Shown one piece after another: positions 1 to 64,000 of a stretch of 64,000 bases of DNA (positions are counted from its first letter, which is position 1; the number at the start of each line of letters is the position of its first letter). The notes beneath the pieces are model-generated. The model ran no database searches. It had not been told where the DNA came from and saw only the letters and a list, made by a program, of their open reading frames with translations. This stretch comes from a virus: IMG/VR virus record IMGVR_UViG_3300006310_000773; one strand, written 5' to 3'. Both the position numbers and the translations under genes were made by a program.

Positions 1-164
1 CCAAAATCCAAAACAGTATCATCTTCAGTAATATCACAAGTATTAATTAAATGGTGACACATTGGAATGGTTAATTCTGGCATCCATCTATAGTGTGAAT
101 ATAATGATTTTCCTGTTTCTGCTCCTCTTTCAAAATAATCTTCATCAAAATATTCTTTTTTCAT
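1..164 (-). CDS. Class I SAM-dependent methyltransferase (partial, runs off window)
   Basis: Hand translation MKKEYFDEDYFERGAETGKSLYSHYRWMPELTIPMCHHLINTCDITEDDTVLDFG; VLDFG is the start of SAM motif I; ATGA overlap with the upstream stop. Confidence 0.65.
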   Translation of the reverse strand, partial: MKKEYFDEDYFERGAETGKSLYSHYRWMPELTIPMCHHLINTCDITEDDTVLDF

Positions 165-1204
165 ACAAATTCTTCATGATCTAATGGTGAAGAAAATTCC
201 TCAAATTTATTTAATTTATCATTAATAAAATCATCCAACATATTAACATTCTCTGTAAAGACACAACCCTTACAATGTACTTGTGCATCAAATGGTTGTT
301 TAATTCTACCATCAATATATTCCAAAACATCTTCCGCTTTACATAATGCATATTGTTCTGAAAAATGAGCAACTGCGCCATTCAAAACTACTGAATCACA
401 TGGAAAAACTGTACCACCATTAACTTCACTTAGATATGGTCTAAAATATGATTGATGACATTTTGAAGTTTGTGGTGCTCCATGAACTTTATATTGATGA
501 AAATACCTTGTATCATTTACCTCTAATAATACCTCATCTAATTCATAATGTTTTTCAATTAATTTATCTTGTTCTAATAAACAATCTGGTAAAAGTCTAA
601 TATATTCTGCTCCACAATTATCTGCTACTTTAGATATTTTTTTATACATTTCTATTTTATTTTCCGTATCTTCTGATTTTTCATGAGCTGTAGTGAATAC
701 ACTTGAACAACCAACTACACAATCATTGGAAAGTTTATGATATGGAAATTTGATTTTTTCTTCCCATCTATCAAACATATTAACAGAAACACGGACCCAA
801 GAAAACATTTTTAAAACATCTTCTTTAATTCTACGTGTTAAAGTTCCATTATTAATAAGAGCAACTTTTAATTCTTCTTCATCATGTATAAATCTAACAA
901 GTTCATTAAAATATTTGTAAGTTGTCGGCTCTCCACCACCTGTTATTATAACCGCTTTAAGTCCACGAGTTTTTAAATCTCTTACATATTGTTTTATAAC
1001 TTCTAAATCAATACGGTCATGGGTATCTCTATATGTCACAGAACAATATGGACATTTGAGATTACATACTCCTTCAGGTGCTATATGAGTTGATATAATA
1101 GTATTTGGATCACCATTTTTATAATTAAACATCTGTTCTTGATGTCTCCAAAATTTAATACCTGTAGAGGTAAACTTATGTTCTTCTTTACTTTTTTCTC
1201 TCAT
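161..1204 (-). CDS. Radical SAM protein with C-terminal SPASM/twitch-like Cys cluster
   Basis: CNLKCPYC (CxxxCxxC), TGGGEP motif, C-terminal C..GTVFPC..CKGC. Confidence 0.85.
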   Translation of the reverse strand: MREKSKEEHKFTSTGIKFWRHQEQMFNYKNGDPNTIISTHIAPEGVCNLKCPYCSVTYRDTHDRIDLEVIKQYVRDLKTRGLKAVIITGGGEPTTYKYFNELVRFIHDEEELKVALINNGTLTRRIKEDVLKMFSWVRVSVNMFDRWEEKIKFPYHKLSNDCVVGCSSVFTTAHEKSEDTENKIEMYKKISKVADNCGAEYIRLLPDCLLEQDKLIEKHYELDEVLLEVNDTRYFHQYKVHGAPQTSKCHQSYFRPYLSEVNGGTVFPCDSVVLNGAVAHFSEQYALCKAEDVLEYIDGRIKQPFDAQVHCKGCVFTENVNMLDDFINDKLNKFEEFSSPLDHEEFV

Positions 1205-2035
1205 TTATATCTTTAAATAGCTATAGGTTGCTCCCAAATCCGCATCATATCTATTAAATATTTTTATACCATAATCGAACCACTGGTTGTGTGCAAATTT
1301 AGCATCCATTGGTATAAAAAAATTCTCTAATACGGTTTGGGGAAATTGTGGTTCGAACATCCTAATATTTATTCTCGGATAACATAGCGCTATATTCATA
1401 GGACCACTATTAACTCCTATAAATATTGCCGCATCTGCTATTTCTTTAACTGAATCCCAAATTGCCAATCCTCTTTTATCTTTAGCCTTTCTTCCAAAAG
1501 GTTTATCAGCTTTTCCACCAACCTGTACAATATCATATTGACTATATTTTTCTTGAATAACATCCATAACATCATCAGTCATAAGTGCATGAGTGTCTTC
1601 ATATAATGCAATAGGTTCATTTAAATCTCCTTGAGTATGCACTACAAGTTTATTTGGTATTTGTGGCAAATCTTCATACTGATATAATCTAGGATGCCTC
1701 AATCTAGTAGGAATTCCAAACTTAGTATTAAATCTATCTGCTACAGATAATAAACATGGTAAACTAGATCTTCCATAATGAAAAAATGACGTCTGATCCG
1801 CAAATTTTTGCATATCAATATTTTGCGTTGAAGGAACATCTCTAACAACATATGGATTATGATCAAAAAACCATGCATTTTTTACATCTAAAATTTTCCC
1901 CTTTCCAGCTTTATGAAAATTTTCTGGACATGATGAATAAATTAATCCATCTCCTATTTTATCTTCTCTAAAAAACATCCCAAATCTAGGTGTGGGCTCG
2001 GGAATAGCGCCCGGTTCAATAACCTTTAATGTCAT
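1205..2035 (-). CDS. GT9 (LPS heptosyltransferase-like) glycosyltransferase, paralogue of 2691..3491
   Basis: N-terminal KIGDGL and C-terminal IFIGVNSGPMNIA motifs. Confidence 0.65.
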   Translation of the reverse strand: MTLKVIEPGAIPEPTPRFGMFFREDKIGDGLIYSSCPENFHKAGKGKILDVKNAWFFDHNPYVVRDVPSTQNIDMQKFADQTSFFHYGRSSLPCLLSVADRFNTKFGIPTRLRHPRLYQYEDLPQIPNKLVVHTQGDLNEPIALYEDTHALMTDDVMDVIQEKYSQYDIVQVGGKADKPFGRKAKDKRGLAIWDSVKEIADAAIFIGVNSGPMNIALCYPRINIRMFEPQFPQTVLENFFIPMDAKFAHNQWFDYGIKIFNRYDADLGATYSYLKI

Positions 2036-2694
2036 TATGTCTCCTTTTTATAAATTATACACATACTTGGATAAACTTCACTACTATAATCATTTCTATT
2101 TTCAAAAAATTCAATGATAGATTGTTCTATTCCTGGAGTATCTACTCCTTTAAAATCATCAAAAATTATAGCTCCACCATTAACTAATTTCTTCCAAAAA
2201 AATTCAATTCCTGTTTTAGTAGATTGATATAAATCCATATCTAGATGTACAAAACTAAACTTTTTATCATTTTGCCATAATGAACTTCTTTGTGCTGATT
2301 TGGGGAACCATCCAGGATAAAATAAACAATTATCTTTATCACTTAAATATTCTTTAACTTCATCGAGAGTTACCTCACCAAATCCACCCTTTTTTAAAGT
2401 TCCTTCTGGATGTGCATCATCTTCAGGCAAACCAGTAAATGTATCAAATAATAATATTTTTTTATCTTCAAAAACTGTTGCTAAAATCCTCGCACTACCA
2501 CCTTTAAATACTCCACATTCTGCAACATCACCTTCTAAATTTTTATCTTTAATTTTAATACAACAATCAACAAAAAAATTTATTTTACATGCAGGATGAT
2601 CATGTGGTTTTTCTCCACATTGACACAAAGCTGTTCTATTTTCTACATTCTGAAAAGACAACTTTTTATAATGATTAATTATGGGAGCTATCAT
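2035..2694 (-). CDS. TylF/MycF-family O-methyltransferase
   Basis: GDVAECGVFKGGS, LFDTFTGLP, VHLDMDLYQST, GGAIIFDD. Confidence 0.85.
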   Translation of the reverse strand: MIAPIINHYKKLSFQNVENRTALCQCGEKPHDHPACKINFFVDCCIKIKDKNLEGDVAECGVFKGGSARILATVFEDKKILLFDTFTGLPEDDAHPEGTLKKGGFGEVTLDEVKEYLSDKDNCLFYPGWFPKSAQRSSLWQNDKKFSFVHLDMDLYQSTKTGIEFFWKKLVNGGAIIFDDFKGVDTPGIEQSIIEFFENRNDYSSEVYPSMCIIYKKET

Positions 2695-3491
2695 ATTTTT
2701 AAATAACTTGTAGTTATTCCAACATCTATACCAAATTCATTAAAAAACATAGTATCCCAATCATACCAATAAGTCACATCTCTTTTAGGATCTAAAATAT
2801 AAGAGTCACGCGGCCAATCAGTTTTAAATTGGTCTTCTGTTATGATCAATTTTCTATTAATTCTAGGATATGCTTGTGCTATATGATATGGACCTGAATC
2901 AACACCAATAAATATTGCCGCCTTTGATGTTAATTCGACAACCTCCCAAAGATCCATTCCTCGACAATCATGTACTCCATGTCCAATGGAGTCATCATCT
3001 TTTCCACCAACATGACAGATATCAAACTTTTTATATTTCTCTAATATATACTGAATTGTACTATATTTTAGTACTCTTGGTGTAGATTTATTTTGTGCAC
3101 CCTCTGGATGAAAAATTATTCTAGTGGGGATTATTTCTTCGTCTTCATACCTATAAAATTTAGGATGTCTGAGCCAAGGTAATTTATCTGTACCCAATAA
3201 TGACATAAGACTATCCGCAAATGACATCATCACAGGAGAATTTCTACCATATCTAAACCATGCGGGTTTAGTATCTATTATTTGTTCTGCAGTATCTTCC
3301 CTATTAACATATGGATTTGAATCAAATACCCACGTTTTATCTACATCAATAATTCGATCACCTGTTAATTTATAAAAATTTTCTGGAAATGATGTTAAAC
3401 ATACCCAATCACCTATAGAATTTGTTCCAGATTTTTTTGCTGCTAGAACACCATCATTTGTACAAGTGAATCCTATTCTTCCAGCTTCCAT
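2691..3491 (-). CDS. GT9 (heptosyltransferase-like) glycosyltransferase
   Basis: SIGDWV and IFIGVDSGPYHIA; shares PENF, LRHP and SYLKI with 1205..2035. Confidence 0.65.
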   Translation of the reverse strand: MEAGRIGFTCTNDGVLAAKKSGTNSIGDWVCLTSFPENFYKLTGDRIIDVDKTWVFDSNPYVNREDTAEQIIDTKPAWFRYGRNSPVMMSFADSLMSLLGTDKLPWLRHPKFYRYEDEEIIPTRIIFHPEGAQNKSTPRVLKYSTIQYILEKYKKFDICHVGGKDDDSIGHGVHDCRGMDLWEVVELTSKAAIFIGVDSGPYHIAQAYPRINRKLIITEDQFKTDWPRDSYILDPKRDVTYWYDWDTMFFNEFGIDVGITTSYLKI

Positions 3492-4294
3492 AAAAATTCT
3501 TTTTGTTCTAATTTTTCTAAATGAAATCCTTCATGATTAGCCATACATCTTGCTAGTGCTGCTTTTGCATCTGCATTTTCTAAAAGTTCTTTAATGATGT
3601 TCATTTCTTGAGCTGAAAAAGATTTACCATTTTTAATATAATCCTCATATGCCTCACAACATATGGGAAAATGTGGTTCAATACATTCATACATCGCATT
3701 AGCATAATCTTGTATTTCAATTTGTGCATGAAAATCTGCTCTTAAATGAACAAAATGAAAAAAATTATGTAAATCTATTTTCCAAATACATTCAGTATAA
3801 TTTGAAACTGGAAGAACAATTCTTGCTAATTCTCTAGCAACATCATAATTCAACATATGTTGATATGCATGATATGCACCATCAGCTGATCTATTCATTT
3901 CAAATCTCATTAATCCCTTTTCTTCTACTGGATCGCCTCTACCTTGATTATTTTGTTTAGATTGTTTTTGAATATAATTGTCTTCTGGTTCGTAAAATTC
4001 ATCAGACATTTCAGAATATCTAGCAGAATATTCATTTATATTAGCAGTTCTATGTCTAACAAGTTGTCTCATTATAAAAATTGGTAATTTCAAATGGAAC
4101 TTAACTTCACACATCTCAAAAGGTGACGTGTGTTTATGTCTCATTAAATATCGAATTAAATTTCTTGTTTCAGAAAACTTTTTAGTTCCTTTACCATAAC
4201 TAATTCTTGCCGCATTAACCACTTCTTCATCATCACCCATAACTTCAATGAGTTTAACAAATCCATGATTGTGCACTTTTCTTTCATCTAACAT
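3473..4294 (-). CDS. thyX: Flavin-dependent thymidylate synthase
   Basis: AARISY, HTSPFE, RHRTANINEYSARY ThyX motif, HAQIEIQDYA. Confidence 0.95.
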   Translation of the reverse strand: MLDERKVHNHGFVKLIEVMGDDEEVVNAARISYGKGTKKFSETRNLIRYLMRHKHTSPFEMCEVKFHLKLPIFIMRQLVRHRTANINEYSARYSEMSDEFYEPEDNYIQKQSKQNNQGRGDPVEEKGLMRFEMNRSADGAYHAYQHMLNYDVARELARIVLPVSNYTECIWKIDLHNFFHFVHLRADFHAQIEIQDYANAMYECIEPHFPICCEAYEDYIKNGKSFSAQEMNIIKELLENADAKAALARCMANHEGFHLEKLEQKEFLWKLEE

Positions 4295-4302
4295 AATATA
4301 TC

Positions 4303-5052
4303 CTATTCAATTAATTTTTTCCAATCAACCAATGGGCTCATGGCGACTTCATGCATGTGACACGCCAAAGATGGTATTGGACTTATACAAAGAACATCAT
4401 CTCTTTTATAAACATGTTCAGAAAACAGACCATCATTCCAATTAACCGCAGACTTCATAAAAATATCTTTATATTTTTTAAAGGATTTGACAGAACAAAG
4501 AAAGGTATATGTTGTATTATATATTTGTCTCCAATGACACCCTTTACTTATTATAAGATGCCATTTATTATAAAAATCTTCTGCTCTATTATATCTATCT
4601 GGATAATCTGCAGGATGAATAAATAAATCTTTATTTTTAAAATCTTTTAAATATTGTTCATTATTAATTAATAATTCATAAAGATAAGTTATTGCTTCAG
4701 GAGTATGTAAATAATCATCTTCACAAAAATATACCCAATCATTATCATTAAGGGTAGATGCTAAATTAAATGTTTCAGTTATTGATTTAGCGTTTCCCAA
4801 ATCACCATTATATATTTTAGTAGCATGGGGTTTTAAATATTCGATTCTTTCCTCAGAAAGTTTATCTCCTATTATATAAAGATTATGACTTATACCACCT
4901 ATATACGTTCCCTTTGTTTTATTAAGAGAATTTATTAATGATGAGAAACAAGCATCTACTACTTCTTTTTTTGTTAATCCAAATGGTCTTCCTGTTCCAT
5001 GTATTGAATCAACAACATCACAAGTTCTAAAAATTATATTAAGTTTATTCAT
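4303..5052 (-). CDS. Putative GT-A glycosyltransferase
   Basis: YFCEDDYLH acidic motif; lies in glycosylation island. Confidence 0.55.
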   Translation of the reverse strand: MNKLNIIFRTCDVVDSIHGTGRPFGLTKKEVVDACFSSLINSLNKTKGTYIGGISHNLYIIGDKLSEERIEYLKPHATKIYNGDLGNAKSITETFNLASTLNDNDWVYFCEDDYLHTPEAITYLYELLINNEQYLKDFKNKDLFIHPADYPDRYNRAEDFYNKWHLIISKGCHWRQIYNTTYTFLCSVKSFKKYKDIFMKSAVNWNDGLFSEHVYKRDDVLCISPIPSLACHMHEVAMSPLVDWKKLIE

Positions 5053-5395
5053 TACTCAAATATTTATCTGAAGGCACTGACGGCCATCTAACAACTATTA
5101 ATTCTACATCAGTAACAAATTCCACATCAGAAATATCATTAGCATGATATATCCACATGTCTCCTGCAGTTAATAATTGTCTTTTCATATAATGTCGATC
5201 TGGTGCTTTGATACTCAATTCACCACTAACAATATAATTTAATTCTGTAGTTACTTTATGAGTATGTGAAAAAGTTTCCTCATTTGCTTTATGCTTGTGA
5301 TGACCTATTTCAAAAAATGGATTCTTAAAAATTGCCGGATCAAAATCCCCAACAAACCAACCATTTTTATATTCATCTATATTTGATATTTTCAT
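5045..5395 (-). CDS. Cupin-fold protein (possible sugar isomerase/epimerase)
   Basis: GWFVGDF, HTHKVTTELNYIVSG cupin motif; next to sugar nucleotidyltransferase. Confidence 0.6.
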   Translation of the reverse strand: MKISNIDEYKNGWFVGDFDPAIFKNPFFEIGHHKHKANEETFSHTHKVTTELNYIVSGELSIKAPDRHYMKRQLLTAGDMWIYHANDISDVEFVTDVELIVVRWPSVPSDKYLSNE

Positions 5396-6555
5396 TCTAA
5401 ATTTTGCACCCTTTCTTGAAATCGACCGCCGTCAAATGTTTCTTCTTTACAAATTTGTATAAATTTTTCCATTCTAGATTCTGAAAATGTAGCACCACCA
5501 GGAACTGCAAAAAAGTTTGCACAATTATGACGTATAGCCATTTCCATTGCCATTTCATCATAGATTAGTGCTGATCTAATTCCTTTATATTTGTTAGCAC
5601 ACATATTTACACCCTGTCCGGTTCGACAAAATCCAAATCCAAAATCAGATTCTTTATTATTAATAGCCTTTGCTGCTTGAGAAATATAATCTTTATAATC
5701 ACAATCATTACCAATCACAGGCCCAAAATCTATATACTCTATATTATTTTTTTCTAATATCTTTTTTGTTGTTTCTTTTGCATCAAATCCAGAATGATCT
5801 GATGCCAAACTTACTGGTTTATCTTGTATTTTTTTCGCTACGTTATTTTTATAAAATTCATATTCTTCTGGAGTTCCAAAAATATGCATTTTTAATACTG
5901 GTTTTGTTTTTATTTTTAATCCATCTTCTATTAATAGATTATACAATGGAGAAATATAGAATTCATTATTTTGTCTAATATCTCTCTTAATCATATCTTT
6001 CGCATATTTTACAAATTGTTCTCCTCTTTTAAATCCATAAATTCCAACACAAGCATTTGGACTTATCACTTTTTTCTCTGCAGTTTTTATAACATTTCCC
6101 ATATTATCTAAACTTGCATAACTATAATTTGAAGAATTGGATTTAAAAGTTAATATTAAACCATCTGATACAATATCAGACATTTCATGAATATTAAATT
6201 GTGGTCTAAATTCAATATCTAAAGTATTAATAACTAAAGGATCTTTATTATTAATATATTCTTCTGCTAAAAGACAACTACATACAGACCCCTCAGTTAA
6301 TCCATCTGTAGTAACAATTTTTATTTTATCTCCATATTTCTGTTTTAATACTTTATCAATATGAAAATTATATACTTGTTCATCCCTGACAATAAAAATT
6401 AAATTATTATAATTATTTTCCCATCCCAACATACTCTCTAATGATATATCAAGAACATGTCTACCTCTAACCGACAAAAGTTGTTTTGGAGATTTAATGC
6501 CTTGTTTTACAAATCGACTTCCTGCTCCCGCCATTGGTATTAATACATTAACCAT
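5392..6555 (-). CDS. Sugar nucleotidyltransferase fused to RpiB/LacAB sugar-phosphate isomerase
   Basis: LIPMAGAGSRF..PKQL and NNEFYISPLYN (NTase); ASDHSGF, FCRTGQGVNMCANKYKGIRSAL, HNCAN, FDGGRF (RpiB); start moved to ATG at 6555. Confidence 0.85.
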   Translation of the reverse strand: MVNVLIPMAGAGSRFVKQGIKSPKQLLSVRGRHVLDISLESMLGWENNYNNLIFIVRDEQVYNFHIDKVLKQKYGDKIKIVTTDGLTEGSVCSCLLAEEYINNKDPLVINTLDIEFRPQFNIHEMSDIVSDGLILTFKSNSSNYSYASLDNMGNVIKTAEKKVISPNACVGIYGFKRGEQFVKYAKDMIKRDIRQNNEFYISPLYNLLIEDGLKIKTKPVLKMHIFGTPEEYEFYKNNVAKKIQDKPVSLASDHSGFDAKETTKKILEKNNIEYIDFGPVIGNDCDYKDYISQAAKAINNKESDFGFGFCRTGQGVNMCANKYKGIRSALIYDEMAMEMAIRHNCANFFAVPGGATFSESRMEKFIQICKEETFDGGRFQERVQNLE

Positions 6556-7198
6556 TAGATAACCTTTCAGTTGTTTTAAGATGTGCTTCTTCAATTATTT
6601 TAGGAAAAGAATAATTTTCTAATAATCCAAGCATAAAATTCGCCGCAAATATATCTCCTGCTCCCAATACATTTACATTTTTTAAAATCTGTGATGGTGG
6701 TAAATCATAAGAACCATCTTCCCAATAACTTCCATTTGAACTATGCACTATAACTTTTCCTCTGGTATGTTTTTTTAATTCTTCATAATCATCGCAATCT
6801 TCATCAGCGATGAATAGATAATCTATATATTTCAATAATAAATAATTAACTTTTTTACCAACACAAATATCAGCACAATTAATTCCTTCTAATAGAGGAA
6901 TAAAGGATGGTTTTTTAAGTTCATTCAAATAAAGAATATGATTAATTTTTGAATTTTTTATTTCTGGTTTTTGTATAAAATTAGATAAAGATGCCTTTGA
7001 ATATCTTTCACCTATATCTTTATCTATATAAACAATTGCAGACCCAATTTCAGTTGGACAAATATATAGTTTTAATTCAGGACTCTCATTTATCAAAGCC
7101 TTCCAAACATTTGCGATAGAACCTAATCCATTTCTTTTATTAAATTTTTCAAAAATTCTATCAATGGTCAAATGTCCATATAAAGATATATCATACAT
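6548..7198 (-). CDS. PfkB-family carbohydrate kinase
   Basis: YGHLTID at N-terminus; NVLGAGDIFAA anion-hole motif. Confidence 0.75.
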   Translation of the reverse strand: MYDISLYGHLTIDRIFEKFNKRNGLGSIANVWKALINESPELKLYICPTEIGSAIVYIDKDIGERYSKASLSNFIQKPEIKNSKINHILYLNELKKPSFIPLLEGINCADICVGKKVNYLLLKYIDYLFIADEDCDDYEELKKHTRGKVIVHSSNGSYWEDGSYDLPPSQILKNVNVLGAGDIFAANFMLGLLENYSFPKIIEEAHLKTTERLSNG

Positions 7199-7782
7199 TA
7201 AAATTTTTCTTTTGCATCCAGTGCATATATCTTATCAATCACTTCATCAAATGAATAAGTTGGTATAAGTTTTAGAACCTCCAAAGATTCAAAAAGAGCT
7301 ACAACAAAATTATCTCCGCCATTTTGCTTTAATGTACTGGACGCTATATCTTTTACCATTTGTGGTGCATCTTGAGGACAAAAAGTCCATTCTATTTTTC
7401 TCATAATTCCAATATCTAATAAATCATCACCAGCATATACTATTTCTCTTACACTACAATCATACTTTTCACATATTTCTGGCAAAAGTTCAGCCTTATC
7501 AAGTACTTCAACCACTTCATCTTTTTTAAACTCTTCTCGAAATACCCCACTTCTACAAATATAATTTTCCAGATTTCTATTATCAAGTATTTGTTTATTA
7601 TATGGATCTCCTGTAATAAAAATAACTGGAATGCCTATTGCTTGAAATCTTTTAATTGATGTCCAATCTTTATCACAAAATGATTTTAATTTAACCTCAC
7701 CTTCTCTATTATAATATTTTTTTCCGGTTGTTAAAACGCCATCAACATCTAATATTATTAATTTAATCAAAATGGCCTCCAT
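7198..7782 (-). CDS. KdsC/YrbI-like HAD sugar-phosphate phosphatase
   Basis: LDVDGVLT, FITG, K, YAGDDLLD HAD motifs. Confidence 0.8.
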   Translation of the reverse strand: MEAILIKLIILDVDGVLTTGKKYYNREGEVKLKSFCDKDWTSIKRFQAIGIPVIFITGDPYNKQILDNRNLENYICRSGVFREEFKKDEVVEVLDKAELLPEICEKYDCSVREIVYAGDDLLDIGIMRKIEWTFCPQDAPQMVKDIASSTLKQNGGDNFVVALFESLEVLKLIPTYSFDEVIDKIYALDAKEKF

Positions 7783-8576
7783 TGATCTTTAAATGGAACA
7801 AAATCTTTCCAATTTTCAGGAGGTAAATCAGGATCATTATCCCGTATTGTTGCTATAGATGAAATAGCCAATAAACAATCAATACCTTCCGTTCCACCAT
7901 CTCTTGGTATATGAAAATGATTTTGTTCTAATTCATTATTTAAAATAAAATGTGCTACTTTATATTGATTCATATGACAAAATAAATTATGTTCACTATT
8001 CGCCCCCCCTATCCAACCTCGCGGATGGTGATCGATTCCAAATTTAGATCCTCTCAGTTTATGTTCTGGTAAATGATTATATAATTCAGAATACCACAAC
8101 ATTATTCCTAAAGATCCTACAGCAAATCTATCATCATATTCCATCAGATTTTTTTGTTTCCAAGGATGTTGATATATCCAACATATATGAGAAGGGTTAA
8201 AAACGAAAAATGGAAAATCGCCACGATATTCTAAATCAGGTCTTACTCTGATAACTAAATCATACTGCACTCCACTTTCTTCCATCATTCTTCTAGCATC
8301 CCAAATTCTATACCAAGTTAAACATTGTACAATATCATCATTGGTTTGTATAGGTATATTTGGTCCTCCTGGAATCTCATCAACTTCTGTAATGTAATTT
8401 AATTTTGCATCAGGATATATTTCTTTTATTGTTTCCTCTTCCCCACCTTGAGTTCTTGCTGTTGAAATATATAAATCACAATCTAAAACATCTAAAATTT
8501 TTTCCTTAAAGGATTTTAAACATCGCTCTTTCCAATGTGACCTCATTCCTCCTGTCATCCAAACTGCTGTTTTCAT
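7767..8576 (-). CDS. Putative glycosyltransferase-like phage protein
   Basis: AVWMTGGMR, YDLVIRVRPDL, DDRFAVG pattern common in viral glyco-islands. Confidence 0.45.
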   Translation of the reverse strand: MKTAVWMTGGMRSHWKERCLKSFKEKILDVLDCDLYISTARTQGGEEETIKEIYPDAKLNYITEVDEIPGGPNIPIQTNDDIVQCLTWYRIWDARRMMEESGVQYDLVIRVRPDLEYRGDFPFFVFNPSHICWIYQHPWKQKNLMEYDDRFAVGSLGIMLWYSELYNHLPEHKLRGSKFGIDHHPRGWIGGANSEHNLFCHMNQYKVAHFILNNELEQNHFHIPRDGGTEGIDCLLAISSIATIRDNDPDLPPENWKDFVPFKDQWRPF

Positions 8577-9400
8577 AATTCACCTCTAAAAAGATGTTTG
8601 AATCTATCTTGCTTAAAAAATGAAGGAACAATATCATTATTTAAAATGAACTGTTCATTTGAATCAAACCATTCCAAATTGTGTATTTTTTCTTTTAAAT
8701 TATTTAAATTATTAGCATGATGATTATGATCTGTGTGTCCTCCACTTAATATTTTAACTGCTATTTGTTCAGCAGTACCCAACCACGCCAAATGCCAACC
8801 AGTTTTAGTTTGATCAAATGGAAAATTCATGTGTCTATCATCTCTGTTATGTCTTGTATTCTCTAAATCAAAATCTGAATCAAAGTTCATAATATATCCA
8901 CCGCTCCAAGAATTCCGTCTCCACACATTAATAAAATACGTTGATAAATGTAAATATCCTGCACATGGTAATGCGCTTTCTAGTAATTTGGGTAAATATT
9001 GCTTATCATATATTTCATCACAATCCGCAATAATTATTATATCATCTTTTGTTAATCCCCAATCACTACAAATATCTGTAATTAATCTTCTTTGATTATG
9101 ATCATTCCAACTAGAAATGAGGTCTGAATAATTTGGTTTAAAATCTGAAGGAATTTTACTTTCTTCTCCTTTTGCTAAAGAATTAAAAGTAACCATTTCA
9201 ACTTTATCCATATATTTTTTAAATCTATCCTGTTTAGAAAATACATCTTTAAAATGTAATGGTTTTTCATCTCCTTGAAAAGTGTGTGTTCCTTCTATAA
9301 TAAGGAAGTTATCTACAATATCGTAATATTCTTCTAATCTGAATTCTAAAATATCAACTTCATTAGCATAACCAACAAACATAATAGTATCAAGAATCAT
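8573..9400 (-). CDS. GT17-like (beta-1,4-GlcNAc transferase-like) glycosyltransferase
   Basis: EVDILEFRLEE, IIEGTHTFQGDEK, QR, ADCDEI, GWHLAW. Confidence 0.75.
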   Translation of the reverse strand: MILDTIMFVGYANEVDILEFRLEEYYDIVDNFLIIEGTHTFQGDEKPLHFKDVFSKQDRFKKYMDKVEMVTFNSLAKGEESKIPSDFKPNYSDLISSWNDHNQRRLITDICSDWGLTKDDIIIIADCDEIYDKQYLPKLLESALPCAGYLHLSTYFINVWRRNSWSGGYIMNFDSDFDLENTRHNRDDRHMNFPFDQTKTGWHLAWLGTAEQIAVKILSGGHTDHNHHANNLNNLKEKIHNLEWFDSNEQFILNNDIVPSFFKQDRFKHLFRGEL

Positions 9401-10050
9401 AGTAGTTTATGCTCATCTAATAGTCTGTCATTTTCATACATGTAATAATCTATGTTTTTCATATACATTTTAATATTAGATTTTATATTTAAAAATTTAC
9501 ACAAATTTATATACTCATCCAATTCTTGATCTATAAAGAATTTTTTATAATTTATAAAATAATAAGGAACATTTTGAGATGTTATTCCGCTTTCATAGTC
9601 TTTATAAAAGTTTGTTAGATTATCTGCATTGCCGATATGATCCCATCGCCAGTTTTCCTTTAATATATATAAATTACGTATATATTTTTTAGAAATATTA
9701 TCTTCTACATTTATACCTAAAATAGATACATTTTTATTTTCTAATTTGTAATTTTTTTCTAATTCATGACATGAAATAGTAAGTGTATCTGTACCAATAT
9801 CAAACTGATTATTTAATATATAATCTATCTCTTCATCAGTTCCCCGCACATAACTCTTTCCATCTCTTAATTCTTCAAGGAAAATACAATTGTTCTTATC
9901 ATAAAGATCAGCATATGATACAGCCCATTCATTAGTCTTGTAAAGTCGCGTTTGCTCTTTCTTGAATATTCCATCATGCTTCATTAAAAAATGTTCAAGG
10001 AATTGCCCTGATGATCCAGCGAGATATGATATTAATATAATATCATTCAT
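9397..10050 (-). CDS. Hypothetical protein, possibly sulfotransferase-like
   Basis: N-terminal YLAGSSGQFL loop; weak. Confidence 0.35.
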   Translation of the reverse strand: MNDIILISYLAGSSGQFLEHFLMKHDGIFKKEQTRLYKTNEWAVSYADLYDKNNCIFLEELRDGKSYVRGTDEEIDYILNNQFDIGTDTLTISCHELEKNYKLENKNVSILGINVEDNISKKYIRNLYILKENWRWDHIGNADNLTNFYKDYESGITSQNVPYYFINYKKFFIDQELDEYINLCKFLNIKSNIKMYMKNIDYYMYENDRLLDEHKLL

Positions 10051-11014
10051 TTAAAACATTCTCAAATAATTTATTATAATTTTCTGCCATCGTTGTATGT
10101 GAAAATTTTTCAATTGCCCAATCTCTAATGTCTTCTGGTTTGTGTTTTAAATATGGTTTCTTTCTTAAACATTCTATCATATTTTTTACATCATTAAAAA
10201 TATAGCTAGAATCATAAACTACTTCAGATACTCCTCCTGATTGTAATCCAACAACAGGTACACCACAAAACTGAGCTTCTACTATAGATAATCCAAAAGG
10301 TTCATTAAAATTTGGTGAATAGGCAGTATGTATATAAACTTCTGCATCAGAAAAGAATTCACTTTTATCTTTTTCTGTTTGTAATTCTCCACACCATTCA
10401 ATTCTAGGATGTTTAAGTGTTCCGTGTGATCCCGCCGCTTTAATAAACCATCCCAATTCGTCTGCTATTTGTTGAACTAATTCTGGACTTTTTCTTCCAT
10501 CCAATGAACCCATCCAAACAATTTTATTGCCGCCCCTCCTCAATTTAAAATCATAAGGAACTATCCCATTATTAATCACATATTTATTTTTACTGTAATC
10601 ACCTGATCTAAATGTTTCGTGTGTCGCTTTATGACCTTGAGTAAGAAATACTTGATGTTCGCTTCCTGTTTTTTCTCCAACATCTCCGTTACAAACGGAA
10701 ACTCGTTTATAATTTGTACCTTCTAAATTCATAGGATCGGTATCTTCAGGAAATTGTACCAACATAATATCACCATCTGGAATATAATCTTTAACTTTTC
10801 TTTTTCCTTTTCTGAGATCCTGTAAAATATTTTCATCAAGTTTAATAACTTTTCCATTTGTATGAGAAATTGTAGATTCACTTCTACAAACCAATGTCAC
10901 TTCATGTTTGTTTAACTCACATTGACCGATAAATTGTGATTGTGATACTCTTTCCGTTCCACCATAACCTTGAACGGGTAATGGCAATCTTTCTTGAAAT
11001 ATCGTAAGTTTCAT
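10043..11014 (-). CDS. GT4 (GT-B) glycosyltransferase
   Basis: YGGTER, EPFGLSIVEAQFCGVPVV. Confidence 0.9.
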   Translation of the reverse strand: MKLTIFQERLPLPVQGYGGTERVSQSQFIGQCELNKHEVTLVCRSESTISHTNGKVIKLDENILQDLRKGKRKVKDYIPDGDIMLVQFPEDTDPMNLEGTNYKRVSVCNGDVGEKTGSEHQVFLTQGHKATHETFRSGDYSKNKYVINNGIVPYDFKLRRGGNKIVWMGSLDGRKSPELVQQIADELGWFIKAAGSHGTLKHPRIEWCGELQTEKDKSEFFSDAEVYIHTAYSPNFNEPFGLSIVEAQFCGVPVVGLQSGGVSEVVYDSSYIFNDVKNMIECLRKKPYLKHKPEDIRDWAIEKFSHTTMAENYNKLFENVLNE

Positions 11015-11610
11015 TTTTTTCCTTTTTTCATAGTAAATGCTAATTGTCTACCTTCATTGAAAATTATTTCTCTATTACTTCTTTGAACAAATTCTAAAAT
11101 ATATTTACCCTTACCTTCTCCACTTTCTTCTGTATCATCAATCACGATAAGGGATTCATCATCAAGAATATTCATACAACACATCATTTCATATAAATGA
11201 TGTAATCCGGACTCTAATTCTTTTCCTGGTATATAATCAAAGGAATCCAAATATAATAGGTCTGCACATATTTCTATCTCACCCAAAACCTCTAAACTGT
11301 CTCCGGTAAGTGCTGTAACTTTAGTAGTAGTACTTTCCTCAGTTAAGGTTGTACATTCTTCTCTATTATCTATTGAAATTACTTCACCATCATAATAATT
11401 TACAAATGAATCAAATAATCTAGTACTCTGACCATCCCCCCATTGATCCCATGCTCTCAAAGATCCAGTTTCGATTATTTGATAATATTTTCTATCCGTT
11501 CCTATCAAATATTCAAAAACTTTTCTAAATGTATTAGATCTTGCTAAAGTGGGTTCTTCATCTAAGAGGTTAGCAAATTCTTTATCATAAACTTTATCAA
11601 TCCAACTCAT
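11011..11610 (-). CDS. Class I SAM methyltransferase (Methyltransf_24-like)
   Basis: IIETGS, GDSLEVL, DLLYLDS, IVIDD. Confidence 0.7.
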   Translation of the reverse strand: MSWIDKVYDKEFANLLDEEPTLARSNTFRKVFEYLIGTDRKYYQIIETGSLRAWDQWGDGQSTRLFDSFVNYYDGEVISIDNREECTTLTEESTTTKVTALTGDSLEVLGEIEICADLLYLDSFDYIPGKELESGLHHLYEMMCCMNILDDESLIVIDDTEESGEGKGKYILEFVQRSNREIIFNEGRQLAFTMKKGKK

Positions 11611-11616
11611 AATTCC

Positions 11617-12261
11617 TCACTTCTTAATATATGAAATAGTTCCAGACGCTCCAGGACCTTTATTATTTTCAACATCAACAGTTGAATATCCTCTATTTAA
11701 AAGCATTGTTTGTATTTTAGAATGATCATACCATTCCCAATCATCAAATACCATAACTCCACCAGAAGGTATCTTATCTATAAAAAAATCTACTTCAACT
11801 TTCACTGGTTCATATTGATGTGGACCATCAAAAAAAACTAATTTATATTGATTTTCTATTCTTTTTTCTTCATCATATATCGGCACTCCATCAGAATATC
11901 TTTTAAAAAATTCCGTATCTTCCAATGGAAAATATAAAAATTCTAATTCATTTTCACAACACCATGCATACATATCTCTCAACATTTTTCGTTTCATTTT
12001 ATTATTGTAATCTAAACGAATCTTTTCATCTCCTTCAGTTGTCCATAATATATTACCAAAAGGATCAATACCAATATGTATACTTTTATCATCACATCTC
12101 TGCTTTTCTCTCATAATTTTATAACTAGATCCTCCAGCCCTTACTCCTATTTCACAAGTAAGTCCTGGCAATTCAGAAACTAATTTTACTGAATCTATTA
12201 AAACTTTATATTCTCCTCGATTATCTGTAGAATTATTTAATTTTTCGTTCCTTGTTGACAT
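11617..12261 (-). CDS. Class I SAM methyltransferase (TylF/Methyltransf_24-like)
   Basis: CEIGVRAGGS, FFDGPH, GGVMVFDD. Confidence 0.75.
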   Translation of the reverse strand: MSTRNEKLNNSTDNRGEYKVLIDSVKLVSELPGLTCEIGVRAGGSSYKIMREKQRCDDKSIHIGIDPFGNILWTTEGDEKIRLDYNNKMKRKMLRDMYAWCCENELEFLYFPLEDTEFFKRYSDGVPIYDEEKRIENQYKLVFFDGPHQYEPVKVEVDFFIDKIPSGGVMVFDDWEWYDHSKIQTMLLNRGYSTVDVENNKGPGASGTISYIKK

Positions 12262-12983
12262 GACTCTTTCTCAGGTTTTGGATATACATTGTTCTCAAAA
12301 TCCAATTCTTTTGTCGCAATATGTTTTCCTTTTTTATTTAATGGAATCCAGTATAAATATTTACCTTGATCAATATGTTCAGTCCATTCAATAGTTTTAA
12401 CTGTTTCCTTTTCACCAGCGAATGCCAAAATTCCAGGATCATCTTTAACTTCATCAAACATTTCTCCCAATTTCCCTTTAGAATAAGTTCCAAATCTAGT
12501 TGAAACGCTTCTGCGTGGAACAAATTCTCCATCAATTATTAAACCATCTTCTCCTGGTTGTCTATATGCATGATAATTCCAAGAACACGCCTGATAAATT
12601 CCTCCATGATGTTTTTGTGTAGCATCTGCATAAGAAATCGCAATATCATAACCACCTTTTCTCCTTAAAGCTTTGATAGTTTTTGATATAAGCCAACTAA
12701 GAGGTGCTTTAATACTTTCTTTCCTAACTAATCTAACAAGCTCAATAACATTAACTTTCTTCACTGACCATGTATTATTATTAGACAACGCAAAAAAACA
12801 TGCAGCAACAATTTCTCCTTTATCACCAAATAATCCACCATTTAAATGAAGACTTCCAACTAAAATTGGATTATTATGACATCTTCCAGAATAATGATAT
12901 TTTAAAACAAGATCTCTGGCGGGTTTTCTTTCACCCGTATAAAAGTGAAAATCAACTCCTTCATGATTTATACTGTTTGTCAT
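12237..12983 (-). CDS. Mom-like GNAT DNA-modification protein (copy 1)
   Basis: KYHYSG, ELVRLV, ISYADATQKHHGGIYQACSW. Confidence 0.75.
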   Translation of the reverse strand: MTNSINHEGVDFHFYTGERKPARDLVLKYHYSGRCHNNPILVGSLHLNGGLFGDKGEIVAACFFALSNNNTWSVKKVNVIELVRLVRKESIKAPLSWLISKTIKALRRKGGYDIAISYADATQKHHGGIYQACSWNYHAYRQPGEDGLIIDGEFVPRRSVSTRFGTYSKGKLGEMFDEVKDDPGILAFAGEKETVKTIEWTEHIDQGKYLYWIPLNKKGKHIATKELDFENNVYPKPEKESCQQGTKN

Positions 12984-12985
12984 AA

Positions 12986-13177
12986 TTAAATTTCAACAGC
13001 TCTAATAAATGTATGATCTGCATATTTTGTTTTATCACTCATATTACCTGAGGGATATGTAGTTATACCAAACACAATTTGTTTCGCTTCTGTTATAGTA
13101 TCTGCTTGAATTTCAGATTTAACAATTTGTCCTTCTGGTGATTCTATTACAACCATATATTTCATATCTTTCTCCAA
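12986..13177 (-). CDS. Small hypothetical protein
   Basis: ORF fits tight gene packing. Confidence 0.5.
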   Translation of the reverse strand: MEKDMKYMVVIESPEGQIVKSEIQADTITEAKQIVFGITTYPSGNMSDKTKYADHTFIRAVEI

Positions 13178-14169
13178 GAATTTAATTTAAGAGTGGCTAC
13201 TGGACCTTTAAATGTATTTTCATCTATAATTGATTTTATTTTTTCTTTTTTTATTCCAGATATTATTATATCATTAATATCTTTAAATTTCAAGTTAGAA
13301 GGCCAAATACATACAGAATTATTCTGAATTATTTGCTTCTCTAATTTTTTAACAATTTCATTATTTCTTGGTTCATTGTCATATACAATAACCTTATCTT
13401 TAATAAAAGACAAATCAGAAATATCTGATCCAGCCATTGCGATACAATTATCCAGAAACATAGAATCAATTGGACCCTCTACTACATATACATGTTTGTT
13501 AATATCAACTCTATCAAGTCCAAATATCTTTTTAAAATCTTCACTAATTTTAATTGTGATATATTTTAATTCTGATTGATCTAATGCTCTTCCTTGTGCG
13601 CCTATTAAATTTCCCTTTTTATCAAAAAATGGAATTACTAATCTAGAATCTTTTTCTTGTAATTCATATTTTGTTCCTTCTACAATACTATTTACCCATT
13701 GTTTAAAGTCATCAGTATAATATAATGAAGAATGAAAATTGAGAGGAACTTTCCTATTTAACACATATTGTTTAGCATAATGTTCAACAGGAAGAGATCT
13801 AATATTTGGTAATTTTATTTGATGTTTCTTCTTAAAGGAAGGTCGCTTGAATTCATATTTTGGTTTTTCTTTTGGTTTTGTATATCTATTTTCTCCATCT
13901 TTATAAACCTCAAGAACATACTGTTTATGTATATCTACACTTAAAAATTTTACAAGATTAGATACAGATCTACCATCACCACAATTATGACATTTATAGA
14001 ATAATGCATTTTGTTTTCTATAAACATATCCTCTAGCCTTAGCTTTATTCTTTTGAGAATCTCCACAAATAGGGCAGCGAAAATTCCAAAGATGTTCTCC
14101 CTTTTTCTTAAATGATCGTAAATGTGAAGAGGCTAGATTTAGATATTTGATATCAGTAAAAATACTCAT
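13162..14169 (-). CDS. gp61: T4-like DNA primase
   Basis: RCPICGDS..CHNC Zn ribbon, VVEGPIDSMF, YDNEPRN, KDIND. Confidence 0.95.
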   Translation of the reverse strand: MSIFTDIKYLNLASSHLRSFKKKGEHLWNFRCPICGDSQKNKAKARGYVYRKQNALFYKCHNCGDGRSVSNLVKFLSVDIHKQYVLEVYKDGENRYTKPKEKPKYEFKRPSFKKKHQIKLPNIRSLPVEHYAKQYVLNRKVPLNFHSSLYYTDDFKQWVNSIVEGTKYELQEKDSRLVIPFFDKKGNLIGAQGRALDQSELKYITIKISEDFKKIFGLDRVDINKHVYVVEGPIDSMFLDNCIAMAGSDISDLSFIKDKVIVYDNEPRNNEIVKKLEKQIIQNNSVCIWPSNLKFKDINDIIISGIKKEKIKSIIDENTFKGPVATLKLNSWRKI

Positions 14170-14198
14170 TAGTTTTTCCTTTAGAGAATATATTATTA

Positions 14199-14227
14199 AT
14201 TATACTCTCCAAAGGGGCAAATGTCAA
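14199..14227 (-). promoter_or_regulatory. Sigma70-type early promoter upstream of primase
   Basis: TTGACA-17 bp-TATAAT on the minus strand. Confidence 0.85.
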
Positions 14228-14234
14228 GTCTTTT

Positions 14235-14570
14235 CTATGCAGGGGATTTTTTTAAATCTGTGAATAATCTAAGAAGTTCAACGCCGCAATCCACTACACG
14301 TTCAACTTTTTCTTCAGCACCATCATCATCTAAATCAAATTTATCTTTAGCATATGCAACTAATTCAGATAGTTCATCATCATCCAAATCCATTATTTCT
14401 GGAATAACTTCATCAATTTCATTTAATGCTGGTTTTAATTTTTTTAATGGATCAAGAAAATATCTCGCATCTGACCAACTAAATTCATCATCATCTAAGG
14501 ATTTTTCCACCGCTTCTGATAATGAAAAAATGAAAGTCATTACCTCTTTGGTTTGTTCAATTCCTGCCAT
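14235..14570 (-). CDS. Acidic helical hypothetical protein
   Basis: ORF with AAGGA Shine-Dalgarno. Confidence 0.6.
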   Translation of the reverse strand: MAGIEQTKEVMTFIFSLSEAVEKSLDDDEFSWSDARYFLDPLKKLKPALNEIDEVIPEIMDLDDDELSELVAYAKDKFDLDDDGAEEKVERVVDCGVELLRLFTDLKKSPA

Positions 14571-14582
14571 AAATTCCTTTCT

Positions 14583-14894
14583 TTATTTAACTGCTTTTTC
14601 TACATCAATTGACCCAGTAGTAGGATCATATTTAATTTTAATATTTAATTCGATTGGCATTATCTTCCCATCCTTCATAGTAATGGGGAGCTTACCTTCT
14701 ACAGCACCTTTAAGTGCATCTTTTGCTGTCTTAAAAGCATGTGTGGGATCATCTTTAATTACTTTATCTAATTCTTTTTTTGCAGCATCTGGAATTATAG
14801 AATCAATCATTTTTTCAACATGTTCTGTTGCTAAATCTTGTGCTTTATCCATCACAAGTCCAGAAATTACATTAAATAGTAAGCCTGCTAACAT
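14583..14894 (-). CDS. Hypothetical protein
   Basis: ORF; start placed at ATG 14894 after AAGGA. Confidence 0.55.
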   Translation of the reverse strand: MLAGLLFNVISGLVMDKAQDLATEHVEKMIDSIIPDAAKKELDKVIKDDPTHAFKTAKDALKGAVEGKLPITMKDGKIMPIELNIKIKYDPTTGSIDVEKAVK

Positions 14895-15624
14895 CACGGT
14901 CCTTTCCATATCTTAAATATAACATCGCTCCGGTTCTTTCATCTTCAAGAACAATCGGATCTTTGTAATTTTTTAAACAATATTGTCTAATTTCTTCACC
15001 ATTATCAATTTCTCCTAATATCTTTCTGTATCTCGCATATTTCTTTTTTCCCAATCTCGCTCTCATAAATGTTGTAGTTGGGACTTTAAAGACTTTTGCT
15101 CCAGCAAATCTTCTTGACGGCCCAGGAGGATTAGTACCTAATCCCGCTTGTCCGGTTGTTACAACTGTCGGGCCATCTTCTGGAATTAATAATATTTGTA
15201 CTTCTTCTTCTTTTAAATATTGTGCCATTCCTTGCAATGAATCATAACATTCTTGAGAATTTATAAACTGTTTAAATTCTTCTTCAAAACTGTTTCTATG
15301 ATAATCAAAAGATGATGACTGTGGAAAACTTTCCTTAATAATTGTTTCTTCTTTCATAAGAAACAACGCAGCACCAATAGAAGCTATTTTACTTTTTCCA
15401 CCAGGAAGTTTTTGTAATAATTTTTTTAAATTGAATGCAATAGTATCCATTATCTTATAAGAATCACGTTCTTTAGAAGATAATTCTTTTCTCTTCCTCA
15501 AAACTTTACCGTTTTTATCGATGATTCCTAATTTGAAGGCTTCTGTTTTATTAAATGGTGTGGTCAATTTTTTTAAGAATTGATAAGCGAGATAATAATC
15601 TACTCCTGTAGTTATTGCAGACAT
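14872..15624 (-). CDS. Conserved T4-like phage hypothetical protein
   Basis: YQFLKKLTTPFNKTEAFKLGIIDKNGK pattern recognised from marine T4-like phages. Confidence 0.6.
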   Translation of the reverse strand: MSAITTGVDYYLAYQFLKKLTTPFNKTEAFKLGIIDKNGKVLRKRKELSSKERDSYKIMDTIAFNLKKLLQKLPGGKSKIASIGAALFLMKEETIIKESFPQSSSFDYHRNSFEEEFKQFINSQECYDSLQGMAQYLKEEEVQILLIPEDGPTVVTTGQAGLGTNPPGPSRRFAGAKVFKVPTTTFMRARLGKKKYARYRKILGEIDNGEEIRQYCLKNYKDPIVLEDERTGAMLYLRYGKDRDVSRLTI

Positions 15625-16016
15625 TATAGTTTCCTTAATTCTTGTATTACGTAATCATCCATAAAAATATCACTAGAGTATATATTCTTTCCTCTAATCC
15701 CCTCAATCCTATCTGGCATCATAGATAATGATACTAAAAATGGTTTTAATATTGGATAATATTCTTCATGAATTTTAAAAAATAATATCCTAGCAGCATC
15801 ACGTGCAGGAAAAACATTAGCAAAAACTATCAAATGATTTAAAATTAATCTAGATTTCAGTTCACCTGTTAATCTATAATGATTAAATAATCTTTTTATA
15901 TAAGTAGTTTTTTTCATATCCTCATGATATTCTGCTTCATCAATACATTGAGGATTATCATACACTTTCATTGCATATAAATTTATATTACCATCTGTTA
16001 TATCTGAAAATATCAT
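15624..16016 (-). CDS. Conserved T4-like phage hypothetical protein
   Basis: YDNPQC..YIKRLF..RLILNHLI pattern recognised from marine myoviruses. Confidence 0.65.
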   Translation of the reverse strand: MIFSDITDGNINLYAMKVYDNPQCIDEAEYHEDMKKTTYIKRLFNHYRLTGELKSRLILNHLIVFANVFPARDAARILFFKIHEEYYPILKPFLVSLSMMPDRIEGIRGKNIYSSDIFMDDYVIQELRKL

Positions 16017-16225
16017 TCTTCATTTGTTTGAGATTTTTCATCAAGAAGCATATTGATAACATTTAACGCACCGTTTGTCATGTGAATTTGATTCGTAAGA
16101 TTGGTATGCTCTTGGTTCAGAAGTTGAATTCTTTCCGCAAGAGCTTTATTATTTTGAATCAATTCTTCTCGTTTATTTTCAATCTCCTCAATAGAGACTG
16201 TTTTCGTGTCATTCTTTGTACCCAT
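16013..16225 (-). CDS. Small coiled-coil protein
   Basis: Heptad-rich ORF in tight gene array. Confidence 0.55.
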   Translation of the reverse strand: MGTKNDTKTVSIEEIENKREELIQNNKALAERIQLLNQEHTNLTNQIHMTNGALNVINMLLDEKSQTNEE

Positions 16226-16255
16226 AATATACCATAATCAAAAAAAGTTAAAAAA

Positions 16256-16549
16256 TTAATTATGACTGATGGTTGATCCTTGTGATACGACTTTCCAGTT
16301 TGTACCATCAAATACAGCCAAAGTCGCCGTACCGGCGTTCCCATCCGTCACCCATGCTACCTGTCCCGCAGTAGTATTTGTATATGCGGTAACATTTCCA
16401 GTATTGCTTGACGGAACTTTAAAAAAGTTCTGTATCGTGATCTTTTTATTACTTGGCGATGCTCCTGACGGATCATCGACAACCATAACTAGATCATCTT
16501 TAGTAGCCGCCGTCGCAGCAGTCAAGTCTGTTATTTTTTTATCAGCCAT
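16256..16549 (-). CDS. Putative virion fibre/decoration protein
   Basis: MADKKITDLTAAT N-terminus and AVFDGTNWK typical of phage fibre proteins. Confidence 0.55.
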   Translation of the reverse strand: MADKKITDLTAATAATKDDLVMVVDDPSGASPSNKKITIQNFFKVPSSNTGNVTAYTNTTAGQVAWVTDGNAGTATLAVFDGTNWKVVSQGSTISHN

Positions 16550-16567
16550 TATTTATTCTCCTATTTA

Positions 16568-16882
16568 TTAACTGTCAGCAAATGTTGCATCGTCTGCTGC
16601 ATCACCAGTAATTGAACCAGAAGCAACTAGAGTTTCATATTGAACTCTCGACCCCTTAGTAATTTTCTTTACCCAACCACCATGAGCAATTCCCATACCG
16701 GCAGCATTACCTACAGTTGTTTCTGTGGAATCTACACCAAAAATAGCGGCGGTATTTCCTGGTAATTGGTGTGCACCGTTATCATGATCGTGTACTACAA
16801 CAGAACTTGTAGTGTAATTTGTTGAATTAGCAATCCAGCGAGGCTTCGACCCCTCATTGTCGTCCATTGTCCATAAAGACAT
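16568..16882 (-). CDS. Putative virion structural protein
   Basis: MSLW..IFGVD..HGGWV..RVQYETLVA pattern of T4-like marine phage structural proteins. Confidence 0.55.
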   Translation of the reverse strand: MSLWTMDDNEGSKPRWIANSTNYTTSSVVVHDHDNGAHQLPGNTAAIFGVDSTETTVGNAAGMGIAHGGWVKKITKGSRVQYETLVASGSITGDAADDATFADS

Positions 16883-16901
16883 ATCTTTTCTCCTTTAATT
16901 A

Positions 16902-17105
16902 TTAAGAACCAAACTTATCTAAAAATCTTTGATAGGCTTGAGGCGATTTAAAACCAAGTTTTTGTGCTTTGCCGCCATCTGCACGAACTGTCTTTTTGAC
17001 TTCCTTTACAGCTTCTTTAACATGCTCTTTTACAGAATGTTCAGAGCTGCGTTCGTGTTTATCGTGTTCATGTTTATGATGATGTTTTTTACCATGTTCA
17101 GCCAT
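16902..17105 (-). CDS. His-rich small protein
   Basis: MAEHGKKHHHKHEHDKHERSSEH; GGAG SD. Confidence 0.55.
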   Translation of the reverse strand: MAEHGKKHHHKHEHDKHERSSEHSVKEHVKEAVKEVKKTVRADGGKAQKLGFKSPQAYQRFLDKFGS

Positions 17106-17119
17106 ATTAACTCCTTTAA

Positions 17120-18481
17120 TTATTCAGCTACTATTTTATAACCCATCTCCACATATTTAGGTATTTTATCCCTCATAACAAATACATATTCTTCTAATTC
17201 ATAATGTCCTACTGGTTTATCCATAAACATTAGAACATTAGCTCCCGGCCTAACCATTTTTTCTAATTGTTGTAATCTTTCATTTTCAAATTCTGACCAA
17301 TTATTTCCTTCCATCGCAGTAGGATCTTTTGCATCAACTTTATCTTTTAATGTTTTTATAACTTCTAATGGAGTAGATCTATGACCCACAAGATTTTCCA
17401 TTTCGTTTGCTTCTTCTACTGGTTCACCGTGTTTATTATGTTGAGCCCAAGCAAATGCATAAGCTTTGTCTGTTCCAACTTTCTTCTTTAGGGCTTTTAC
17501 TTGATGCTCTCTACCAGGAGGGGCTTCTTCATTTGAAAATTCTTCATATCCTGGATGACTAACCTTTTTAACCAATTTCTCTTTAGATTTAATTGCACGT
17601 TCTTTCCATTGTTTTTTAATTAATTCTCTGGTCGGTAAACCTTCTCTATAACTTCTTTCTTCTTTATAGCCCTGTTTTCTATTATGATCTTCAATATCAT
17701 TTGGATGTTGTATATTAATATTCTTTTCAACTTTTTTTTCTATATCTGGAAGATCATCTTTATTGGTGATTGTTTTAACATGCTTTTCAAACCGTTTCTT
17801 TCTTTTTGCTTTTAAATCTTCAATTAATTTTTTTCTATTGTGCGATTTTTGTTCGAGTTTAGGATTAACAGTCACTTTTTCCTTTTTCTTAGAAAGTTTC
17901 ATTTTTGGTTCTGGTTTTTCTTTTGGTGCTGGTGCTTCTTCCGGTTCAGGAGTTTGGTCTAGATCTCCATCATAATTTCCTTCTTCTTCACCTTCATAAT
18001 CCAATTCTTCTTCATCTTCTTCACCTCCCTCTTCATCTTCTTCTTCACCATTTTCGAATCCATGATGTTTCATTGAAGTTCGTAAATCATCGTGGTGTCC
18101 CGCCTTTTCATCATCTGGTAAAGTATCAAACATGGCTTTAGTAATATGATCTTTATCATGTTTAGGTGATTCTTCTTCACCTTCGCCGTCTCCTTCTTCT
18201 GCATCTAATCTGCTTTTTACTTCATCCTTTATTTCTGGACTCACTTTAGCGGTTTTTGCCCATTCATCAAATGTTTTACCTTTAGCAATAATCTTTAGTG
18301 CATCCATAACAGCGGCTTCATCTCCACCTGTCTTCTCTTTCTCAGGTGCCTCTTCAGTAACTTGTTGTTTCAACCAAGGAGGTCCACCGGTTATAGTCAA
18401 TGGTTGAACTTTAGCAGTTCCACTTACATTATTCCCACCAACTGTTAAAACTTGTACAATAGATTCATCTAAAGTTGACAT
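17120..18481 (-). CDS. Acidic/basic low-complexity protein, putative head internal protein
   Basis: Glu-rich tract; EEAPPGREHQVKALKK..AYAFAW module; many x-x-E sites. Confidence 0.5.
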   Translation of the reverse strand: MSTLDESIVQVLTVGGNNVSGTAKVQPLTITGGPPWLKQQVTEEAPEKEKTGGDEAAVMDALKIIAKGKTFDEWAKTAKVSPEIKDEVKSRLDAEEGDGEGEEESPKHDKDHITKAMFDTLPDDEKAGHHDDLRTSMKHHGFENGEEEDEEGGEEDEEELDYEGEEEGNYDGDLDQTPEPEEAPAPKEKPEPKMKLSKKKEKVTVNPKLEQKSHNRKKLIEDLKAKRKKRFEKHVKTITNKDDLPDIEKKVEKNINIQHPNDIEDHNRKQGYKEERSYREGLPTRELIKKQWKERAIKSKEKLVKKVSHPGYEEFSNEEAPPGREHQVKALKKKVGTDKAYAFAWAQHNKHGEPVEEANEMENLVGHRSTPLEVIKTLKDKVDAKDPTAMEGNNWSEFENERLQQLEKMVRPGANVLMFMDKPVGHYELEEYVFVMRDKIPKYVEMGYKIVAE

Positions 18482-18482
18482 A

Positions 18483-19874
18483 TTATTGTCCTATTCTAAT
18501 TGAATTATATTTTTGTGCTGATTTTAATGTTTTATTCGCATAATCTACTCTTGCTCCACCAACATTTACTTTTCTATCTGATATTAAAGCCTTATATTTT
18601 TTAGCATATTCTTTTTTTACTTTTGCTACTGGGCCTTCTTCTTGTGCTAATTCAACAGTTCCATATCCATCAACCTCTCCCGTAACATCTCTTTGCATTT
18701 TATACTTATATGTAGCATAAAGAAGTTTTTCTGCATCTTGTCCTGGAGTATCACCAGCATAAGATTTCACCATCTCAGGAGTTCCCCATTCCAACGGCCC
18801 ACGCGGATCTACATGTTGTCCAAATCTACCATTTTCTTGTGTGTCTGATGTATTCATTTTACCAGGATGTGGACCCCATGATAAAGATTCTAAAATTTGA
18901 TATAAAAATGGCCTGTTGAAAATATCCCCTTTTGTACAATTATAATCATGTTCTATATTTTCAAAAAGTTTATCTATTTTTTTCACAGAATTTTCTATAT
19001 TATCTTCTAATCCTTCTTTTCCGTGTTCAAACAATAACATATTACTAATTAATTTATCTGTTTCTTTCATCGCTTCAACAACATAAACATTATGCTTTGA
19101 TTGTGATAATATAATAGCTCTAAGTTCTTTGAAACATTCTTCAACTAAAGGCATATTTGAAAAATATTCTGTTTCATAATTTAAATAAACATATTCATTA
19201 TCCTTTTTTGGTCTATCAACAGTAAGTCTTTCAGGTCTAATTGGCCACTCTTTATCAAACATTGCCTCTCTTAAATTTAATCCCTTTCTAACATCCTTCA
19301 ACATTTTCATCGCGGATCTATCTGACATCGATTCCGGTAATCCTTTTTTAAATGATTCTATATCATTTTCTGATGCCGCTTTTCTCATTTTAGAAGCAGA
19401 CATTCCTGACACTCCTTCTGCATCTGGATCTCTTGTTCCTGCACTATGAACTTTAATGTAATCAAATTCATAATATCCATGTCTTGATTTTTTACCATTA
19501 TATTGTTCTAACAATTTTTTAAAATCTGCAACTCTATCACTTCCTACAACCATACATAAATTATCATACTGATCATTTAATTGTACTGCCGCCCCTAATG
19601 CATCTTTAATATTAATATCTCTGGAAAAAGTTTTAGCAAAATTAGGAAACATTTCCTTCATATATTTCATTTTTTGTTGATTAGTCAATGGATTCTTTTT
19701 AGAATCATGAGATTGACTTCCAAAAACATGTAATTCAGTATTATATCTTTTTGCTACATTACTTGCCCCTTCCAACAATCGACCATGCCCGGTTGTTGGT
19801 GGATTAAATCTACCAAAAACAAATACTCCTGTCTTACCTTTTGCTTCTTTTATGAGATTTTTATATGTTTTCAT
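18483..19874 (-). CDS. HIGH-superfamily (cytidylyltransferase/NMNAT-like) nucleotidyltransferase with C-terminal extension
   Basis: FGRFNPPTTGH, KNPL, VVGSDR, MSASKMR; N-terminus MKTYKNLIKE. Confidence 0.8.
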   Translation of the reverse strand: MKTYKNLIKEAKGKTGVFVFGRFNPPTTGHGRLLEGASNVAKRYNTELHVFGSQSHDSKKNPLTNQQKMKYMKEMFPNFAKTFSRDINIKDALGAAVQLNDQYDNLCMVVGSDRVADFKKLLEQYNGKKSRHGYYEFDYIKVHSAGTRDPDAEGVSGMSASKMRKAASENDIESFKKGLPESMSDRSAMKMLKDVRKGLNLREAMFDKEWPIRPERLTVDRPKKDNEYVYLNYETEYFSNMPLVEECFKELRAIILSQSKHNVYVVEAMKETDKLISNMLLFEHGKEGLEDNIENSVKKIDKLFENIEHDYNCTKGDIFNRPFLYQILESLSWGPHPGKMNTSDTQENGRFGQHVDPRGPLEWGTPEMVKSYAGDTPGQDAEKLLYATYKYKMQRDVTGEVDGYGTVELAQEEGPVAKVKKEYAKKYKALISDRKVNVGGARVDYANKTLKSAQKYNSIRIGQ

Positions 19875-20473
19875 TTTCCCTTAACCTTATCTCCAATTTT
19901 CTGATGCATACCAAAAGACAAATACCCACTATTGCCATCTTTTTTAAGTTGTTTTAAATGTTTTGATGCTACCCTTTTATTGCCAAGGAAAACAATTTCT
20001 CCTGAAGAATGTTGTGGAATTCTCTCAGGTTTTCCTTCTATTTTTACAACTCCATAATTTTGATTCTTGCCCATTCCCTCAAAGAATGATTTAAAATCTT
20101 TAAAAGTTCTCTCTTTGTCTGTTTCTACTTCTTCATGCCCCTTACCATATCCAGAACGTCCCCAACGACTGCCCTTTTGACTTTGTGGTTTCTTTCCATG
20201 CTTTTTCTTTTCTTTTTCATCTTCTCTTGTTCTATCTCTGTAAGTACTTGCTTCACCAAATTCTTTTTTAGCCATTCCTTTAACAAATTTTACGGATTGT
20301 CCTCTTCGTTTTTTTCTTATTTCGGGGCTCTTCATGCTATAATTTGCGCCAGTACTGTTGGGCTCTCTTCCTTGTACTTCTGCTTTTCTAGCAGCTCTAT
20401 AAAGCATGTCTTTAGACATTTCATCAATTTTATCGTCTTCTTTTTTCAAATATTCAGAGAATCTTTGACTCAT
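19871..20473 (-). CDS. Basic putative head internal protein
   Basis: MSQRFSEYLKKE; IDEMSKDMLYRAARKA module; internal RTFKDFKSFFE. Confidence 0.5.
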   Translation of the reverse strand: MSQRFSEYLKKEDDKIDEMSKDMLYRAARKAEVQGREPNSTGANYSMKSPEIRKKRRGQSVKFVKGMAKKEFGEASTYRDRTREDEKEKKKHGKKPQSQKGSRWGRSGYGKGHEEVETDKERTFKDFKSFFEGMGKNQNYGVVKIEGKPERIPQHSSGEIVFLGNKRVASKHLKQLKKDGNSGYLSFGMHQKIGDKVKGK

Positions 20474-20476
20474 ATT

Positions 20477-21454
20477 TTAATCCTGTCTTACAATTCCGGA
20501 AGCTTTACGATTTGCTCTTTGTGCCCTTCTCCAGGTATTTTCTTTATCCATCGCTTCTCTTTTCTTTTTTTCTTTGTCTTCAGGAGGAATACCCTGTCGA
20601 ACTTGGCCATACTTCTTTGCCATAGCGCGGTTTTTATCTAACGCTCTTTCATTCGCATCATCATCACCGGTGATCCCTTCTCCAACGGATTCTGCGTCTT
20701 CAGACTTCTGTGCTCGCCACTCTTTAAATGAAGTAAATCCGTAATCTACACTTTCCTTATAGTCAGGATTTTTTACAACTGTAGTGGTGGGGGAAGCTGT
20801 CTTCTTTTTTACTTTTGTTGAATGGCCTACATTATCTGGTATTTCTACACCTTCTTTTTTCGCATAAAACGCAGCACGATCTCTTTCTTGCTTATCTGGA
20901 GGTAGATGTCCTTTAGGTATATCCATTCCCTTTTTCTTAACGGGTACTTTTTTATGCACACTAGGGTTTGCTATTTTGTGTTGTGCAAAATGATCATCCC
21001 CCTTATACCACGCATCCCGTGCCCTTTCTTGATCATCCTCATTTACTTGTCCAGGAGTACCTTCATCAGAACTTCCTTGTTTATGTGGAGACGTTTCTGA
21101 ATTTCTTTTATCCGCCCGTCTTTTCGCAACTTGTTCAAAGGCTAATATAAACTCCTCCTTCTTTACTTCTTTTTTCTTATTCTTACTCTTTGATAATTGT
21201 CTTCTTAACAAATTAAAGAATTCAGGAGCTTCATCAACCATACCTAAAAATTGTTGAAGAACATTTATTAAAATTTGTCTTTCCACAACGGTTGTTATTG
21301 TCCCGCCTTTAATTTTTTTCAGTGCTGACTTAAAATAAGGTAAGTCCTTTTTGTCTTGAATTAATCCAGCCATAACCAGCTGTCTTAATTTTGTGGACAT
21401 ACCCTCTTCTTCGTCTATCATCACTTTATAAGACGTTTGTGTTAAACTATCCAT
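20477..21454 (-). CDS. Hypothetical protein, putative head internal protein
   Basis: Charged modular ORF; internal FTSFKEW. Confidence 0.5.
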   Translation of the reverse strand: MDSLTQTSYKVMIDEEEGMSTKLRQLVMAGLIQDKKDLPYFKSALKKIKGGTITTVVERQILINVLQQFLGMVDEAPEFFNLLRRQLSKSKNKKKEVKKEEFILAFEQVAKRRADKRNSETSPHKQGSSDEGTPGQVNEDDQERARDAWYKGDDHFAQHKIANPSVHKKVPVKKKGMDIPKGHLPPDKQERDRAAFYAKKEGVEIPDNVGHSTKVKKKTASPTTTVVKNPDYKESVDYGFTSFKEWRAQKSEDAESVGEGITGDDDANERALDKNRAMAKKYGQVRQGIPPEDKEKKKREAMDKENTWRRAQRANRKASGIVRQD

Positions 21455-21457
21455 TTA

Positions 21458-22690
21458 TTAGCTCCAATTCTTTAGTTCTACATTAAAATTATTTCTTGAA
21501 AATTCTAGCCGGTCAACCAATTTGACTGCTCCGCCTTTTATTTGATCTACCGCCACAAACCCCTCTGGAGCAGTTACTTTATAACCAGCACCATCTTTAA
21601 CAAAAGTTTGCGTTAATTGTTCCATATTTTCCAATTTAGATATTATCATCATTTTAGCATCAATTAACATATTCATTAAATCGAATATTTTTTCTAAATC
21701 AGCTTTCTTCTGTAGGAAGAACTTCAAAAACTCATTTTTCCGTTGTGTTTTTTTATCTTTAGCTGCATCAGTTTTTAATTTATTAATATCTTTATCGTAT
21801 TTATTTCCTATATATCTTATCAATTGTGTCACATGTGTTCTTGTATTTCTTATTTGTTGTCCTGTTTTTATCTTGCTATTATTAAAAGTTTTTATAATTG
21901 TATTAATTTCAGAATCATCAGCTATCGTGTTTAGCGTATTCGCTGATATGTTTTGAAAAGTTCTCCCTACAGAAGAAAGAATTTTAGTAATAGTCTCCGT
22001 GTCCCTTGCTGTGAAACTTGCTGTACCGGATGCATCAGTAAATTCTGCATCTCTAAACCAGATATCTTTATTCTTTAATAACCTGTTAATATTTATATTG
22101 AAAGACGATTTCATATCTTCTAATTTTGTACCTTTGTATTCCGTATGAAAAACAATGCCCATTTTTGAGTTTAATATCGTTTTTCCCAAATCAGAACCCA
22201 AAGGAACCGCATAAACTATAGTATTTGGATGAAAAGTGATATATCTCTCTCCTTCTATGGTTTTAATTAGCAAATCCTCTTTAGCAAACATCATATCTCC
22301 CTGTAATACTCCTTTAATTCCCAATTTTGGTAAATGTTCTAGAGCAACTTTTAACTTAGATCCAAGTCCAGGAGGATGATTATTATCAATATCTTGTGGT
22401 GTATAATTAATTTTGGGAGTTTTATTGAAAATACTTTTTGATCCAACAAAAAATTTACCATTATCAGGATTAATTCCACAAAAAACTGCAGGTGCACCAT
22501 CCCATTTAGTAGTAATGTAGGTATTTTTCATTGAAGAACCCGCTAACATATCTCTAAGCGATTGAATAAAATTGATTGAACCTCTGGTCCCATCCACTCC
22601 ACCATTTAAAACTTCATCTTCTATGTGTTCTAAATGTAGATTTTTACCGGTTTTCGCTTCACCAAGTAATATATTTATAAATGATTTCAT
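21458..22690 (-). CDS. DUF6267-like protein with ATP-dependent RNA-ligase-type motifs
   Basis: KNLHLEHIED; TTKWDG (motif I KxDG), LQGDMMF (III), PEGFV (IV), AVKLVDR (V). Confidence 0.7.
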   Translation of the reverse strand: MKSFINILLGEAKTGKNLHLEHIEDEVLNGGVDGTRGSINFIQSLRDMLAGSSMKNTYITTKWDGAPAVFCGINPDNGKFFVGSKSIFNKTPKINYTPQDIDNNHPPGLGSKLKVALEHLPKLGIKGVLQGDMMFAKEDLLIKTIEGERYITFHPNTIVYAVPLGSDLGKTILNSKMGIVFHTEYKGTKLEDMKSSFNININRLLKNKDIWFRDAEFTDASGTASFTARDTETITKILSSVGRTFQNISANTLNTIADDSEINTIIKTFNNSKIKTGQQIRNTRTHVTQLIRYIGNKYDKDINKLKTDAAKDKKTQRKNEFLKFFLQKKADLEKIFDLMNMLIDAKMMIISKLENMEQLTQTFVKDGAGYKVTAPEGFVAVDQIKGGAVKLVDRLEFSRNNFNVELKNWS

Positions 22691-22917
22691 GGTGTTAATG
22701 ATCCTGAAGATGGTTTATCTGGATTAACCCCCATATCTTTTAATTTGTCTCTAAGTTCTTTTACATCTTTTGCTGAAAAATCAAACTTGTTCCATGCATC
22801 ACCATAAAATCCTTTTAATCCTTTTCTATAAATTTGTACTTCACCTTCACGGCCATCAAATGACGCTATCATACCTCTTGGCATACCCTCTATTAAATGA
22901 TTTTTAAATGTTTTCAT
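22687..22917 (-). CDS. Small putative internal protein (76 aa)
   Basis: Restarted at ATG 22917 (TGATG overlap): MKTFKNHLIEG. Confidence 0.6.
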   Translation of the reverse strand: MKTFKNHLIEGMPRGMIASFDGREGEVQIYRKGLKGFYGDAWNKFDFSAKDVKELRDKLKDMGVNPDKPSSGSLTP

Positions 22918-23843
22918 CAAATTTTCCTTCCAATTTCTTTTGCAACAACTTCTCTTGTATAAATTTCTAACTCTGAAGAATATTCCCATCTCTTTCGTGG
23001 TATCTTGTATTTTGCAACAAATGCATCTATATTTTCTTGCTGTTCTTCATTTTCAATATTTCCATCTTCTTCTTCATTATCTACTTTAATTGGTATATAA
23101 TGAATTTTTTTAATCTTAATATTATTGACTATTTGTTCATCCCATGAACTATCTGTTTGTCTTTTTGATTTTGCATAACCATAAAATATACTACTCATTA
23201 CCTCTGAATTCTTTTTAATAATTTTCTCTACACCATCAAAATAATCTTTTATTACCAATCTTAATGCTTTACCATCTCCAGACATGTGTTTTTTCATGTC
23301 ATTCCAAAGTTCAAATTCAAATTCTCTTCGTACTCTATCTTTTCCCAGTATTGGACTAAGATGTTTTAATACAAGTTCTCTTATTAAATCATTAAGTTCA
23401 CGTTCTACTACTGCAAATTTGGGTCCTGTTCCACCCCTTTGTGCATTAGCAAACCAAGACATTTCAACCCATCTTCTACCTGCTGTATCTACAGTACTCA
23501 TTATATCATCTCTGGCAGATACAATAACATCCGCATCCAGTTCTGCAACAACGCCGCCCCCTGCAGCTATACCACCTTCCAAATAACGAGACATCATTGT
23601 GAAAAATGCTGAGATAGACCTCTTTCCCCCCTCAAGTTTTTTTAATTCATATAAGTTTTCTGCCCTCAGCACATGAAAAACTGTTGTACGTATCGTATCT
23701 GGCCATATCCTTTTAAACATGGGCCCTGAAATAGGAATCTTTAAAGCACTAGAGGCTCTCCCTTGACTTGCAACATCAAACACAAGATTTGACGCACTTG
23801 TTTGCGCAAATTCTGTTAAAAGTAGATCAAGATAGGATTTCAA
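22917..23843 (-). CDS. Hypothetical protein, tandem paralogue B (possible ADP-ribosyltransferase fold)
   Basis: TVFHV..SISAFF..GGGVVAELDA..GRRWVE..WDEQIVNNIKIKKIH shared with next gene. Confidence 0.5.
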   Translation of the reverse strand: MKSYLDLLLTEFAQTSASNLVFDVASQGRASSALKIPISGPMFKRIWPDTIRTTVFHVLRAENLYELKKLEGGKRSISAFFTMMSRYLEGGIAAGGGVVAELDADVIVSARDDIMSTVDTAGRRWVEMSWFANAQRGGTGPKFAVVERELNDLIRELVLKHLSPILGKDRVRREFEFELWNDMKKHMSGDGKALRLVIKDYFDGVEKIIKKNSEVMSSIFYGYAKSKRQTDSSWDEQIVNNIKIKKIHYIPIKVDNEEEDGNIENEEQQENIDAFVAKYKIPRKRWEYSSELEIYTREVVAKEIGRKI

Positions 23844-24778
23844 CCTTTACTTCTCCTCAAAGCTTGTACTTCTGTTTGTGCAATTTTAGTAACATAATTT
23901 GATAAGTCTCTAGCTCCATTCACCCAATGTGTATGAGGAATTTTACCTAATCTTGGAATTACTGAATCTTTTACCCAATCCAATTCAAACTGTCTAGAAT
24001 TAAAAGTATGAACCTTTATAATTTTAATTTTATCGACTACTTGTTCATCGTATACATTCCATTCTGATAATTCTGAATCTCCTCCTACCATACGACCAGA
24101 AGAAGGATGCTTAACTGCTACTGTTCCCCTTCTGACATAATATCCATGAACTGCTCCTTGAATATCTTTTTTATGCTTCTTGAGAATTGCATTTACACCA
24201 TCAATATAATCTGCAATTATCAAAGACATCACCTTTTTGTTATCTTTAAAATTTTCTCGTAAATGCCACCAAGCTCCCAATCCTATATCTGGTTCTATTT
24301 TTATGAGTTCTTTAGTTTTTGGATCATGTTTTATTGCAATATCTATTAACATCTGTTCAAGTTCTTTATGCATAGTCTTTTTTTTGTCTATGTTCATCAA
24401 TTCAACCCACCGTCTGCCGGTTTTATCTGGCATGCTCATCAGATCACCTTTACTTGACATAATAATATTTGCATCTAATTCTACAACAAGTCCGCCCCCA
24501 CCTTGTATACCATGTTCCATAGTATCAGCATCCATATTAAAAAAAGCAGAAATTGATTTTTTCCTATTCTGTAATTTCTTCAACTTCTCAAAACCAATAC
24601 CACTTGTAACATGAAACACCGTTGCTCTTGGTAATTGTACTTGAAAAATCCATTCCATTGTGCTAGATGTTAATGGAATTTGCATATACTGAATTTTTTG
24701 AAATTCAAATATTTTTTCAGAAGCGCTTCTTTGCCAAGCTGGCGGGTCTTCTTTTAGATATGTTTTAAATGTTTTCAT
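23840..24778 (-). CDS. Hypothetical protein, tandem paralogue A (possible ADP-ribosyltransferase fold)
   Basis: MKTFKTYLKE; TVFHVT..SISAFF..GGGLVVELDA..GRRWVE..YDEQVVDKIKIIKVH. Confidence 0.5.
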   Translation of the reverse strand: MKTFKTYLKEDPPAWQRSASEKIFEFQKIQYMQIPLTSSTMEWIFQVQLPRATVFHVTSGIGFEKLKKLQNRKKSISAFFNMDADTMEHGIQGGGGLVVELDANIIMSSKGDLMSMPDKTGRRWVELMNIDKKKTMHKELEQMLIDIAIKHDPKTKELIKIEPDIGLGAWWHLRENFKDNKKVMSLIIADYIDGVNAILKKHKKDIQGAVHGYYVRRGTVAVKHPSSGRMVGGDSELSEWNVYDEQVVDKIKIIKVHTFNSRQFELDWVKDSVIPRLGKIPHTHWVNGARDLSNYVTKIAQTEVQALRRSKG

Positions 24779-24985
24779 TTAAATTTCTCCACGAGCCGCA
24801 ATGTCCACCTTATCTTGACTCTTTGCCCACTTCTGAGCCTGGGATTTGTTTTTAAATTCATTAGAAACTGGCATCCATTTATTGTTCCCCACATGACCCA
24901 TTACATACCATTTTTTGTCGTTAGGGTTCTTGGAAACAATATACTTGGAATTTGCTTCTTCTAGATACTGTGAAAATGTTATCAT
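24779..24985 (-). CDS. Small putative internal protein
   Basis: MITFSQYLEEA N-terminus. Confidence 0.6.
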   Translation of the reverse strand: MITFSQYLEEANSKYIVSKNPNDKKWYVMGHVGNNKWMPVSNEFKNKSQAQKWAKSQDKVDIAARGEI

Positions 24986-25251
24986 CTTTTATAAAGTTTT
25001 TTAAAATCTACTCTTGTACCAGCTTCTTTTTCAAGTTTCTCTGGTGTTACCTTTTTTAACTTGGCACGTTCAAAATAACTATTTTTTCCATGTGTAGCCA
25101 CGAGCTTTATAAACATATTTTCTCCTTTCACACCAACTCTACCTGTATGCCAAGAGCTACCATCATATGCTACATATTTCTCAGTATTATCCTTAGATGT
25201 GTCCAAATAATATTCTACTTTTTCTTTTAGATGTTGTTTAAATGTTCGCAA
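24982..25251 (-). CDS. Small putative internal protein
   Basis: Restarted at TTG 25251 after GGAG SD: MRTFKQHLKE. Confidence 0.55.
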   Translation of the reverse strand: MRTFKQHLKEKVEYYLDTSKDNTEKYVAYDGSSWHTGRVGVKGENMFIKLVATHGKNSYFERAKLKKVTPEKLEKEAGTRVDFKKLYKR

Positions 25252-26869
25252 CTGAATCTCCTGAATTACCTGTTTTATTTGCAAGTGATACATGAAAAAT
25301 TCTCTTAGGATCTGGATTTGCTTGTATTAAATCAGTAACATAATCCTTGAGTTGTTTTTGCTGTTTTACTTTCGTATACCACGATACTCTTCCACCAAAC
25401 TTCACTTTCTTTGGTTTTTCAAACTCTAATTTAAAATTTGGGTCTGGTAAAGAATTATGAAATAATCTCTTTCTCAATTTTTTCCATTCAGGCCCAGATG
25501 CAAGAGTTATATGTAAATCTTTTATTGGTTTCATATCTGAATTTTTCGTCACAACACTATCTCTCATTTTTGATAATGCTCCCATATCTTTTGAAGATAA
25601 CATATACTTCAAAACACTTTCAACCTTGACCTCTTCTCTAATGTTATATTTGTTTTTGATTGCTCTCAATAATTCTAATTTATTATTTTTACCAGTTTTA
25701 ACTGCAAATTCAAGAGCGTGGTTGAGAGCATCTCCTACTTGTATCCCTTTCAGTCCTATTCCCATTAAATCTCTTCCTCCAATTGAAAGATCTTTAATTG
25801 ATGTCACCGTCATTCTTCTAAGTCTACTAGAAAGAGTAGGTCTATTCTTTACCTTTAAATATTCATCTATATTTGCGATACCTTTATTATCAACATTTTT
25901 TATAAATTGGACAAGTTTAAAATCATTTTTTTCTAAAAATGGAGAGTTATCTGTATATGTGACTACACTTTGAACTGCTTCAGCATCATTATTTGATAAT
26001 CTCATTTTACTTATAACCTCTTTTCCTGCATTTGAACCATATCCATTCATTAACATTCCCATAAATGCGGGAAATGCTTTTTTATCAAGTTTATCAATTG
26101 ATGCAAGATCAATTTTTCTTAAATTTGATTGTGGTAAAATATGATCAATTAATCCTGTATCAAATAATAATTTAATTCCAATACTAGGTTTCTCTGCTTT
26201 AGTAAACATCTTACGAAACTCTTCTTGAAATCTCTCTGCTGAAACTGTTGATATGGACTTTGCATTTTTCTTTATTTCTTCAAATGTTTTTGATTCAATC
26301 TTAAATTCAAATCTTGCCGCAAACTGTACCGCACGCAACATTCTCAATGGATCTTCTTCAAATGCAACTGGACTAATCATACGGATTTCCTTTTTCTTCA
26401 AATCCGTCATACCTTTTCGACCTATATCAATTACTTTTCCTGTGTCTAAATCTTTTGCAAGAGCATTAATCCAAAAATCTCTTCTTAATTGATCTTGTTG
26501 AAGTGTAATTCCCTTTCCTAATTTGACTTCAAAATCCTTATGTCCTTTTCCCGTACTCTTTGAATCTATTCTAGGAATTGAAATATCAATCTCTCCAGAA
26601 CCACCTTCTGGAGTATACTTAATAATACCAAAAGATTTTCCAACTAGATTTACCTTTCCAAATGGTTGCAAGATTTTACCCAAAGTCTCTAATTCTATTC
26701 CAACCACTAAAAGATCTAAATCTTTTGATACTTTTCCTAAAATTTCATCTCTTACCGCACCACCAATTTGATATATCTTACCGCCACCTCGTTTGACCGC
26801 ATTTCTTACATCAGTAGAAAGTGTTGCCGCAAGATCATTTTCATGTATTATTTGTTTGAAGGATTTCAT
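25238..26869 (-). CDS. cca: Class II tRNA nucleotidyltransferase (CCA-adding-like) fused to C-terminal 2H phosphoesterase
   Basis: GGAVRD..DLDL, RRDFWINALA, EDPLRMLR, SAERFQEEF; C-terminal LHITLA and FHVSLA (2H motifs). Confidence 0.85.
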   Translation of the reverse strand: MKSFKQIIHENDLAATLSTDVRNAVKRGGGKIYQIGGAVRDEILGKVSKDLDLLVVGIELETLGKILQPFGKVNLVGKSFGIIKYTPEGGSGEIDISIPRIDSKSTGKGHKDFEVKLGKGITLQQDQLRRDFWINALAKDLDTGKVIDIGRKGMTDLKKKEIRMISPVAFEEDPLRMLRAVQFAARFEFKIESKTFEEIKKNAKSISTVSAERFQEEFRKMFTKAEKPSIGIKLLFDTGLIDHILPQSNLRKIDLASIDKLDKKAFPAFMGMLMNGYGSNAGKEVISKMRLSNNDAEAVQSVVTYTDNSPFLEKNDFKLVQFIKNVDNKGIANIDEYLKVKNRPTLSSRLRRMTVTSIKDLSIGGRDLMGIGLKGIQVGDALNHALEFAVKTGKNNKLELLRAIKNKYNIREEVKVESVLKYMLSSKDMGALSKMRDSVVTKNSDMKPIKDLHITLASGPEWKKLRKRLFHNSLPDPNFKLEFEKPKKVKFGGRVSWYTKVKQQKQLKDYVTDLIQANPDPKRIFHVSLANKTGNSGDSVANI

Positions 26870-28856
26870 GAATACCGTGTGCTATAGATTTATATTTAAC
26901 CTGTTCATCTTGTTTTTTATTTCCATAAATTGCGTCATTAGCATTCTTTAGATGTTCAGCAAAACCTTTGTGTAATACCATTTCAAATTTAAATTGTCCA
27001 CCATATCCATTCCCATCTTCTCTAATTCCAATACCTGCAACAGGAATAACTTCTTTTGAACCTTCAACATTATATCCAATATAAGGGTTTCCTTTTTCAT
27101 CTTTCAATGGTTCAAAACGTTCACTTATTTTACTATAATCATCTGTACCAAATATATGTTTCATTGTATGTGGATCTAAAGAAAGATCCCCAATTGCCAT
27201 AACTTCTTCTCTTTCAGAAACGCCCTTCAATGGAAAATTACCTTTGATATCAGTCATCATTCCTTCTGTTAATTTAGGATTTTCTAGTATAGCCGTTATT
27301 GCCGCATCTTGATAATCTTGGCTAACTTGTCTATGTTCTTTAAGAAATTGTTTAGCTTCTCCATCACCAGCCTTCGCTACTTGATTTAATGCTGTCAACA
27401 ATACTTTTGATTTATCTCTAGTTAAATCCCACTTTCCGCCCTCTTTCTTGTTTGTTATCAGTTCTTTTAAATCACTAACTTTTTTTGACTTCATTAAGTC
27501 TGATAAAGGTGGTTCATTGGGATTAATTTTATCAAAATGTTTAGTTACCGCCTCTACTAATCTATTTCTTTGATTTTCCCCAAATAAAGATGCTTTAATG
27601 GGGTCTGGTAACTGGTCATCCCAAGCTTCAAATTTTCCTGTACCAGAATTTAAAAAGTTTACAAGTGTAGATTTTTTTAATGAAACTTCATGAAGAAAAC
27701 TGCCGCCCTTTCCTTTAACTCTGAAAAAAACATCTGTTGAATACCCTTTATTTTCATCATAACCTTCACCCCACATAGCCTCAACATCTTCTTTTGTATC
27801 CCAACAACCAAACTCTATTTCAGAACCTTCTCCATGTTCTTTTTTCAAATAATTAAATATTGCTTTTCTATTTCCGTGTGCCGCATCAACCCAAGAATCA
27901 TCAATTACTTTTTTCCTTTTTATCTTCCCCTTCTTATCTTTTTTATAATCAGGGTATGTGTCTTCTAAATCTTTATTATATTTTTTTAAAACATCTCTAA
28001 ATTGATCAGCATCTTTATCATCCATTGTTGTCATAGCCATTGTCATCAATTCTCCCGCTTGAGCAAAGATTTTACCAGCACCGCCCTTAACATCTGAATA
28101 ATTCTGATATTTTCCTGACGCCGCACCAGAGGCTTCACAATTTGCCATTCTTTCAATAAGATCAAAAACTCTAGGAGACACTTTTTTTCCACGCAAATTA
28201 TCTGGAATTTTAAATCTATCTGGTGGAGGGCCCTGAGTGGCAAATTTAACATTACCTAAAAATTCTTCTAAGTCTTTTCCTTTACCAATTGGTTCATTCA
28301 CTCTATCACTATTTTGTGCATCTTCAATACTTACTGTTTCAGTTTGTCTATGTTTATTTTTTTGATCGGATGTTTTTTCTTTTACTGTTGGTTTTTTCTC
28401 TGATTTTGTAACTACAGATTTTGCATTTTGAGTGTCAGATTTTACTCTTTTCTTTTTTGATTCAGAGGGATGTCGAAAATCGTGTGGGACTTCATCTTTA
28501 CTATAACCATGTTTCTCAGCTTTATCATCTTTCTGTTGGGTTTTTCTATCTAATTTTTGAATTTCTTCACCACCTGTCGGATGAGTTCCATTAACCCAAG
28601 CTGTAGCATGGATTGCATCATTAAAATATTCTCTTTTATTTTCACCATTTTTAACACCAACCCAAGAACCACTATTACTTTTATATATTACACCTCTTCT
28701 TAATTGTTTAAATCCTTGATGTTTCTTATCTTTTTGCTGCTTTGTGTGATGGGCATGTTGATCTACATGATATGCGTGTGGGTCTTTTGATTTGGAGTCT
28801 TTATCTATATAAGGGCCTGACTCTTCCCTTATAAATTGATTAAATGATTGTGGCAT
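26841..28856 (-). CDS. Large hypothetical protein, possible PD-(D/E)xK nuclease domain
   Basis: MPQSFNQFIREE; AGE..YSTDVFF..HEVSLKKS. Confidence 0.45.
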   Translation of the reverse strand: MPQSFNQFIREESGPYIDKDSKSKDPHAYHVDQHAHHTKQQKDKKHQGFKQLRRGVIYKSNSGSWVGVKNGENKREYFNDAIHATAWVNGTHPTGGEEIQKLDRKTQQKDDKAEKHGYSKDEVPHDFRHPSESKKKRVKSDTQNAKSVVTKSEKKPTVKEKTSDQKNKHRQTETVSIEDAQNSDRVNEPIGKGKDLEEFLGNVKFATQGPPPDRFKIPDNLRGKKVSPRVFDLIERMANCEASGAASGKYQNYSDVKGGAGKIFAQAGELMTMAMTTMDDKDADQFRDVLKKYNKDLEDTYPDYKKDKKGKIKRKKVIDDSWVDAAHGNRKAIFNYLKKEHGEGSEIEFGCWDTKEDVEAMWGEGYDENKGYSTDVFFRVKGKGGSFLHEVSLKKSTLVNFLNSGTGKFEAWDDQLPDPIKASLFGENQRNRLVEAVTKHFDKINPNEPPLSDLMKSKKVSDLKELITNKKEGGKWDLTRDKSKVLLTALNQVAKAGDGEAKQFLKEHRQVSQDYQDAAITAILENPKLTEGMMTDIKGNFPLKGVSEREEVMAIGDLSLDPHTMKHIFGTDDYSKISERFEPLKDEKGNPYIGYNVEGSKEVIPVAGIGIREDGNGYGGQFKFEMVLHKGFAEHLKNANDAIYGNKKQDEQVKYKSIAHGIHEILQTNNT

Positions 28857-28890
28857 AACTCAATATCCTGCTATAATTAAAGATTATAAC

Positions 28891-28898
28891 TATTTATG
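28891..28898 (-). promoter_or_regulatory. Possible T4-type late promoter (CATAAATA)
   Basis: Near-consensus motif ~35 bp upstream of 26841..28856. Confidence 0.45.
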
Positions 28899-28920
28899 TT
28901 TATAAAAATTGTCTCTTGAG

Positions 28921-30588
28921 TTATCTTGAAAGGAGTTTGAAGGCATTTTCTAATCCGCCGATGAGATAATTTTTCCCTAATTTTACATCTGCGATTTTTC
29001 CAGCTGGTTCTCCCCGAATGCTTTTCATATTTTTTAAATAATCCTTCATTGCCTTCATATTGGGATTTGCTGCTTTGGGGATTTTTACTATTCCACTTTT
29101 TTCCATATATTCTAAATGTTCACCACCCCTTAATGTAATGAGCCATTCTTTTCCTCCTGCACCAGGACCATGATCCCAACTTATAATATCAACAAGTGGT
29201 ACTCGTAATTTTTTAGCCATCGCTCCAATATCTGCTTTAGTAAGACCATTACCTTCTGTTAATATTTGTTTTGCGATATTTTCAATTGGGCCGTCATAAT
29301 CTTCAACATACTTGTTTAATTCATATTTACCACTATCCATTCCATAAATCTGCATGTGTAATCTTTTTTTAACAGATTTACCATCCTTTGTTAAATTGAC
29401 TTTTTTGATAGCGGTTTTGCCGGGTGATGGTTTTCTTTGCCCAAATGTAACTTCTCTGTCCCATGAATCTTGATCTACATCAAAACCATGAGCTTTTTTG
29501 GTGTGATCTTTTGCATGTTGAACTGCTGCGGAAAAAGTTGGATGATATATGTCATATGGTTTTCGTGCTTCTTCAATTCCTGCTTGGGCTTTATTGGATT
29601 TTTCAACCTCTTTCATAGAATCTTTTTTTGAAACATTACTTTTATTTTTCTCAAATTGTTTATAATTTTTATTTTCTCTCATTGGATTGTCAGAAATCTT
29701 AATCGTTGGATGATTCACTTTAGCTTTAGAAAGGGTACTCTTAACACCACTTTCTATTCCCTTTTCAACATGTAATGTATCATCTTTCCATTTAAATTTT
29801 CCTGAATGATTCTTTAAATGTTTATTAATTTTTTCTTTGTATGCTCTATTAGGAGTTACAAATTCTTCTAACACTTTTCCATCTTTGTAATGGGCGGCAT
29901 GTTTATGGTCACCTCCCCCTTTACGAATCTTATTTAATTTTCCATCATCCTGATATCTACTTGTACTATAATGTTGACCAGTTTTTGTATTTTTAATAGT
30001 ATACTGCGGTCTTTTTAAACTTTTTAGTAACTCTATGCTTTCCTCTACCTTTCCGCTTGCTTGTTTTTTCCGTTGTTCTTTATAGCGGTTATCTCGTTCT
30101 TGATGTATTTTTTCATACTTGTTTTCCATCTCTTTATCGAGACGTTTCGATTTCGCCCATTCAGATTCTTTTTTTGAAATTTTGTTTACTGCTTCTCTTT
30201 CACTTCGTTGCCTTCGATCATCAACTTCACCAAGTTCCAATTCTTCTTTAGGACCATATCCCTTAGGCGTTACATCTGTTATTTCTACACCTCGTAGTCT
30301 CGCACCCTTTCTCATACGTGCTGCAACTTCTGGTTTTGGATTACCTTTTTTGTCAAAGAACTTTGCGAGATGAGGTGGTAATTTTGATGCTTCATCAAAA
30401 TTGAAATCTTCTTTCATCAATTTCATACCCATTCTTTTTCGTATGACATTTATCTGCTTGATGATCTCTTTTTGTTTTGGTGAACCAGGCATAGATTTCA
30501 ACCCCTTCACCATCAATGCATACATATCTGCTGTATCTGATGATCCTTCTACAAGTTCTGTTTCCTGATAAGATTTAAACGTTTTCAT
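28921..30588 (-). CDS. Modular putative head internal (poly)protein
   Basis: MKTFKSYQETELVE; short modules separated by hydrophobic-x-E sites. Confidence 0.5.
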   Translation of the reverse strand: MKTFKSYQETELVEGSSDTADMYALMVKGLKSMPGSPKQKEIIKQINVIRKRMGMKLMKEDFNFDEASKLPPHLAKFFDKKGNPKPEVAARMRKGARLRGVEITDVTPKGYGPKEELELGEVDDRRQRSEREAVNKISKKESEWAKSKRLDKEMENKYEKIHQERDNRYKEQRKKQASGKVEESIELLKSLKRPQYTIKNTKTGQHYSTSRYQDDGKLNKIRKGGGDHKHAAHYKDGKVLEEFVTPNRAYKEKINKHLKNHSGKFKWKDDTLHVEKGIESGVKSTLSKAKVNHPTIKISDNPMRENKNYKQFEKNKSNVSKKDSMKEVEKSNKAQAGIEEARKPYDIYHPTFSAAVQHAKDHTKKAHGFDVDQDSWDREVTFGQRKPSPGKTAIKKVNLTKDGKSVKKRLHMQIYGMDSGKYELNKYVEDYDGPIENIAKQILTEGNGLTKADIGAMAKKLRVPLVDIISWDHGPGAGGKEWLITLRGGEHLEYMEKSGIVKIPKAANPNMKAMKDYLKNMKSIRGEPAGKIADVKLGKNYLIGGLENAFKLLSR

Positions 30589-31103
30589 TTCTTTAGTGCA
30601 TATCCTTTTTCATCTCGATACTTTATAATATTTTTTGCATCTTCTTTATCTTTTTTAGACATTCCATGTCCATAATTTCCATAATTGGGGGAATCTGGCA
30701 TTTTATTCACTTTCCCGCCCCTCTTCTTAAATTTCGCTATTGCATCAGCAAAGTTTGATTTATTTTCCTCTTCACCCATGATATGAAAAGTATCTTTAAC
30801 TCCTTGACTTCTTAAATGCTTATCAACTTTATCTACATGTTTCGCTGGAACATGAAGTTTTCCTTTTTTCCATTTGCCTTCTACATTAATATCAGACAAT
30901 GCCATCTTTACTTGTAATTCTAGGCCCTCATCTACAGTTTCTTGTAAAACTTCTGAATTTTCATCAGGAATTCTTTGTTCTTCTGGTGTCACTTCTGATT
31001 GAACTTCTTCTTCGGGGGCGTCGGGTGGATTTGCGGAAGGATTAACTACCTGCAAAACGGCTTTATTTAAATTTTCAAATTTTGATTTCTCAGTAAACCA
31101 CAT
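30585..31103 (-). CDS. Hypothetical protein, first gene of late cluster
   Basis: ORF preceded by CTAAATA late-like motif (31137..31143) and GGAG SD. Confidence 0.55.
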   Translation of the reverse strand: MWFTEKSKFENLNKAVLQVVNPSANPPDAPEEEVQSEVTPEEQRIPDENSEVLQETVDEGLELQVKMALSDINVEGKWKKGKLHVPAKHVDKVDKHLRSQGVKDTFHIMGEEENKSNFADAIAKFKKRGGKVNKMPDSPNYGNYGHGMSKKDKEDAKNIIKYRDEKGYALKK

Positions 31104-31139
31104 AATAGTCTCCGTAATAGTAATAGGTATTTGCTATAT

Positions 31140-32564
31140 TTAGTTAAAATTAAACTTGTCAAAGTCTTTCTTTTTTTCAGTATTCTCTGTGGAAGGAACA
31201 TCATCATATTCATCTGTCTTTTTAACTTTTTTGCTATTATCAACAACATCATTAATGCCCGTTTGAGCAGATTCTTCAAGATCAAATAGTCTCATTTTCT
31301 TTCTATCCACTCCAATCATAAATCTTTTGTTATATATTGGATCACTGTATCTATTTTTTAACTGTTTAACTAAAAATTGACCCAATTCTTCAAGCTCTTC
31401 AGTGGATATTATGGCAAACATGAAATCAGCCGTGGCGGGCAAACCAAAAGATTCAGACGTATCTTCTAATCCAATATCTGTAGAAGTAAATCCACTTCTT
31501 GTAGTTTGTGTAGCGGAAACGATGGGAACATTATATTCTACTGCGAGACCTCTCAATTCCTCCGCAATAGATTTAATATATGAATAAGAATTTACATATG
31601 CTCCTGCTTTGATTCTAGATGAAGTACATATATTTAAATAATCAATAAAAATAATATCTGGTTTAAAATCTCTTTTTAATGCCAATTCATTCAGAAGACT
31701 TCTAAAATGTTGGGCTCCTGCTGCGGCAGTTGGATATTCTTTTATAATTAATTTTCCTTTAGCCTTACTTTTCAGCTTTGCAACTTTCTGATCAAAAATA
31801 GCCTTTGGTAAATCAGTAATATCATCCATAGAAATATTTAAAAGATTCGCATCAATTCTCATTGCAATCTTTTCTTCTGCCATTTCTAATGTAATATACA
31901 ATACATTTCTACTTTCATTTAAACAATTAGCCGCAACATGACACATAAACAATGATTTACCTACACCTGTTCCTGCCAATGCGATATTTAATGTCTTTCT
32001 TGGTAATCCACCCTTTGTAATCTTATTAAAATATTCTAAATCAAAAGGAATCTTTTCCTCAACTTTATGATAAAAATTATAACGATCGTCACTATCATCT
32101 ATATAATCATGTCCAATATGAGGATCAAATGTTACTCCTAAAGCATCTGTGAGAATTTCTGGTATCTTTCCTTTATCTTCTTTAGTTTTACTATTAGGAC
32201 TAATGATTTGAACACTCTCCATAATAGCATTATAAATGGATTTATCTTGACAAAATGATTCTGTAGTATTAAGTAACCACTCCTCATCAGATATTTCTTC
32301 TTTATTTTCTTCTAAAAATCCAACAAGTTTAACACAACTATTATAATCATCTTCATGAAGATCTGTCCTTTCACTCAAATTGATTACAACTGCCTCTTTT
32401 GTTGGGAGATTATTATAAGTCGAAATAAATGAATGTAATTCTTCAAAAAGTGCCTTTTCTCCTTTATCTTCAAAAAATACACCTTTAAGATAAGGTATAA
32501 CTTTGCGAGTATACGTTTCATTATATAATAGATTTTTTAATATTAAATGTTCAACTCTATCCAT
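31140..32564 (-). CDS. gp41: Replicative DNA helicase
   Basis: [45 protein letters not shown]. Confidence 0.97.
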
Positions 32565-33588
32565 CTAATTCTTCTACTCCCACCTGACCATATAAAAATT
32601 CTTTTTTGCAAGCTGCATTTATACCATCCATAATATCATCTGTAAAAAACTTTTCTGGATCTGCATAAACCGCCTTTCCATAATGTTTTCCTCCATCTGG
32701 AAATTCATATCTATTTGATACCTTCTTTATTATACCATACTTTTCTGCAATGTCAAGTAGGCCATAATATCTATCTAATCCTTTATCATATGTTAAAAGA
32801 ACATCCACTATTCTATTCTCTTTTGTTAATCTAGATTTATGTGTTTTACAATGTATGATATTACCAACTACTACGTTACCAACTTTTTCCTTTTTCTTTG
32901 ACAAAAATAATATAGTTGATGCTGCATATTTTAAACCAGATCCTCCACCCATTTCTTTAGTAGGAAACATCGACCCTATTTGATCATAAGTATGATTTGT
33001 TACAATCATAGGAATTCCCGCTCTTGCAAGTCTCAAAGTTAAAACTCTAAAAGCTCCTTTTAAAGCGGGGGCTCTTGTCATATCTCTTTTATCAGAACCA
33101 CTAGTAGTATCTTCCATCTCTTTAGTAGTTGACAAATTACCCAAAGAGTCTAGACACATTAACAATGGCGTTTTTTCTGATTCCTTTTCATATTCTGCTA
33201 TGATTTTTGAACATTGATTTGCAAATTCTTGAACTGTAGTTACAGGAATAACTAAAAATCTATCAGTAGGAACTTCTCTGGCATCCAACATCGCTTTTGT
33301 TACTGCAGATTCACTTTCAAAATATATAACACTGCCTTCTATATTATTATCAAGAAAATGTTTACATATACCAAGTGTGAAAAAGGTTTTACCTGTTGAA
33401 CTTTCTCCCGCAATAGCGGTAATCTTATTAGATGGTAACCCACCCTTTATATCTCCTGATAAAAGTGCATTTAAAGTGTAACATCCTGTATCCACATATT
33501 CATCTATGTCTGCAGTATCTATTCCTTCAACCGCAATCGAAGCATATGGATTGTCCGCAATAGTTTTTGCTCTACTCAAAAATGTCAT
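32557..33588 (-). CDS. uvsX: RecA-like recombinase
   Basis: [33 protein letters not shown]. Confidence 0.95.
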
Positions 33589-33590
33589 AA

Positions 33591-33836
33591 TTATTTTTCC
33601 TTAATTAATTTTCGTACTTGATTAAAAAGACGTTTTTTATTGTGCCTTCTATCCAATTCTACATTAAACTCATCACGAGCAAATGCTTCAAGTTGTTTTT
33701 TAGTCATGGATTCAATATTTACTTCAGCTGGTTCAATTTCTATTGGTTCATGATTTATAGGTATTTTTGGTTTTTTTGTGGATTCAGCATAGCCACTTCC
33801 AATAAACCAAGCTTTCATTTTATTTAATATATTCAT
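33591..33836 (-). CDS. Small protein with HeH/Rho-N-like motif
   Basis: [25 protein letters not shown]. Confidence 0.5.
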
Positions 33837-33848
33837 TTTTTCCTTTCA

Positions 33849-36362
33849 TCAAAAAAAATTTTCTAATGTTGATTTTCTTTCAGTTTCCCATCCAATAGTA
33901 TCAAGAATGATTTTAAGTGGATCAAGAAATGATTTAGTAAATTGTAAATCATAATCTATATACTTTTCCAATTTAAATTCTTTAGGAAATGTATTTAACA
34001 TAGCAATGACATTAGCTGTTGTAGGATTTGGAACTTTAAGATAAGTATATTTAATTTTTTCACCTTCTTGAATAGCTTGATATTTTCTTCCCAAACTATT
34101 TTTGTGAATCATATCATTATATATGATTGCTCCACGAATATGAAGTGGAGTTCCTTTTTTATAAAGTTGATTAGAATCATAATATTTATTAACTCCTTGA
34201 ACTGACCTTGGAAAAGAAATTTCTTCTATTGGAAGATTTTTAAAATTCCCTTTAAACTCTTCAATGAAATCCAATAACGTTGATTCATCCTTATTCATAA
34301 TAATGCTAATTGCATCTCTCAATTTATCACGACACGCAGAAGGAGTTGATGATTTAACTGCCTCAATGCCCATCATTTTAATTTTAGGTTCTTTGTAGCG
34401 AACACCCTCATTATCATAAACATTCAACATATATCTTTTTTTAGATGTCCAAATGCCTTTATCTGAAAGTCCTTCGCGCTTCATAAACATTTTCTGTTCA
34501 TAAGCATTCATATATTCAAATAAATTCTGAAATGACTCATTAATCACTTCCTGAATCTTACCCTCACATACTTTATCAAGAAAATTAATAACCTTTTCTT
34601 TGTCAATTTCATCTTTAAATACGCTATTAACCAATTTATCAAGAACCACATAAATTGAATCTGTATCACTAGCAATAACATAATCCTCATTGTCAGTTTT
34701 TAATAACTTATTTAAGAAATTATTAACATCTCTCTCAATCCATTGAATAGTTAATTGTCCAGATTTAGTGACCGCCTCCGCCTGTCTAGTATCATAAAAA
34801 CGAAAATATTGATTACCCAACGCTCCATATGCAGAATTAAGTGAAACCTTTTTCGCCATTTGTAAATTTTTAAATTTATCTACTCTATTAGAAATTGCTT
34901 TAGTTTTATTTTTCTCATATTCTATTAAAGCATCTATCATTTGCTTCTTATACTGAACACGATCATCATACATATTCTGCATCATTTTTGGAAGAAACCC
35001 ATGAATATCTCTTCTAAAAAAGTGTCCATTCGCTGCCATACACAAATTATATTTCTTCAAAATAGAAGAATCTATTTTACGATTTAATAAATTATCAACA
35101 GTTATTTCATTCTTTAATTTTTGAATATCTGCTGGTAATTCACCAGTTATTAAAGTTTCTGGCGAAATATTATATTGCATAATAAGATGCGGATACAAAC
35201 TATTTAAATCAAAAGAAACAACCCAATCATGTCTTCCAATTTGTGGATCTTTTACATATGCTCCCGCATATGCATGATCTTTAAATTTTCTTTCTTTTTG
35301 TGGAATAACAATGTCATTTTGTCTTAAATAATTAAAGGTGAGAATATCCCACATTCTTACTTGTTTAAACACATCATCATAATTTGTTTTTCCATCATAA
35401 GCAAGAACGACAGCCTGTTCAACTAATTTCTTTTTTTCCTCAATCTGTTCAATCAATTCTACATCTTTAATATTATAATCAATAAACTTTTGATGATCAA
35501 GTTTATAAAGTTGATGTAATGTATCATATTCTGAATAATCTAATTTAGCCTCTCCCAATTCAACATTAGCAATATGATCAAGTCTATAAGATTCTTGATT
35601 GACTAAGGTAAATTTTTTGTATAAATCCAAATAATCAAGTACTGAAATGCCAGTTAGATTATATGTCTGGTTATATTTTCCTCCAAGACCCATAACTTTT
35701 GATTCTCTAACAAAGTTCCAGGGCGATAATTGTTTTATATATTTTTCACCAAACAAATTTACAAGTCTATTCACAATATATGGAATATCAAAAAACTTAA
35801 TATTCCATCCAGTTATAATATCAGGAGATATTCTTTTCCAATGTTCTACAAATGCATAAATTAATTCTTTCTCTGATTCACATTTAACATACTCAATATC
35901 TTCTCTTGTATTATTATAATCTCCACAACCAATTACAACAAAATCTTTTCCACATTTCATTGATATTGCGGTGATCTCTTCTTTTGCCTCTTCCGGTTTT
36001 GGGAATCCATGTTCAGAAGCAACCTCAATATCAATATACATTAATTTAATTTGATTAAAATCATATGCAATTGTTTTAGGATATTCATCAGAAAGATGAC
36101 AATACATCCAACTAGTATATCCGTAGATTTCAAAATTTTCTACAGTATCATACTTATTCATAAACTCTTTGGCATCAGCAATGTTTCCAAATTTCATTTT
36201 GGATACTGATTTCCCACTAAGAGTTTTATATTTTGATTTTTCTTTTGAGGGGATAAAAAGTGTTGGGGCGTATTCTATCTTATTTTTAAATGGTTCTCCA
36301 TTCTCAATACCACGCTCAAGAACAAAGTTTCCATACTGTGAAACATTTGTATAAAATTTCAT
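33849..36362 (-). CDS. gp43: Family B DNA polymerase
   Basis: DIEV exonuclease, SFDLNSLYPH, KVSLNSAYG, SDTDSIY. Confidence 0.98.
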   Translation of the reverse strand: MKFYTNVSQYGNFVLERGIENGEPFKNKIEYAPTLFIPSKEKSKYKTLSGKSVSKMKFGNIADAKEFMNKYDTVENFEIYGYTSWMYCHLSDEYPKTIAYDFNQIKLMYIDIEVASEHGFPKPEEAKEEITAISMKCGKDFVVIGCGDYNNTREDIEYVKCESEKELIYAFVEHWKRISPDIITGWNIKFFDIPYIVNRLVNLFGEKYIKQLSPWNFVRESKVMGLGGKYNQTYNLTGISVLDYLDLYKKFTLVNQESYRLDHIANVELGEAKLDYSEYDTLHQLYKLDHQKFIDYNIKDVELIEQIEEKKKLVEQAVVLAYDGKTNYDDVFKQVRMWDILTFNYLRQNDIVIPQKERKFKDHAYAGAYVKDPQIGRHDWVVSFDLNSLYPHLIMQYNISPETLITGELPADIQKLKNEITVDNLLNRKIDSSILKKYNLCMAANGHFFRRDIHGFLPKMMQNMYDDRVQYKKQMIDALIEYEKNKTKAISNRVDKFKNLQMAKKVSLNSAYGALGNQYFRFYDTRQAEAVTKSGQLTIQWIERDVNNFLNKLLKTDNEDYVIASDTDSIYVVLDKLVNSVFKDEIDKEKVINFLDKVCEGKIQEVINESFQNLFEYMNAYEQKMFMKREGLSDKGIWTSKKRYMLNVYDNEGVRYKEPKIKMMGIEAVKSSTPSACRDKLRDAISIIMNKDESTLLDFIEEFKGNFKNLPIEEISFPRSVQGVNKYYDSNQLYKKGTPLHIRGAIIYNDMIHKNSLGRKYQAIQEGEKIKYTYLKVPNPTTANVIAMLNTFPKEFKLEKYIDYDLQFTKSFLDPLKIILDTIGWETERKSTLENFF

Positions 36363-36399
36363 TTATGTTTTTTATGTGTATTTCTAGTGTACATAATAT

Positions 36400-36428
36400 A
36401 TTATATCAAATAGAAGACTCTTTGTCAA
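36400..36428 (-). promoter_or_regulatory. Sigma70-type promoter upstream of gp43
   Basis: TTGACA-17-TATAAT. Confidence 0.85.
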
Positions 36429-36443
36429 GACAATAAAATCTTT

Positions 36444-36926
36444 TTAGATTCCCATAAGGCCTTTGACATATTTTACTTTTCCTTTTTGCTTTAAGGCTGT
36501 TAAACAATTCCCTCGATTTGATCCATCTCTTTTATAAGAACAATGTATCCATCCTGAATTAGGATCTACACCATTATAAAATTCAAGAATTAATTGATCA
36601 AATTCTAGATTATCTGCTATCCATTTAGCAAGTTTTGGATTAGAAATTTGATAACTTTCAAAATCAGCAGCTTCTCCATTGCAATGCTGACTCGTTTTAG
36701 ACCCACCCACTTTTGAATTGAGTGTAGGAGAACGATATCCAGAATTTAAAGTAATAACTCCGTGAACTTCTCTTATTGGTTGCAATACTGCATGAGCAAG
36801 TACTGATAAATTAATTAAATGTTCAGTAGTTGCCGGAGCATTATCAATTCCCAATCTTTCTGCTGTAGCACTTTTTATGAATTCATTTAAGTGAAAATTC
36901 TTACTTAGTCGTAAGTTTTCCATCAT
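36444..36926 (-). CDS. Peptidase M15 (putative endolysin)
   Basis: LSKNFHLNEF, SGYRS, SQHCNGEAAD, WIHCS. Confidence 0.9.
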   Translation of the reverse strand: MMENLRLSKNFHLNEFIKSATAERLGIDNAPATTEHLINLSVLAHAVLQPIREVHGVITLNSGYRSPTLNSKVGGSKTSQHCNGEAADFESYQISNPKLAKWIADNLEFDQLILEFYNGVDPNSGWIHCSYKRDGSNRGNCLTALKQKGKVKYVKGLMGI

Positions 36927-37620
36927 TGTCTCCTTTTTCGATTTCCTTTGGATATGGCAAAATAGTATAAGTTAATTTCTTTATTAGTTCCCTTTTACGT
37001 CTTTTATTTGCATTAAAGACAACATATCTAAACTTTAAAGATCTCTCTCTTCTATATATATTTTCTTCTCCAAACATCTCTATGAGCTTTTCTACTCTGT
37101 TCTTTTGTCCTCTAAATTTATCAGTAATACTTGCAGGATGTAAATCCAAACCTTTTATTGCAAGATCTGAAGTATGTCTTTTATTCATTCCTATGTAATG
37201 CCAATTCGATGATTGATAAACTGTGCCCAAATGGTTCATTGATGAATCGGCATAAGATATTATAATCTCTTTATCCAATTTTTTAATTGAATTTGAGATA
37301 AGAAAACTTTCTCCATTTTTAGGTACAGCATCGTCTATCCAGAGTCTTGTCAACTCATAGATATTATTCATTTCATCCGCACCACAAAGGGATTTGAGGA
37401 TTGGATTATAGGCGGGAACTCCGTAGCAAACGACACCCTTTAATGTTCCTCCAAAGAACCCACCTTTTTCAAAAATGCCATAAGCCTTAGAACATGGGGC
37501 AACACGATGAAGATAATGATTTTTTATCACTATATCCAATGCTGCTCTTGTTTCTATGGGCTCGACTGTATAATCAGCCTTTGATAGCTTTTCTTGCTTT
37601 TCCGCCGATTGGGATCTCAC
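36901..37620 (-). CDS. Mom-like GNAT DNA-modification protein (copy 2)
   Basis: NHYLHR, YELTRLW, PKNGESFLI, ISYADSSMNHLGTVYQSSNWHYIG; start uncertain. Confidence 0.8.
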   Translation of the reverse strand: MRSQSAEKQEKLSKADYTVEPIETRAALDIVIKNHYLHRVAPCSKAYGIFEKGGFFGGTLKGVVCYGVPAYNPILKSLCGADEMNNIYELTRLWIDDAVPKNGESFLISNSIKKLDKEIIISYADSSMNHLGTVYQSSNWHYIGMNKRHTSDLAIKGLDLHPASITDKFRGQKNRVEKLIEMFGEENIYRRERSLKFRYVVFNANKRRKRELIKKLTYTILPYPKEIEKGDNDGKLTTK

Positions 37621-38065
37621 GTGGTTTCTTGTAATCAGGGATGATTTGCTCCAAATGTATTGTTAACATACCATCAACAAGATCCGCATCTTTTATTTCA
37701 ACATCATCAGCAATTGTCCAAGAACGTTTAAATGTTCTTGTTGCAATTCCTTGATGTACAAATTCATGGGATTCATTTACAGTTTGTTTCTCATTAGAAG
37801 AAACGGTTAATACACCATTCTCAACATGAACAGAAATATCATCTTTTGAAAAGCCTGCTACAGCCATTTCAATTAGATACTTATATCCATCTTTTTTGAG
37901 ATTGTATGGGGGAAATCCACCACTATTGATTGAATGATGAACTGTACCAAGATCATCAAATAAACGATTAAATATTCCATCAAATCCGACAGAAACATTT
38001 AATGCTCTTTCTATATCTTGGGGTCGTGCGAATGGAAAATTCGCGAGTGCGCTAGTTGTTACCAT
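37574..38065 (-). CDS. hsp20: Small heat shock protein Hsp20 (IbpA-like)
   Basis: SVGFD, FPPYNL, EMAVAGF, HQGIATRTFKRSW, DGMLTI. Confidence 0.95.
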   Translation of the reverse strand: MVTTSALANFPFARPQDIERALNVSVGFDGIFNRLFDDLGTVHHSINSGGFPPYNLKKDGYKYLIEMAVAGFSKDDISVHVENGVLTVSSNEKQTVNESHEFVHQGIATRTFKRSWTIADDVEIKDADLVDGMLTIHLEQIIPDYKKPREIPIGGKARKAIKG

Positions 38066-38159
38066 ATATCCTCCTTATAAAGCGAGGTTAATAAATTACC
38101 CACTCCATAGCACATGGCAGTGGGTTTGAGTTATGAGGTTTTCACTATGAACAACCTCA
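38063..38159 (-). promoter_or_regulatory. ROSE-like RNA thermometer in hsp20 5' leader
   Basis: Three hairpins; the last is CCUCGCUU-UAU-AAGGAGG, with the U(U/C)GCU motif pairing to the SD. Confidence 0.7.
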
Positions 38160-38288
38160 GTCGCGCCAACCTTCTCCTTTTAAGAGATGTTCGCAGCGAT
38201 GTTTAAAAACTATCCAGATTAATTCTATAAATGAATCCGCAACATAAGTGCCAGATCCTTTAACGGTTAGTTTAAATTCTTTTTTCAT
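38157..38288 (-). CDS. 43-aa small protein (absent from the ORF track)
   Basis: MKKEFKLTVKGSGTYVADSFIELIWIVFKHRCEHLLKGEGWRD; immediately downstream of TATAAATA. Confidence 0.55.
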   Translation of the reverse strand: MKKEFKLTVKGSGTYVADSFIELIWIVFKHRCEHLLKGEGWRD

Positions 38289-38292
38289 AATC

Positions 38293-38300
38293 TATTTATA
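38293..38300 (-). promoter_or_regulatory. T4-type late promoter TATAAATA
   Basis: Exact consensus upstream of small ORF/hsp20. Confidence 0.55.
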
Positions 38301-38871
38301 TCGCAAGTCCAGAAATTCCAGTAGAAGGGCCCTTAGAAGGTTCAGATTTTACATCTGTTGAACCAAACCCACCTTCTCTTTCAGTTTTTTGTCCTGGTGC
38401 TTCTTTTACTTCCGTGAGAGAATATTTATAATTTTTAATTAATTCTCCTTGAGCATATCTAGTATTATTAAAAATTTGTCTGGCGGTGTTATTTGCATTA
38501 TACAATATTAAATAACATGGATCTACATAATCACTATCGACTACTCCTTCTCCATTTCCTAACAATAATCCATCTCTTAATGCAACACTAGATCTTATAT
38601 GAATTCTCACAGAATGATCTTTTGGAATATCAAAAGTCAGCCCTGTAGGAACTAACATACGCTCTTGTGGGTATATTAGTACATATATATTGCCTTGTGA
38701 ATCTCTTTTAGTTTGTCTTGCTTGTTTTGCTTCTTTATCATCTAACCATAAAGATATGTGTCCATCATCAAAATGTGAATATATGTCAAAGCACGCAGAA
38801 CCAGTAGTTCCAAATTCTGGACTTAAAATATTTTCAGACTCTTTATAGTATTTCAGACTCGGTATTGCCAT
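38296..38871 (-). CDS. dut: Trimeric dUTPase
   Basis: GSACFDI, LVPTGL, RSS, GVVDSDY, RYAQGE, REGGFGST; start at ATG 38871. Confidence 0.93.
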   Translation of the reverse strand: MAIPSLKYYKESENILSPEFGTTGSACFDIYSHFDDGHISLWLDDKEAKQARQTKRDSQGNIYVLIYPQERMLVPTGLTFDIPKDHSVRIHIRSSVALRDGLLLGNGEGVVDSDYVDPCYLILYNANNTARQIFNNTRYAQGELIKNYKYSLTEVKEAPGQKTEREGGFGSTDVKSEPSKGPSTGISGLAI

Positions 38872-39277
38872 CTTCACTCCTTCGCTTATTTCCAATATTA
38901 TATTTTGGCATCAATGACCATTGATCCTTTTCCTTATAAGAAATTATTCTTAATTGATTCAATGATACTTTATCATCTTTTATTTTATCTACATCAACAA
39001 TTTCTAATAATTCCCATTCTTCTAATAAACAAGCGATAGTATTTCTTCTCGCTTTATCATTTTCGGAAAAATTCGAAGGTTTACCATCTAAAGAAAATAA
39101 TTCCTTAAAATGGACAATGTAGTACTTTCCTTGTTTATGGAGGATGTGACAAGATTGATAGAGGATTTTCTCTTTTTTCGACGCTATACCTATTCTGGTT
39201 AACGTCTCTTTAACTTTTAAGAAATCGTCTGGATTCGCCAATTCAATCTCAATTAAATCCTCGACAGTATTAAACAT
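38843..39277 (-). CDS. regA: Translational repressor RegA
   Basis: DDFLKVKETLTRIGIAS..LYQSCHILHKQGKYYIVHFKELF. Confidence 0.97.
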   Translation of the reverse strand: MFNTVEDLIEIELANPDDFLKVKETLTRIGIASKKEKILYQSCHILHKQGKYYIVHFKELFSLDGKPSNFSENDKARRNTIACLLEEWELLEIVDVDKIKDDKVSLNQLRIISYKEKDQWSLMPKYNIGNKRRSEDGNTESEIL

Positions 39278-39311
39278 AATGACTCCCAATAGTATAGTAA
39301 TTATATGAAAT

Positions 39312-39319
39312 TATTTATA
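39312..39319 (-). promoter_or_regulatory. T4-type late promoter TATAAATA upstream of regA
   Basis: Exact consensus in intergenic gap. Confidence 0.5.
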
Positions 39320-39321
39320 AT

Positions 39322-39720
39322 TTACTTACTTTTGGTAGTTCCACCCTGTTCAAATGCTTGTTTTATTTCATTGTATTGATTATCAGATATTATATCAGAT
39401 GCGTCCTTTGCCTTCTGATTAGAATAATTAAAATATTGTTTTATTGTTTCTATTCTTTCTAATTTTTCTGATTTAGCCCATTTTGAAAATCTTTTCTTTT
39501 TTCTAATAGAATATAATAAATAATCATTCTGCATCCTTTTGCTCGATTCATGTCTAAGATTCATCTCATTTGCATAAAGAACAGTATCAACAAAATAACT
39601 TAATCCTCTATTGATAATAAAAGAATTATAATCCTTTTCAATGATATTCTTATCATCATCTTTAAAAAGATTCTTTTTTCCAAAATTTATATCATTTATA
39701 AATTCAAATGGATTCATCAT
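39322..39720 (-). CDS. gp62: Clamp loader small subunit
   Basis: NPFEFINDIN, FIINRGLSYFVDTVLYANEMN, RKKKRFSKW. Confidence 0.93.
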   Translation of the reverse strand: MMNPFEFINDINFGKKNLFKDDDKNIIEKDYNSFIINRGLSYFVDTVLYANEMNLRHESSKRMQNDYLLYSIRKKKRFSKWAKSEKLERIETIKQYFNYSNQKAKDASDIISDNQYNEIKQAFEQGGTTKSK

Positions 39721-41089
39721 TATCCTTATAACAATAATATTCAGTTTGTCCATCCCACTCTAATTCTATTGTAGGATGATTTCTTAAATATTGTCTATAT
39801 GGTGAAAATGTAATACCAACTCCCCACCCAATATGTTTCATAATTTCATTCTTACTTACTTTACCATGTCTATCAATAAATGTCAAGATTTTTTTAATTG
39901 CTTCACTCTTTTCTGTTACAGGAGTCAAACCAGTAGTCGCCTTATTAATCATATCATTATATGATTTGATTCTATTTGACCACGCCATCACATCTTTTGA
40001 ATAATTTAAAGTAGCTGTTGCAAACATATTTCTATCATCCAGATCATTTAAATAATGATTCATTAAACTAACCAAGTCATCTTTTGTTTTAAATTTTCCT
40101 GACATATTCAGTGGTGAATCTAATCCACCAAACAATTCTGCATTTTCTTCACTCTCTTCATACAGATATGGTAATCCTTGTGCCATTCCATCTTGAGCGG
40201 ATATAGCCCAGCGGTTTCCACATAAAATTCCAAGATAACTTTTATTTAATTTTGCTAAATAAGGTTCCTTTAATGATACCCCCTCTATGTCAAAATATTC
40301 CTCATCCTTTTTATCTGCTAAAGAACACCAGACAGTAAAATCTTGTCTCAATTTTCTTAACTCGCGAATCGCTTCTAGAAAAAATGGATAATTTCTATAA
40401 TTATTTAAACGATGATTAAATACAATTGTTTTATTTGGCTCTTTACATATATCTTTCGCAATATCTTCATCATTTACACCAATATAATGTGGTTTCATAA
40501 TAGAAGATAATTTCTTTATAGTTTCAGAATTAAACCACTGAGATGCTTCATTATTAATAATATTTCTTATTTGTGTTTGAGTATTTAATCCACACTCCAA
40601 CATCTCCAATGTTCCTTGTAAATTATATGACAAATACGTTCTAGCATATTTTGCGAACTCTTTAGTTTCAGTCCAGTGACAATATCCAATAATTGGGAGT
40701 CTTCCAAAATGGGTAGCATTAGATAAAAAATTTGATATATTAACAGTCCACTCTGGCAATTGTGAAAATACAAAATCAAAATCTTTATGTTTCCAATCAA
40801 CAATCTTCAACCACGCATTATGATCAAAGTATCCCCGCATTGAATTTGGATAAGTTGGTAATCTAAGATTGGTATATTGTACCACATTAGGAATATTCAA
40901 AAGACGAGAATATGCAGTAAGTGGAACATGCCAAATCAAATCATCTCTGATTTTATTAAGTTCTCTAACCAAATCTGAAAAAAACTTAACAAAAGAATCT
41001 TTATCAATATCTTTTTGGTATGTTATATTTGGTACAACTAAAACTTGATAACAGTCTCTTTTTATTTCAATGTCATCAAATAAACTCAT
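39704..41089 (-). CDS. GT-B glycosyltransferase inserted in clamp-loader operon
   Basis: TIVFNHR, WAISAQDGMAQGLP (GT4-like); C-terminal winged-helix-like tail. Confidence 0.65.
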   Translation of the reverse strand: MSLFDDIEIKRDCYQVLVVPNITYQKDIDKDSFVKFFSDLVRELNKIRDDLIWHVPLTAYSRLLNIPNVVQYTNLRLPTYPNSMRGYFDHNAWLKIVDWKHKDFDFVFSQLPEWTVNISNFLSNATHFGRLPIIGYCHWTETKEFAKYARTYLSYNLQGTLEMLECGLNTQTQIRNIINNEASQWFNSETIKKLSSIMKPHYIGVNDEDIAKDICKEPNKTIVFNHRLNNYRNYPFFLEAIRELRKLRQDFTVWCSLADKKDEEYFDIEGVSLKEPYLAKLNKSYLGILCGNRWAISAQDGMAQGLPYLYEESEENAELFGGLDSPLNMSGKFKTKDDLVSLMNHYLNDLDDRNMFATATLNYSKDVMAWSNRIKSYNDMINKATTGLTPVTEKSEAIKKILTFIDRHGKVSKNEIMKHIGWGVGITFSPYRQYLRNHPTIELEWDGQTEYYCYKDNDESI

Positions 41090-42249
41090 CTTATTATATC
41101 AATTTTATCAATATTATCTAATGTCCAAAATTCTAAATCTTTTCTCAACCTACCATCTGCCTTTATATTTTCCCATCTTTTCTGAGCCTTCTTTTTCCAC
41201 CAATTTACAATATTATCAAAATAAAAATTATCAAAATTTGGTTTTTTGATCAACTCACCAGTATTACCAAAAATATAATCTTTAGTATTTTCATACCCAT
41301 AATCAGAAATATAATATCTTTTTTGAGTAGTAATTGCCATTTTCTCTTTAACAATTTTCAAAAGATTATTATATTTTTCTGTATCATATTTTTTTAAATG
41401 TTCTTTAAGAATAGAAAGTATTTTTCCTTGTGTGCGGAACTTTCTACTTGTTGGAATCGCTTGATCATCTTGAACCAATGGCTTTCCATCATTCTTCTCT
41501 TCAAGAAATACTCTTGTTTTCTTATACACTTCATCAGAAAGATTTAAAAGTAATTTACTTTCTGTATTACCTTTATGTCTAATATAAGGTTTCAATCCAT
41601 CATACTGACTCATATTTTTAATTGAACCATATAATGATGTTGTTTCAAAAAACAATGCCTCCATTTCATCATATTTGTTATTTACAAATTCTCTCAATTC
41701 ATGACAAACACAAATTAATGCAATTAACTTTCCGCCAAGACAATTAAATCCAAATGGTTGTGATGGCACAATATTAAATCCATTAACAAAATGTTTATTA
41801 GCAATTTTTAGTGGGGTTTGTTTACATTGAAAATATACATTTCTCGGTTTTATATTAATAACTGGTGAACCTAATTTAATAAATCCTACAAATTTTCCAG
41901 TAGTTTTTTCTCTAATACCAAAACGAGAAGACCTGCCAGGGGAATTGTCAGCATTAAAACTCGCTGTCAATTCTAACAAAGTGGTGTAGTCTTTTGTTAA
42001 TAATTTCCCCTCGGCAGGTTTATCTGAAGTATGGACAATTTCAAATTCCATATCTTCAGGGGCAAGTTCCGGAGAATTAAAGAGATCATCCTCAGGACCA
42101 AGCCCAAATAGCGAAAGAGAGCTTGGTAGCCCTTCTAACCTCTTTCGCTTTTTATATCGATAATATGTTTCTATATCAGCAAATTCATCATAAAATCCAA
42201 TATAATCTTCGTAAATATTTAAAGTTTCTTCTTTATTTAAATTCAACAT
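41086..42249 (-). CDS. DUF4338 (Mom/DruA-related GNAT-like) protein
   Basis: GFIKLGSP, QPFGFNCLGGKLIAL, FETTSLYG. Confidence 0.65.
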   Translation of the reverse strand: MLNLNKEETLNIYEDYIGFYDEFADIETYYRYKKRKRLEGLPSSLSLFGLGPEDDLFNSPELAPEDMEFEIVHTSDKPAEGKLLTKDYTTLLELTASFNADNSPGRSSRFGIREKTTGKFVGFIKLGSPVINIKPRNVYFQCKQTPLKIANKHFVNGFNIVPSQPFGFNCLGGKLIALICVCHELREFVNNKYDEMEALFFETTSLYGSIKNMSQYDGLKPYIRHKGNTESKLLLNLSDEVYKKTRVFLEEKNDGKPLVQDDQAIPTSRKFRTQGKILSILKEHLKKYDTEKYNNLLKIVKEKMAITTQKRYYISDYGYENTKDYIFGNTGELIKKPNFDNFYFDNIVNWWKKKAQKRWENIKADGRLRKDLEFWTLDNIDKIDIIR

Positions 42250-43171
42250 CAGACATTACTTCCGTTAAACATGCTACCATATTTAATTCTTGGTCTGCGA
42301 CAAAAGCCGCCTTATATTGATAATCAGCAAGTGATAGTATAATTGAAGGTAATGAAGTTTCAACTGCTGTAAGACTCAATGCGTCATATAATTTTTTAAA
42401 AATCTTTGTAGAATCATTATCTAAATTTTCAGTAACCCACCTTCTCATATCATTAAACTTTTTCTGTTTCAACATTCCTAATAAATTATCTATTGACTGA
42501 TCAGAAATTGATGAAAGAATTCCAACATCAATTTTACCAGAAGAACCATACCGCTGAAGTTCATTCAAAACTCTGCGGAAATCTGGAAAAAATTTATTAA
42601 TTAATTCAGCAACAACCTTCTCTTCAAATTCAATATTTTCTTTTTGTAAAATAGAAACAATTCTTTTAAAAAAATCTGATGCAATGGTTGGAGAATCCTT
42701 TTTACTAATTTTATAATCAATAACCGCACATCTTGAATGTATTGGTTCAATAATTCTATTTTTAAAGTTGCAAGTAAAAATGAAAGAACAATTAGAAGAA
42801 AATCTTTCTATAAATCCTCTCATAGCAGGTTGAGTTGATGCGGGATTAAGATAATCCGCCTCATCAATTATAACAACTTTTCTTCCTCCCGTCATAGAAA
42901 CAGAAGAACAATATTGGTCTAATTTAGACCTTAAAAGATCAATTCCAGATTCTTCAGAACCATTAATAATAATATAATCAGATTCGGTTTCTCTACATAA
43001 TGCAATTGCGGAAGTTGTTTTACCAACTCCTGCTCCACCAGAAAGCAAAAGATTTGGCACATGATTATTATCCACAAATTCTTGTAAAGAAGTTTTAATG
43101 CCATTGGGGAGAATACAGTCTTGTATTTTCTGAGGACGGTATTTTTCTACCCAAAGAATATCTTTATTCAT
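42233..43171 (-). CDS. gp44: Clamp loader large subunit
   Basis: WVEKYRP, GAGVGKTT, IIDEADY, IHSRC. Confidence 0.97.
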   Translation of the reverse strand: MNKDILWVEKYRPQKIQDCILPNGIKTSLQEFVDNNHVPNLLLSGGAGVGKTTSAIALCRETESDYIIINGSEESGIDLLRSKLDQYCSSVSMTGGRKVVIIDEADYLNPASTQPAMRGFIERFSSNCSFIFTCNFKNRIIEPIHSRCAVIDYKISKKDSPTIASDFFKRIVSILQKENIEFEEKVVAELINKFFPDFRRVLNELQRYGSSGKIDVGILSSISDQSIDNLLGMLKQKKFNDMRRWVTENLDNDSTKIFKKLYDALSLTAVETSLPSIILSLADYQYKAAFVADQELNMVACLTEVMSDVEFK

Positions 43172-43362
43172 TTACCAACTTTTGTTTCAGTAATTTCTAT
43201 AAATTCTAACGTTTTATTTTCTTTCACAATTTCAGCTTCAGCAGTAGCTTCTTTTTTTGTTTTAAATACTCTAGTTAACGTCATTTTTGTTCCAACTCTT
43301 CTAAAAACTATATTAAAAAGTTTGGTTTGTTTTTGTGTCTTTTTCTTTTTCTTTGCAGCCAC
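43168..43362 (-). CDS. Small basic hypothetical protein
   Basis: GTG start with GGAGG SD. Confidence 0.55.
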   Translation of the reverse strand: MAAKKKKKTQKQTKLFNIVFRRVGTKMTLTRVFKTKKEATAEAEIVKENKTLEFIEITETKVGK

Positions 43363-43370
43363 GATGCCTC

Positions 43371-44033
43371 CTAATTAAATTTTGAAGAAGATTCAGTAGC
43401 AATCCAATACTGAATATTTACTCCCTTTGCTTTAAAATGTGCAATACCTCTTGAAGAGATTTGAACATCATAATCATCTCTCATTAATTTTATGTTTTCA
43501 TGTTTGAAAACAACTTGAAAAGTTTTATCTGTCGTACCAACTTCAATTCCCAACTCATCCGTTGAAGAATTGTTAACATCCATTACAGTAAGTTCCATTT
43601 TAGAACCATTTCCAATCACACCAACTTCAGGAAGATGTAAAACTGCAGACGCTCTCATAAGAGAATCTAAATCAACTTGAGTTAAGGTAAATTTGATTTC
43701 AGCTTCCGGAAATTCAATCTGTTTTTCAGGTGGGGCTACAAACATTGATGGATCAGCATATACGTACTTCACTCTCTTGTTACCCTCAATTATTTTAACA
43801 TGATCAGAATTAAAATCAAAAGTCGCTTTATTGAACATTGCTAAAGTTCCAAGAAACTTATTCAATTCATAAACAGCGAAATCTTTAGGAAATTCTTCAG
43901 TAACTTCTGCTTGTGCGAGAATATTTTTTTGAGGGGAGACTGTTTTGAGAATTTTTCCTTGTTTAAATGCAAGAGATTGATTAATCTCAGAAAAATTCTT
44001 TAATATATTTTGTGTTTCGGTAGATAATTCCAT
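43371..44033 (-). CDS. gp45: Sliding clamp
   Basis: LKNFSEINQSL, FAVYELNKFL, YWIATE. Confidence 0.95.
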   Translation of the reverse strand: MELSTETQNILKNFSEINQSLAFKQGKILKTVSPQKNILAQAEVTEEFPKDFAVYELNKFLGTLAMFNKATFDFNSDHVKIIEGNKRVKYVYADPSMFVAPPEKQIEFPEAEIKFTLTQVDLDSLMRASAVLHLPEVGVIGNGSKMELTVMDVNNSSTDELGIEVGTTDKTFQVVFKHENIKLMRDDYDVQISSRGIAHFKAKGVNIQYWIATESSSKFN

Positions 44034-44069
44034 AATATTTCATCCTATTAAATTATTGTTTAAACTTAT

Positions 44070-44098
44070 ATTCTATCATTAGATTTCTAATATGTCAA
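44070..44098 (-). promoter_or_regulatory. Sigma70-type promoter upstream of gp45
   Basis: TTGACA-17-TAGAAT. Confidence 0.75.
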
Positions 44099-44106
44099 GT
44101 TATAAT

Positions 44107-45060
44107 TTATTTTATTCTCCTTTTGGGAGATTTTTTTCTATTTTTATTTGACAGTTTACCAAGTTTCTCTTTTCTTTCTTCATGAAATGGTCTGGTTTCT
44201 AAATCCATTCCATGAGACGCATATTGTAATTTTCCAAGATCTTTCATTGTACCATGAAAAACATAATGTCCAACATGCTGTATTTCCATCCAAGGGCATA
44301 ACCAAGTTGATATACCAATCTTTCTAACCATTTGACAAAACATATAATCTTCTGAAAGATAGCGATCTGTTTTATTTGAACTACCTCCAGGCATCCATTG
44401 ATCATTATCTATGATAGTATCAAAATATGCATGAATATATCTATCTCCTGAAAAATGTTCTGTTCTATTATGATCTGGTTTATAACTAAGTTCTGGATAA
44501 GCCTTTCTATATTTTTCAAATACAGAACGATGTATCATCATAAATCCTGTTCCAACTTCCAAAACTTCTAATGGTTCATCTAATTTTATCTTTCCATCTT
44601 TGGTAGTTCCTGCAGGATTAAATACGAAATCTCCTGTATATTTTTCTAAGTCCATTGGGGTCGCATCACCCAAACCTCTATCAACTGCGTTACGAACTTT
44701 CTCCCAAGCAATTGTTTTTTTAGGATATGGCCCGCCAACAATTGATTTTTCTTTTCCATCACATAAAACTGCAAGAGAAATTAAATCTTCAGGATTAAAA
44801 GCGATATCAGAATCAATAAACATTAAATGTGTATATTGTTCAGCTCTCAAAAATTCATCAACTAGATAATTTCTTGCTCTGGTAACTAAAGATTCATTAA
44901 ACAAATAAAAAAACTTTAAATCCATACCATATTTTGTAGCAAGCGTAACAGTATCTATAGCAGATCTTGTGTACATTCCTGAACACATTCCACCATACAT
45001 AGGAGTTGCTACAAAGACGCGCTTTTTTCTTAACTCTTCAACTTGTATTTTTATTTCCAT
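44107..45060 (-). CDS. GT-A-like conserved phage protein
   Basis: VATPMYGG, NESLVTRARN, HLMFIDSDI, GTGFMMI, YLSEDYMFC. Confidence 0.7.
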   Translation of the reverse strand: MEIKIQVEELRKKRVFVATPMYGGMCSGMYTRSAIDTVTLATKYGMDLKFFYLFNESLVTRARNYLVDEFLRAEQYTHLMFIDSDIAFNPEDLISLAVLCDGKEKSIVGGPYPKKTIAWEKVRNAVDRGLGDATPMDLEKYTGDFVFNPAGTTKDGKIKLDEPLEVLEVGTGFMMIHRSVFEKYRKAYPELSYKPDHNRTEHFSGDRYIHAYFDTIIDNDQWMPGGSSNKTDRYLSEDYMFCQMVRKIGISTWLCPWMEIQHVGHYVFHGTMKDLGKLQYASHGMDLETRPFHEERKEKLGKLSNKNRKKSPKRRIK

Positions 45061-45082
45061 AGGCCACTTTCACTTGAGCATT

Positions 45083-45114
45083 AAAAAGAGTGACAATTTA
45101 ACTTATCACTCTTT
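45083..45114 (-). terminator. Intrinsic terminator after AAA gene
   Basis: AAAGAGTGA/TCACTCTTT inverted repeat ending in a short U run. Confidence 0.55.
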
Positions 45115-45119
45115 ATTTA

Positions 45120-46307
45120 TTACCATGCTTTCAGATTATCATCTTCTGCTGAAATATTATCATGGTCAGATTCAGAAAGATCTCTTTCGGGTTCCGCTGA
45201 TACATCAGCATCGACTTTAGTATAAAGATCTCTAAATGATATTTTTGTTTCATCATCAAATCTATTAATACAAAGATCAATAGACTGTAACCGGTCACCA
45301 AAAATCGAATACGCTTGACAAATATGTGCCAGACGTCGTGTTGCGATAATTTCATCACATCCACCATCATAAAAGGTCTTACGAATAATATCAGACCAAT
45401 TTACAAGTTTGTTCGCAAAATCTTGATCAGGACATCCAAGTGAACTCAAAAGTTTATTGACAATATTTTTCTCAATAGCGATTGAAGGATATTCCTGTTC
45501 AACTGTGATTGGAAAACGCTCAAGAAACGCCTCATTCATAATGTTGGTTCCAATGAATCTTCCATCTTCACTTCCCTTACCTTTAGTATTGGCAGTTGCT
45601 ACAACAGTAAATCCGTGTGAAGGTTTTACCCAGCGATTTACTTTTTTCAAATAAACGCCTTTACCCTCAAGTACAGGTTGAATACATGCAATCTTCATAG
45701 TCGCATAATCAATCTCATCCAAAAGTAATACCGCACCACGTTCCATTGCTTTTACTACAGGACCATCTTCCCAAACAGTTTCACCATTCACTAAAGTATA
45801 ATGCCCAAGTAAATCATCTTCATCAGTTTCAGAAGTGATATTAATTCTGAAAAGTTCTCTTTTCAATTCTGCTGAAACTTGCTCAACCATTAAGGTTTTA
45901 CCATTTCCAGAAAGTCCTTGAACCCAAACCGGATAAAATTTTCCAGATTTGACAATTCTCGCAAGTTGCTTATAAAATCCAAATTTTACATAATTTGGAT
46001 CTTTTTCAGGAACATAAATTGGAGTGTTATCAATCACAACTTTTTTCTCAACATTAACTGGTACAGGTTCCAATGTTACCTCGGGGGTTATTGGAACAAC
46101 TTGAGCCAAACTCGGCCCATCAAAATTTGGAACCTGAAACTGGTTCCTAGCAACTCGATAGTTTGGATTTACAAACCATGTTGCTGTTTTTCGACCCATC
46201 TCTTTTGAAAGTTCAAGAGCCTCAACTTTGGAAAGTACATTCCTTCCATATTTTTCTTGAGCCTTCTTAAAAAATTCTATTTGGTGGTCTTTATATGTAT
46301 TCATCAT
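45120..46307 (-). CDS. cobS: CobS/MoxR-like AAA+ ATPase
   Basis: GLSGNGKT, LLLDEID, ATANTKGKG, NEAFLERF. Confidence 0.9.
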   Translation of the reverse strand: MMNTYKDHQIEFFKKAQEKYGRNVLSKVEALELSKEMGRKTATWFVNPNYRVARNQFQVPNFDGPSLAQVVPITPEVTLEPVPVNVEKKVVIDNTPIYVPEKDPNYVKFGFYKQLARIVKSGKFYPVWVQGLSGNGKTLMVEQVSAELKRELFRINITSETDEDDLLGHYTLVNGETVWEDGPVVKAMERGAVLLLDEIDYATMKIACIQPVLEGKGVYLKKVNRWVKPSHGFTVVATANTKGKGSEDGRFIGTNIMNEAFLERFPITVEQEYPSIAIEKNIVNKLLSSLGCPDQDFANKLVNWSDIIRKTFYDGGCDEIIATRRLAHICQAYSIFGDRLQSIDLCINRFDDETKISFRDLYTKVDADVSAEPERDLSESDHDNISAEDDNLKAW

Positions 46308-46355
46308 ATCCTCATTATATATTGGTTAACTTTCTCTACTCAATCTCAATTACAC

Positions 46356-46395
46356 TTATATTATACCAGGTTTCAGGCACAATGTCAAGTTTTTT
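46356..46395 (-). promoter_or_regulatory. Sigma70 early promoter, copy 1 of 40-bp repeat
   Basis: TTGACA-TTGTGCCTGAAACCTGG-TATAAT. Confidence 0.85.
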
Positions 46396-48763
46396 ATGCC
46401 GCAATCATATCAATCATTTTATTTAAAATGACTCGATTGGTCAGCTTCCCACCAACCATCTTCTTAAACGCAGTTCTAATTTGTCCTTTAGAAGATTCTG
46501 CGGTTAAATTATCCAGATTTGCATCTTCAACATCTGACATCTTATTAGTATTGATGTAATATCTTTCATCATATCCTGAATCATTTTTCATCGCGATACT
46601 TCCATTCTTTTTCCATTCTTTTTCCATGTTCTGCATCGCATCCCATTCAAATTGATATCTTCCACGCTGCTTAAACCACTTACGGTCTGCCAAAAAGAAT
46701 CCAATTACATTAACTCCAGTTGCTTCTCGAAGAAGATTCAAATAATCAGAAGTTCTTCCTGAACCAATATCTACTTGTTTTCCATTCGCACATTTTATAA
46801 AAACTCTTGCTCCACTACCATAATGCTTTTCCTTTGGTTTTAATGGATAAAAATTCACAGACACGAGGGACATATCTTTTTCTTCTCGAATAAGACGACT
46901 ATTACATCTACGAGATTCTCCATCAGTCAAATATACAGTATTGACAATCTCCGCTCCCGTACGCTTTTTAAATTCTGGAACAATTGTTAATGAAGTCAAA
47001 ATTGCTTCGTCTAATGGTGTTCCTCCAAGATGATAACCTTCAGGAGTTTGCAACCACTTTTTTTCTCTTGAATATGAATAACGATATACAATCGAATGAC
47101 CGAGACCAAGAAAATATTTTGCACCTTTTTGAAATTCTCTCTTATTCATTCGACTTGAAAGAAGATTTAAAAGTCTAAAATTTCCAATAGATTGTACATT
47201 TTCTCCAGCATTACGAATTTTATCTTCCCATCTTTCATCTTTTAAATTTTTATTAAAAGCCATAGAAGAACTATCAGTAAATGCATAAACTTCAAAAGAA
47301 ATCTGAACCTTTTCACAAAATGCCGCAAGAACTAAACATTGTTCAACAGTTTCAAAAATGTTCTGATGCATAGAACCAGACCAATCAATGAAAAGAAGTA
47401 GTCCATGACTTTTTCCATCAGGAACTACTGTCATCTTCTTAAAAATATCTTCACTATAGCGATACTTAAACAAAGTTCCAGAATCAATAACTCCCGTCTT
47501 CGCTGTAAGAGAGCGGGAATGCTGAGTTGCCGCTTTCTTCATTTCAAATTCTTTTGCCAAATAATTAATAACTTTCTGATGTTTTTTTCTAAATTCAGAC
47601 CAAAGGTCATTAAAAATATCAAAAGTAGGGCCGGAAGTTACTCCCCAACCAAGTCCGGCTTTCGAACCACCACTTCTTTCATACTCATCATATTCTTCTC
47701 CATATCCCCAAGAACCGCCACTCTTCGCAGTTACTTCTTCGATGTCTTTAAAAACTCTTTTGTAATCAACAACAAAATGATCTAAATTAGCTTTTGCTGC
47801 TTCCAAATAAAGATAAGATGTTTTTTCATTGTCTTCAGTATTTTCTAACAAATCATCTTGACGCTTCTGCCATTCATTATCAGTAAAAGAAGAAGGTTCA
47901 AATTCATCTCCAGGATGACCAGTTCCACCTTCTAATCCAGAAGACATTTTAGTTTCTTTTGATTTTTCTTTTTCTTCTTCTGATTCAGAATCGGAATCAC
48001 TTGATCCATTTTCTTCTTTTTCTTCATCTTCTTTTTCAGAATTTTCACAATTATCTACAGGAGAATCACAATCTGATTCTTCACTATTTGATTCATCATT
48101 TTCTTCTCCGCCATCATCTTCGGGTGGAGTCATTAATGGTTCTTCATTAGATTCCATTTCTTCTGACATTTGACTATATTCTTGATGCTTATCAGTTTCA
48201 GATTCATTGGATTTCGCATAATTCCAAAGAGCCTCAACAGCTTCCAAAACTTCTTCAAATGTTTCGGTTTCTTCTACCATTCTAACATATTCACGTTCTT
48301 CTTCTGAAAATTGTATATTCAATGCGGAACCAAGTTTGGTATGAAGATTAATTTTATCAATCAAAGGCAATGTATCAATATCATACCCATGAATACCAAA
48401 AAAATTTTCTTGAAGGAGTTTCCCATATCCTTGAATCATTTGTTTTCCTGCTCCAGGAAATTTTCTCTTAATCTTCTTTTCAATACGGGCATCTTCTACA
48501 ATATTGATAAAAGACCTATATCCCTTACCTCTATCACAAGGAGCTTGGTGCCATCCATCTTCAGGGGTATATCTCGCATGACCAACTTCATGTGAACACA
48601 TCAAGTCATATACAGGACCATCCATCCATTTATATACTGGAAGAAGAAGAGTTCTATTTTTCAGATCAAACATGGCGGTTTGATAATTACCATGTTGAAC
48701 ATCTAAGTTCTCTTCTGCCATCAATTTGGCAACCATTGATTTTGTTTCTCTTAAATCTGACAT
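46394..48763 (-). CDS. CobT-like metallopeptidase-vWA protein (AAA partner)
   Basis: HEVGH, NIVEDARIE, acidic linker, DWSGS MIDAS, GTPL, LTDGE. Confidence 0.85.
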   Translation of the reverse strand: MSDLRETKSMVAKLMAEENLDVQHGNYQTAMFDLKNRTLLLPVYKWMDGPVYDLMCSHEVGHARYTPEDGWHQAPCDRGKGYRSFINIVEDARIEKKIKRKFPGAGKQMIQGYGKLLQENFFGIHGYDIDTLPLIDKINLHTKLGSALNIQFSEEEREYVRMVEETETFEEVLEAVEALWNYAKSNESETDKHQEYSQMSEEMESNEEPLMTPPEDDGGEENDESNSEESDCDSPVDNCENSEKEDEEKEENGSSDSDSESEEEKEKSKETKMSSGLEGGTGHPGDEFEPSSFTDNEWQKRQDDLLENTEDNEKTSYLYLEAAKANLDHFVVDYKRVFKDIEEVTAKSGGSWGYGEEYDEYERSGGSKAGLGWGVTSGPTFDIFNDLWSEFRKKHQKVINYLAKEFEMKKAATQHSRSLTAKTGVIDSGTLFKYRYSEDIFKKMTVVPDGKSHGLLLFIDWSGSMHQNIFETVEQCLVLAAFCEKVQISFEVYAFTDSSSMAFNKNLKDERWEDKIRNAGENVQSIGNFRLLNLLSSRMNKREFQKGAKYFLGLGHSIVYRYSYSREKKWLQTPEGYHLGGTPLDEAILTSLTIVPEFKKRTGAEIVNTVYLTDGESRRCNSRLIREEKDMSLVSVNFYPLKPKEKHYGSGARVFIKCANGKQVDIGSGRTSDYLNLLREATGVNVIGFFLADRKWFKQRGRYQFEWDAMQNMEKEWKKNGSIAMKNDSGYDERYYINTNKMSDVEDANLDNLTAESSKGQIRTAFKKMVGGKLTNRVILNKMIDMIAA

Positions 48764-48806
48764 AATTTATATCTTTTAGGGTTATCTCTCATTTCTCATT
48801 ATCTAG

Positions 48807-48846
48807 TTATATTATATCAGGTTTCAGGCACAATGTCAAGTTTTTT
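48807..48846 (-). promoter_or_regulatory. Sigma70 early promoter, copy 2 of 40-bp repeat
   Basis: TTGACA-TTGTGCCTGAAACCTGA-TATAAT; 39/40 identical to 46356..46395. Confidence 0.85.
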
Positions 48847-48859
48847 AATCGAATATTAT

Positions 48860-50200
48860 TTACCATAAAGGTTGTTGTTGTCTTTTTTTATTCTTAGATA
48901 AAGCCTTACCTAATCCATAATCTTCTTGAGAACCTGACCGCCTCACATCTAATGTAACACAATGCCAACCGGCGTCCCAAAAAAATCTATGCCTGTTAGG
49001 TACTACTACTGGTTCAATTCCAACCGCTTTAAACTGTTTAAATAATTCTTTATTATAATTATTACATATCATCATTCCTTCGTTGACCATTAAAACATTT
49101 ACATCAAAGACAGTTTCTATCATCTCACCTACCCAATGATTTAAATAGGTATCAACAAATTCTTGAAAATGTTTATTTTTTTCTTCTCCTGGCAACCACC
49201 ATTTACCTTGATTTTGATATTTTATTTTTTGGAACTCCTCAGGTGTAGCTAAATCCTCAACAGTATCACATGCTCTAATTTCTGTCCAAGATTTAGGTAT
49301 AATTTCATCATAATATGTAACATGGAAAGATGACAAACACACTCCTGGTTTTAACATCGCAAAACAAGAATCATTATGTCCTCCAATATCAGAAGAAATA
49401 TAATTAAAGTTTGGATATTTTTCTTCCATCCAATCGATTATGTTTACTCTTTCACTAACGTCAACTATACAGTCTTTACCAATTCTTGTTAATTGGGGAG
49501 CACAAAACCCACCAACCTTCCAAAAACCCATCCCGTCCGCTTTAAATTTTTCAGAATTAACAATATCAGGATTATCTTGAAACCATTTTTCAATATATTG
49601 ATTTATTTCTCTTATGGGCCTATCATCAATATTGTCAGGAATATAAGCATGCTTTTGTAATGATAAGCATTTCTCAAAATATGTTGTTTCAAAATATTCA
49701 CAATAATTTTCAACTATATCTAAATTAACTTGATCACCATAAACTTTTTTAAACCATGCCATCCAAGGTCTAAAATTCCATTCATTACTAGTAAACAAAA
49801 TATCATTGCCTACAGTAACAATATCATCTCTTGGATTCAGTGGTGGTACAGGTAATAAATTTCTACCTTTTTCATATAGATGGACGCCTTCTTCCTTCTC
49901 ATTATATGGATTGGGTGTGGCTCCAGCAAAAAAACCTGCTTCACCTAATTCACTACAATAATCTAAAATATTATTCTTAAAACCTAATTCTACAGTTGAA
50001 GGTTTTTGACAAACAACTCCCATACTTTCTAAAGTAGATTTTAAATTTTGTAAATCTTCTTCAGTCTCAATAGCAATACGTTGTAAGCAATCTCTTATCT
50101 GAGTATTCTTAACGTCATTATAAAACTCTGGTGGAAACGCACTACCAATAACAATCTCTTCAAGCGGCTGAAATTCAGACCAGCTATTAACTTTATTCAT
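48860..50200 (-). CDS. Amidinotransferase (AGAT/StrB1-like pentein)
   Basis: VNSWSEFQPLEEIVIG, PRDD, GHNDS, FDVNVL, GWHCVTLDVRR (catalytic His/Cys). Confidence 0.85.
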   Translation of the reverse strand: MNKVNSWSEFQPLEEIVIGSAFPPEFYNDVKNTQIRDCLQRIAIETEEDLQNLKSTLESMGVVCQKPSTVELGFKNNILDYCSELGEAGFFAGATPNPYNEKEEGVHLYEKGRNLLPVPPLNPRDDIVTVGNDILFTSNEWNFRPWMAWFKKVYGDQVNLDIVENYCEYFETTYFEKCLSLQKHAYIPDNIDDRPIREINQYIEKWFQDNPDIVNSEKFKADGMGFWKVGGFCAPQLTRIGKDCIVDVSERVNIIDWMEEKYPNFNYISSDIGGHNDSCFAMLKPGVCLSSFHVTYYDEIIPKSWTEIRACDTVEDLATPEEFQKIKYQNQGKWWLPGEEKNKHFQEFVDTYLNHWVGEMIETVFDVNVLMVNEGMMICNNYNKELFKQFKAVGIEPVVVPNRHRFFWDAGWHCVTLDVRRSGSQEDYGLGKALSKNKKRQQQPLW

Positions 50201-50520
50201 GGATAATCCCTATATAAAAAATGTTGTATAGTTTCTACATCTACATACTTATTAAATCCTACATGACTGTGCTCAATGTTATCAACATCATTTAATATAT
50301 TTGTCATTGCATCATCTAATTGTTGTAGGTTATTAAATTCCATATCAATACGAAATTCAGGTAAGTCCATACTACGAAACCCCAACTTCATTCTCGTAAT
50401 TCTATATGTAACTAACTTTTCTTGTTTTACTAATGTGTCAAGAAACACTTTCATTTTCGAAACAAAAGACTTTGCATCAATGTCTTCGATATGATCAGCA
50501 TAAATAGTGTAAACATCCAT
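50197..50520 (-). CDS. DUF6614-like dimeric alpha/beta protein
   Basis: YRITRMKLGF..LPEFRIDMEFNNLQQLDDA..LYRDYP. Confidence 0.6.
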   Translation of the reverse strand: MDVYTIYADHIEDIDAKSFVSKMKVFLDTLVKQEKLVTYRITRMKLGFRSMDLPEFRIDMEFNNLQQLDDAMTNILNDVDNIEHSHVGFNKYVDVETIQHFLYRDYP

Positions 50521-50540
50521 ATATTATATATTATTTTATT

Positions 50541-50999
50541 ATGTACTTTCGTCAAAAAATCGATTATTATTTTTGTAGGATTAATTTAAGTAAAACTAAT
50601 TATTCATTATATGAATCCGCACAAATCTTAAATCCCGTTCCAACAAATCAAATCTTAGAGATATACAATACCTACTGTAAATATAAAAACTTTAAAAGTG
50701 TCATGCCCCTTTTTGCGGAAGAATTGTTACATGATCATGTACAAATAATAGGATACTTTGATAATACCAATTTGGTTGCCTTTTCATATCTATACATGCT
50801 TAATAATAAAAATGTTGAATGTAATCAATTTGCATGGAACTATGAAAATCCAAAATTAAGTTTAGGTATTAAAAGTCTCAAACATGAATGTGCATTTTAT
50901 AAATCAAAAGGATATGAATATCTTTACTTGGGCGAAGATGATACATACAAACATCGAATAGATGGATTTGAAGCATTAGGTCCTATTGACGCCAATTAA
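50541..50999 (+). CDS. ATE1/Bpt C-terminal-like aminoacyl-tRNA transferase (GNAT) domain protein
   Basis: LVAFS..WNYENPKLSLGIKSLKHECAFYKSKGYEYLYLG..YK; fills gap between minus-strand genes. Confidence 0.7.
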   Translation: MYFRQKIDYYFCRINLSKTNYSLYESAQILNPVPTNQILEIYNTYCKYKNFKSVMPLFAEELLHDHVQIIGYFDNTNLVAFSYLYMLNNKNVECNQFAWNYENPKLSLGIKSLKHECAFYKSKGYEYLYLGEDDTYKHRIDGFEALGPIDAN

Positions 51000-51459
51000 C
51001 TACATCTTCTAGATTTTGTTCACTCCAAACATCATAATATCCTTTACGTTTTAAACTCTCACTAAACATTTGTATGTTACTTAATTTTTGCTTAAAAACT
51101 AAAGGGTATTTGCCATTGTTCATTACAACCCCATTTATTTCTTCAATATCATCAGGATGGTCTTCCAGACAAACAATGTCTTTCGGCATTAAAAAAGAAT
51201 TTGCAAGCTTAACTTGTTCACTCAAATAATCACTAGTAACATTTGGTGTATGTATAATACACAAATCATAATTATTATCCCATTCTAATGAACACAAATT
51301 GTCCAACAAATTCGTATCAAATTCACACCATACAATTTTATTATCAATCACAGCCTGTCTAGCATATGGACAAGGTGGCCAGTTATTTAATCCACTATTA
51401 TTAACGCTAACAAATTCTTCTATCCACTTTAAGATATATTCTTTTACATCATGCATCAT
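50983..51459 (-). CDS. DUF1415-like protein
   Basis: WIEEFV..WPPCPYARQA, LEDHP, YPLVFKQ. Confidence 0.55.
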   Translation of the reverse strand: MMHDVKEYILKWIEEFVSVNNSGLNNWPPCPYARQAVIDNKIVWCEFDTNLLDNLCSLEWDNNYDLCIIHTPNVTSDYLSEQVKLANSFLMPKDIVCLEDHPDDIEEINGVVMNNGKYPLVFKQKLSNIQMFSESLKRKGYYDVWSEQNLEDVVNWRQ

Positions 51460-52241
51460 TTAAAAAATTTATTTAAATTTGATTCGCTTCTATATTTAGC
51501 TATATTTTTCTTATTATATTCTAATTCTTTTGTTAAATCAAATGGCATTGTTTGAGTCTTTGCATATTTTGTTTCACCAGGAAGTTTTACTGTCCATTCC
51601 AAATCTGTATGTTTAGGATGATTCAATCCCCACACAACTGTTGATTTTTTCAAATATTTTCTATCTTTCTTAGTCATAGGATAAATGTATCTGAATTGCT
51701 TTCCTTTAACTCTACTCAATTTCAAATCCCTCAATTGTTCAAAATTGGGTCTATGACCATACTTCAAACCTTCTTTATTTGGTAGAATTCCTTGTAGAGT
51801 TCTTGGATGAACTTTCTCACCCCCTTCTGTAACATATGTATCTGTAATAGAAAATCCACCATACAGAAAGTTTGCAGCCTGATACACATATCCTGGCTTA
51901 CCTACGATTCCATCTGCCCATGTAAAAAGATATTTGATATCTGTATTTTCTCTTAACCACTTAACTGCCATTGACAACATTTGTGATTCACTATTTTTAG
52001 GCATAGAATCATCCATACACATTTTACCAATTTCATAATAATCTTTTGTGTTCAATTCTGGAAATAATGCTTGAATTGTATGTTTTGGTCTTGTGCCCCA
52101 ACCAAATGTGATCACACCTACTAATTCTTCTTCAACAAAACATCCAAGAAAATATTTTGTAAGTCTTGGCATTACTGCAGAATAATGTCTATCTGCGACA
52201 AATTCAGATGCAGTTATTTTGTGTAATTGTTTTAATAACAT
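51456..52241 (-). CDS. Mom-like GNAT DNA-modification protein (copy 3)
   Basis: RHYS, GVITFG, YEIGKMC, PKNSESQML, FTWADGIVGKPGYVYQAANFLYGG. Confidence 0.8.
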   Translation of the reverse strand: MLLKQLHKITASEFVADRHYSAVMPRLTKYFLGCFVEEELVGVITFGWGTRPKHTIQALFPELNTKDYYEIGKMCMDDSMPKNSESQMLSMAVKWLRENTDIKYLFTWADGIVGKPGYVYQAANFLYGGFSITDTYVTEGGEKVHPRTLQGILPNKEGLKYGHRPNFEQLRDLKLSRVKGKQFRYIYPMTKKDRKYLKKSTVVWGLNHPKHTDLEWTVKLPGETKYAKTQTMPFDLTKELEYNKKNIAKYRSESNLNKFFK

Positions 52242-52247
52242 AATATA

Positions 52248-52323
52248 TGGTGGAGCTGACAGGGATCGAACCTGCTACCTCATCCGTGCAAGGGATGCGC
52301 TCTCCCAGTTGAGCTACAGCCCC
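52248..52323 (-). tRNA. tRNA-Ala(UGC) with encoded CCA
   Basis: GGGGCTG/CAGCTCC acceptor stem with G3:U70, anticodon loop CT-TGC-AC, TTCGATC T-loop, ACCA end; 76 nt. Confidence 0.96.
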
Positions 52324-52547
52324 TAAATTGGTATGAGTGAATCTTCCCAATTAGCTAACAGTGATCCTGAATTGGGATGAGTGAGAACTTTAAACTCTCC
52401 TAAACTATCCCAAACCCCATCTATTAAATTTGGTTTTTTATTAAAAACTGTAACAGATCCGTCTTCATCTTTAGCCATCCATTTCCAGTTATTTTCTAAA
52501 GAGAATTTTAATTCAATAATCTTGTTCTCTTCCTGTAGATTCTCCAT
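52323..52547 (-). CDS. Small hypothetical protein
   Basis: WMAKDEDG..NWEDSL motif common in phage proteins. Confidence 0.6.
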   Translation of the reverse strand: MENLQEENKIIELKFSLENNWKWMAKDEDGSVTVFNKKPNLIDGVWDSLGEFKVLTHPNSGSLLANWEDSLIPI

Positions 52548-52713
52548 TTGACCTCATTGTTGTGTAATTGTTTGAGTTTTCTTCATATATATCTGATATT
52601 GCGTCTTCCCAATCCTCATCTTCTTCTCTGTTAAAAAAAGGTAAGTGACGCAATACATTATTCATTCTTTGTTTTTTGTGAAATTGCCTTTTGTCAATTT
52701 TTGATTTAGACAT
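52513..52713 (-). CDS. Small hypothetical protein
   Basis: ORF with GAGGAG SD. Confidence 0.5.
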   Translation of the reverse strand: MSKSKIDKRQFHKKQRMNNVLRHLPFFNREEDEDWEDAISDIYEENSNNYTTMRSNGESTGREQDY

Positions 52714-53218
52714 CTCTCCTCATTTTTTTTAAATTATGTTTACGCTTTTTCATTGCTTGTTTTAAAATAAAATTAGAAACTTCCCAAAAATATTCTCTGC
52801 CCCTCACATGTTCCATTTCATGTTGAAATATTCTAGAAGAAAGACCATTAAAAACCGCCCCCTTTGTAGATCCATCTGAAACTTCAAATTGTGCCTTTAT
52901 AGATTCTGATCTTCTTATTGCTATCTCCAACCCAGGATATGAAAGACATAATTCTCTAAAATACGTAGTTTCTTCACTGTATTCTATAATTTCAGGATTA
53001 AAAACAACAATTGGTTTACTATCCCAAATCATGGCAAATGCAGATAAATTGAGTCCTATTTGATTACTAGTTAATCCAATCCCTTCGTGCTCTCTCATAT
53101 TTTCTATTAATATATTTGATAATTCTTCAGGATCTTGTTGTGGATTATTCCAATCAAAGGGAACTAACGGTTCACAAAGAATATCTGCTGTTTCTTCAAC
53201 TAATGGTAGGATTCTCAT
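52706..53218 (-). CDS. def: Peptide deformylase (divergent motifs)
   Basis: GIGLTSNQIG, ELCLSYP, FQHEMEH. Confidence 0.85.
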   Translation of the reverse strand: MRILPLVEETADILCEPLVPFDWNNPQQDPEELSNILIENMREHEGIGLTSNQIGLNLSAFAMIWDSKPIVVFNPEIIEYSEETTYFRELCLSYPGLEIAIRRSESIKAQFEVSDGSTKGAVFNGLSSRIFQHEMEHVRGREYFWEVSNFILKQAMKKRKHNLKKMRRDV

Positions 53219-54929
53219 AATCTACTATTCTACTAAAATAATTTTTCTTTTCAAATTTAATCATGTGTTTAAATTTTTCATAAAGAGATTCTCCCTTATG
53301 AGAGATAACAAAAGTATTAATATTTTTATCTAAACCATTTATCAATTTCAAAAATTCATCTGTTCCTGCTGCATCTAAGGAACTGTCAAATACTTCATCA
53401 AGTATTAATAGATTAGTGTTCATACTATTTTTGATTTTAGCGACTTGTCTCCAAGCAAATAATAATGCCAAATCAATTCTCATCTTCTCACCTTCCGAAA
53501 ATGATGAATATGTAAAGTCATCTCTAAACCTAGATTTTATTGTTTCATTAAAATTTTCATCTAGATTAAATGAAACATAAAAATCTAATGCTGTAAGATT
53601 CCTCTGAATATACGTATTTATTATTGGTAAATAAGTTTTTATAATACGAGATTTAATTCCCCCATCTTTTAATAAAGATGTGGCAACCTCATGTATCTCT
53701 TTAACTGTAAATAAGCCTTTAACCTCTTCTTCATATTTATTTAAATTGTTCTGATAATCTGCTAATTTTTTTCTTTGTTCTTTAATATTTCCTGTCAGAG
53801 AAAGTTTAGATAATTCATCTTTAATCTTTTCAATATATTTTTGTATTCCTAAAATAGAATTTGTATTTTTTGAAATTTTTGATTGAAAATCTGATATCTG
53901 TTCAAGTTGTATAGAAATTTCATCTATTTTTGTTTGAGTGGTTTCTAATTCAGTTATCAGTTCTTTCAATCCACTCTGCTGTTCACCAACTTTATTTTTC
54001 TTAGTTTTAATTTGTTCAGATCTGAATATCTCATCTATTGATTGTTTACATGTTGGACAATCTGTATTTTCTTCATAAAAATGTATTTCATGTTCTTTTG
54101 ACTGTATACTATCCTGAACCTTTTCTTTCAAAATGTCAAGTTTTTTCTTTCGAGTATTGATTTTATTAGAATCTTTAACAGACTCTATCAAAGAATTGGT
54201 AGATTGTTGGATTATTTCATTATCCTTATTATACGAATCTATTTGAATATTCGAATCATCTATTTTCTTTTGATTTTCTTCAATCAATTTTTGATTGTCT
54301 TTTTCAAGAGATGTTATATAATCATTTTGTACATTAATTTGATGATTTATTTTATCTTTTTGTATTGCCAAATCATCTAATTCATTTTTATTTTCAGAAA
54401 CACGCTCCTTCAAAAGATTGTTCATTAATGAAAAAATTTGAATATCTAAAAGAGATTCAATAATATTTCTCCTATCCGTCAATTTTAATTGCATGAATGG
54501 AGTAAAGGATGCAGATCCAAGAATTACAACTTGTGTAAATGATTTATAATTAAATTGTAAAATTGTTTTCTCAAGATATTCTTGATAATCTCTAGAATGA
54601 GAGTCTTGATTTATTAATTTTTGATTACATTTTATTTCAAATATATTAGGTTTTATTCCCCTAGACACTTGATAAAAATTATTTCCAATTGAAAATTCCA
54701 ATTCTACTAATGTTCCTCTTTCATTTGTAGAATTTACCAATTGTGGTTTATTAATATTTCTGAATGGTTTTCCATACAGCGCAAAGCATAGTGCATCAAG
54801 AATGGTTGATTTTCCAGAACCATTCTCTCCAATAATCAATGATGTTGTGGATTTGTCTAAAAGGATTTCGACGGGATTATTTCCTGTTGACAAGAAATTA
54901 GTCCAACGGACCTTCTTAAATATTATCAT
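53196..54929 (-). CDS. gp46: Recombination endonuclease ATPase subunit (Rad50-like)
   Basis: GENGSGKS, CPTC hook, FSEGEKMRIDLAL, LILDEVFD. Confidence 0.97.
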   Translation of the reverse strand: MIIFKKVRWTNFLSTGNNPVEILLDKSTTSLIIGENGSGKSTILDALCFALYGKPFRNINKPQLVNSTNERGTLVELEFSIGNNFYQVSRGIKPNIFEIKCNQKLINQDSHSRDYQEYLEKTILQFNYKSFTQVVILGSASFTPFMQLKLTDRRNIIESLLDIQIFSLMNNLLKERVSENKNELDDLAIQKDKINHQINVQNDYITSLEKDNQKLIEENQKKIDDSNIQIDSYNKDNEIIQQSTNSLIESVKDSNKINTRKKKLDILKEKVQDSIQSKEHEIHFYEENTDCPTCKQSIDEIFRSEQIKTKKNKVGEQQSGLKELITELETTQTKIDEISIQLEQISDFQSKISKNTNSILGIQKYIEKIKDELSKLSLTGNIKEQRKKLADYQNNLNKYEEEVKGLFTVKEIHEVATSLLKDGGIKSRIIKTYLPIINTYIQRNLTALDFYVSFNLDENFNETIKSRFRDDFTYSSFSEGEKMRIDLALLFAWRQVAKIKNSMNTNLLILDEVFDSSLDAAGTDEFLKLINGLDKNINTFVISHKGESLYEKFKHMIKFEKKNYFSRIVDYENPTIS

Positions 54930-55231
54930 TAAGATTCATTTAAAAGTTGGGGACGAGAATCGTGTTCAAATCGATGCTCTCCACTTTCAATTCCTTGTCT
55001 TAAAATATCTATACAATATGCATTGAGCGTTACATTATTTTCATGTGCTAAAATAGCGAGCTTGATTGCGTCTTTATTAGGTAATGAAATGGGTATATTT
55101 GATTTTGTTTCTATCATTGGATTGCCAGGCCCGCATGCGGTCGGCTTTCTCTTTGGTTTCGTGCCTTTAATTGATTCTTCCTGTGTTTTTCGTCTTTGTC
55201 TTTCTATCTCATCCATATCATAATTGCTCAT
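54929..55231 (-). CDS. Ribbon-helix-helix (HicB C-terminal-like) DNA-binding protein
   Basis: ISLPNKDAIKLAILAHENNVTLNAYCIDILR. Confidence 0.55.
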   Translation of the reverse strand: MSNYDMDEIERQRRKTQEESIKGTKPKRKPTACGPGNPMIETKSNIPISLPNKDAIKLAILAHENNVTLNAYCIDILRQGIESGEHRFEHDSRPQLLNES

Positions 55232-55239
55232 GGTTTCCT

Positions 55240-56304
55240 TTATGAAGTAATAAATTCAGTTTGAAGTGCTTCAGTATGTAAATCTCTCATTAAAATATCA
55301 AGTTCTCCTTTATTCACATTAGTTTCTAATGCTTCTATATATCTTGATACAATTGACATTGTGTCTTCAGACTCAATATCTTCTATAAGTTGATCAGATA
55401 TCATACTATCAATATGTGTGTCTACTACCACCACACTAGATGGATCATTTTGCTCTATTCTTTGTATTAATTGTTCCATCAAGTAAGAGTCAGATTTCTT
55501 TTGGACAACTACTTTAACATAACAATTCTTATATTCAGAATAATCAGCATTTACTATATCAGTAAAATCTTTATCTGTATCATCATAATATATTTTTTTA
55601 AAAATTACCTTTTCATTTGGTATAAATTCTAACTCTCTTGATTCTGTATCAAAAATATGAAACCCCTTTTGATCTGCATAGTCTTGCCAAGTCATTTCAT
55701 ATGGATTGCCCAAATAAAATAAAGTTCCATTATCAGATTTATGATGAAAATGTCCACTTAATACAACATCAAATTTCTCAAATATATTTTTCTTCATTCC
55801 CTCTTGTGAATATACGCCACTATGCATTTCAAATCCATCTACTTGAAAATGACCAAACATTACTTGAGATTTTGTTTCTTTTATCGCACTAATACATTCT
55901 TCATAATTTTCATCATTAATCCAGGGCATGAACAAAATATCCAAAGTTCCAAATTTTACTTCTTTGGGAACATTATAAATTTCAAAATCATATTCTCGCA
56001 ACAATAAATCTGTACTTGCTACATCATTTGTATTTTTATAATAAACATCATGATTACCTAAAATAAAATGACATGGATATTCTTGACATGGCTTGAAAAA
56101 TTTTTCTCTCCAAGAAGATAGTGTATTGAAATTAATATACTTTCTTCTATCAAATAAATCTCCAAGATGAATTATGGCTTCTACTCCTCTTTCCTTTATT
56201 GTAGGAAAAAATTGATTTTCATAAAAATCCATAAAAAAATTATTAAAAATAGCAGAATCATTTCTTGCACCCGCATGGGTATCAGTTATCAGCGCTAGCT
56301 TCAT
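55240..56304 (-). CDS. gp47: Recombination endonuclease subunit (Mre11-like)
   Basis: ITDTHAG, LGDLFDRR, LGNHD, SGHFH; start at ATG 56304. Confidence 0.96.
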   Translation of the reverse strand: MKLALITDTHAGARNDSAIFNNFFMDFYENQFFPTIKERGVEAIIHLGDLFDRRKYINFNTLSSWREKFFKPCQEYPCHFILGNHDVYYKNTNDVASTDLLLREYDFEIYNVPKEVKFGTLDILFMPWINDENYEECISAIKETKSQVMFGHFQVDGFEMHSGVYSQEGMKKNIFEKFDVVLSGHFHHKSDNGTLFYLGNPYEMTWQDYADQKGFHIFDTESRELEFIPNEKVIFKKIYYDDTDKDFTDIVNADYSEYKNCYVKVVVQKKSDSYLMEQLIQRIEQNDPSSVVVVDTHIDSMISDQLIEDIESEDTMSIVSRYIEALETNVNKGELDILMRDLHTEALQTEFITS

Positions 56305-56848
56305 CTTTTTCTTCTTTATATAATGGTGGTGTGGGTTTGGCTTTTTTGGATTTTTTTCTTTTATATCTTTCAAAATTATCTATAAAATCATAAATTTCTG
56401 AAAATTTTTCCATAGATACTTGATCTGTTGCACCTGTAGATTTTTCAGATGCAATATAATCAGCATTGTCTTCCAAAAATCTATTTTTATCAATCGTTTT
56501 ATATTTAATATATAACTGTTTTTTTTCTTTTTGTATTCTTCTTAAAAATGCATAATATATAATTTGTGTGAAATATGCGAATGGATTTGATGATTTTTCA
56601 GGATCAAAATTATTAACATACTGCAAACAATTTTCTATACCATCAGATATCATATCTTCTCTAAATGCATAATTCATAAAATTTGGTCTATGAGAAAGCC
56701 TCTCTGCTATCAACATAAAACATTCTCCAATATAATCTGGAAGTAAAGGCGATTCTTCTCCTTTATCTTTTGTAATTAAATACTTATTTCTATATTCTTG
56801 GATTTCTTCTAAGAATTTTGCATTATTTACATAATGCTTTGATGCCAT
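56282..56848 (-). CDS. gp55: Late transcription sigma factor
   Basis: HYVNN, RPNFMNY, DGIENC, NPFAYFTQIIYYAFLRRI. Confidence 0.97.
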   Translation of the reverse strand: MASKHYVNNAKFLEEIQEYRNKYLITKDKGEESPLLPDYIGECFMLIAERLSHRPNFMNYAFREDMISDGIENCLQYVNNFDPEKSSNPFAYFTQIIYYAFLRRIQKEKKQLYIKYKTIDKNRFLEDNADYIASEKSTGATDQVSMEKFSEIYDFIDNFERYKRKKSKKAKPTPPLYKEEKDEASADN

Positions 56849-56881
56849 AATTAACTCCTTATAAATTTTTAAATATAACTA

Positions 56882-56910
56882 ATTATATCATAGGAAAGGG
56901 CAAGAGTCAA
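56882..56910 (-). promoter_or_regulatory. Sigma70-type promoter upstream of gp55
   Basis: TTGACT-17-TATAAT. Confidence 0.75.
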
Positions 56911-56924
56911 TATAAATCTTTTTA

Positions 56925-58439
56925 CTATCCTTTAAACTTTAAATTTCTAATTTTATATGGAAAACTTTCTTCATTATACATTTGAATTCTTATTTTAAAA
57001 TGATTCAATGTATAATTTGATTTACTTTTCCAAGATAGATCATCACTAATATCATAAAGGGTCGCCATTTCTTTTGTTGCACTTTTACGCAATCCTCTAC
57101 CTATCGATTGAAGGTTCCTAATACGAGATTTAGAAGGACTAGCGAAAATAATGTTGTGAAGATTCCTAATGTTGACGCCGGTACTGTATACGCCATAACT
57201 GGCAATAATAATCGCGTTTTTTGATTTTTCTGTAATTCCTCTGAATTGTTCTCTTCGTTCGGCGTCGGTTCCGCCATATATAAAAAATATTCTTCGCTTA
57301 TCATTTGATCCTTCCTTTATTGCTTCAAATAAAGACTTTCCATGTTTGATTAGAGAAAACAATATTAATGTATTCCCATTTAGCGTCAATGCTAGATTTT
57401 TAATGAAAGTTATTCTATTTTTATTAGTTATTAAATATTCAAGTTCTTCTCTATATTTTAATTTTTTTGCAGCCTCACATATATCATCACTATACTGTAA
57501 TACTAAAGATTCTATTTTAAATGGTGATAGTATACTTTTATCAATAAGATCCTTTGTAGTAGTCGATTTAAAAACTCGACCAAATAACCCTTCTAAAACT
57601 AGTTTATGTGTCTGAGTGCCATCTAGAGTCCCTGTAGAGCCTATTCTATAGTCCGCATTTATGGCTTTAGTCATTATATTTGTTAATGATTTTGATTTAA
57701 ATCCATGAGCCTCATCTCCAAATATTGCATCATATTGAGAAAAATATTCCTCTTTTAATTTATATATACTCTGCCATGTAGAAATGATAATAGGTTTTTC
57801 TGAAACCTTATCTTGTCCAGCAAAAACAACATGACAATTATCTCTATTAGACCATCCATTATTTATTGAATAATCTCCAAAATCATTATACATTTGTGAT
57901 GTGAGTGACGTTGTGGGTACTATTAAAAGTATCTTCTTTTTATTTAAATGATCCTGTAAATATCTTATTAACAAATATATTATAAATGATTTTCCAGAAG
58001 CCGTCGGAGATACTAATAACATTCTTTTATAAATTATACCCGCCCGTATAGCATCAAATTGATAATCATGTGGATCAAATGGTAATTTTAAACTTACAAT
58101 ATAATCAAATAAATCACCATCCGTTATGTTATGGATATTATTAACATTTTCTTGACAAATACATGGATACTTTCTGCCTTGAGCAAACTTCTGCACATAA
58201 GATAATAAACCAAAATAAAGTCTTTGGTCATGTACACTATATAATCTAATTTTTCCATCCCACAATTTTTCTCTAAATGCGGGCATGAATTGAAATCCTG
58301 GAACACTAAATGTAAAATAATCACACAATTCTTGTGCAACTGATGGATTTGTCTTTACTTTAATGTATGATTCATTTATTTTTGATACAAATAAAGTATC
58401 AATGTTCTGGATTTGTGAACTTGTGCCACTCGATTGCAT
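56925..58439 (-). CDS. uvsW: SF2 helicase UvsW
   Basis: WDGKIRL, SPTASGKS, GDEAH, QSIGRGLR; start uncertain. Confidence 0.96.
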   Translation of the reverse strand: MQSSGTSSQIQNIDTLFVSKINESYIKVKTNPSVAQELCDYFTFSVPGFQFMPAFREKLWDGKIRLYSVHDQRLYFGLLSYVQKFAQGRKYPCICQENVNNIHNITDGDLFDYIVSLKLPFDPHDYQFDAIRAGIIYKRMLLVSPTASGKSFIIYLLIRYLQDHLNKKKILLIVPTTSLTSQMYNDFGDYSINNGWSNRDNCHVVFAGQDKVSEKPIIISTWQSIYKLKEEYFSQYDAIFGDEAHGFKSKSLTNIMTKAINADYRIGSTGTLDGTQTHKLVLEGLFGRVFKSTTTKDLIDKSILSPFKIESLVLQYSDDICEAAKKLKYREELEYLITNKNRITFIKNLALTLNGNTLILFSLIKHGKSLFEAIKEGSNDKRRIFFIYGGTDAERREQFRGITEKSKNAIIIASYGVYSTGVNIRNLHNIIFASPSKSRIRNLQSIGRGLRKSATKEMATLYDISDDLSWKSKSNYTLNHFKIRIQMYNEESFPYKIRNLKFKG

Positions 58440-58836
58440 TCTTAATATTCCATGTTCTTTGAGATATTTCTTTTATTATAGATTCGAGATATGTTATTTT
58501 TTGATTTTGTAACTCCAATTTCAATCGTATATCTATAAATTCTTGTTCACCTTCGATCAATGCATTAACATCATCCTTTGTAAGTTTATGTCCTCTTTTA
58601 ACTGGAAAAACTTCATCATTATTCTCATCTATACTTATACCATTAAAATATGACCATTTTTTCTTTCTGAGAATATGTTTTTGAGATTCTATGTATTTAC
58701 TAGCTAATATTTCCTGATTTAAAATTTTGAAATATTTGTTATGTAACTGGGGGGATTTGAGGGATTCTCCTGATAAATCGGCAGAATCTATTTTACTGTC
58801 TGTTTCCCACAGACTTTCAATTTCTTCAATTTTCAT
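58399..58836 (-). CDS. uvsY: Recombination mediator UvsY
   Basis: WETDSKID, PQLHNKY, RTWNIKNAIEWHKF. Confidence 0.9.
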   Translation of the reverse strand: MKIEEIESLWETDSKIDSADLSGESLKSPQLHNKYFKILNQEILASKYIESQKHILRKKKWSYFNGISIDENNDEVFPVKRGHKLTKDDVNALIEGEQEFIDIRLKLELQNQKITYLESIIKEISQRTWNIKNAIEWHKFTNPEH

Positions 58837-58848
58837 AATATAATCCTA

Positions 58849-59385
58849 TTATTTTCGTATGTTTTCTATATCAAATGATCTATAAGAAAAAGTGGCATCA
58901 GCTTGAATATATTGAATATCTTCATTTGCTGTATCAAAATTTACAGCTGATAACATCATTGGAAAACAATCTTTAAAAGATACTCTAATTTTTGGAGTAG
59001 ATGCTCCTGTCAATACTATTAGAGTCGCGTCAGATGTAATTCCCGCGTTCGCCCCTGGTGCTGCTGGATCAGAATCTTTAAGTGCCTTATATTGATCAAA
59101 ACTGTCCGGAAATCCCAAACCTTGCATCCACTTAAATATTTCAGTAAAATTTAACATATCTTCATCAATAATAAATCTAACAATAAAATCCTGAAATTCT
59201 ACTCTATCTCCTGGATAAGGTATTCTTGTAAATGGGGTTTCTAGGGGAACTGACATAAGGGAAATTCCAGGAAGAGTAATTCCTTGGCAGAAATACTCAA
59301 CGTTGGGTAATTTGTTTAATAAAAACTTAAACCCAACTGGAGAAAGATAACTTAAATTTTCAGGTCTGCCTGCTATTGTTGCCAT
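58849..59385 (-). CDS. gp3: Tail tube terminator/completion protein
   Basis: YLSPVGFKF, VEYFCQ, FIIDEDMLNF, SDATLI; position after gp23. Confidence 0.85.
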   Translation of the reverse strand: MATIAGRPENLSYLSPVGFKFLLNKLPNVEYFCQGITLPGISLMSVPLETPFTRIPYPGDRVEFQDFIVRFIIDEDMLNFTEIFKWMQGLGFPDSFDQYKALKDSDPAAPGANAGITSDATLIVLTGASTPKIRVSFKDCFPMMLSAVNFDTANEDIQYIQADATFSYRSFDIENIRK

Positions 59386-59402
59386 AATAGTATTTAGGGC
59401 GT

Positions 59403-59441
59403 AAAAAAAGGGGAGACGTCAAAGACTAACTCCCCCTTTTT
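59403..59441 (-). terminator. Intrinsic terminator after gp23
   Basis: GGGGAG/CTCCCC stem followed by T7 run on minus strand. Confidence 0.85.
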
Positions 59442-59448
59442 GGTTAGA

Positions 59449-60786
59449 TTACATCAAGTTAGCAACTTTGACCAATCTGTAATACACATTTTGGTTAGTC
59501 GCACCGAGTGTACCGTCGATGTCAACTGCACCAGCTGCGGCGGATGTAGCGAAAGGATTAGCTACCATACCATAACGAGTTTTAAACCCGATACGTGGCT
59601 GGAAGTTATCTTCACCAATTGCTCTTACCATTTGCAGTGGAACATATGGACAATAGAAAAGTCCAGCATCATAAGGACTAGAACCTTTGTAACCAACAAT
59701 CATATAGTTGGTTGCTTGGTTAGCCGCAAATGGATCAATGTAAACTTTGAATCGACCATTGAGAACACCAGCAAAAGTATTACCAGTATCATCAACGTTA
59801 ATTCCAGTTTGCATCGCTGGAGTGTAGTCTAGAACACCTGCCATTTGAAGTGCCGAAGCAACATCAGATGCACAAATGATCATGTTCCCTTTTCCTCTAC
59901 GTGTGTCTTTTGCTATCGCATTAGCTTCACGTTCGATTTGGAACATCAGACCTTTAAATTTTTCAACTGACCATCTACCGTTAGAGTCAACGTCTAAGTC
60001 GAAAGTACCTGCGGTTGCAGTACCATATGCTGCACCAGGTTTCGCTGACGAGCCAATGGAACGAATGACTTCTCTATTAATTTCAGCCAAAATTTCAGCG
60101 GAAAGAATATTAGCCAATTCAGTTTCAGCGTCAAGACCATGAATTGCTTTCAAGTCTTGTGCCAATTCCATTGAGTATGCACCTTTCAGTGCTCTACTTA
60201 CTGCGGTTACGGTTACCTTCTCGATTGAGAAAGCCATTTCTGGAATAGCGTCACCATCAACTTGAGGATCATTTGCGCCTCTTGTCTCTGCATTAGCTGT
60301 TGACATACCGGTATATGCCATATATCCAGAATCTGCAGGATTATCACCGGTTTGCGTGTTCGCTGCGTTGGTATTCGCTGAACCAAATGAAGTATTAGCT
60401 TCATTAAAGAGAGCCTCATCGCCACCTTGTGTAGCATATCTTGCTCTCATCGCAAAAATAAGACCGGTAGGTCCTGTCATCGGTTGTACACCACAAACGT
60501 CATACGCAACTAGGTTAGGCATCGCACGTCTTACCAACGAAATAAGTACTGGATCGTAGATATCTACTGATCCATCTCCAGCTGTAGAGCTGGAAGCACC
60601 CATGACATTAGTAGGACCTGACTCCGCTAAGAGCCCCATACCACCACGCGATTCGCGCATCATACGTTCTTGGTTTTCTAAAATTACAGCGGTCACCTGT
60701 CTTTTATAAGGATCTTTAATCTCATCCAAATCAGGATGATTGATCACAGGTGCCCACTTTTTTTGAATTTCTTCAGCAATATACAT
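59449..60786 (-). CDS. gp23: Major capsid protein
   Basis: DPVLISLVRRAMPNL, GVQPMTGPTGLIFAMR, FYCPYVPL, FQPRIGFKTRYG. Confidence 0.99.
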   Translation of the reverse strand: MYIAEEIQKKWAPVINHPDLDEIKDPYKRQVTAVILENQERMMRESRGGMGLLAESGPTNVMGASSSTAGDGSVDIYDPVLISLVRRAMPNLVAYDVCGVQPMTGPTGLIFAMRARYATQGGDEALFNEANTSFGSANTNAANTQTGDNPADSGYMAYTGMSTANAETRGANDPQVDGDAIPEMAFSIEKVTVTAVSRALKGAYSMELAQDLKAIHGLDAETELANILSAEILAEINREVIRSIGSSAKPGAAYGTATAGTFDLDVDSNGRWSVEKFKGLMFQIEREANAIAKDTRRGKGNMIICASDVASALQMAGVLDYTPAMQTGINVDDTGNTFAGVLNGRFKVYIDPFAANQATNYMIVGYKGSSPYDAGLFYCPYVPLQMVRAIGEDNFQPRIGFKTRYGMVANPFATSAAAGAVDIDGTLGATNQNVYYRLVKVANLM

Positions 60787-60823
60787 TTATTCTCCTTTAA
60801 TGTATAAGTGGTTATAAGTTAAA

Positions 60824-62077
60824 TTACTTAGTTTTAGTGTCTAACATATTAAGATATGCTTGCATTTGAGCATCTCTTTTTTCCGCTTGAACACCTTCAA
60901 TTTCTTCACTCAGTTCCTCGGTCGATAAAGTTGTTTCAGTGACATCGTCTTCACTTTTAACTACTTCTTTTTGAGGAAAATATGATTCTTTTAGCATTGC
61001 TAATTTAGCTTTAAATTGGTCTTCATTTTCAAACTCTACACCTTCCGCTAAACTGGAAATTTTTTCTTTTTGTGTGTCTGCCAAATCTTCACAAACATCA
61101 CTCAAGATTCCTTCTTTTGTAGCTTCTGCGAGGTCTTTTTTCAAAGAAACGTTTTTATCAATTTCTTCGTTCAATTTACTTTCAAGTTCTTCGACCTTAT
61201 CAAACAGGTCATCCACAATGTCTACTTTCTCTTCTGGAACATCTATGTAATGTTCTTTAAAGAGATTTCTTAAACCTGTCATAAAATCGTCTGTTAATTC
61301 AGATTTAATCCCTCGCTCAACCGCAAGGTTATTGTCTTCCATCCATTCTGTAACGACATAGTTGAGATAGTTGTCTACCTTTTCAACCATTTCACCTTGG
61401 AATTTCTTTGTTGAATCTTCAATTTCGTTGAGATATTCTTCTTCGATTTTTTCAACTCTCTTATTTACTTCATCTACTACTTTAGCTTTTACAGCTGTTT
61501 CATAGATATCTTTAGCTTTCGCTTTAAATTCATCTGAAAGTTCTTCTTTACCAGACATTGCCTCAATATCCTCATTGGAATCGAGTTCAATATCATCTGC
61601 GGTAAGATCTTTTCGAGAATAAAGAATTTTTTCTTGTGCTTCAGCAACAACATCTTCTTCTGCCGCTTCTGCATCAGCAGTTGAATTTAATTCTTGAATA
61701 TCTAAATCTACTAAATCTTGAATTAATCCAAATTTTTCGGAAATTTCATCCTTATTCATACCCTTCAACATTTCATAAACTTGTGCAATCATACCATTTT
61801 TAGTATTTGATTTCACTTCCTTTTCTTCATGTGCGGGTTTTACTGAATTTCCTTGAGTTGGTTGCTTTTTTTCTGGATTTCTTTTATCCGCTTTTCTGGA
61901 TGGTGATTGAGACGTTCCTGCATCGGGTTTATTCGCTTTTCCCGTATTTGGATCATCGCCACCTAAATCTTGAACCCCTGCAGGAGCTTCGTCTAGCTCT
62001 TCTACGGGAGCTTCATTTTCAGCTTCAGCCTGTCCTTCTTCGAGAACTTCTGCTTCCGTTGTTTCTTCTTTTACCAT
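60824..62077 (-). CDS. gp22: Prohead core scaffold protein
   Basis: Acidic; VDNYLNYVVTEWMEDNNLAVERGIK, LKESYF. Confidence 0.93.
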   Translation of the reverse strand: MVKEETTEAEVLEEGQAEAENEAPVEELDEAPAGVQDLGGDDPNTGKANKPDAGTSQSPSRKADKRNPEKKQPTQGNSVKPAHEEKEVKSNTKNGMIAQVYEMLKGMNKDEISEKFGLIQDLVDLDIQELNSTADAEAAEEDVVAEAQEKILYSRKDLTADDIELDSNEDIEAMSGKEELSDEFKAKAKDIYETAVKAKVVDEVNKRVEKIEEEYLNEIEDSTKKFQGEMVEKVDNYLNYVVTEWMEDNNLAVERGIKSELTDDFMTGLRNLFKEHYIDVPEEKVDIVDDLFDKVEELESKLNEEIDKNVSLKKDLAEATKEGILSDVCEDLADTQKEKISSLAEGVEFENEDQFKAKLAMLKESYFPQKEVVKSEDDVTETTLSTEELSEEIEGVQAEKRDAQMQAYLNMLDTKTK

Positions 62078-62139
62078 TTTTATTGCTCCTAACTGAGTTT
62101 CAAATATTAATGGAATATATTTGTCTATAATTGTTTAAG

Positions 62140-62147
62140 TATTTATA
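62140..62147 (-). promoter_or_regulatory. T4-type late promoter TATAAATA upstream of gp22
   Basis: Exact consensus in intergenic gap. Confidence 0.7.
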
Positions 62148-62152
62148 ATACT

Positions 62153-62800
62153 TTATAACTTAGAAATAAAATCAGCAAACGCATTTAGCTTAGCTTCTTC
62201 TAAAGTAACGCTTGTAGCTGATAAAATACTCTGCTTATATTTATCTATTTCTGTTTCTTTAATTATGCCGTTATCCCAAACCCATTCTTTTCCTTCCATA
62301 ATTCCTTCAACGAAGGCATTGGGGGCAGAAGGGTCTGCGACAATATCACCTGCTGTTGACAGATAATAATCATTTCCTACAACGCTTCCATTCCGTGTAG
62401 GGGTCAAAGATCCCATTCCTCTAGAAGATACTCCAAGTGTAGCACCCGCTGAAATAAGTTCTCTGACAATTTTACCATTTGGTGTATTTAAAATTTTAGC
62501 TTCGCCAACAAAATCATTTTTTTCTTGATCCAACTTTGTGATCATATGAGAAACCCTATCTAAATTAACAGTAGGGCCGTCAGGATGACCTAATTCACCA
62601 AATGCTCTATTTTTATTAACATATTCTTTATTGTATCTCTTAACTTCACTTTCGAGAACAGAAAGAGGATATGTTCTTTTATTTCTATTCATCTGTTCTG
62701 CTTGCATAAAGATTCCACGAATTTTATAATTCGTTGTTCCATCTTTTCCTTCTTCAGCAACATACTCTAATGCTTCAGAAACTTCTGTAATTAATTTCAT
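62153..62800 (-). CDS. gp21: Prohead protease
   Basis: MKLITE, GELGHP, GVSSRGMGS, DIVADPSAP. Confidence 0.97.
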   Translation of the reverse strand: MKLITEVSEALEYVAEEGKDGTTNYKIRGIFMQAEQMNRNKRTYPLSVLESEVKRYNKEYVNKNRAFGELGHPDGPTVNLDRVSHMITKLDQEKNDFVGEAKILNTPNGKIVRELISAGATLGVSSRGMGSLTPTRNGSVVGNDYYLSTAGDIVADPSAPNAFVEGIMEGKEWVWDNGIIKETEIDKYKQSILSATSVTLEEAKLNAFADFISKL

Positions 62801-62812
62801 ATTTTTATCCCC

Positions 62813-63235
62813 TTATTTTTTCTTCCTTTTGGAAGCTCTCATAGATTTAATTCGATTCTTCCGTTTGGTTATAAGTTCTCTATACATTTTACCTCCTGCT
62901 CTTGTCCATGAAGTCATCTTAGCTTTTTGAGCTGGTGACTTTTTCAATCTCGCTACCATTCTCTCAATATTCGCCTTTTGACCAGGAGACTGTTTTTGTA
63001 ATTGTGAAGCTGATAAATCTTTTCTAACTCTTTGTTTTAAATAAGTAGTAAATTTTCTTCTAGCTTGTTTACGAAGAGCTTCCCTACCTCCTGTTGGAAT
63101 TGCTCTCATTTTATTTCTACGTAATCCCGCCATTCTTTTTGGTCTTGACCTGGCAAAATGTATTCTTTTTTTAAACCTTTGCGTCGGCGTCAATACTTCA
63201 TCTAATTCTTTTTTAAATTGTTTAAACGCCTTCAT
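62813..63235 (-). CDS. Basic prohead core protein (gp68-like position)
   Basis: MKAFKQFKKELDE; very basic; lies between portal and protease. Confidence 0.55.
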   Translation of the reverse strand: MKAFKQFKKELDEVLTPTQRFKKRIHFARSRPKRMAGLRRNKMRAIPTGGREALRKQARRKFTTYLKQRVRKDLSASQLQKQSPGQKANIERMVARLKKSPAQKAKMTSWTRAGGKMYRELITKRKNRIKSMRASKRKKK

Positions 63236-63238
63236 TCA

Positions 63239-63577
63239 TTATCCAATCTCAGAATTTGGTTCATTTAATGTTTCTTTTGGTTGTCCATCAAATGGATCAA
63301 CTACTTGTATATCACCTCCAGTTGCAGGATCTGATACTTCCATTTTCGAATTAGTTTCTGGTTCTTCTACAGAACTAGTTTCTTCCGGTTCTTGAACATC
63401 AGAAACCTCTTCTGTAGGAGCATCTTTAAAAAGATTTTGTGCAATTTCTGCTTTTCTTACTTCCAATTCGTCCATAGATTTTTGACTTAAAACACTCAAA
63501 GTACCTTCTTTTGCACGACTATTGTCGCCCGTCATAATTGCTGAAACTATATCAGCAGTTGAGTAAACATTATCCAT
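63239..63577 (-). CDS. Acidic prohead core protein (gp67-like position)
   Basis: DIVSAIMTGDN..RKAEIAQNLF; synteny. Confidence 0.5.
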   Translation of the reverse strand: MDNVYSTADIVSAIMTGDNSRAKEGTLSVLSQKSMDELEVRKAEIAQNLFKDAPTEEVSDVQEPEETSSVEEPETNSKMEVSDPATGGDIQVVDPFDGQPKETLNEPNSEIG

Positions 63578-63586
63578 ATTTTCCTT

Positions 63587-64000
63587 TTAGTATCCTCTGC
63601 CGCCACCAAAACCGCCGCCTTGGTCGTCGTCGTTATTGTTATATTTAGGATCGTTCTTTTCTTGAGCCATCTGTTGATCCAATTCTGCCATCTCTTCTTC
63701 ACTTTGTCTCAAAATGTGTCTTCTTACAAATTCTGCAGAGAAATATTTTCCTGCATAATCATCTAAATCTCTAAGAAGTGTAGCTCTATTGGTTAACATT
63801 TCAGCCTCTTTTAATTCAGAAAAATGAGAGTCAGATTCAAAACTATAATGAATCCTTTCTTTCATTTTAGCCCAATCCTCTTTGGCAACTATATTTTTCA
63901 TTCTTAGTTGCTTTTCAAGTAAAGCATCAAATAAAATAGTAAATTTCTTTCTTAATCTTTCTACAAACCTGGTAAACTTTAACTCGTCTCTAGTTATCTC
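63587..64000 (-). CDS. gp20: Portal vertex protein (C-terminal part; truncated by window)
   Basis: EITRDELKFTRFVERLRKKF, DSHFSELKEAE, GKYFS. Confidence 0.95.
   Translation of the reverse strand, partial: EITRDELKFTRFVERLRKKFTILFDALLEKQLRMKNIVAKEDWAKMKERIHYSFESDSHFSELKEAEMLTNRATLLRDLDDYAGKYFSAEFVRRHILRQSEEEMAELDQQMAQEKNDPKYNNNDDDQGGGFGGGRGY

Follow-up and report, generated by a model that had tools for sequence, protein, structure and literature searches.

T4-like phages that infect cyanobacteria, SAR11 and OM43 rank with the most abundant marine viruses, and the virion proteomes of marine T4-like phages repeatedly hold unexplained "non-structural" enzymes, which some authors have suspected to be contaminants. 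In T4 itself, the internal proteins IPI, IPII and IPIII exit the head together with the DNA at infection, and so does the ADP-ribosyltransferase Alt, a packaged, injected enzyme that is processed by gp21. IPII and IPIII start with MKTYQEFIAE and IPI with MKTFKEF. The capsid-targeting sequence (CTS) of these three proteins (Mullaney and Black 1996; reviewed in PMC9026906 and PMC3012670) has been dissected by T4 genetics, which assigns targeting to residues 4 and 7 and processing to residues 8 and 10 (PMC9026906). A literature search found no paper linking a T4-type tag to cyanophage-type phages. Here we describe a cluster of genes on the minus strand of an uncultured marine T4-like phage, at positions 17,120-31,103 of the 64,000-nt stretch that was analyzed (the window), in which mostly unrelated proteins share an N-terminus that we take, with a probability of roughly 0.8, to be a T4-type CTS joined to a prohead-protease site. 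We favor this reading because the window tags cross-recognize T4 IPI-III, the phage has a gp21 homolog and a capsid cut site, the tag is conserved, and the virion proteome of a tagged relative contains its tagged proteins; an earlier note on this DNA, which had proposed a T4-type tag on otherwise unrelated enzymes, is well supported by the same evidence.

Gene order and transcription of the cluster

Eleven tagged genes lie in a single translationally coupled minus-strand operon (19871-30588, ~11 kb) downstream of the gp41 helicase gene, and the twelfth tag begins a very basic protein adjoining the prohead protease (start 63235; Table 1). All twelve N-termini that the earlier note had picked out were found on the minus strand where it placed them. 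Genes A, K and N within the block are untagged, and the N-terminus of K is kept in its 80% relatives. The TTG starts at 25251 and 23843 stand behind good Shine-Dalgarno sequences, the starts at 25251 and 22917 lie inside longer first-ATG ORFs, and tagged starts overlap or abut the stop codon of the preceding gene. The cargo spans at least 10 unrelated families; G and H form the only paralogous pair, and all other pairs are unrelated at E <= 0.01. For gene F, tblastn gave no match in the fetched loci, even in those of the two 97% relatives, which span its position.

The operon's only sizeable gap holds CATAAATA (28891-28898, minus strand), a T4/cyanophage late-promoter-like motif 42 nt upstream of the start of gene C at 28856. 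Two late-like promoters had been proposed from a first reading of the DNA; this one is real, whereas the other, at 31137, matches only in part (ACTAAATA) and overlaps the stop codon of the helicase gene. Across the window this class of motif shows no enrichment, no terminator was found in the interval from the helicase gene to the operon, and upstream of the helicase gene stands a perfect sigma-70 consensus. Judged from these signals, the operon may be transcribed late from its single promoter-like site, and transcription may also run on into it from the helicase gene.

Table 1. Genes of the tagged block and relevant genes of the head module
Feature	Coordinates	Strand	Description
Gene A	30585..31103	-	172 aa; no tag, no family; first gene past gp41 helicase; stop overlaps B start (ATGA)
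Gene B	28921..30588	-	555 aa; tag MKTFKSYQETE, then L-V-E at 12-14; pI 9.7, 16% Lys; no family
Gene C	26841..28856	-	671 aa; tag MPQSFNQFIREE with one-residue insertion; no family
Gene D	25238..26869	-	543 aa; tag MKSFKQIIHE; class II tRNA nucleotidyltransferase, CCA-adding type (superfamily-level assignment)
Gene E	24982..25251	-	89 aa; TTG start behind AGGAG; tag (M)RTFKQHLKE
Gene F	24779..24985	-	68 aa; tag MITFSQYLEE
Gene G	23840..24778	-	312 aa; tag MKTFKTYLKE; paralog of H
Gene H	22917..23843	-	308 aa; TTG start behind GAGGAG; tag (M)KSYLDLLLTE; 32% identity to G
Gene I	22687..22917	-	76 aa; tag MKTFKNHLIE
Gene J	21458..22690	-	410 aa; tag MKSFINILLGE; DUF6267
Gene K	20477..21454	-	325 aa; no tag; offset core-like Y-K-V-M-I-D-E at residues 9-15
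Gene L	19871..20473	-	200 aa; tag MSQRFSEYLKKE with one-residue insertion; I-D-E at 16-18; pI 10
Gene M	18483..19874	-	463 aa; tag MKTYKNLIKE; HIGH-motif cytidylyltransferase/NMNAT-like nucleotidyltransferase
Gene N	17120..18481	-	453 aa; acidic (pI 5.3); no tag; ends coupled block
Tagged basic protein	62813..63235	-	140 aa; pI 12; MKAFKQFKKE, then L-D-E; immediately upstream of prohead protease
gp21-type prohead serine protease	62153..62800	-	Pfam Peptidase_S77 2e-35
Major capsid protein, gp23 homolog	59449..60786	-	L-A-E|S aligned with T4 gp23 site

The tag and its likeness to the T4 signal

The consensus of the tag is M-[KR]-[TS]-[FY]-x-x-[aromatic/aliphatic]-[IL]-x-E. All 12 tags have Phe or Tyr at position 4 (shifted to 5 in the two tags with an extra residue) and, three residues further on, Y, F, H, I or L. 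By inspection [LI]-x-E is present in 12/12 and ends at residue 10 or 11 in nine of them, with the position of the Glu deviating in four tags; within the first 18 residues it occurs in 11/11 tested cluster genes and in 23/67 genes elsewhere. A core regular expression matches 10 of the 12 genes of block B-M and none of the 66 other genes of the window (p = 5e-11), a T4-only expression (^MK[TS][FY]) matches 7/12 against 0/66 (Fisher p = 3e-7), and two tags (30588 and 63235) fail the strict expression. The earlier note had named an equal frequency in non-virion genes as the outcome that speaks against its reading, and we do not see one; as it had said of the replication and glyco-island genes, the replication, nucleotide-metabolism and sugar genes all lack the motif.

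The profile scan proposed at that time also separates the tags from nearly all window starts. With a matrix built from the tags and applied leave-one-out, seven of the twelve beat all 1220 other candidate starts, and the remaining five are each equaled or beaten by at most 5 of the 1220. Tags score 15-24 bits, while across the 31,836 stop-free positions of the three minus-strand frames nothing else exceeds 11.7 bits, and no internal copies of the tag were found in that scan. Applied to 49 kb of T4 with 863 candidate starts, the same matrix puts ipIII, ipII and ipI in the top three places, in that order, and the T4 targeting and processing positions are the conserved ones both in the window tags and in 112 orthologs of gene G.

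The head module of the phage is likewise of T4 type. Its protease and T4 gp21 share 44% of 142 aligned residues, GELxHP and GVSSRG among them, its capsid protein is 36% identical to gp23 and has L-A-E|S where T4 gp23 has L-T-E|A, and there is a T4_CASP scaffold match (2e-69). The tagged protein at 63235, described earlier as a prohead core gene, does have the reported start and is the positional analog of T4 gene 68, but it has no detectable homology to gene 68. Basic positional counterparts are found in Melnitz and HTVC008M, and we regard it as a candidate major internal protein.

The leader is a transferable module carried by unrelated proteins outside their folded domains, because in three cargo proteins known domains start 7-23 residues past the tag Glu (the domain models begin at residue 17 for DUF6267, 19 for CTP_transf_like and 33 for PolyA_pol), the tags are disordered in both AF2 models (genes J and G), there is but one paralogous pair, and DUF6267 comes in tagged and untagged forms.

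Cargo enzymes and their relatives

Three nucleotidyl-transfer enzymes are found in the cargo: an RNA-ligase-like DUF6267 protein, a CCA-adding-type enzyme and a HIGH-motif nucleotidyltransferase. All three figured in the earlier note (as a ligase-like protein, a CCA enzyme and a HIGH NTase), and each is borne out, the CCA-type enzyme without reaching equivalog level. Gene J matches Pfam DUF6267 at 8e-116, a family of thousands of members with, to our knowledge, no known function. In VIA-align, the best 11 chains for its AF2 model (pLDDT 91; residues 1-12 disordered) comprise 10 RNA or tRNA ligases and one other ligase, at Z 8.6-6.7, which is the tool's "middling" range (5cot Z 8.6, rmsd 3.7, 185 aligned; 6n0t Z 8.1; 1xdn Z 8.0; T4 Rnl2 Z 7.9). 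The best Foldseek match is DNA ligase I and is weak (E = 0.11, all matches E >= 0.1), and there is no sequence-level match between DUF6267 and ATP-dependent RNA ligases. Among 110 diverse sequences, at least 90% keep K62, D64 and G65 (K-x-D-G, motif I), and the conserved E376-G377-x-V379 and K390 are, without superposition, compatible with motifs IV and V. The model thus suggests an RNA-ligase-like covalent nucleotidyltransferase fold with a conserved KxDG and a putative ligase activity. The adenylyltransferase fold of the ATP-dependent RNA ligases (T4 Rnl1/Rnl2, Naegleria NgrRnl, kinetoplastid REL1, the fungal Trl1 ligase domain) is its best match; DUF6267 differs from them by a long helical insertion (~228-354) and in its C-terminal module.

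Gene D matches PolyA_pol (PF01743, 1e-18, 68 bits against a cut-off of 23) and PolyA_pol_RNAbd (PF12627, 4e-16, 59 bits against 22), both above the gathering score, as well as phrog_2244 (2e-59). The NCBIfam CCA models reach 6e-41 and at best 141 bits, below the equivalog cut-off of 290, and the pcnB model gives 112 bits against 306. We therefore assign gene D to the class II superfamily, since at these scores the equivalog models do not separate CCA-adding from A-adding or poly(A) polymerase. It has an extra C-terminal domain of ~130 aa outside known families, and its phage CCA-enzyme homologs align from residue 19-32 onward and lack its first 18-31 residues. Gene M, with CTP_transf_like (2e-5, from residue 19), phrog_3041 (1e-67) and the HIGH motif, is the ortholog of the cyanophage T4-GC190 cytidylyltransferase; in some phages a HIGH-motif nucleotidyltransferase is fused to DUF6267. 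Elsewhere, also for the possible ARTs and nuclease of the earlier note, the leads are weak. Gene G has 1640 metagenomic relatives, and the G/H family keeps R51, H56, S75/S77 and D244-E245 invariant, but the longest alignments of the gene G model (pLDDT 69), to DarT (Z 4.2, 4.1), CteC (Z 4.0) and Tpt1 (Z 3.9), are below any useful threshold. Gene C gives only a weak restriction-endonuclease-like lead.

Among IMG/VR relatives, the tag stands at the first start codon of 67/78 DUF6267 genes and 20/21 nucleotidyltransferase genes, and 61 of 118 diverse stand-alone DUF6267 representatives carry it by the strict expression. DUF6267 proteins need not be tagged: some, including Syn9 gp183 as annotated, are without the tag; the syntenic module of Melnitz and Syn9 does contain tagged genes. 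The cultured cyanophage S-CREM2 carries the tag on 3 of 114 examined ORFs, the SAM hydrolase, the kinase and the cytidylyltransferase, and all three are in its published virion proteome (hypergeometric p = 0.0019). These enzymes were detected in purified S-CREM2 virions, though the authors noted that abundant enzymes might co-purify (PMC10665884), and an ortholog of the gene M cytidylyltransferase was detected in virions of S-SM1 (PMC3037559). DUF6267 and the nucleotidyltransferase are the conserved core of the cargo set in marine T4-like phages, and the rest, including the CCA enzyme, is lineage-specific.

Proposed mechanism and comparison with T4

In the mechanism we propose, the operon genes would be made together by the translational coupling read from their overlapping ends. 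During prohead assembly the first ~7 residues, with an aromatic at 4 and a hydrophobic at 7, would dock the proteins on the scaffolding core, as T4 genetics leads us to expect, and the gp21-type protease would cut past the Glu of the [IL]-x-E that lies within residues 8-14, as at the capsid L-A-E|S. The tag would then be gone, and the mature, mostly basic proteins would stay in the head with the DNA. By analogy with T4 IPI-III and Alt, the cargo would exit with the DNA at infection; it is probably injected into the host, where it may act before phage transcription.

Tagged proteins might instead enter the prohead as assembly, scaffolding or DNA-condensing parts, degraded like T4 gp22, gp67 and gp68 or serving as histone-like counter-ions, and not as effectors delivered to the host. 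Such a role fits the basic, Lys-rich character of most of them (pI 8.6-10; pI 12 for the 63235 protein), the lack of any family for the Lys-rich, highly charged B, L and untagged K, and the fast evolution of B and L with indels (in one relative B has just 72% identity, against 97% for the DUF6267 gene), and gp21 also processes T4 core proteins. But we consider it unlikely, since three of the proteins are conserved enzymes, intact and with their catalytic motifs (KxDG in DUF6267, HIGH in gene M, class II in gene D), and since the tagged S-CREM2 proteins are present in mature virions and hence are not degraded away. One might also ask whether the shared N-terminus is a feature of mRNA or translation initiation in an AT-rich operon, or directs the proteins elsewhere, for example as a protease degron or to a membrane or chaperone, as the A/U-rich codons (AAA ACA TTT AAA) at coupled starts could suggest. 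What is conserved, however, is the amino-acid pattern, which persists through F/Y and I/L exchanges, synonymous codon changes and a one-residue register shift. The capsid and scaffold, which are highly expressed late genes, lack the tag, and the tag both fits that of T4 at four genetically defined positions and predicts S-CREM2 virion content, all of which makes this alternative very improbable. Descent from a duplicated gene family, or chance, we rate as close to negligible: G and H are indeed paralogs and AT-rich genomes repeat short motifs, but no other pair is related, three of the proteins come from different known superfamilies, and neither the 66 other genes nor any internal position contains the motif.

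If capsid targeting is the function of the tag, the make-up of the cargo suggests an RNA/tRNA repair or nucleotide-rescue activity at time zero, because three of its enzymes are of types that act by nucleotidyl transfer on RNA or nucleotides. We speculate, as a rather doubtful extension, that the head carries a pre-assembled RNA-repair kit (DUF6267, the CCA enzyme with its extra, end-healing-type domain, and the HIGH nucleotidyltransferase), which would be injected and, before phage expression, repair the cuts that host anticodon-nuclease or tRNA-end-targeting defenses make in tRNAs or other RNAs, with DUF6267 and the nucleotidyltransferase as the ancestral core in marine T4-like phages. A tag that predicts head cargo is a readable and testable feature, by which metagenomes could yield lists of the proteins that uncultured phages inject, and DUF6267 would be assigned both a fold and a stage of the infection cycle. 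The window tags could also serve as natural tags for loading proteins into non-coliphage capsids. With variable cargo beside a conserved core, the operon resembles an arms-race locus and may be compared with the polymorphic internal-protein loci of T-even phages.

The window phage is probably a case of T4-type capsid targeting with an unusually large enzymatic cargo. As in T4, a leader of ~10 residues, M-K-T-[FY]-x-x-[F/Y]-[I/L]-x-E, is carried by otherwise unrelated, mostly basic proteins, with aromatic or hydrophobic residues at 4 and 7, [IL]-x-E at 8-10 and a gp21-family protease encoded nearby. The T4 internal proteins are three in number, small (95-193 aa), non-enzymatic and scattered over ~8 kb, whereas the window phage has eleven tagged genes in one coupled operon, with products of up to 671 aa and several enzymes among them; and the T4 proteins are packaged, cleaved and ejected, as the tagged proteins of the window phage would be. 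T4 Alt is the precedent for a large, low-copy enzyme in a T4-type head that is delivered with the DNA and acts before phage gene expression, although the window G/H pair gives just weak structural hints of the ART superfamily. Compared with its cultured relatives, the window phage adds the CCA-type enzyme and other cargo absent there. Of the enzymes known from cyanophage virions (T4-GC190, kinase and SAM hydrolase), gene M is an ortholog of the first, and those of S-CREM2 are all tagged; the S-SM1 and S-CREM2 papers (PMC3037559, PMC10665884) reported their presence in virions without a mechanism and with contamination possible, and the tag supplies a mechanism.

A tagged gene block in a marine T4-like phage

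The 64-kb window has ~30% G+C and carries every gene on the minus strand. Its genes include T4-type head and replication modules. Its capsid protein shares 62-66% identity with the homologues in Melnitz (a Methylophilales phage), in two pelagimyophages, Mosig and HTVC008M, and in T4-like cyanophages. We therefore assign the window to an uncultured, T4-like marine myovirus of Kyanoviridae type. Fourteen genes, A to N, form a block in which stops and starts overlap or abut with the sole exception of one 64-nt gap; it is bounded by the gp41 helicase gene on one side and by small virion-type genes on the other. Eleven of the block genes (B-J, L and M) begin M-[KR]-[TS]-[FY]-x-x-[Y/F/H/I/L]-[I/L]-x-E, and a twelfth such tag opens a 140-residue protein of pI 12 encoded directly upstream of the prohead protease. 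Two tags have a one-residue insertion after Met (MPQSF..., MSQRF...), and two tagged genes use a TTG start codon, each preceded by a strong ribosome-binding site. Every N-terminus listed in the earlier note is found in the window.

Features of the window
Feature	Coordinates	Strand	Remark
Small acidic protein	63239-63577	minus	portal-protease interval
Tagged basic protein	62813-63235	minus	portal-protease interval
Prohead protease	62153-62800	minus	family match, Peptidase_S77
Scaffold	60824-62077	minus	family match, T4_CASP
Major capsid protein	59449-60786	minus	T4-type head module with protease and scaffold
Gene with near-match to tag	45120-46307	minus	395 aa
Sigma-70 consensus	32729-32756	minus	TTGACA, 16 nt, TG-extended TATAAT
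gp41 helicase	31140-32564	minus	directly upstream of block A-N
Block A-N	31103 to 17120	minus	14 genes
Gap in block	28857-28920
Late-promoter-like site	28891-28898		CATAAATA
C-terminal domain of D	25238-25672	minus	~130 aa
F	24779-24985	minus	68 aa, tagged
K	20477-21454	minus	untagged
N	17120-18481	minus	untagged

The recurrence of this motif is real and far above chance. A regular expression taken from T4 only (^MK[TS][FY]) matches 7/12 genes of B-M and 0/66 other window genes (p = 3e-7), and the core expression matches 10/12 and again 0/66 (p = 5e-11). With a leave-one-out matrix, seven of the 12 tags outscore all 1220 other candidate start positions, the remaining five are each equalled or exceeded by at most five of these, and no internal tag-level score occurs among 31,836 stop-free minus-strand positions. 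Tag codons vary synonymously, and F/Y and I/L interchange, indicating that selection acts on the peptide. The highest-scoring near-match outside the cargo set (9.3 bits) is MMNTYKDHQIE, the start of a gene in a nucleotide-metabolism block, which we take to be probably a chance match.

The tag behaves as an appended module. In pairwise comparison, the only detectably related proteins are G and H (32% identity). Domain models begin soon after the Glu: at residue 17 in J (DUF6267), at 19 in M, and at 33 in D (PolyA_pol head); in M the tag is followed by AKGKTG and then the first strand, VFVFGRFNPPTTGH. The AlphaFold models give pLDDT <50 to the first 12 residues of J and the first 17 of G, which precede the folded body. 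Phage homologues of D come mostly from jumbo phages, with no cultured Kyanoviridae phage among them, and their alignments to D begin no earlier than residues 19-32, so D looks like a lineage-specific acquisition to which the tag was added.

Correspondence with the T4 leader and its protease site

In the T4 record, from which we read the internal protein sequences directly, IPII and IPIII start MKTYQEFIAE, and IPI starts MKTFKEF with I-T-E further on. When a matrix made from the 12 window tags alone is applied to 49 kb of T4, ipIII, ipII and ipI take ranks 1, 2 and 3 out of 863 candidate starts, which supports the proposal that the tag is of the T4 type. For IPIII, targeting information has been assigned to residues 4 and 7 and processing information to residues 8 and 10 (PMC9026906, a review of Black's work). 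The window tags conserve these positions. So do 112 metagenomic orthologues of gene G, with almost no variation there, whereas substitutions and indels occur at positions 3 and 6 and immediately behind the Glu. The window protease shares 44% identity with T4 gp21 in a region that takes in the blocks GELxHP and GVSSRG, and the capsid protein has L-A-E|S-G-P aligned with the T4 gp23 site L-T-E|A-E-I, with L-S-E and L-G-E at the same position in Melnitz and HTVC008M. With a gp21-like protease and matching L-x-E capsid sites, an [L/I]-x-E specificity appears to be retained in these phages. By inspection, all 12 tags contain [L/I]-x-E inside the first 18 residues, ending at residue 10 or 11 in nine. 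In T4, an Asp in place of this Glu prevents processing and leaves targeting intact. T4 internal proteins are basic, as are most tagged proteins of the window (pI 8.6-10).

The portal-protease interval holds a small acidic and then a basic protein in the window phage, Melnitz and HTVC008M (loci L084, L085). The basic protein has a tag-like N-terminus in Melnitz (SKTLSQFKQE) and in HTVC008M (MITLSNLRKLTTE). Cyanophage reviews describe gp67/gp68 analogues as missing.

Candidate cargo proteins and their turnover among relatives

The earlier note had named a CCA enzyme, a HIGH-motif nucleotidyltransferase and a ligase-like protein among the cargo. Family matches make M a HIGH-motif cytidylyltransferase/NMNAT-like enzyme, as claimed, and D a class II tRNA nucleotidyltransferase. 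D scores under the NCBIfam equivalog cut-offs, so its specificity may be either CCA-adding or A-adding. A Pfam search (E <= 5) with the last 144 residues of D turned up neither a 2H-phosphoesterase nor any other credible match, and the C-terminal domain of the protein is covered by no phage homologue. The ligase-like protein corresponds to J, modeled from a 110-sequence alignment at pLDDT 91, in which K62-x-D64-G65 is conserved at >=90%. In an all-against-representatives structural search, the top 11 chains comprise ten RNA or tRNA ligases and one other ligase; among them are the nick-sealing ligase of Naegleria (Z 8.6), tRNA ligases (8.1, 7.9), REL1 (8.0), T4 Rnl2 (7.9, 7.7) and T4 Rnl1 (6.8); the next ranks are mostly DNA ligases. 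Foldseek returned nothing at E <= 0.001, with ligases heading its list. The model and the conserved motif suggest an RNA-ligase-like covalent nucleotidyltransferase, with a fold match that Z alone would not decide. DUF6267 also occurs fused to a HIGH-motif nucleotidyltransferase in either order (phrog_455; P0247, P0315, P0377, P0385, P0265), and such 'Rosetta stone' fusions suggest that J and M work together. The fused forms with the nucleotidyltransferase domain N-terminal lack the tag.

The other genes (A, B, C, E, F, G, H, I, K, L and N) have no family match in Pfam, PHROGs or NCBIfam, and PDB sequence searches with J, G and a DUF6267 profile returned low-complexity noise only. A modest-quality model of G/H has its longest matches to ART-superfamily proteins at Z ~4, a hint of such a relation and nothing firmer; in an Atlas search G hit unnamed viral clusters only, and for C the restriction-endonuclease-like clusters score 0.87, a weak lead that falls short of the 0.9 threshold. 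The untagged K and N have N-termini of their own that are conserved in 80% relatives (M-D/Q-S/D-L-...-Y-x-V-M-[IV]-x-E in K, M-[SK]-x-L-x-E-S-I-[VIL]-Q in N). The offset stretch Y-K-V-M-I-D-E at residues 9-15 of K may be a tag variant, and both leaders may be alternative protease or targeting leaders.

Across relatives, the cargo appears, from the gene comparisons, to consist of a conserved core and a rapidly changing periphery. A relative with a 97% identical DUF6267 gene has the same cargo minus F, with B and L strongly changed. F itself has no tblastn match in the fetched loci, including two 97% relatives that span its position, and is best read as a strain-level gain or loss within the operon. 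The 80% relatives retain C, one longer G/H homologue, J, K, M and N, and bring extra tagged genes (MKSFKSLFLSE, 757 aa; MKTFAEKCW, 158 aa). Of this set, the 60% relatives share J and M alone, and D is confined to the closest relatives among the loci compared. In two ~60% relatives (L025, L056; ~11800-16900), sugar/nucleotidyl-sugar-type genes, with N-termini that include MKIALCLSGQ and MEVIVPAAG, lie between the DUF6267 and nucleotidyltransferase genes, which are spaced much more tightly in the window phage. In Melnitz the corresponding module again follows the helicase, and five genes in it are tagged: MQGFKTFLSE, the DUF6267 protein, MKKFSELTSE, MKKFSEIIE (the nucleotidyltransferase) and MKNFKNHIAE. 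A Melnitz RimK-like ATP-grasp protein with a TTG start (L001, 82-1131) also has a high-scoring tag, TQKFSQFITEE, and thus the cargo of relatives includes further enzyme classes. In Syn9, gp184 (a cytidyltransferase, MKKFSAFLSE) and gp186 are tagged, and the DUF6267 gene gp183, as annotated, is not.

In 80 IMG/VR loci containing a DUF6267 relative, the core motif stands at the first start codon of 67/78 complete DUF6267 genes and 20/21 nucleotidyltransferase genes; a large clade at 57-61% identity has a tag one residue shorter, M-[KN]-F-T-[QE]-F-L-T-E. Among 150 DUF6267 representatives out of 2711 clusters at 50% identity, a strict regular expression finds the tag in 61/118 stand-alone proteins, followed by the domain at KNxHLEHxED, and others start straight at KNxHLEHxED. 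One could suppose that untagged DUF6267 proteins come from phages whose heads are not of the T4 type. A genomic-context search found no IMG/VR locus for an untagged representative, and we dropped the idea: the nearest cultured-phage relatives are again T4-like.

Virion proteomics, expression and known systems

Published virion proteomes fit a packaging leader. T4-GC190, the cyanophage core cytidylyltransferase of which M is an orthologue, was detected in purified S-SM1 virions (Sullivan et al., PMC3037559). For S-CREM2, 52 virion proteins are listed, and the same paper notes that kinases and cytidyltransferases are frequent in cyanophage virions, giving no mechanism and a co-purification caveat (PMC10665884). 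From S-CREM2 we translated 114 annotated ORFs (ORF1-82 and ORF145-177), and only three of these match the core tag: ORF6, a SAM hydrolase (MKDFDSFLEE), ORF14, a kinase (MKRFDAFLTEE), and ORF154, a cytidylyltransferase (MKNFSSFLTE). These three are all the 'regulatory' enzymes of the S-CREM2 virion proteome (hypergeometric p = 0.0019). The product of a near-match, ORF13 (MKDLHSFLTE), is also virion-detected.

Transcription signals say less. The late-promoter-like motif class TATAAATA occurs 8 times against 14 expected, which is no enrichment, and within 16500-32800 the numbers of sigma-70-like promoters and of terminators match chance expectation, so expression timing is not readable from the sequence. 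Of two late-like promoters proposed earlier, the one at 28891 stands as the only good site in the block, and the one at 31137 is a partial match. The perfect sigma-70 consensus within the gene preceding the helicase, ~165 nt upstream of the gp41 start, is likely an early or middle promoter. No terminator was found after the helicase gene, and transcripts from this promoter could read through into the cargo operon.

Taken together, we put at roughly 80% the probability that the shared N-terminus is a true T4-type leader for capsid targeting and processing, carried by a large cargo set made up mostly of enzymes. Delivery of the cargo into the host and a role in RNA repair are plausible; tag cleavage, cargo copy number, ejection and early function are what we infer from T4. 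In the open-access literature we found no paper that ties the T4 capsid targeting sequence to cyanophage-type phages: the two terms occur together only in a T4 review, and the reviews on pelagimyophages, cyanophages and the T4 superfamily are silent on the sequence. This kind of system has been known in T-even phages since the 1990s; what is new here is that it extends to the T4-like phages abundant in the sea, that its cargo is large and enzymatic, and that it offers an account of virion enzymes that were previously unexplained.

Follow-up and report, generated by a model that had tools for sequence, protein, structure and literature searches.

Does a phage that encodes a ligase-like protein, a CCA-type enzyme with a 2H phosphoesterase domain and a HIGH-family nucleotidyltransferase close together deliver them to its host as one pre-packaged kit for tRNA repair? 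The question is raised by a 64,000-nucleotide stretch of viral DNA (IMG/VR record IMGVR_UViG_3300006310_000773, hereafter the window), in which a sequence-only reading of positions 18483-26869 had proposed such a kit. The source is an uncultured marine T4-like virus; among named phages it is closest to Methylophilales phage Melnitz and Pelagibacter phage HTVC008M (Kyanoviridae). The component enzymes and their N-terminal leaders stood up to analysis, but the single conserved kit did not. With slightly more confidence than doubt, we read the region as a head-delivered internal-protein locus carrying two separate enzyme pairs, CCA-2H and DUF6267-HIGH. What the phage probably injects is a set of ready-made enzymes for repair or counter-defence, not one conserved kit.

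Organization of the Locus and Its Shared Leader

This region forms the central part of a variable 'internal protein' locus directly downstream of the gp41 helicase gene. Its limits coincide with gene boundaries, and the whole gene set lies on the minus strand (Table 1). Relative to a 97-98% identical contig, synonymous codon differences exceed non-synonymous ones by about 2:1, which indicates that the block consists of genes under purifying selection. The 200-aa lysine-/glutamate-rich product is just 66% identical in sister contig L005, whereas the enzymes there reach 97-98%.

Table 1. Features of the tagged block and the prohead protease gene; a slash marks the predicted cleavage site.
Positions	Strand	Product	Leader	Remarks
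18483..19874	-	HIGH-superfamily nucleotidyltransferase, 463 aa	MKTYKNLIKE/A, residues 1-10 (19845-19874)	PF01467 25.4 bits (cut-off 21); phrog_3041 E 1e-67; HIGH domain ~residues 11-205 (19260-19844)
19871..20473	-	200 aa, lysine-/glutamate-rich	MSQRFSEYLKKE/D (leader-like)	no family in Pfam and PHROG
20477..21454	-	325 aa, low-complexity, charged	no clear leader
21458..22690	-	DUF6267 protein, 410 aa	MKSFINILLGE/A, residues 1-11 (22658-22690)	PF19782 E 8e-116; K62 codon 22505-22507
22687..22917	-	76 aa	MKTFKNHLIE/G	start is internal ATG at 22917
22917..23843	-	parA, 308 aa, family unrecognised	MKSYLDLLLTE/F	TTG start overlaps stop codon of upstream gene
23840..24778	-	parB, 312 aa	MKTFKTYLKE/D	family in viruses only, function unassigned
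24779..24985	-	68 aa	MITFSQYLEE/A
24982..25251	-	89 aa	MRTFKQHLKE/K	TTG start
25238..26869	-	CCA-2H product, 543 aa: complete class II CCA-type enzyme + 2H phosphoesterase	MKSFKQIIHE/N, residues 1-10 (26840-26869)
25634..26869	-	class II CCA-type tRNA nucleotidyltransferase part, residues 1-412		PF01743 E 1e-18; PF12627 E 4e-16
25238..25633	-	2H phosphoesterase domain, residues 413-543, then stop codon		H453-I-T455, H526-V-S528
26841..28856	-	671 aa, unrecognised family	MPQSFNQFIRE/E	no family in Pfam and NCBIfam searches
28921..30588	-	555 aa, charged	MKTFKSYQETELVE/G	first tagged gene past gp41 helicase gene
62153..62800	-	T4 gp21-type prohead core serine protease		PF03420 E 1.8e-35

A leader of about 10 residues, with the pattern M-[KR]-[TS]-[FY]-x-x-[aromatic/aliphatic]-[IL]-x-E, opens 11 consecutive gene products (18483-30588). 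When each start codon opening an ORF of 60 aa or more was screened with a regular expression, 11 true gene starts were recovered, contiguous from 18483 to 30588; none of 104 plus-strand candidates had the leader, and matches beyond this interval were only internal or due to chance. All 11 leaders have F or Y at position 4, 10 have I or L at position 8, and a glutamate occupies position 10 or 11 in every one. In the T4 capsid targeting sequence, residues 4 and 7 govern targeting, and residues 8 and 10 direct processing (PMC9026906). The leader resembles this sequence, of which it would be the counterpart, and agrees with it at these four experimentally tested positions; T4 IPII starts with MKTYQEFIAE/A and the HIGH enzyme with MKTYKNLIKE/A. 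Removal of the leader would fall to the gp21-type protease, and the phage's own major capsid protein carries L-A-E/S at residues 53-55, before the Gp23 domain. A head-targeting role for the targeting-like N-terminus noticed in the sequence-only reading gains support from its likeness to T4, from the protease gene, and from two tagged cyanophage HIGH homologues in virion proteomes. One is the S-SZBM1 cytidylyltransferase with leader MRFRQFIIE/A, found in a virion list that does not include the adjacent leaderless DUF6267 protein (PMC9146016), and the other is S-CREM2 gp154, with leader MKNFSSFLTE/A (PMC10665884). Tagged homologues are also present in the cultured relatives Melnitz, HTVC008M, and DLP6.

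We infer that the tagged proteins would be made late and drawn by their leader into the prohead core, that the gp21-type protease would then cut the cargo after [LI]-x-E, and that the cargo would be ejected along with the DNA, so that it would act ahead of any phage gene expression. A late-promoter-like cATAAATA lies at 28891-28897, 41 nt upstream of the 671-aa gene, and ATAAATA also precedes the scaffold gene, but the motif is 7 bases long and the genome AT-rich. Alternatively, the enzymes might be ordinary intracellular late or middle proteins, their common N-terminus being a translation-start or recombination cassette, with nothing injected. This would suit the cyanophage orthologues (Syn1 DUF6267 and its cytidyltransferase), which are leaderless and presumably act inside the cell. 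DUF6267 and CCA proteins have been reported from no published virion, and detection of the HIGH enzyme in cyanophage virions amounts to 2-3 peptides in proteomes whose authors caution that abundant non-structural proteins can co-purify. We nonetheless consider an intracellular role improbable, since the leader keeps exactly the four positions defined in T4, and detection in S-SZBM1 virions tracks the leader (tagged HIGH protein present, untagged DUF6267 absent). The leader also recurs within multi-domain proteins as an internal linker directly ahead of the DUF6267 domain, a position that rules out a role in translation start. Many "fusions" are polyproteins with [LI]xE cleavage sites, CCA-2H probably among them.

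Among the remaining tagged genes, parA and parB are neighbouring paralogues, and parA homologues adjoin CCA genes in other contigs. The 555-aa product and that of Melnitz gene 20 have one conserved stretch in common.

The DUF6267 Protein and Its HIGH Partner

The covalent-nucleotidyltransferase motifs previously noticed at 21458..22690 belong to a DUF6267 protein (K62-W-D-G65, Q130-G-D132, E376-G-F-V379, V389-K390-L-V392) and are conserved: across 85 aligned homologues of diverse sequence, K62, D64, G65, Q130-D132, E376, G377, and K390 are invariant or occur in at least 90% of rows. The structural model (pLDDT 91.6) displays a disordered leader (residues 1-12) and a helical insert (residues 228-354) that separates motifs IIIa and IV, and it contains no OB domain. 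The ligase fold on which the repair proposal depended was recovered by structure comparison: among 48,161 chains, the top 10 were all RNA ligases (Z 8.8-7.1), including NgrRnl (Z 8.8), Trl1 (8.4), REL1 (8.3), T4 Rnl2 (8.1), and T4 Rnl1 (7.7). DNA ligases followed at Z 6.8-5.7, merely 1-3 units lower, a gap so small that the fold ranking does not decide between RNA and DNA. As modelled, the DUF6267 protein is a ligase-type, OB-less covalent nucleotidyltransferase of RNA-ligase-like character. It should form a Lys62-NMP intermediate, K62 being the candidate nucleophile, and seal nucleic-acid breaks.

The assignment of the 463-aa product to the HIGH family was borne out by its Pfam and PHROG matches (Table 1). 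It carries the motifs GRFNPPTTGH and SASKMR, with G21, R22, P25, H30, G111, D113, R114, S159, K162, and R164 invariant, and weak profile matches to NadD, PPAT, NadR, and NMNAT chains; Pfam and Atlas gave no family for its C-terminal 258 residues. This NMNAT/PPAT-like enzyme is the conserved partner of DUF6267, downstream of which it lies in 55 of 80 DUF6267 loci; at least 64 of these 80 DUF6267 proteins have the leader.

The same pair might instead serve replication or genome-end repair, with DUF6267 sealing DNA nicks in place of the missing T4 gp30 ligase, and with the HIGH enzyme and the P-loop kinase of relatives forming a NadR-like NAD+ supply for DUF6267 or a host ligase. The pair maps to the replication module, flanked by gp41 and gp61, and searches of the complete Melnitz, Syn1, and HTVC008M genomes gave no ligase of family PF01068 or PF01653. 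In addition, the HIGH domain resembles NMN/NaMN adenylyltransferases, and a HIGH-kinase arrangement exists in 13 of the 80 loci and in HTVC008M. Such a role in DNA metabolism is nevertheless unlikely in our view, given the lack of an OB domain in the model and the rank of every DNA ligase below the RNA ligases. Moreover, Stenotrophomonas phage DLP6 has a canonical ATP-dependent DNA ligase plus a tagged DUF6267, and E. coli jumbo phages devoid of DUF6267 have the HIGH enzyme as well.

A CCA Enzyme Joined to a 2H Phosphoesterase

Profile matches, invariant HxT/HxS motifs, and the 2H fold all agree with the earlier description of a class II CCA-type enzyme with a 2H domain. The CCA part contains GGAVRD, DLDLLV, RRDF, EDPLRMLRAVQF, and ERFQEEF motifs, matches solved CCA-adding enzymes (E 3.5e-22) as well as NCBIfam PRK10885 (E 1e-37) and PRK13299 (residues 23-406, E 6.5e-41, under the equivalog cut-off), and terminates at a conserved I-R-E/E site, where the chain is probably cut. 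Standalone 2H ORFs begin with MVKVESVLK, exactly past the predicted I-x-E/E cut. In the 2H domain (model pLDDT 79.9), the H, T, R, and H columns do not vary among 24 sequences, one of them a divergent form sharing 18% identity; the first 21 fold matches are without exception 2H proteins (Z 8.0-4.3), the next match falling to Z 2.9, and Foldseek returned the same families. The two parts are fused in three lineages, in one of which the 2H domain is just 18% identical, and split into adjacent genes elsewhere. Of the deposited phage records, 488 contain a CCA homologue, and none of these covers the 2H part.

The likeliest task of CCA-2H would be the mending of tRNA 3' ends, the 2H domain opening or trimming ends that carry a 2',3'-cyclic phosphate and the CCA enzyme rebuilding the terminus. 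The single phage tRNA gene of the window has an encoded CCA, so the enzyme is unneeded for maturing that tRNA. 2H cyclic phosphodiesterases typically generate a 2'-phosphate, an end that may suit a CCA enzyme poorly. The best fold matches, coronavirus MHV ns2 at Z 8.0 and the phage protein Acb1 at Z 7.9, are viral esterases that degrade signals, not tRNA-repair enzymes. They raise the idea that the phage injects the 2H domain as an esterase against immune signals, destroying cyclic or 2'-5'-linked oligonucleotide alarms, joined to the CCA enzyme merely for co-packaging as a polyprotein. The cut site at the junction would fit, as would 2H proteins with a leader of their own, such as MRTFEEYNE/E. 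This reading seems doubtful, however, because LigT-like and CPDase chains lie no more than 0.5 Z from the viral esterases, and the CCA-2H link is kept across lineages, even at 18% 2H identity or as split neighbours, which argues for a common task.

Two Pairs Instead of One Kit

Co-occurrence counts speak against the single co-inherited system that had been proposed. Neither CCA nor 2H was found within 8 kb of DUF6267 in any of the 80 DUF6267 loci, and only 5 of 20 CCA loci have DUF6267 and HIGH within 10 kb. DUF6267-HIGH is one conserved pair and CCA-2H another, and the two are rarely together and not co-inherited, although they might cooperate in the present phage. The complete T4 Pnk/Rnl1 scheme could not be upheld either: the HIGH enzyme has no assigned step in it and the tagged block shows no recognisable 5' kinase, so these proteins alone could not seal anticodon-loop breaks with 5'-OH ends.

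Comparison with Known Systems

The closest precedent for the locus is that of the T4 internal proteins IPI-III and Alt, which likewise form a variable gene cluster, share a 10-residue leader (MKT[YF]..[aromatic][IL].E), and are cut by a gp21-type protease. Alt, an enzyme, reaches the host together with the DNA, as proposed for the cargo here. In contrast to these proteins, the present cargo is enzymatic and of far greater size (CCA-2H, ligase-like, and HIGH proteins), and is encoded by 11 tagged genes beside gp41 that have no homology to T4 internal proteins. The virion-associated 'cytidylyltransferase/NMNAT-like' proteins of cyanomyoviruses (S-SZBM1_140 and S-CREM2 gp154) possess a homologous HIGH domain and the same leader, and S-SZBM1_140 is also placed downstream of DUF6267. 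They are shorter (286-362 vs 463 aa), and the DUF6267 neighbour, tagged here, is leaderless in S-SZBM1 and absent beside gp154 in S-CREM2.

The DUF6267 core aligns over 170-203 residues (Z 8.8-7.7) with the OB-less ATP-dependent RNA ligases Naegleria NgrRnl (5cot), the ligase domain of fungal Trl1 (9r3w, 6n0t), T. brucei REL1 (1xdn), T4 Rnl2 (2hvq), and T4 Rnl1 (9do4), and like them has motifs I, III, IV, and V and no OB domain C-terminal to motif V. It differs from them by an identity of just 9-17%, the lack of a match to Pfam RNA-ligase families, a helical domain of ~130 residues within the core instead of appended to it, and a conserved N-terminal HLEHxED segment. CCA-2H is most likely analogous in role to the E. 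coli multifunctional CCA enzyme and its copies in jumbo phages such as Pectobacterium phage CBB and Cronobacter phage GAP32, in which a class II CCA enzyme is also joined to a domain able to clear 2',3'-cyclic/2'-phosphates. That domain is an HD phosphohydrolase there and a 2H domain here, where release by proteolysis is probable.

T4 Pnk and Rnl1 are made after infection, whereas the present proteins bear head-targeting leaders. The idea of a phage RNA-repair set is not new, as sets of ligases, 2H proteins, kinases, and CCA enzymes have been described in general, the CCA-adding enzyme and 2H esterases being additions in jumbo phages (PMC7824862). As in T4 and these sets, a ligase of the covalent-nucleotidyltransferase fold accompanies end-healing enzymes; unlike them, the locus has no kinase-phosphatase, its ligase belongs to the uncharacterised DUF6267 family with a helical insert, and the constant partner is a HIGH nucleotidyltransferase. 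The DUF6267 ligase family, the CCA-2H arrangement, and head delivery appear to be undescribed; what is new here is a CCA-2H cargo bearing the tag and a locus of 11 tagged genes.

Genomic setting of the tagged genes

With a G+C content of about 31% and all its genes on the minus strand, the window is a segment of a T4-like phage genome in which head genes and replication genes can be recognized. Megablast searches with the region gave no DNA-level match to deposited phages. At the protein level, the nearest named phages were Methylophilales phage Melnitz and Pelagibacter phage HTVC008M, both placed under Kyanoviridae, and the DUF6267 protein shares 48.6% identity with Melnitz. A sister contig (L005, a 50.8-kb IMG/VR sequence) was collinear over the entire block of tagged genes, with enzymes that were 97-98% identical and two of the charged, low-complexity proteins (19871-20473 and 28921-30588) at only 66-72% identity. 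In the three enzyme genes, the ratio of synonymous to non-synonymous codon changes was about 2:1. Two large tagged proteins of the block have lysine-rich N-terminal halves and no recognizable family; in the sister contig, the 671-aa protein was conserved at 99% and the 555-aa protein at only 72%. Equating the 671-aa gene with the nuclease-like neighbor of cyanophage DUF6267 genes was without BLAST support.

Main features of the window
Feature	Coordinates	Strand	Remarks
Long gene run	161-12983	-	N-termini resembling sugar-nucleotide or glycosyl-modifying enzymes
Small genes past the tagged block	14872-17105	-	including a DUF7207 protein and alanine/threonine/glycine-rich proteins
HIGH nucleotidyltransferase	18483-19874	-	463 aa, tagged
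Charged, low-complexity protein	19871-20473	-	tagged block
DUF6267 protein	21458-22690	-	410 aa, tagged
Tandem paralogues	22917-24778	-	308 and 312 aa; parB, 23840-24778
CCA-2H protein	25238-26869	-	543 aa, tagged
Large tagged protein	26841-28856	-	671 aa
Large tagged protein	28921-30588	-	555 aa, charged, low complexity
DnaB/gp41-type helicase	31140-32564	-	among the replication genes
AAA_5 (CobS/MoxR-like) ATPase	45120-46307	-	outside the block
tRNA-Ala(UGC)	52248-52323	-	CCA end genomically encoded; sole tRNA gene in the window
Gp23 capsid protein	59449-60786	-	head gene
T4-type scaffold	60824-62077	-	head gene
Prohead protease, gp21-type	62153-62800	-	PF03420, E 1.8e-35

Two further regions lie past the tagged block. 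The small genes beyond it show synteny with Melnitz genes whose annotated surroundings include an 'S-layer protein' and with a cyanophage 'virion structural protein', and their products are thus likely to be further virion components. In the long gene run, N-termini such as MVNVLIPMAGAGSRF resemble those of sugar-nucleotide and glycosyl-modifying enzymes.

A common leader and its probable link to the phage head

Eleven consecutive genes (18483-30588) begin with the pattern M-[KR]-[TS]-[FY]-x-x-[aromatic/aliphatic]-[IL]-x-E; in two cases the start codon is a TTG that was revealed by the leader motif itself. The resemblance to the T4 capsid targeting sequence (CTS) is close, as illustrated by the N-termini of T4 IPII (MKTYQEFIAE/A in the T4 record; the slash marks the predicted protease cut) and of the HIGH enzyme (MKTYKNLIKE/A). 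Mutational work on the T4 CTS assigned residues 4 and 7 to targeting and residues 8 and 10 to processing (summarized in PMC9026906). All 11 leaders have F or Y at position 4 and a glutamate at position 10 or 11; I or L occupies position 8 in 10 of them. The capsid protein of the same genome carries an L-A-E/S site just N-terminal of the Gp23 domain, and the gp21-type prohead protease is a match for the leader cleavage sites.

Published virion proteomes of two cyanophages serve as independent checks on the fate of such proteins. In S-SZBM1, a cytidylyltransferase gene that adjoins DUF6267 starts with MRFRQFIIE/A and its product was found in the virion proteome, while the DUF6267 protein of this phage starts straight at the conserved domain and is absent from the virion proteome list (PMC9146016). 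The virion-detected cytidylyltransferase of S-CREM2 starts with MKNFSSFLTE/A (PMC10665884). Peptide counts were low in these proteomes, and their authors warn of possible co-purification (PMC9146016, PMC10665884). The tagged proteins of the window phage are rather likely to be packaged in the head. Exact matches to the T4 late promoter TATAAATA were not enriched (8 found vs. 14 expected); only the less strict ATAAATA, where it stands in intergenic spacers, hints at late promoters. Outside the block, the start of the AAA_5 ATPase (MMNTYKDHQIEF) fits the leader pattern, probably by chance since its position 8 is Q and its context differs. The leader and its [LI]xE grammar could serve as a simple predictor of the ejected proteome in uncultured T4-like phages.

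DUF6267, an RNA-ligase-like nucleotidyltransferase

The product of 21458-22690 is a full-length DUF6267 protein (PF19782, E 8e-116), a family that occurs across hundreds of genomes of cyanophages and pelagiphages and is represented by thousands of proteins from marine metagenomes. To assess conservation, 85 representatives were taken out of the 2,711 relatives that a library of 1.8 billion proteins yielded. The four motifs pointed out in the sequence-only reading (KWDG, QGD, EGFV and VKLV) are all present and invariant or at least 90% conserved: K62, D64 and G65 of motif I (K62-W-D-G65) are kept in at least 90% of the sequences, and the same level is reached by Q130-G-D132, E376-G-F-V and V-K390-L-V, with G377 and K390 invariant. 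Motifs III, IV (EG) and V (lysine) occur in that order, QGD being taken as motif III from its position alone.

The model built on this alignment is confident (pLDDT 91.6, pTM 0.88) and disordered only at residues 1-12 and the last three. In an exhaustive VIA-align comparison with 48,161 chains, the ligase fold proposed for this protein was borne out: ten RNA ligases led the ranking (Z 8.8-7.1 over 170-203 residues), including NgrRnl of Naegleria (Z 8.8), fungal Trl1 (8.4 and 8.2), T. brucei REL1 (8.3), T4 Rnl2 (8.1), T4 Rnl1 (7.7) and archaeal Rnl3 (7.4), followed by DNA ligases (Z 6.8-5.5) and a capping enzyme (Z 5.4). Foldseek gave weak (E 0.1), one-sided matches to ligases and capping enzymes. 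At the sequence level, phmmer found nothing among PDB sequences, and PF19782 was the sole Pfam match, with none to PF01068, PF01653 or the Pfam RNA-ligase families. In the model, the motif V strand (387-391) is followed by one helix (394-403) and the chain end, and the OB domain with motif VI is therefore absent. A helical bundle of about 130 residues (228-354) interrupts the core between motifs IIIa and IV, whereas the helical domain of Rnl1 and Rnl2 is appended C-terminally. Because the modeled fold is RNA-ligase-like, lacks the OB domain and carries this insertion, DUF6267 is best filed at the superfamily level, as an OB-less, RNA-ligase-like covalent nucleotidyltransferase outside all named RNA-ligase families. 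It would form a Lys62-NMP intermediate and then seal 5'-phosphate/3'-OH breaks, more likely in RNA. A testable function can thus be proposed for this widespread family.

Melnitz, Syn1 and HTVC008M lack canonical ligases, which would fit DUF6267 as a substitute DNA ligase. The case for this role is weakened by the missing OB domain and by Stenotrophomonas phage DLP6, in which a tagged DUF6267 coexists with a PF01068 ligase. In this soil T4-like phage, the DUF6267 protein starts with MMKFTQFLAE/S and is accompanied by a 722-aa 'cytitidyltransferase' as well as the canonical, ATP-dependent DNA ligase. Hence DUF6267 is neither restricted to marine phages nor a plain ligase replacement.

The HIGH nucleotidyltransferase

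Membership of the HIGH family, also anticipated from the sequence, was supported by a PF01467 match above the Pfam cut-off, by matches to phage 'cytidyltransferase' PHROGs and by conserved motifs of the (H/T)xGH and ISxTxxR types, namely GRFNPPTxGH (T27-x-G-H30) and S159-A-S-K-M-R164. PDB profile matches included NadD, PPAT, NadR and NMNAT, all at E 0.002 or worse; as to the NMN adenylyltransferases in particular, TIGR01526 scored 25.5 bits for a cut-off of 341. These motifs and weak profile matches place the enzyme among small-molecule adenylyltransferases, a class assignment that does not extend to a specific substrate. For the C-terminal half (residues 205-463), no family was detected by Pfam at E 10 and the Atlas look-up returned nothing named; sequence searches of the PDB with the HIGH protein gave nothing useful. 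Complex prediction for DUF6267 (12-410) and the HIGH domain (11-215) returned a score of 0.00, which counts neither for nor against binding.

A CCA-type enzyme fused to a 2H phosphoesterase

The class II CCA-type enzyme of the sequence-only reading was recovered with PF01743 for the Pol-beta head domain (E 1e-18) and, for the tRNA-binding neck, body and tail, with PF12627 (E 4e-16), PF13735 scoring under its cut-off, and its motifs A to E are readable (GGAVRD, DLDLLV, RRDF, EDPLR and ERFQEEF). This part matched a solved CCA-adding enzyme at E 3.5e-22 and aligned end to end (residues 23-406) with NCBIfam PRK13299, a CCA tRNA nucleotidyltransferase model, at 140.7 bits for an equivalog cut-off of 290; PcnB-type models scored lower.

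The last 130 residues form a domain common to 71 longer proteins, about half of which are CCA fusions of 543-570 residues. No curated 2H family matched it in Pfam, even at E 10, or in profile searches of PDB sequences. The 2H assignment made earlier was correct. In an alignment of 24 sequences, which includes a form only 18% identical and likewise fused to a CCA enzyme, H453-x-T455 (H-I-T), R523 and H526-x-S528 (H-V-S) are invariant. With a domain model of pLDDT 79.9, fold ranks 1-21 were all 2H phosphoesterases (Z 8.0-4.3), the next chain falling to Z 2.9; they included MHV ns2 (Z 8.0), phage Acb1 (7.9), P. horikoshii LigT-like protein (7.9), Deinococcus CPDase (7.5) and Usb1 (6.7). Foldseek agreed, with probabilities of 0.9-1.0 for Usb1, ns2, LigT and Acb1. 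The invariant HxT/S motifs and the agreement of both fold searches establish that this domain is a 2H phosphoesterase.

A conserved I-x-E/E site (I410-R-E412) marks the junction between the two parts, and standalone 2H ORFs, one of which bears its own leader, start exactly past this site. The CCA-2H product thus seems to be a polyprotein cut at the junction. The fusion itself indicates co-delivery; the functional tie rests on the adjacency of the two parts, which persists even where the 2H domain is very divergent. On the best reading, the pair would mend tRNA 3' ends, by analogy with the CCA-HD enzyme that E. coli shares with some jumbo phages. The sole tRNA gene in the window encodes its CCA, and its maturation therefore needs no CCA enzyme. 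A 2H domain acting as a signal esterase is a possible alternative to this mending role.

The tandem paralogues share a conserved core (..SISAFF..GGGG.V.ELDA..GRRWVE..) and belong to an unnamed, virus-only family; the Atlas look-up of parB gave unnamed viral clusters only. In 7 of 20 related contigs, homologues are immediate neighbors of the CCA gene, and these proteins may thus be a third partner of CCA-2H.

Two conserved gene pairs in a variable locus

Gene order was compared in 80 viral contigs with a DUF6267 gene, located downstream of gp41 in nearly all and with a leader on at least 64 of the proteins. The HIGH gene follows DUF6267 on the same strand in 55 contigs. A P-loop kinase (AAA_33/Zeta-like) comes after DUF6267 in 13, often in-frame with the HIGH domain, and none of the 80 has a CCA or 2H gene in this place. 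Conversely, DUF6267 and HIGH lie within 10 kb of a CCA relative in 5 of 20 contigs. These counts show two conserved pairs, DUF6267-HIGH and CCA-2H, that happen to share a variable cargo locus in this lineage, rather than a single conserved kit.

In relatives, the tagged kinase (GGPGSGKT) lies between DUF6267 and HIGH or in one frame with HIGH (L107, which is HTVC008M, and loci L035-L044); the HTVC008M row (5974-10167) reads DUF6267, basic protein, tagged P-loop kinase and HIGH. Two likenesses suggest themselves, one to polynucleotide kinase and one to NadR, where NMNAT is combined with a kinase; they do not separate a polynucleotide kinase from a nucleoside kinase. No kinase family was found by Pfam in the 10 block proteins, and tblastn of a relative's P-loop kinase yielded no hit in the window with E under 1.

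PHROG and Pfam evidence also shows DUF6267-HIGH and kinase-DUF6267 fusions. Most of these fused proteins have a leader-like [LIVM]-x-E a few residues ahead of the conserved KNxHxxH start of the DUF6267 domain, so that they are probably polyproteins cut in the prohead; such linkers lower the value of the fusions as proof of functional coupling.

A possible role in RNA repair

Of the T4-style repair kit that had been envisaged, the enzymes are real. Several points speak against the complete scheme: no kinase was found in the block, the HIGH enzyme is left without a step, and typical 2H cyclic phosphodiesterases leave a 2'-phosphate. A tentative and rather doubtful scenario is that a T4-like phage injects from its head an RNA-end set comprising a CCA enzyme, a protease-released 2H domain, a new RNA ligase family and an NMNAT-like transferase, by which nuclease-damaged tRNAs would be restored, or alarm signals destroyed, before phage expression. 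The restored tRNAs would be those damaged by host abortive-infection nucleases. If true, this would represent a counter-defence that targets the translation apparatus, is carried by proteins and acts pre-emptively. The injected proteins known from T4-type phages comprise one ADP-ribosyltransferase besides small inhibitors of restriction. Should large RNA-processing enzymes be carried in the head as well, repair or reprogramming of host RNA would fall within the first minutes of infection, which to our knowledge features in no current model.

Comparison with known systems

Known phage RNA-repair sets include Rnl1, Rnl2 and RtcB ligases, kinases, 2H and HD esterases, RlaP and CCA enzymes (PMC7824862). 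CTS-borne delivery from the head is long established for Alt and the internal proteins of T4. Three features appear not to have been described so far: tagged cargo that includes a CCA enzyme together with a 2H esterase, a tagged locus of 11 genes in which enzymes dominate, and the CCA-2H arrangement itself. As for this arrangement, 488 records of deposited phages contain a CCA homologue, and the 2H part is covered in none of them. DUF6267 is now linked to the 'cytidylyltransferase' that was repeatedly detected, and left unexplained, in cyanophage virion proteomics. Finally, whereas the accessory domain of the E. coli and jumbo-phage CCA enzymes is of the HD type, that of the window phage is a 2H phosphoesterase.

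Follow-up and report, generated by a model that had tools for sequence, protein, structure and literature searches.

Why should a phage gene for a CCA-type tRNA nucleotidyltransferase carry a second enzyme domain at its C-terminus and start with a peptide that resembles a head-loading tag of T4? This question is raised by one open reading frame in a DNA stretch of 64,000 nucleotides (IMG/VR record IMGVR_UViG_3300006310_000773; the whole stretch is called the window here), the source of which is an uncultured marine T4-like myophage. The reading frame is open over 543 codons without stops, and its features are listed in Table 1. Near-copies of the protein with 98-99% identity are present in independent assemblies (P0002 and G001), and the fusion is kept by dozens of marine metagenomic homologues with 51-74% identity. 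The CCA-2H fusion is real and common. Neither the gene nor its 2H domain had a DNA or protein match in the phage GenBank collection, and Melnitz, Mosig, and HTVC008M, which are relatives that have been isolated, do not have the gene. The T4-like head-loading tag at the N-terminus suggests that the protein may be an injected enzyme for the repair of tRNA ends. The reading that we prefer, and to which we give an even chance, is a tRNA 3'-end repair pair that would be loaded into the capsid and processed by a protease.

Table 1. Positions in the window of the CCA-2H gene, its parts and motifs, and associated genes.
Feature	Position	Strand	Basis
Tagged CCA-type nucleotidyltransferase + 2H phosphoesterase, whole gene, 543 aa	25238..26869	-	stop codon 25238-25240
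Decapeptide MKSFKQIIHE, tag like the T4 capsid-targeting sequence (CTS), ending I-H-E	26840..26869	-	T4 IP comparison, homologues
Class II CCA-adding enzyme (predicted), head to tail, residues 19-405	25655..26815	-	Pfam, PHROG, PDB, motifs
Motif A: GGAVRD (residues 36-41) and DLDLL (50-54)	26708-26764	-	
Motif B: RRDF (residues 129-132); position given for RRD	26474-26485	-	
Motif D: EDPLR, nucleotide template (residues 172-176)	26342-26356	-	
Motif E: ERFQEEF (residues 212-218)			
Linker NIREE (residues 409-413) with I410-R-E412, candidate prohead-protease site at the domain border	25631..25645	-	homologue conservation
Minimal 2H phosphoesterase domain (predicted), residues 414-543	25241..25630	-	alignment, AF2 model, fold searches
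First 2H motif LHITLA: H453-I-T455	25505-25513	-	
Second 2H motif FHVSLA: H526-V-S528	25286-25294	-	
Run of co-oriented genes with shared tag, CCA-2H gene inside	18483..30588	-	gene starts
gp21-type prohead protease, presumed processing enzyme	62153..62800	-	Peptidase_S77 1.8e-35, phrog_207 2.5e-77

The earlier note on this DNA had read class II nucleotidyltransferase motifs in the gene, and all the motifs that it quoted were found. They are backed by Pfam matches above the cut-off to PolyA_pol (1.1e-18) and PolyA_pol_RNAbd (4.4e-16), by PHROG 2244 (tRNA nucleotidyltransferase, 2e-59), and by the closest solved structure, which is the CCA-adding enzyme 6ibp (3.5e-22). The match to tRNA_NucTran2_2 is under the cut-off for this protein (8e-4), and the same family is recorded in many homologues. 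The absence of an HD motif was also confirmed, as no HD family matched at E ≤ 1 and the 'HD' dipeptide does not occur in the protein. Of the seven histidines of the protein, just two (H243 and H384) fall in the stretch from residue 230 to residue 405. Through body and tail, residues 34-405 align with residues 35-406 of human TRNT1, and the flexible-loop region is nearly gap-free against 6ibp, without the deletion of the CC-adding type. Residues ~19-405 make up a CCA-type nucleotidyltransferase of class II that is complete without an HD domain and that may add C, C, and A. This part matches the HD-less CCA enzymes (Planococcus 6ibp, Geobacillus 1miv, and human TRNT1 4x4w) throughout and in all catalytic motifs, but the phage protein adds ~10 residues at the N-terminus (the tag) and the 130-aa 2H domain at the C-terminus. 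The proposal that the 2H domain stands in place of an HD domain was not borne out. Since the alignment to HD-less enzymes extends from end to end, the 2H domain supplements an enzyme that is already complete.

The HD domain of E. coli Cca is reported, in work ascribed to Yakunin et al. in 2004, to have 2',3'-cyclic phosphodiesterase, 2'-nucleotidase, and phosphatase activities. The phage protein resembles E. coli-type Cca, and the jumbo-phage homologues of Cca that carry the same multifunctional annotation, in having a polymerase and a phosphoesterase on one chain, which would in principle be able to clear blocked tRNA 3' ends. In contrast to E. coli-type Cca, its phosphoesterase is of the unrelated, metal-independent 2H fold and is placed after a complete enzyme instead of within the body, there is no HD motif, the N-terminus resembles a capsid tag, and a candidate protease site lies between the parts.

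A C-terminal domain of ~125-130 aa with paired Hx(T/S) motifs was found where the earlier note had placed it (HIT at residues 453-455 and HVS at 526-528). In an alignment of 50 family sequences, H453, H526, R523, T533, and G534 are invariant and T455 is conserved in at least 90%. Because both histidines are invariant in the 50 sequences, the motif pair is beyond chance. An AlphaFold run was among the checks named in the earlier note for its claim that this C-terminus takes the 2H fold. With the whole protein as a single sequence, the pLDDT was only 39; an AF2 model of the domain built from the 50-sequence family alignment reached a pLDDT of 88.4 and a pTM of 0.81. Ranks 1-21 of the VIA-align search with this model were 2H enzymes only (Z 4.3-7.9, rmsd 3.3-4.5 over 97-118 residues), and at rank 22 the score fell to Z 2.6. 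The same fold was indicated by Foldseek against the PDB, where 2H enzymes fill the top matches, by BFVD, where the best match is a 2H-SAK protein (E 5e-5), and by the Atlas search. According to the model, the C-terminal ~130 aa has the two-lobed alpha+beta 2H fold, as the earlier note had expected, and phosphodiesterase activity is predicted. The window protein by itself did not match any Pfam 2H model at E ≤ 10, and the profile of the 2H family found nothing significant among PDB sequences, the 2H protein PH0099 reaching just E 1.1.

The domain has its fold and its paired HxT/S motifs in common with the RNA 2',3'-cyclic phosphodiesterases LigT/ThpR and with Pfam 2H-SAK. Compared with LigT/ThpR, however, it is ~50 residues shorter and stops ~15 residues past the second motif, and its family has the distinct signature R-x-[FY]-H-[VI]-[ST]-[LI]-A-N-x-T-G-x-x-x-D-S. 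With ~130 aa, the family would be one of the smallest in the superfamily, and this small size makes it useful for defining the minimal catalytic core.

The linkage of the two enzymes was then followed in the relatives of the protein. In the CCA tree, several clades contain fused forms. In a close relative (L006), CCA and 2H are adjacent overlapping genes, and in P0172 a divergent CCA enzyme is fused to a different subfamily of the same 2H family. In P0172, the linker can be recognised as what was once the N-terminal tag of a 2H gene standing alone, LxE site included; the tag is also borne by members of the 2H family that are encoded on their own. In another locus (L003), a tagged HD_4 phosphohydrolase adjoins a tagged CCA gene. 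Three further loci (L009-L011) have tagged 2H family members and no CCA gene nearby, and the family is also joined to other, unrelated modules, so the argument of guilt by association is weakened. A tape-measure-like protein of 2537 aa contains one member of the family. In class II structures, the tail grips the elbow of the tRNA, well away from its 3' end. As the 2H domain is attached at this tail, the fusion may serve co-delivery and not substrate channelling. A search for longer proteins carrying the 2H domain found none, which is weak evidence. Two hits of the representative search, P0138 and P0149 (2050-2074 aa), were spurious, being Tudor-like repeat proteins that the family HMM missed. 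The C-terminus of P0077 carries HVTIA and HVTISH after the same linker, and its hhalign match with the family was too weak to identify it as a 2H domain.

The N-terminal decapeptide was compared with the T4 internal proteins, of which IPII and IPIII start with MKTYQEFIAE and IPI starts with MKTFKEF. F4, I7, I8, and E10 of the phage tag correspond to Y4, F7, I8, and E10 of the T4 CTS, so that the pattern shared with IPI-III and Alt is an aromatic residue at 4, a hydrophobic residue at 7, Ile/Leu at 8, and Glu at 10. In the T4 CTS, positions 4 and 7 determine targeting, and 8 and 10 direct processing (PMC9026906); gp21 cuts IPI-III and Alt after L/I-x-E (PMC9026906, PMC3012670). The tag is present in nearly all phage homologues and always ends with hydrophobic-x-Glu. 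In the window it was found in 10 genes, at nine consecutive gene starts and in the gene of a 140-aa protein at 63235, beside the prohead protease gene. These genes differ in codons and in upstream DNA, which places the conservation at the peptide level. As in the case of the T4 internal proteins, they are diverse clustered accessory genes that have nothing in common but the tag peptide, and a gp21 homologue is present. The same phage has further T4-type head genes, among them the scaffold (T4_CASP, 1.9e-69; Gp23, 3.5e-139). A cluster of tagged genes is also present in the cultured Methylophilales phage Melnitz. Unlike in T4, the putative cargo would be an RNA-end enzyme pair instead of small basic proteins or an ADP-ribosyltransferase, and packaging in phages of this marine group is a prediction. 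T4 Acb1 starts with MMEFKDFSTG. For the DUF6267 neighbour (21458-22690), a PDB sequence search and Atlas features gave no ligase identity.

The earlier note had also suggested that the linker may be a gp21 site that releases the 2H domain. Part of this proposal stands, since I410-R-E412 fits L/I-x-E, shares the [LIVM]xE pattern with just two other sites of the protein, and is retained by 21/21 fused homologues of <90% identity, and since the linker of P0172 is itself a former tag. The other part does not, as 'KVE' in the following VKVES (residues 414-418) misfits L/I-x-E and the Glu is changed to Asp in several homologues.

Could the protein instead be an ordinary cytoplasmic enzyme of tRNA maturation or repair, neither packaged nor cleaved? 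The N-terminal peptide would then not be a capsid address, and it might instead serve as a signal of another kind, for example in translation, stability, or assembly. The gene is located behind replication genes (gp41-like helicase, UvsX-like) and not in the head module, and large phages commonly have CCA enzymes without known packaging. The late-promoter TATAAATA scan and the sigma-70/terminator scan found no enrichment and thus give no information on timing, and the avoidance of [LI]xE sites is not significant in the protein (3 observed versus 5.3 expected, p=0.2) or in its tagged neighbours. However, the T4 ip genes are likewise outside the head module, the tag fits positions of the T4 CTS that were mapped experimentally and keeps its hydrophobic-x-Glu end in the homologues, and the 140-aa protein encoded next to the prohead protease bears it as well. 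The former tag and LxE site retained in the linker of P0172 and the 2H family member built into a tape-measure-like protein also argue against a purely cytoplasmic role, which we consider rather unlikely.

The function of the 2H domain may also be read in another way. The earlier note had offered tRNA 3'-end repair and an anti-CBASS nuclease as alternatives, and sequence and fold data are compatible with both. Acb1 (T4 gp57B; FBB1 7t26/7t27) is a small viral 2H enzyme of comparable size, and the domain could be an Acb1-like nuclease that destroys the cyclic oligonucleotide or 2'-5' signals of CBASS, Pycsar, or type III CRISPR immunity; the fusion would be explained if tagged cargo genes join readily and the prohead protease re-separates the products. 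In size and coverage the model resembles FBB1 Acb1 7t27 (Z 7.4 with the whole chain aligned, tied in VIA-align with LigT, ns2, and drCPDase) and MHV ns2 (Z 7.5), the nearest clusters in the Atlas include one of Acb1 (0.89, with 176 features shared), and the 2H family is promiscuously fused and also found without CCA. Signal-degradation or RNase roles were proposed for the 2H domains of packaged polyvalent proteins, which are without RNA ligase association (Iyer, Burroughs, Anand, de Souza, and Aravind 2017, PMC5512222). The Pfam Acb1 model (PF23474) does match family members, but just two of the 50 (best E 0.011), and in Pfam and profile comparisons the family is closest to LigT/ThpR and 2H-SAK (LigT_PEase 13/50, best 5.8e-6; 2_5_RNA_ligase2 12/50; 2H-SAK 8/50). 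With hhalign, E. coli ThpR gave E 0.0011 over 62 columns, LHITLA falling on its H43 motif, against E 0.012 over 38 columns for T4 Acb1 at a probability of 3.6%, which is too weak to use. The recurrence of the CCA-2H linkage in fused, adjacent, and independently fused forms also speaks against a signal-degrading nuclease, as do the hosts of the phage's relatives, which are streamlined marine bacteria with reportedly few defence systems (PMC7029224). We regard the Acb1-like function as distinctly improbable. Far less probable still is a USB1-like 3' exoribonuclease, or an RNA-binding module, that would trim or hold damaged tRNA 3' ends and not act as a cyclic phosphodiesterase. The fold searches did match human and yeast Usb1 (Z 5.0-6.7 in VIA-align; Foldseek rank 2), Pfam HVSL was matched by one of the 50 family members, and an RNase role is one of the two raised by Iyer et al. 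2017 (PMC5512222). The Usb1 matches are not superior to the ones with LigT, Acb1, and ns2, trimming of the Usb1 type leaves cyclic phosphate ends on which the addition of CCA would be blocked, and the invariant catalytic histidines speak against a purely binding role.

For a packaged tRNA 3'-end repair pair, which remains our preferred reading, the following steps can be proposed. The tag would load the protein into the prohead core, the protease would trim the tag after E10 and probably split both enzymes after E412, and both would enter the host along with the DNA. The 2H enzyme would open the 2',3'-cyclic phosphate (or related blocked) 3' end of tRNAs attacked by a host ribonuclease or toxin, and the CCA enzyme would then restore the terminus. 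LigT-type 2H enzymes leave a 2'-phosphate; an additional phosphatase step may be required, and none was identified in this protein. With the tRNA terminus rebuilt, translation would be available from the first minutes of infection. Host defence toxins target tRNA 3' CCA ends and HD-type hydrolases undo the damage (10.1101/2021.04.30.441581, PMC9712102), and phage CCA and 2H enzymes have both been discussed as RNA repair functions (PMC7824862). We propose only tentatively that RNA-repair enzymes are T4-type internal proteins, with a tagged CCA+2H precursor loaded, cut by the protease, and injected with the genome. Such cargo might pre-emptively reverse the damage that the host inflicts on tRNA 3' ends by ribonuclease toxins or toxSAS-type end blocking; alternatively, it might get translation going again in oligotrophic hosts that are starved.

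Each of the three components, the CCA enzymes and the 2H enzymes of phages and the internal proteins of T4, is known singly, and as far as we found their combination is apparently undescribed. Literature searches yielded no account of a CCA enzyme fused to a 2H domain, of the packaging of a CCA enzyme, or of a CTS in pelagiphages or cyanophages, and no virion proteome of any phage that carries the gene; a word search of the text of PMC5512222 for CCA gave nothing. The phage 2H domain, like those of the polyvalent proteins and their solo counterparts, is predicted to be delivered by the virion, and a tape-measure-like protein harbors one family member; in contrast to the polyvalent 2H domains, the domain studied here would be delivered by means of a T4-type tag and has a CCA enzyme as its main partner. 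Should packaging and injection of the protein prove true, T4-type head cargo would extend from restriction inhibitors and ADP-ribosyltransferase to RNA-repair enzymes, and tRNA 3' ends would be contested from the first seconds of infection. The gene would then belong to an 'injected tRNA repair kit' that would be widespread among marine T4-like phages and as yet undescribed, and the setting would be some of the ocean's most abundant phage-host systems.

The ORF 25238..26869 (-) encodes a protein of 543 residues, and residues 19-405 were identified by Pfam as a class II CCA-type nucleotidyltransferase (PolyA_pol, 1e-18; PolyA_pol_RNAbd, 4e-16). The protein also matched the PHROG tRNA nucleotidyltransferase (2e-59) and the CCA-adding enzyme 6ibp (3.5e-22), and every class II motif named in the earlier note was found in the translated ORF. 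CC-adding enzymes typically have a deletion in the loop that joins motif A to motif B. Here the loop aligned almost without gaps with that of a true CCA-adding enzyme, so the alignment gives no sign of a deletion of the CC-adding type. Residues 34-405 aligned with the HD-less human TRNT1 over its whole length, and the phage protein is longer than the Geobacillus enzyme by about ten N-terminal residues. The earlier note had seen no recognizable HD motif and had placed a 2H phosphoesterase where an HD domain would stand. The former observation was borne out, as no HD domain was matched in Pfam at E<=1 and the HD dipeptide is absent from the protein, which has seven His in total. The idea of a replacement was not: the enzyme part is complete and has an HD-less architecture, so the C-terminal domain is an addition.

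Because the C-terminal domain by itself matched no curated family, its relatives were collected. Residues 405-543 had 56 matches in an exhaustive search. When the whole protein was used as the query of a word-indexed search, 48 full-length fused homologues came up (51-74% identity), together with about 65 forms that lack the 2H domain and are 404-413 aa long. In an alignment of 50 diverse sequences of the domain family (A1), H453, R523, H526, T533, and G534 are invariant and T455, the Thr of the first motif, is shared by at least 90% of the sequences; the second-motif Ser/Thr falls outside the near-invariant columns. The 2H fold expected in the earlier note was obtained when the domain was modelled by AlphaFold with A1 (pLDDT 88.4, pTM 0.81), in the order beta-alpha-beta(HxT)-alpha-beta-beta-alpha-beta(HxS), and fold searches agreed. 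The top matches of Foldseek in the PDB were almost only 2H enzymes (probability about 1, E about 6e-3), including MHV ns2, Usb1, LigT, drCPDase, and Acb1. With VIA-align, the first 21 of 48,161 representative chains were all 2H enzymes (Z 7.9 to 4.3), followed by a chain with a Z of 2.6. The best match among viral models was a "Swiss Army Knife 2H" protein (E 5e-5, TM 0.63) and, after the clusters of the family itself, the ESM Atlas returned LigT-type cyclic phosphodiesterases (TM 0.64), Usb1, and Acb1-containing clusters. Pfam families matched by the 50 members were LigT_PEase (13/50, best 5.8e-6), 2_5_RNA_ligase2 (12/50), 2H-SAK (8/50), and Acb1 (2/50), and in hhalign LHITLA coincided with the catalytic H43 motif of E. 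coli ThpR (E 0.0011). Taken together, these matches establish the C-terminal domain as belonging to an unnamed viral subfamily of 2H phosphoesterases. From the fold, the two His are assumed to be juxtaposed. We regard the identities of the CCA and 2H domains as practically certain, and the 2H domain is very probably active in catalysis. The domain ends about 15 residues past the second motif, which sits in an extended signature of its own. TRI4_N (PF23135) was weakly matched by 12 of the 50 members (best 5e-5) around R-x-F-H-V-S-L-A-N, the second His motif.

The window is AT-rich (G+C about 30%) and is part of an uncultured T4-like marine myophage. Its capsid protein shares 62-66% identity with those of Methylophilales phage Melnitz and Pelagibacter phages Mosig and HTVC008M, and among the records searched the nearest, an IMG/VR fragment, has a gene for a protein 98% identical to the CCA-2H protein. 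The sole tRNA gene, a tRNA-Ala (TGC) at 52248-52323 (-), has its 3' CCA encoded in the gene, so the phage CCA enzyme is not needed to complete that tRNA.

Capsid, scaffold and protease genes and three tagged genes of the window
Feature	Coordinates	Strand	Match
gp23-type major capsid protein	59449-60786		
T4-type scaffold	60824-62077		
gp21-type prohead protease	62153-62800		Peptidase_S77, 1.8e-35
Tagged cytidylyltransferase-like protein	18483-19874	(-)	
Tagged DUF6267 protein	21458-22690	(-)	
Tagged 140-aa protein adjoining the prohead protease gene	62813-63235	(-)	

The CCA-2H protein begins with MKSFKQIIHE (F4, I7, I8, E10), similar to the N-termini of the T4 internal proteins (MKTYQEFIAE in IPII and IPIII, MKTFKEF in IPI). 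These proteins and their tag are textbook matter (PMC3012670, PMC9026906). The first ten residues of IPIII are enough for head loading, positions 4 and 7 of the capsid targeting sequence (CTS) serve targeting and positions 8 and 10 processing, and the prohead protease gp21 cleaves after L/I-x-E (PMC9026906). Whether fused or unfused, nearly all complete phage homologues have the pattern M-[KIR]-x-F-x-x-[FYH]-[LIV]-x-E, and stand-alone 2H proteins are tagged too. A loose tag pattern was matched by 18 of the 2,770 ATG codons of the window (all frames); nine of these are successive gene starts between 19874 and 30588 and one belongs to the 140-aa gene. Upstream DNA and codon choice differ from one tagged gene to the next, so it is the peptide that is conserved. 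About eleven genes, at 18483-30588 and 62813-63235 (-), begin with a T4-CTS-like decapeptide, such as MKTYKNLIKE, MKTFKTYLKE, MITFSQYLEE, or MPQSFNQFIRE. The listed ATG start of the gene 24982-25293 (-) is probably wrong, and a TTG at 25251 gives the same tag (MRTFKQHLKE) and a 14-base overlap with the end of the CCA-2H gene. The cultured phage Melnitz (L008, MZ577097) harbors a syntenic tagged cluster at 7932-17430, behind a gp41-like helicase gene (MQGFKTFLSE, MKKFSEIIE, MKNFKNHIAE), from which the CCA-2H gene is absent. A metagenomic protein of 2537 aa (P0170) has a 2H-family domain embedded at 764-888 and a tape-measure domain (PhageMin_Tail) at 117-306; this tape-measure-like protein is another type of carrier that would deliver the 2H domain with the virion. 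Packaging of the CCA-2H protein is predicted, and we consider it rather likely.

Only three [LIVM]-x-E tripeptides occur in the whole CCA-2H protein: the tag end (8-10), 334-336, kept in 19% of the homologues, and I-R-E at the domain border (410-412), kept in 21/21 fused homologues below 90% identity. Of the IREE/KVE linker proposed earlier as a gp21 site, I-R-E fits the rule, but KVE breaks L/I-x-E and has its Glu changed to Asp in several homologues. The linker of a distant CCA enzyme (P0172) reads LRVYIRGLLTESEVKFAGILKL and the N-terminus of a stand-alone 2H protein (P0146) MKLLREYIRGLLVEQEVKFSGILKL; judging from this comparison, the P0172 linker is a former tag with an L-x-E site. The depletion of [LI]xE in the CCA-2H protein was not significant (3 vs 5.3 expected, p 0.2), and the tagged neighbours did not generally avoid [LI]xE. 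Statistically, then, nothing apart from position and conservation points to protease exposure. Cleavage at the linker is a tentative prediction.

Fused forms are interleaved with unfused ones in a FastTree built on the CCA part (read from topology alone), and unfused forms of 411 aa nest among the fused proteins most closely related to that of the window. In a close relative (L006, 2-1146), the CCA gene ends in ...KKKFGVA with a 4-base overlap with a separate tagged gene, a split fusion; the product of this gene (P0123) consists of the tag, a 55-residue module, and a 2H domain 67% identical to that of the window. The distant CCA enzyme P0172 is an independent fusion, its 2H domain coming from another branch of this family. 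On another T4-like contig (L003/L004), no such 2H gene was found within 8 kb of the unfused tagged CCA gene. Just upstream of that CCA gene (L003, 7074-9215; also L004), with one small tagged gene between them, lies a tagged gene for an HD_4/HD phosphohydrolase (small-alarmone-hydrolase-like, MKSFKSHMLNE). L003 has a run of seven tagged genes. Counting against a firm linkage, small contigs without a CCA gene carry tagged stand-alone members, and the 2H domain is also joined to modules other than CCA. The association is therefore recurrent, not obligatory.

Both enzyme domains of the CCA-2H protein are intact, its tag and junction site are conserved, and the window carries the cognate protease gene. 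We propose that the protein would be loaded into the prohead core, lose its tag after E10, probably be separated into two enzymes after E412, and be ejected together with the DNA. A 2',3'-cyclic phosphate, or a related block at the tRNA 3' end, would then be opened by the 2H enzyme, leaving the CCA enzyme to rebuild the terminus. RNA 3' ends are a quite possible 2H substrate, if short of a probable one. We favor tRNA 3'-end repair because the CCA-2H linkage recurs and because of the parallel HD_4-CCA neighbourhood. A further reason is the HD domain of E. coli Cca, reportedly described by Yakunin et al. in 2004, a precedent for a CCA enzyme with a phosphoesterase. Repair has its weak points: a LigT-type product retains a 2'-phosphate and the CCA-2H protein has no phosphatase; in class II structures the enzyme tail is far from the bound tRNA 3' end, and the 2H domain hangs on this tail, so the fusion may serve co-delivery only.

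Destruction of immune signals by an Acb1-like activity on signal nucleotides fits the domain size and fold equally well; Iyer et al. 2017 (PMC5512222) proposed such a role for 2H domains that phages package. Signal nucleotides are a rather unlikely substrate in our estimate. The family is nearer in sequence to LigT and 2H-SAK than to Acb1, which favors tRNA 3'-end repair. The repair reading also gains from host antiphage toxins that block tRNA CCA ends, a block reversed by some HD-type small alarmone hydrolases (10.1101/2021.04.30.441581; PMC9712102). In large phages, CCA enzymes as well as 2H enzymes are regarded as RNA-repair functions (PMC7824862). Our literature search gave no description of a CCA-2H fusion, of a tagged or packaged CCA enzyme, or of the T4 tag in marine T4-like phages, although a mention may exist outside the literature covered.

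A CCA enzyme of 545 aa (P0077), 53% identical to that of the window, has a linker of the same kind (GIKEE) followed by a different C-terminal domain (residues ~412-545) with HVTIA and HVTISH motifs; these motifs suggest that it may be another 2H type, and Pfam and hhalign gave no usable match for it. In P0063 (491 aa) the CCA enzyme is followed by a short module that is HNH-like and rich in Lys/Arg; in P0130 (332 aa) such a module comes after the 2H domain. Modules seem to be shuffled among tagged proteins at hydrophobic-x-Glu-Glu junctions. A phage contig with a fused CCA-2H gene (L005; 228-905, 2833-3519) encodes a tagged Zeta_toxin/AAA_33 P-loop kinase (MRQFQQFLLE) that could be a polynucleotide kinase, and its other genes encode PycTM, SET, Lipase_3, and Endonuclease_NS domains.
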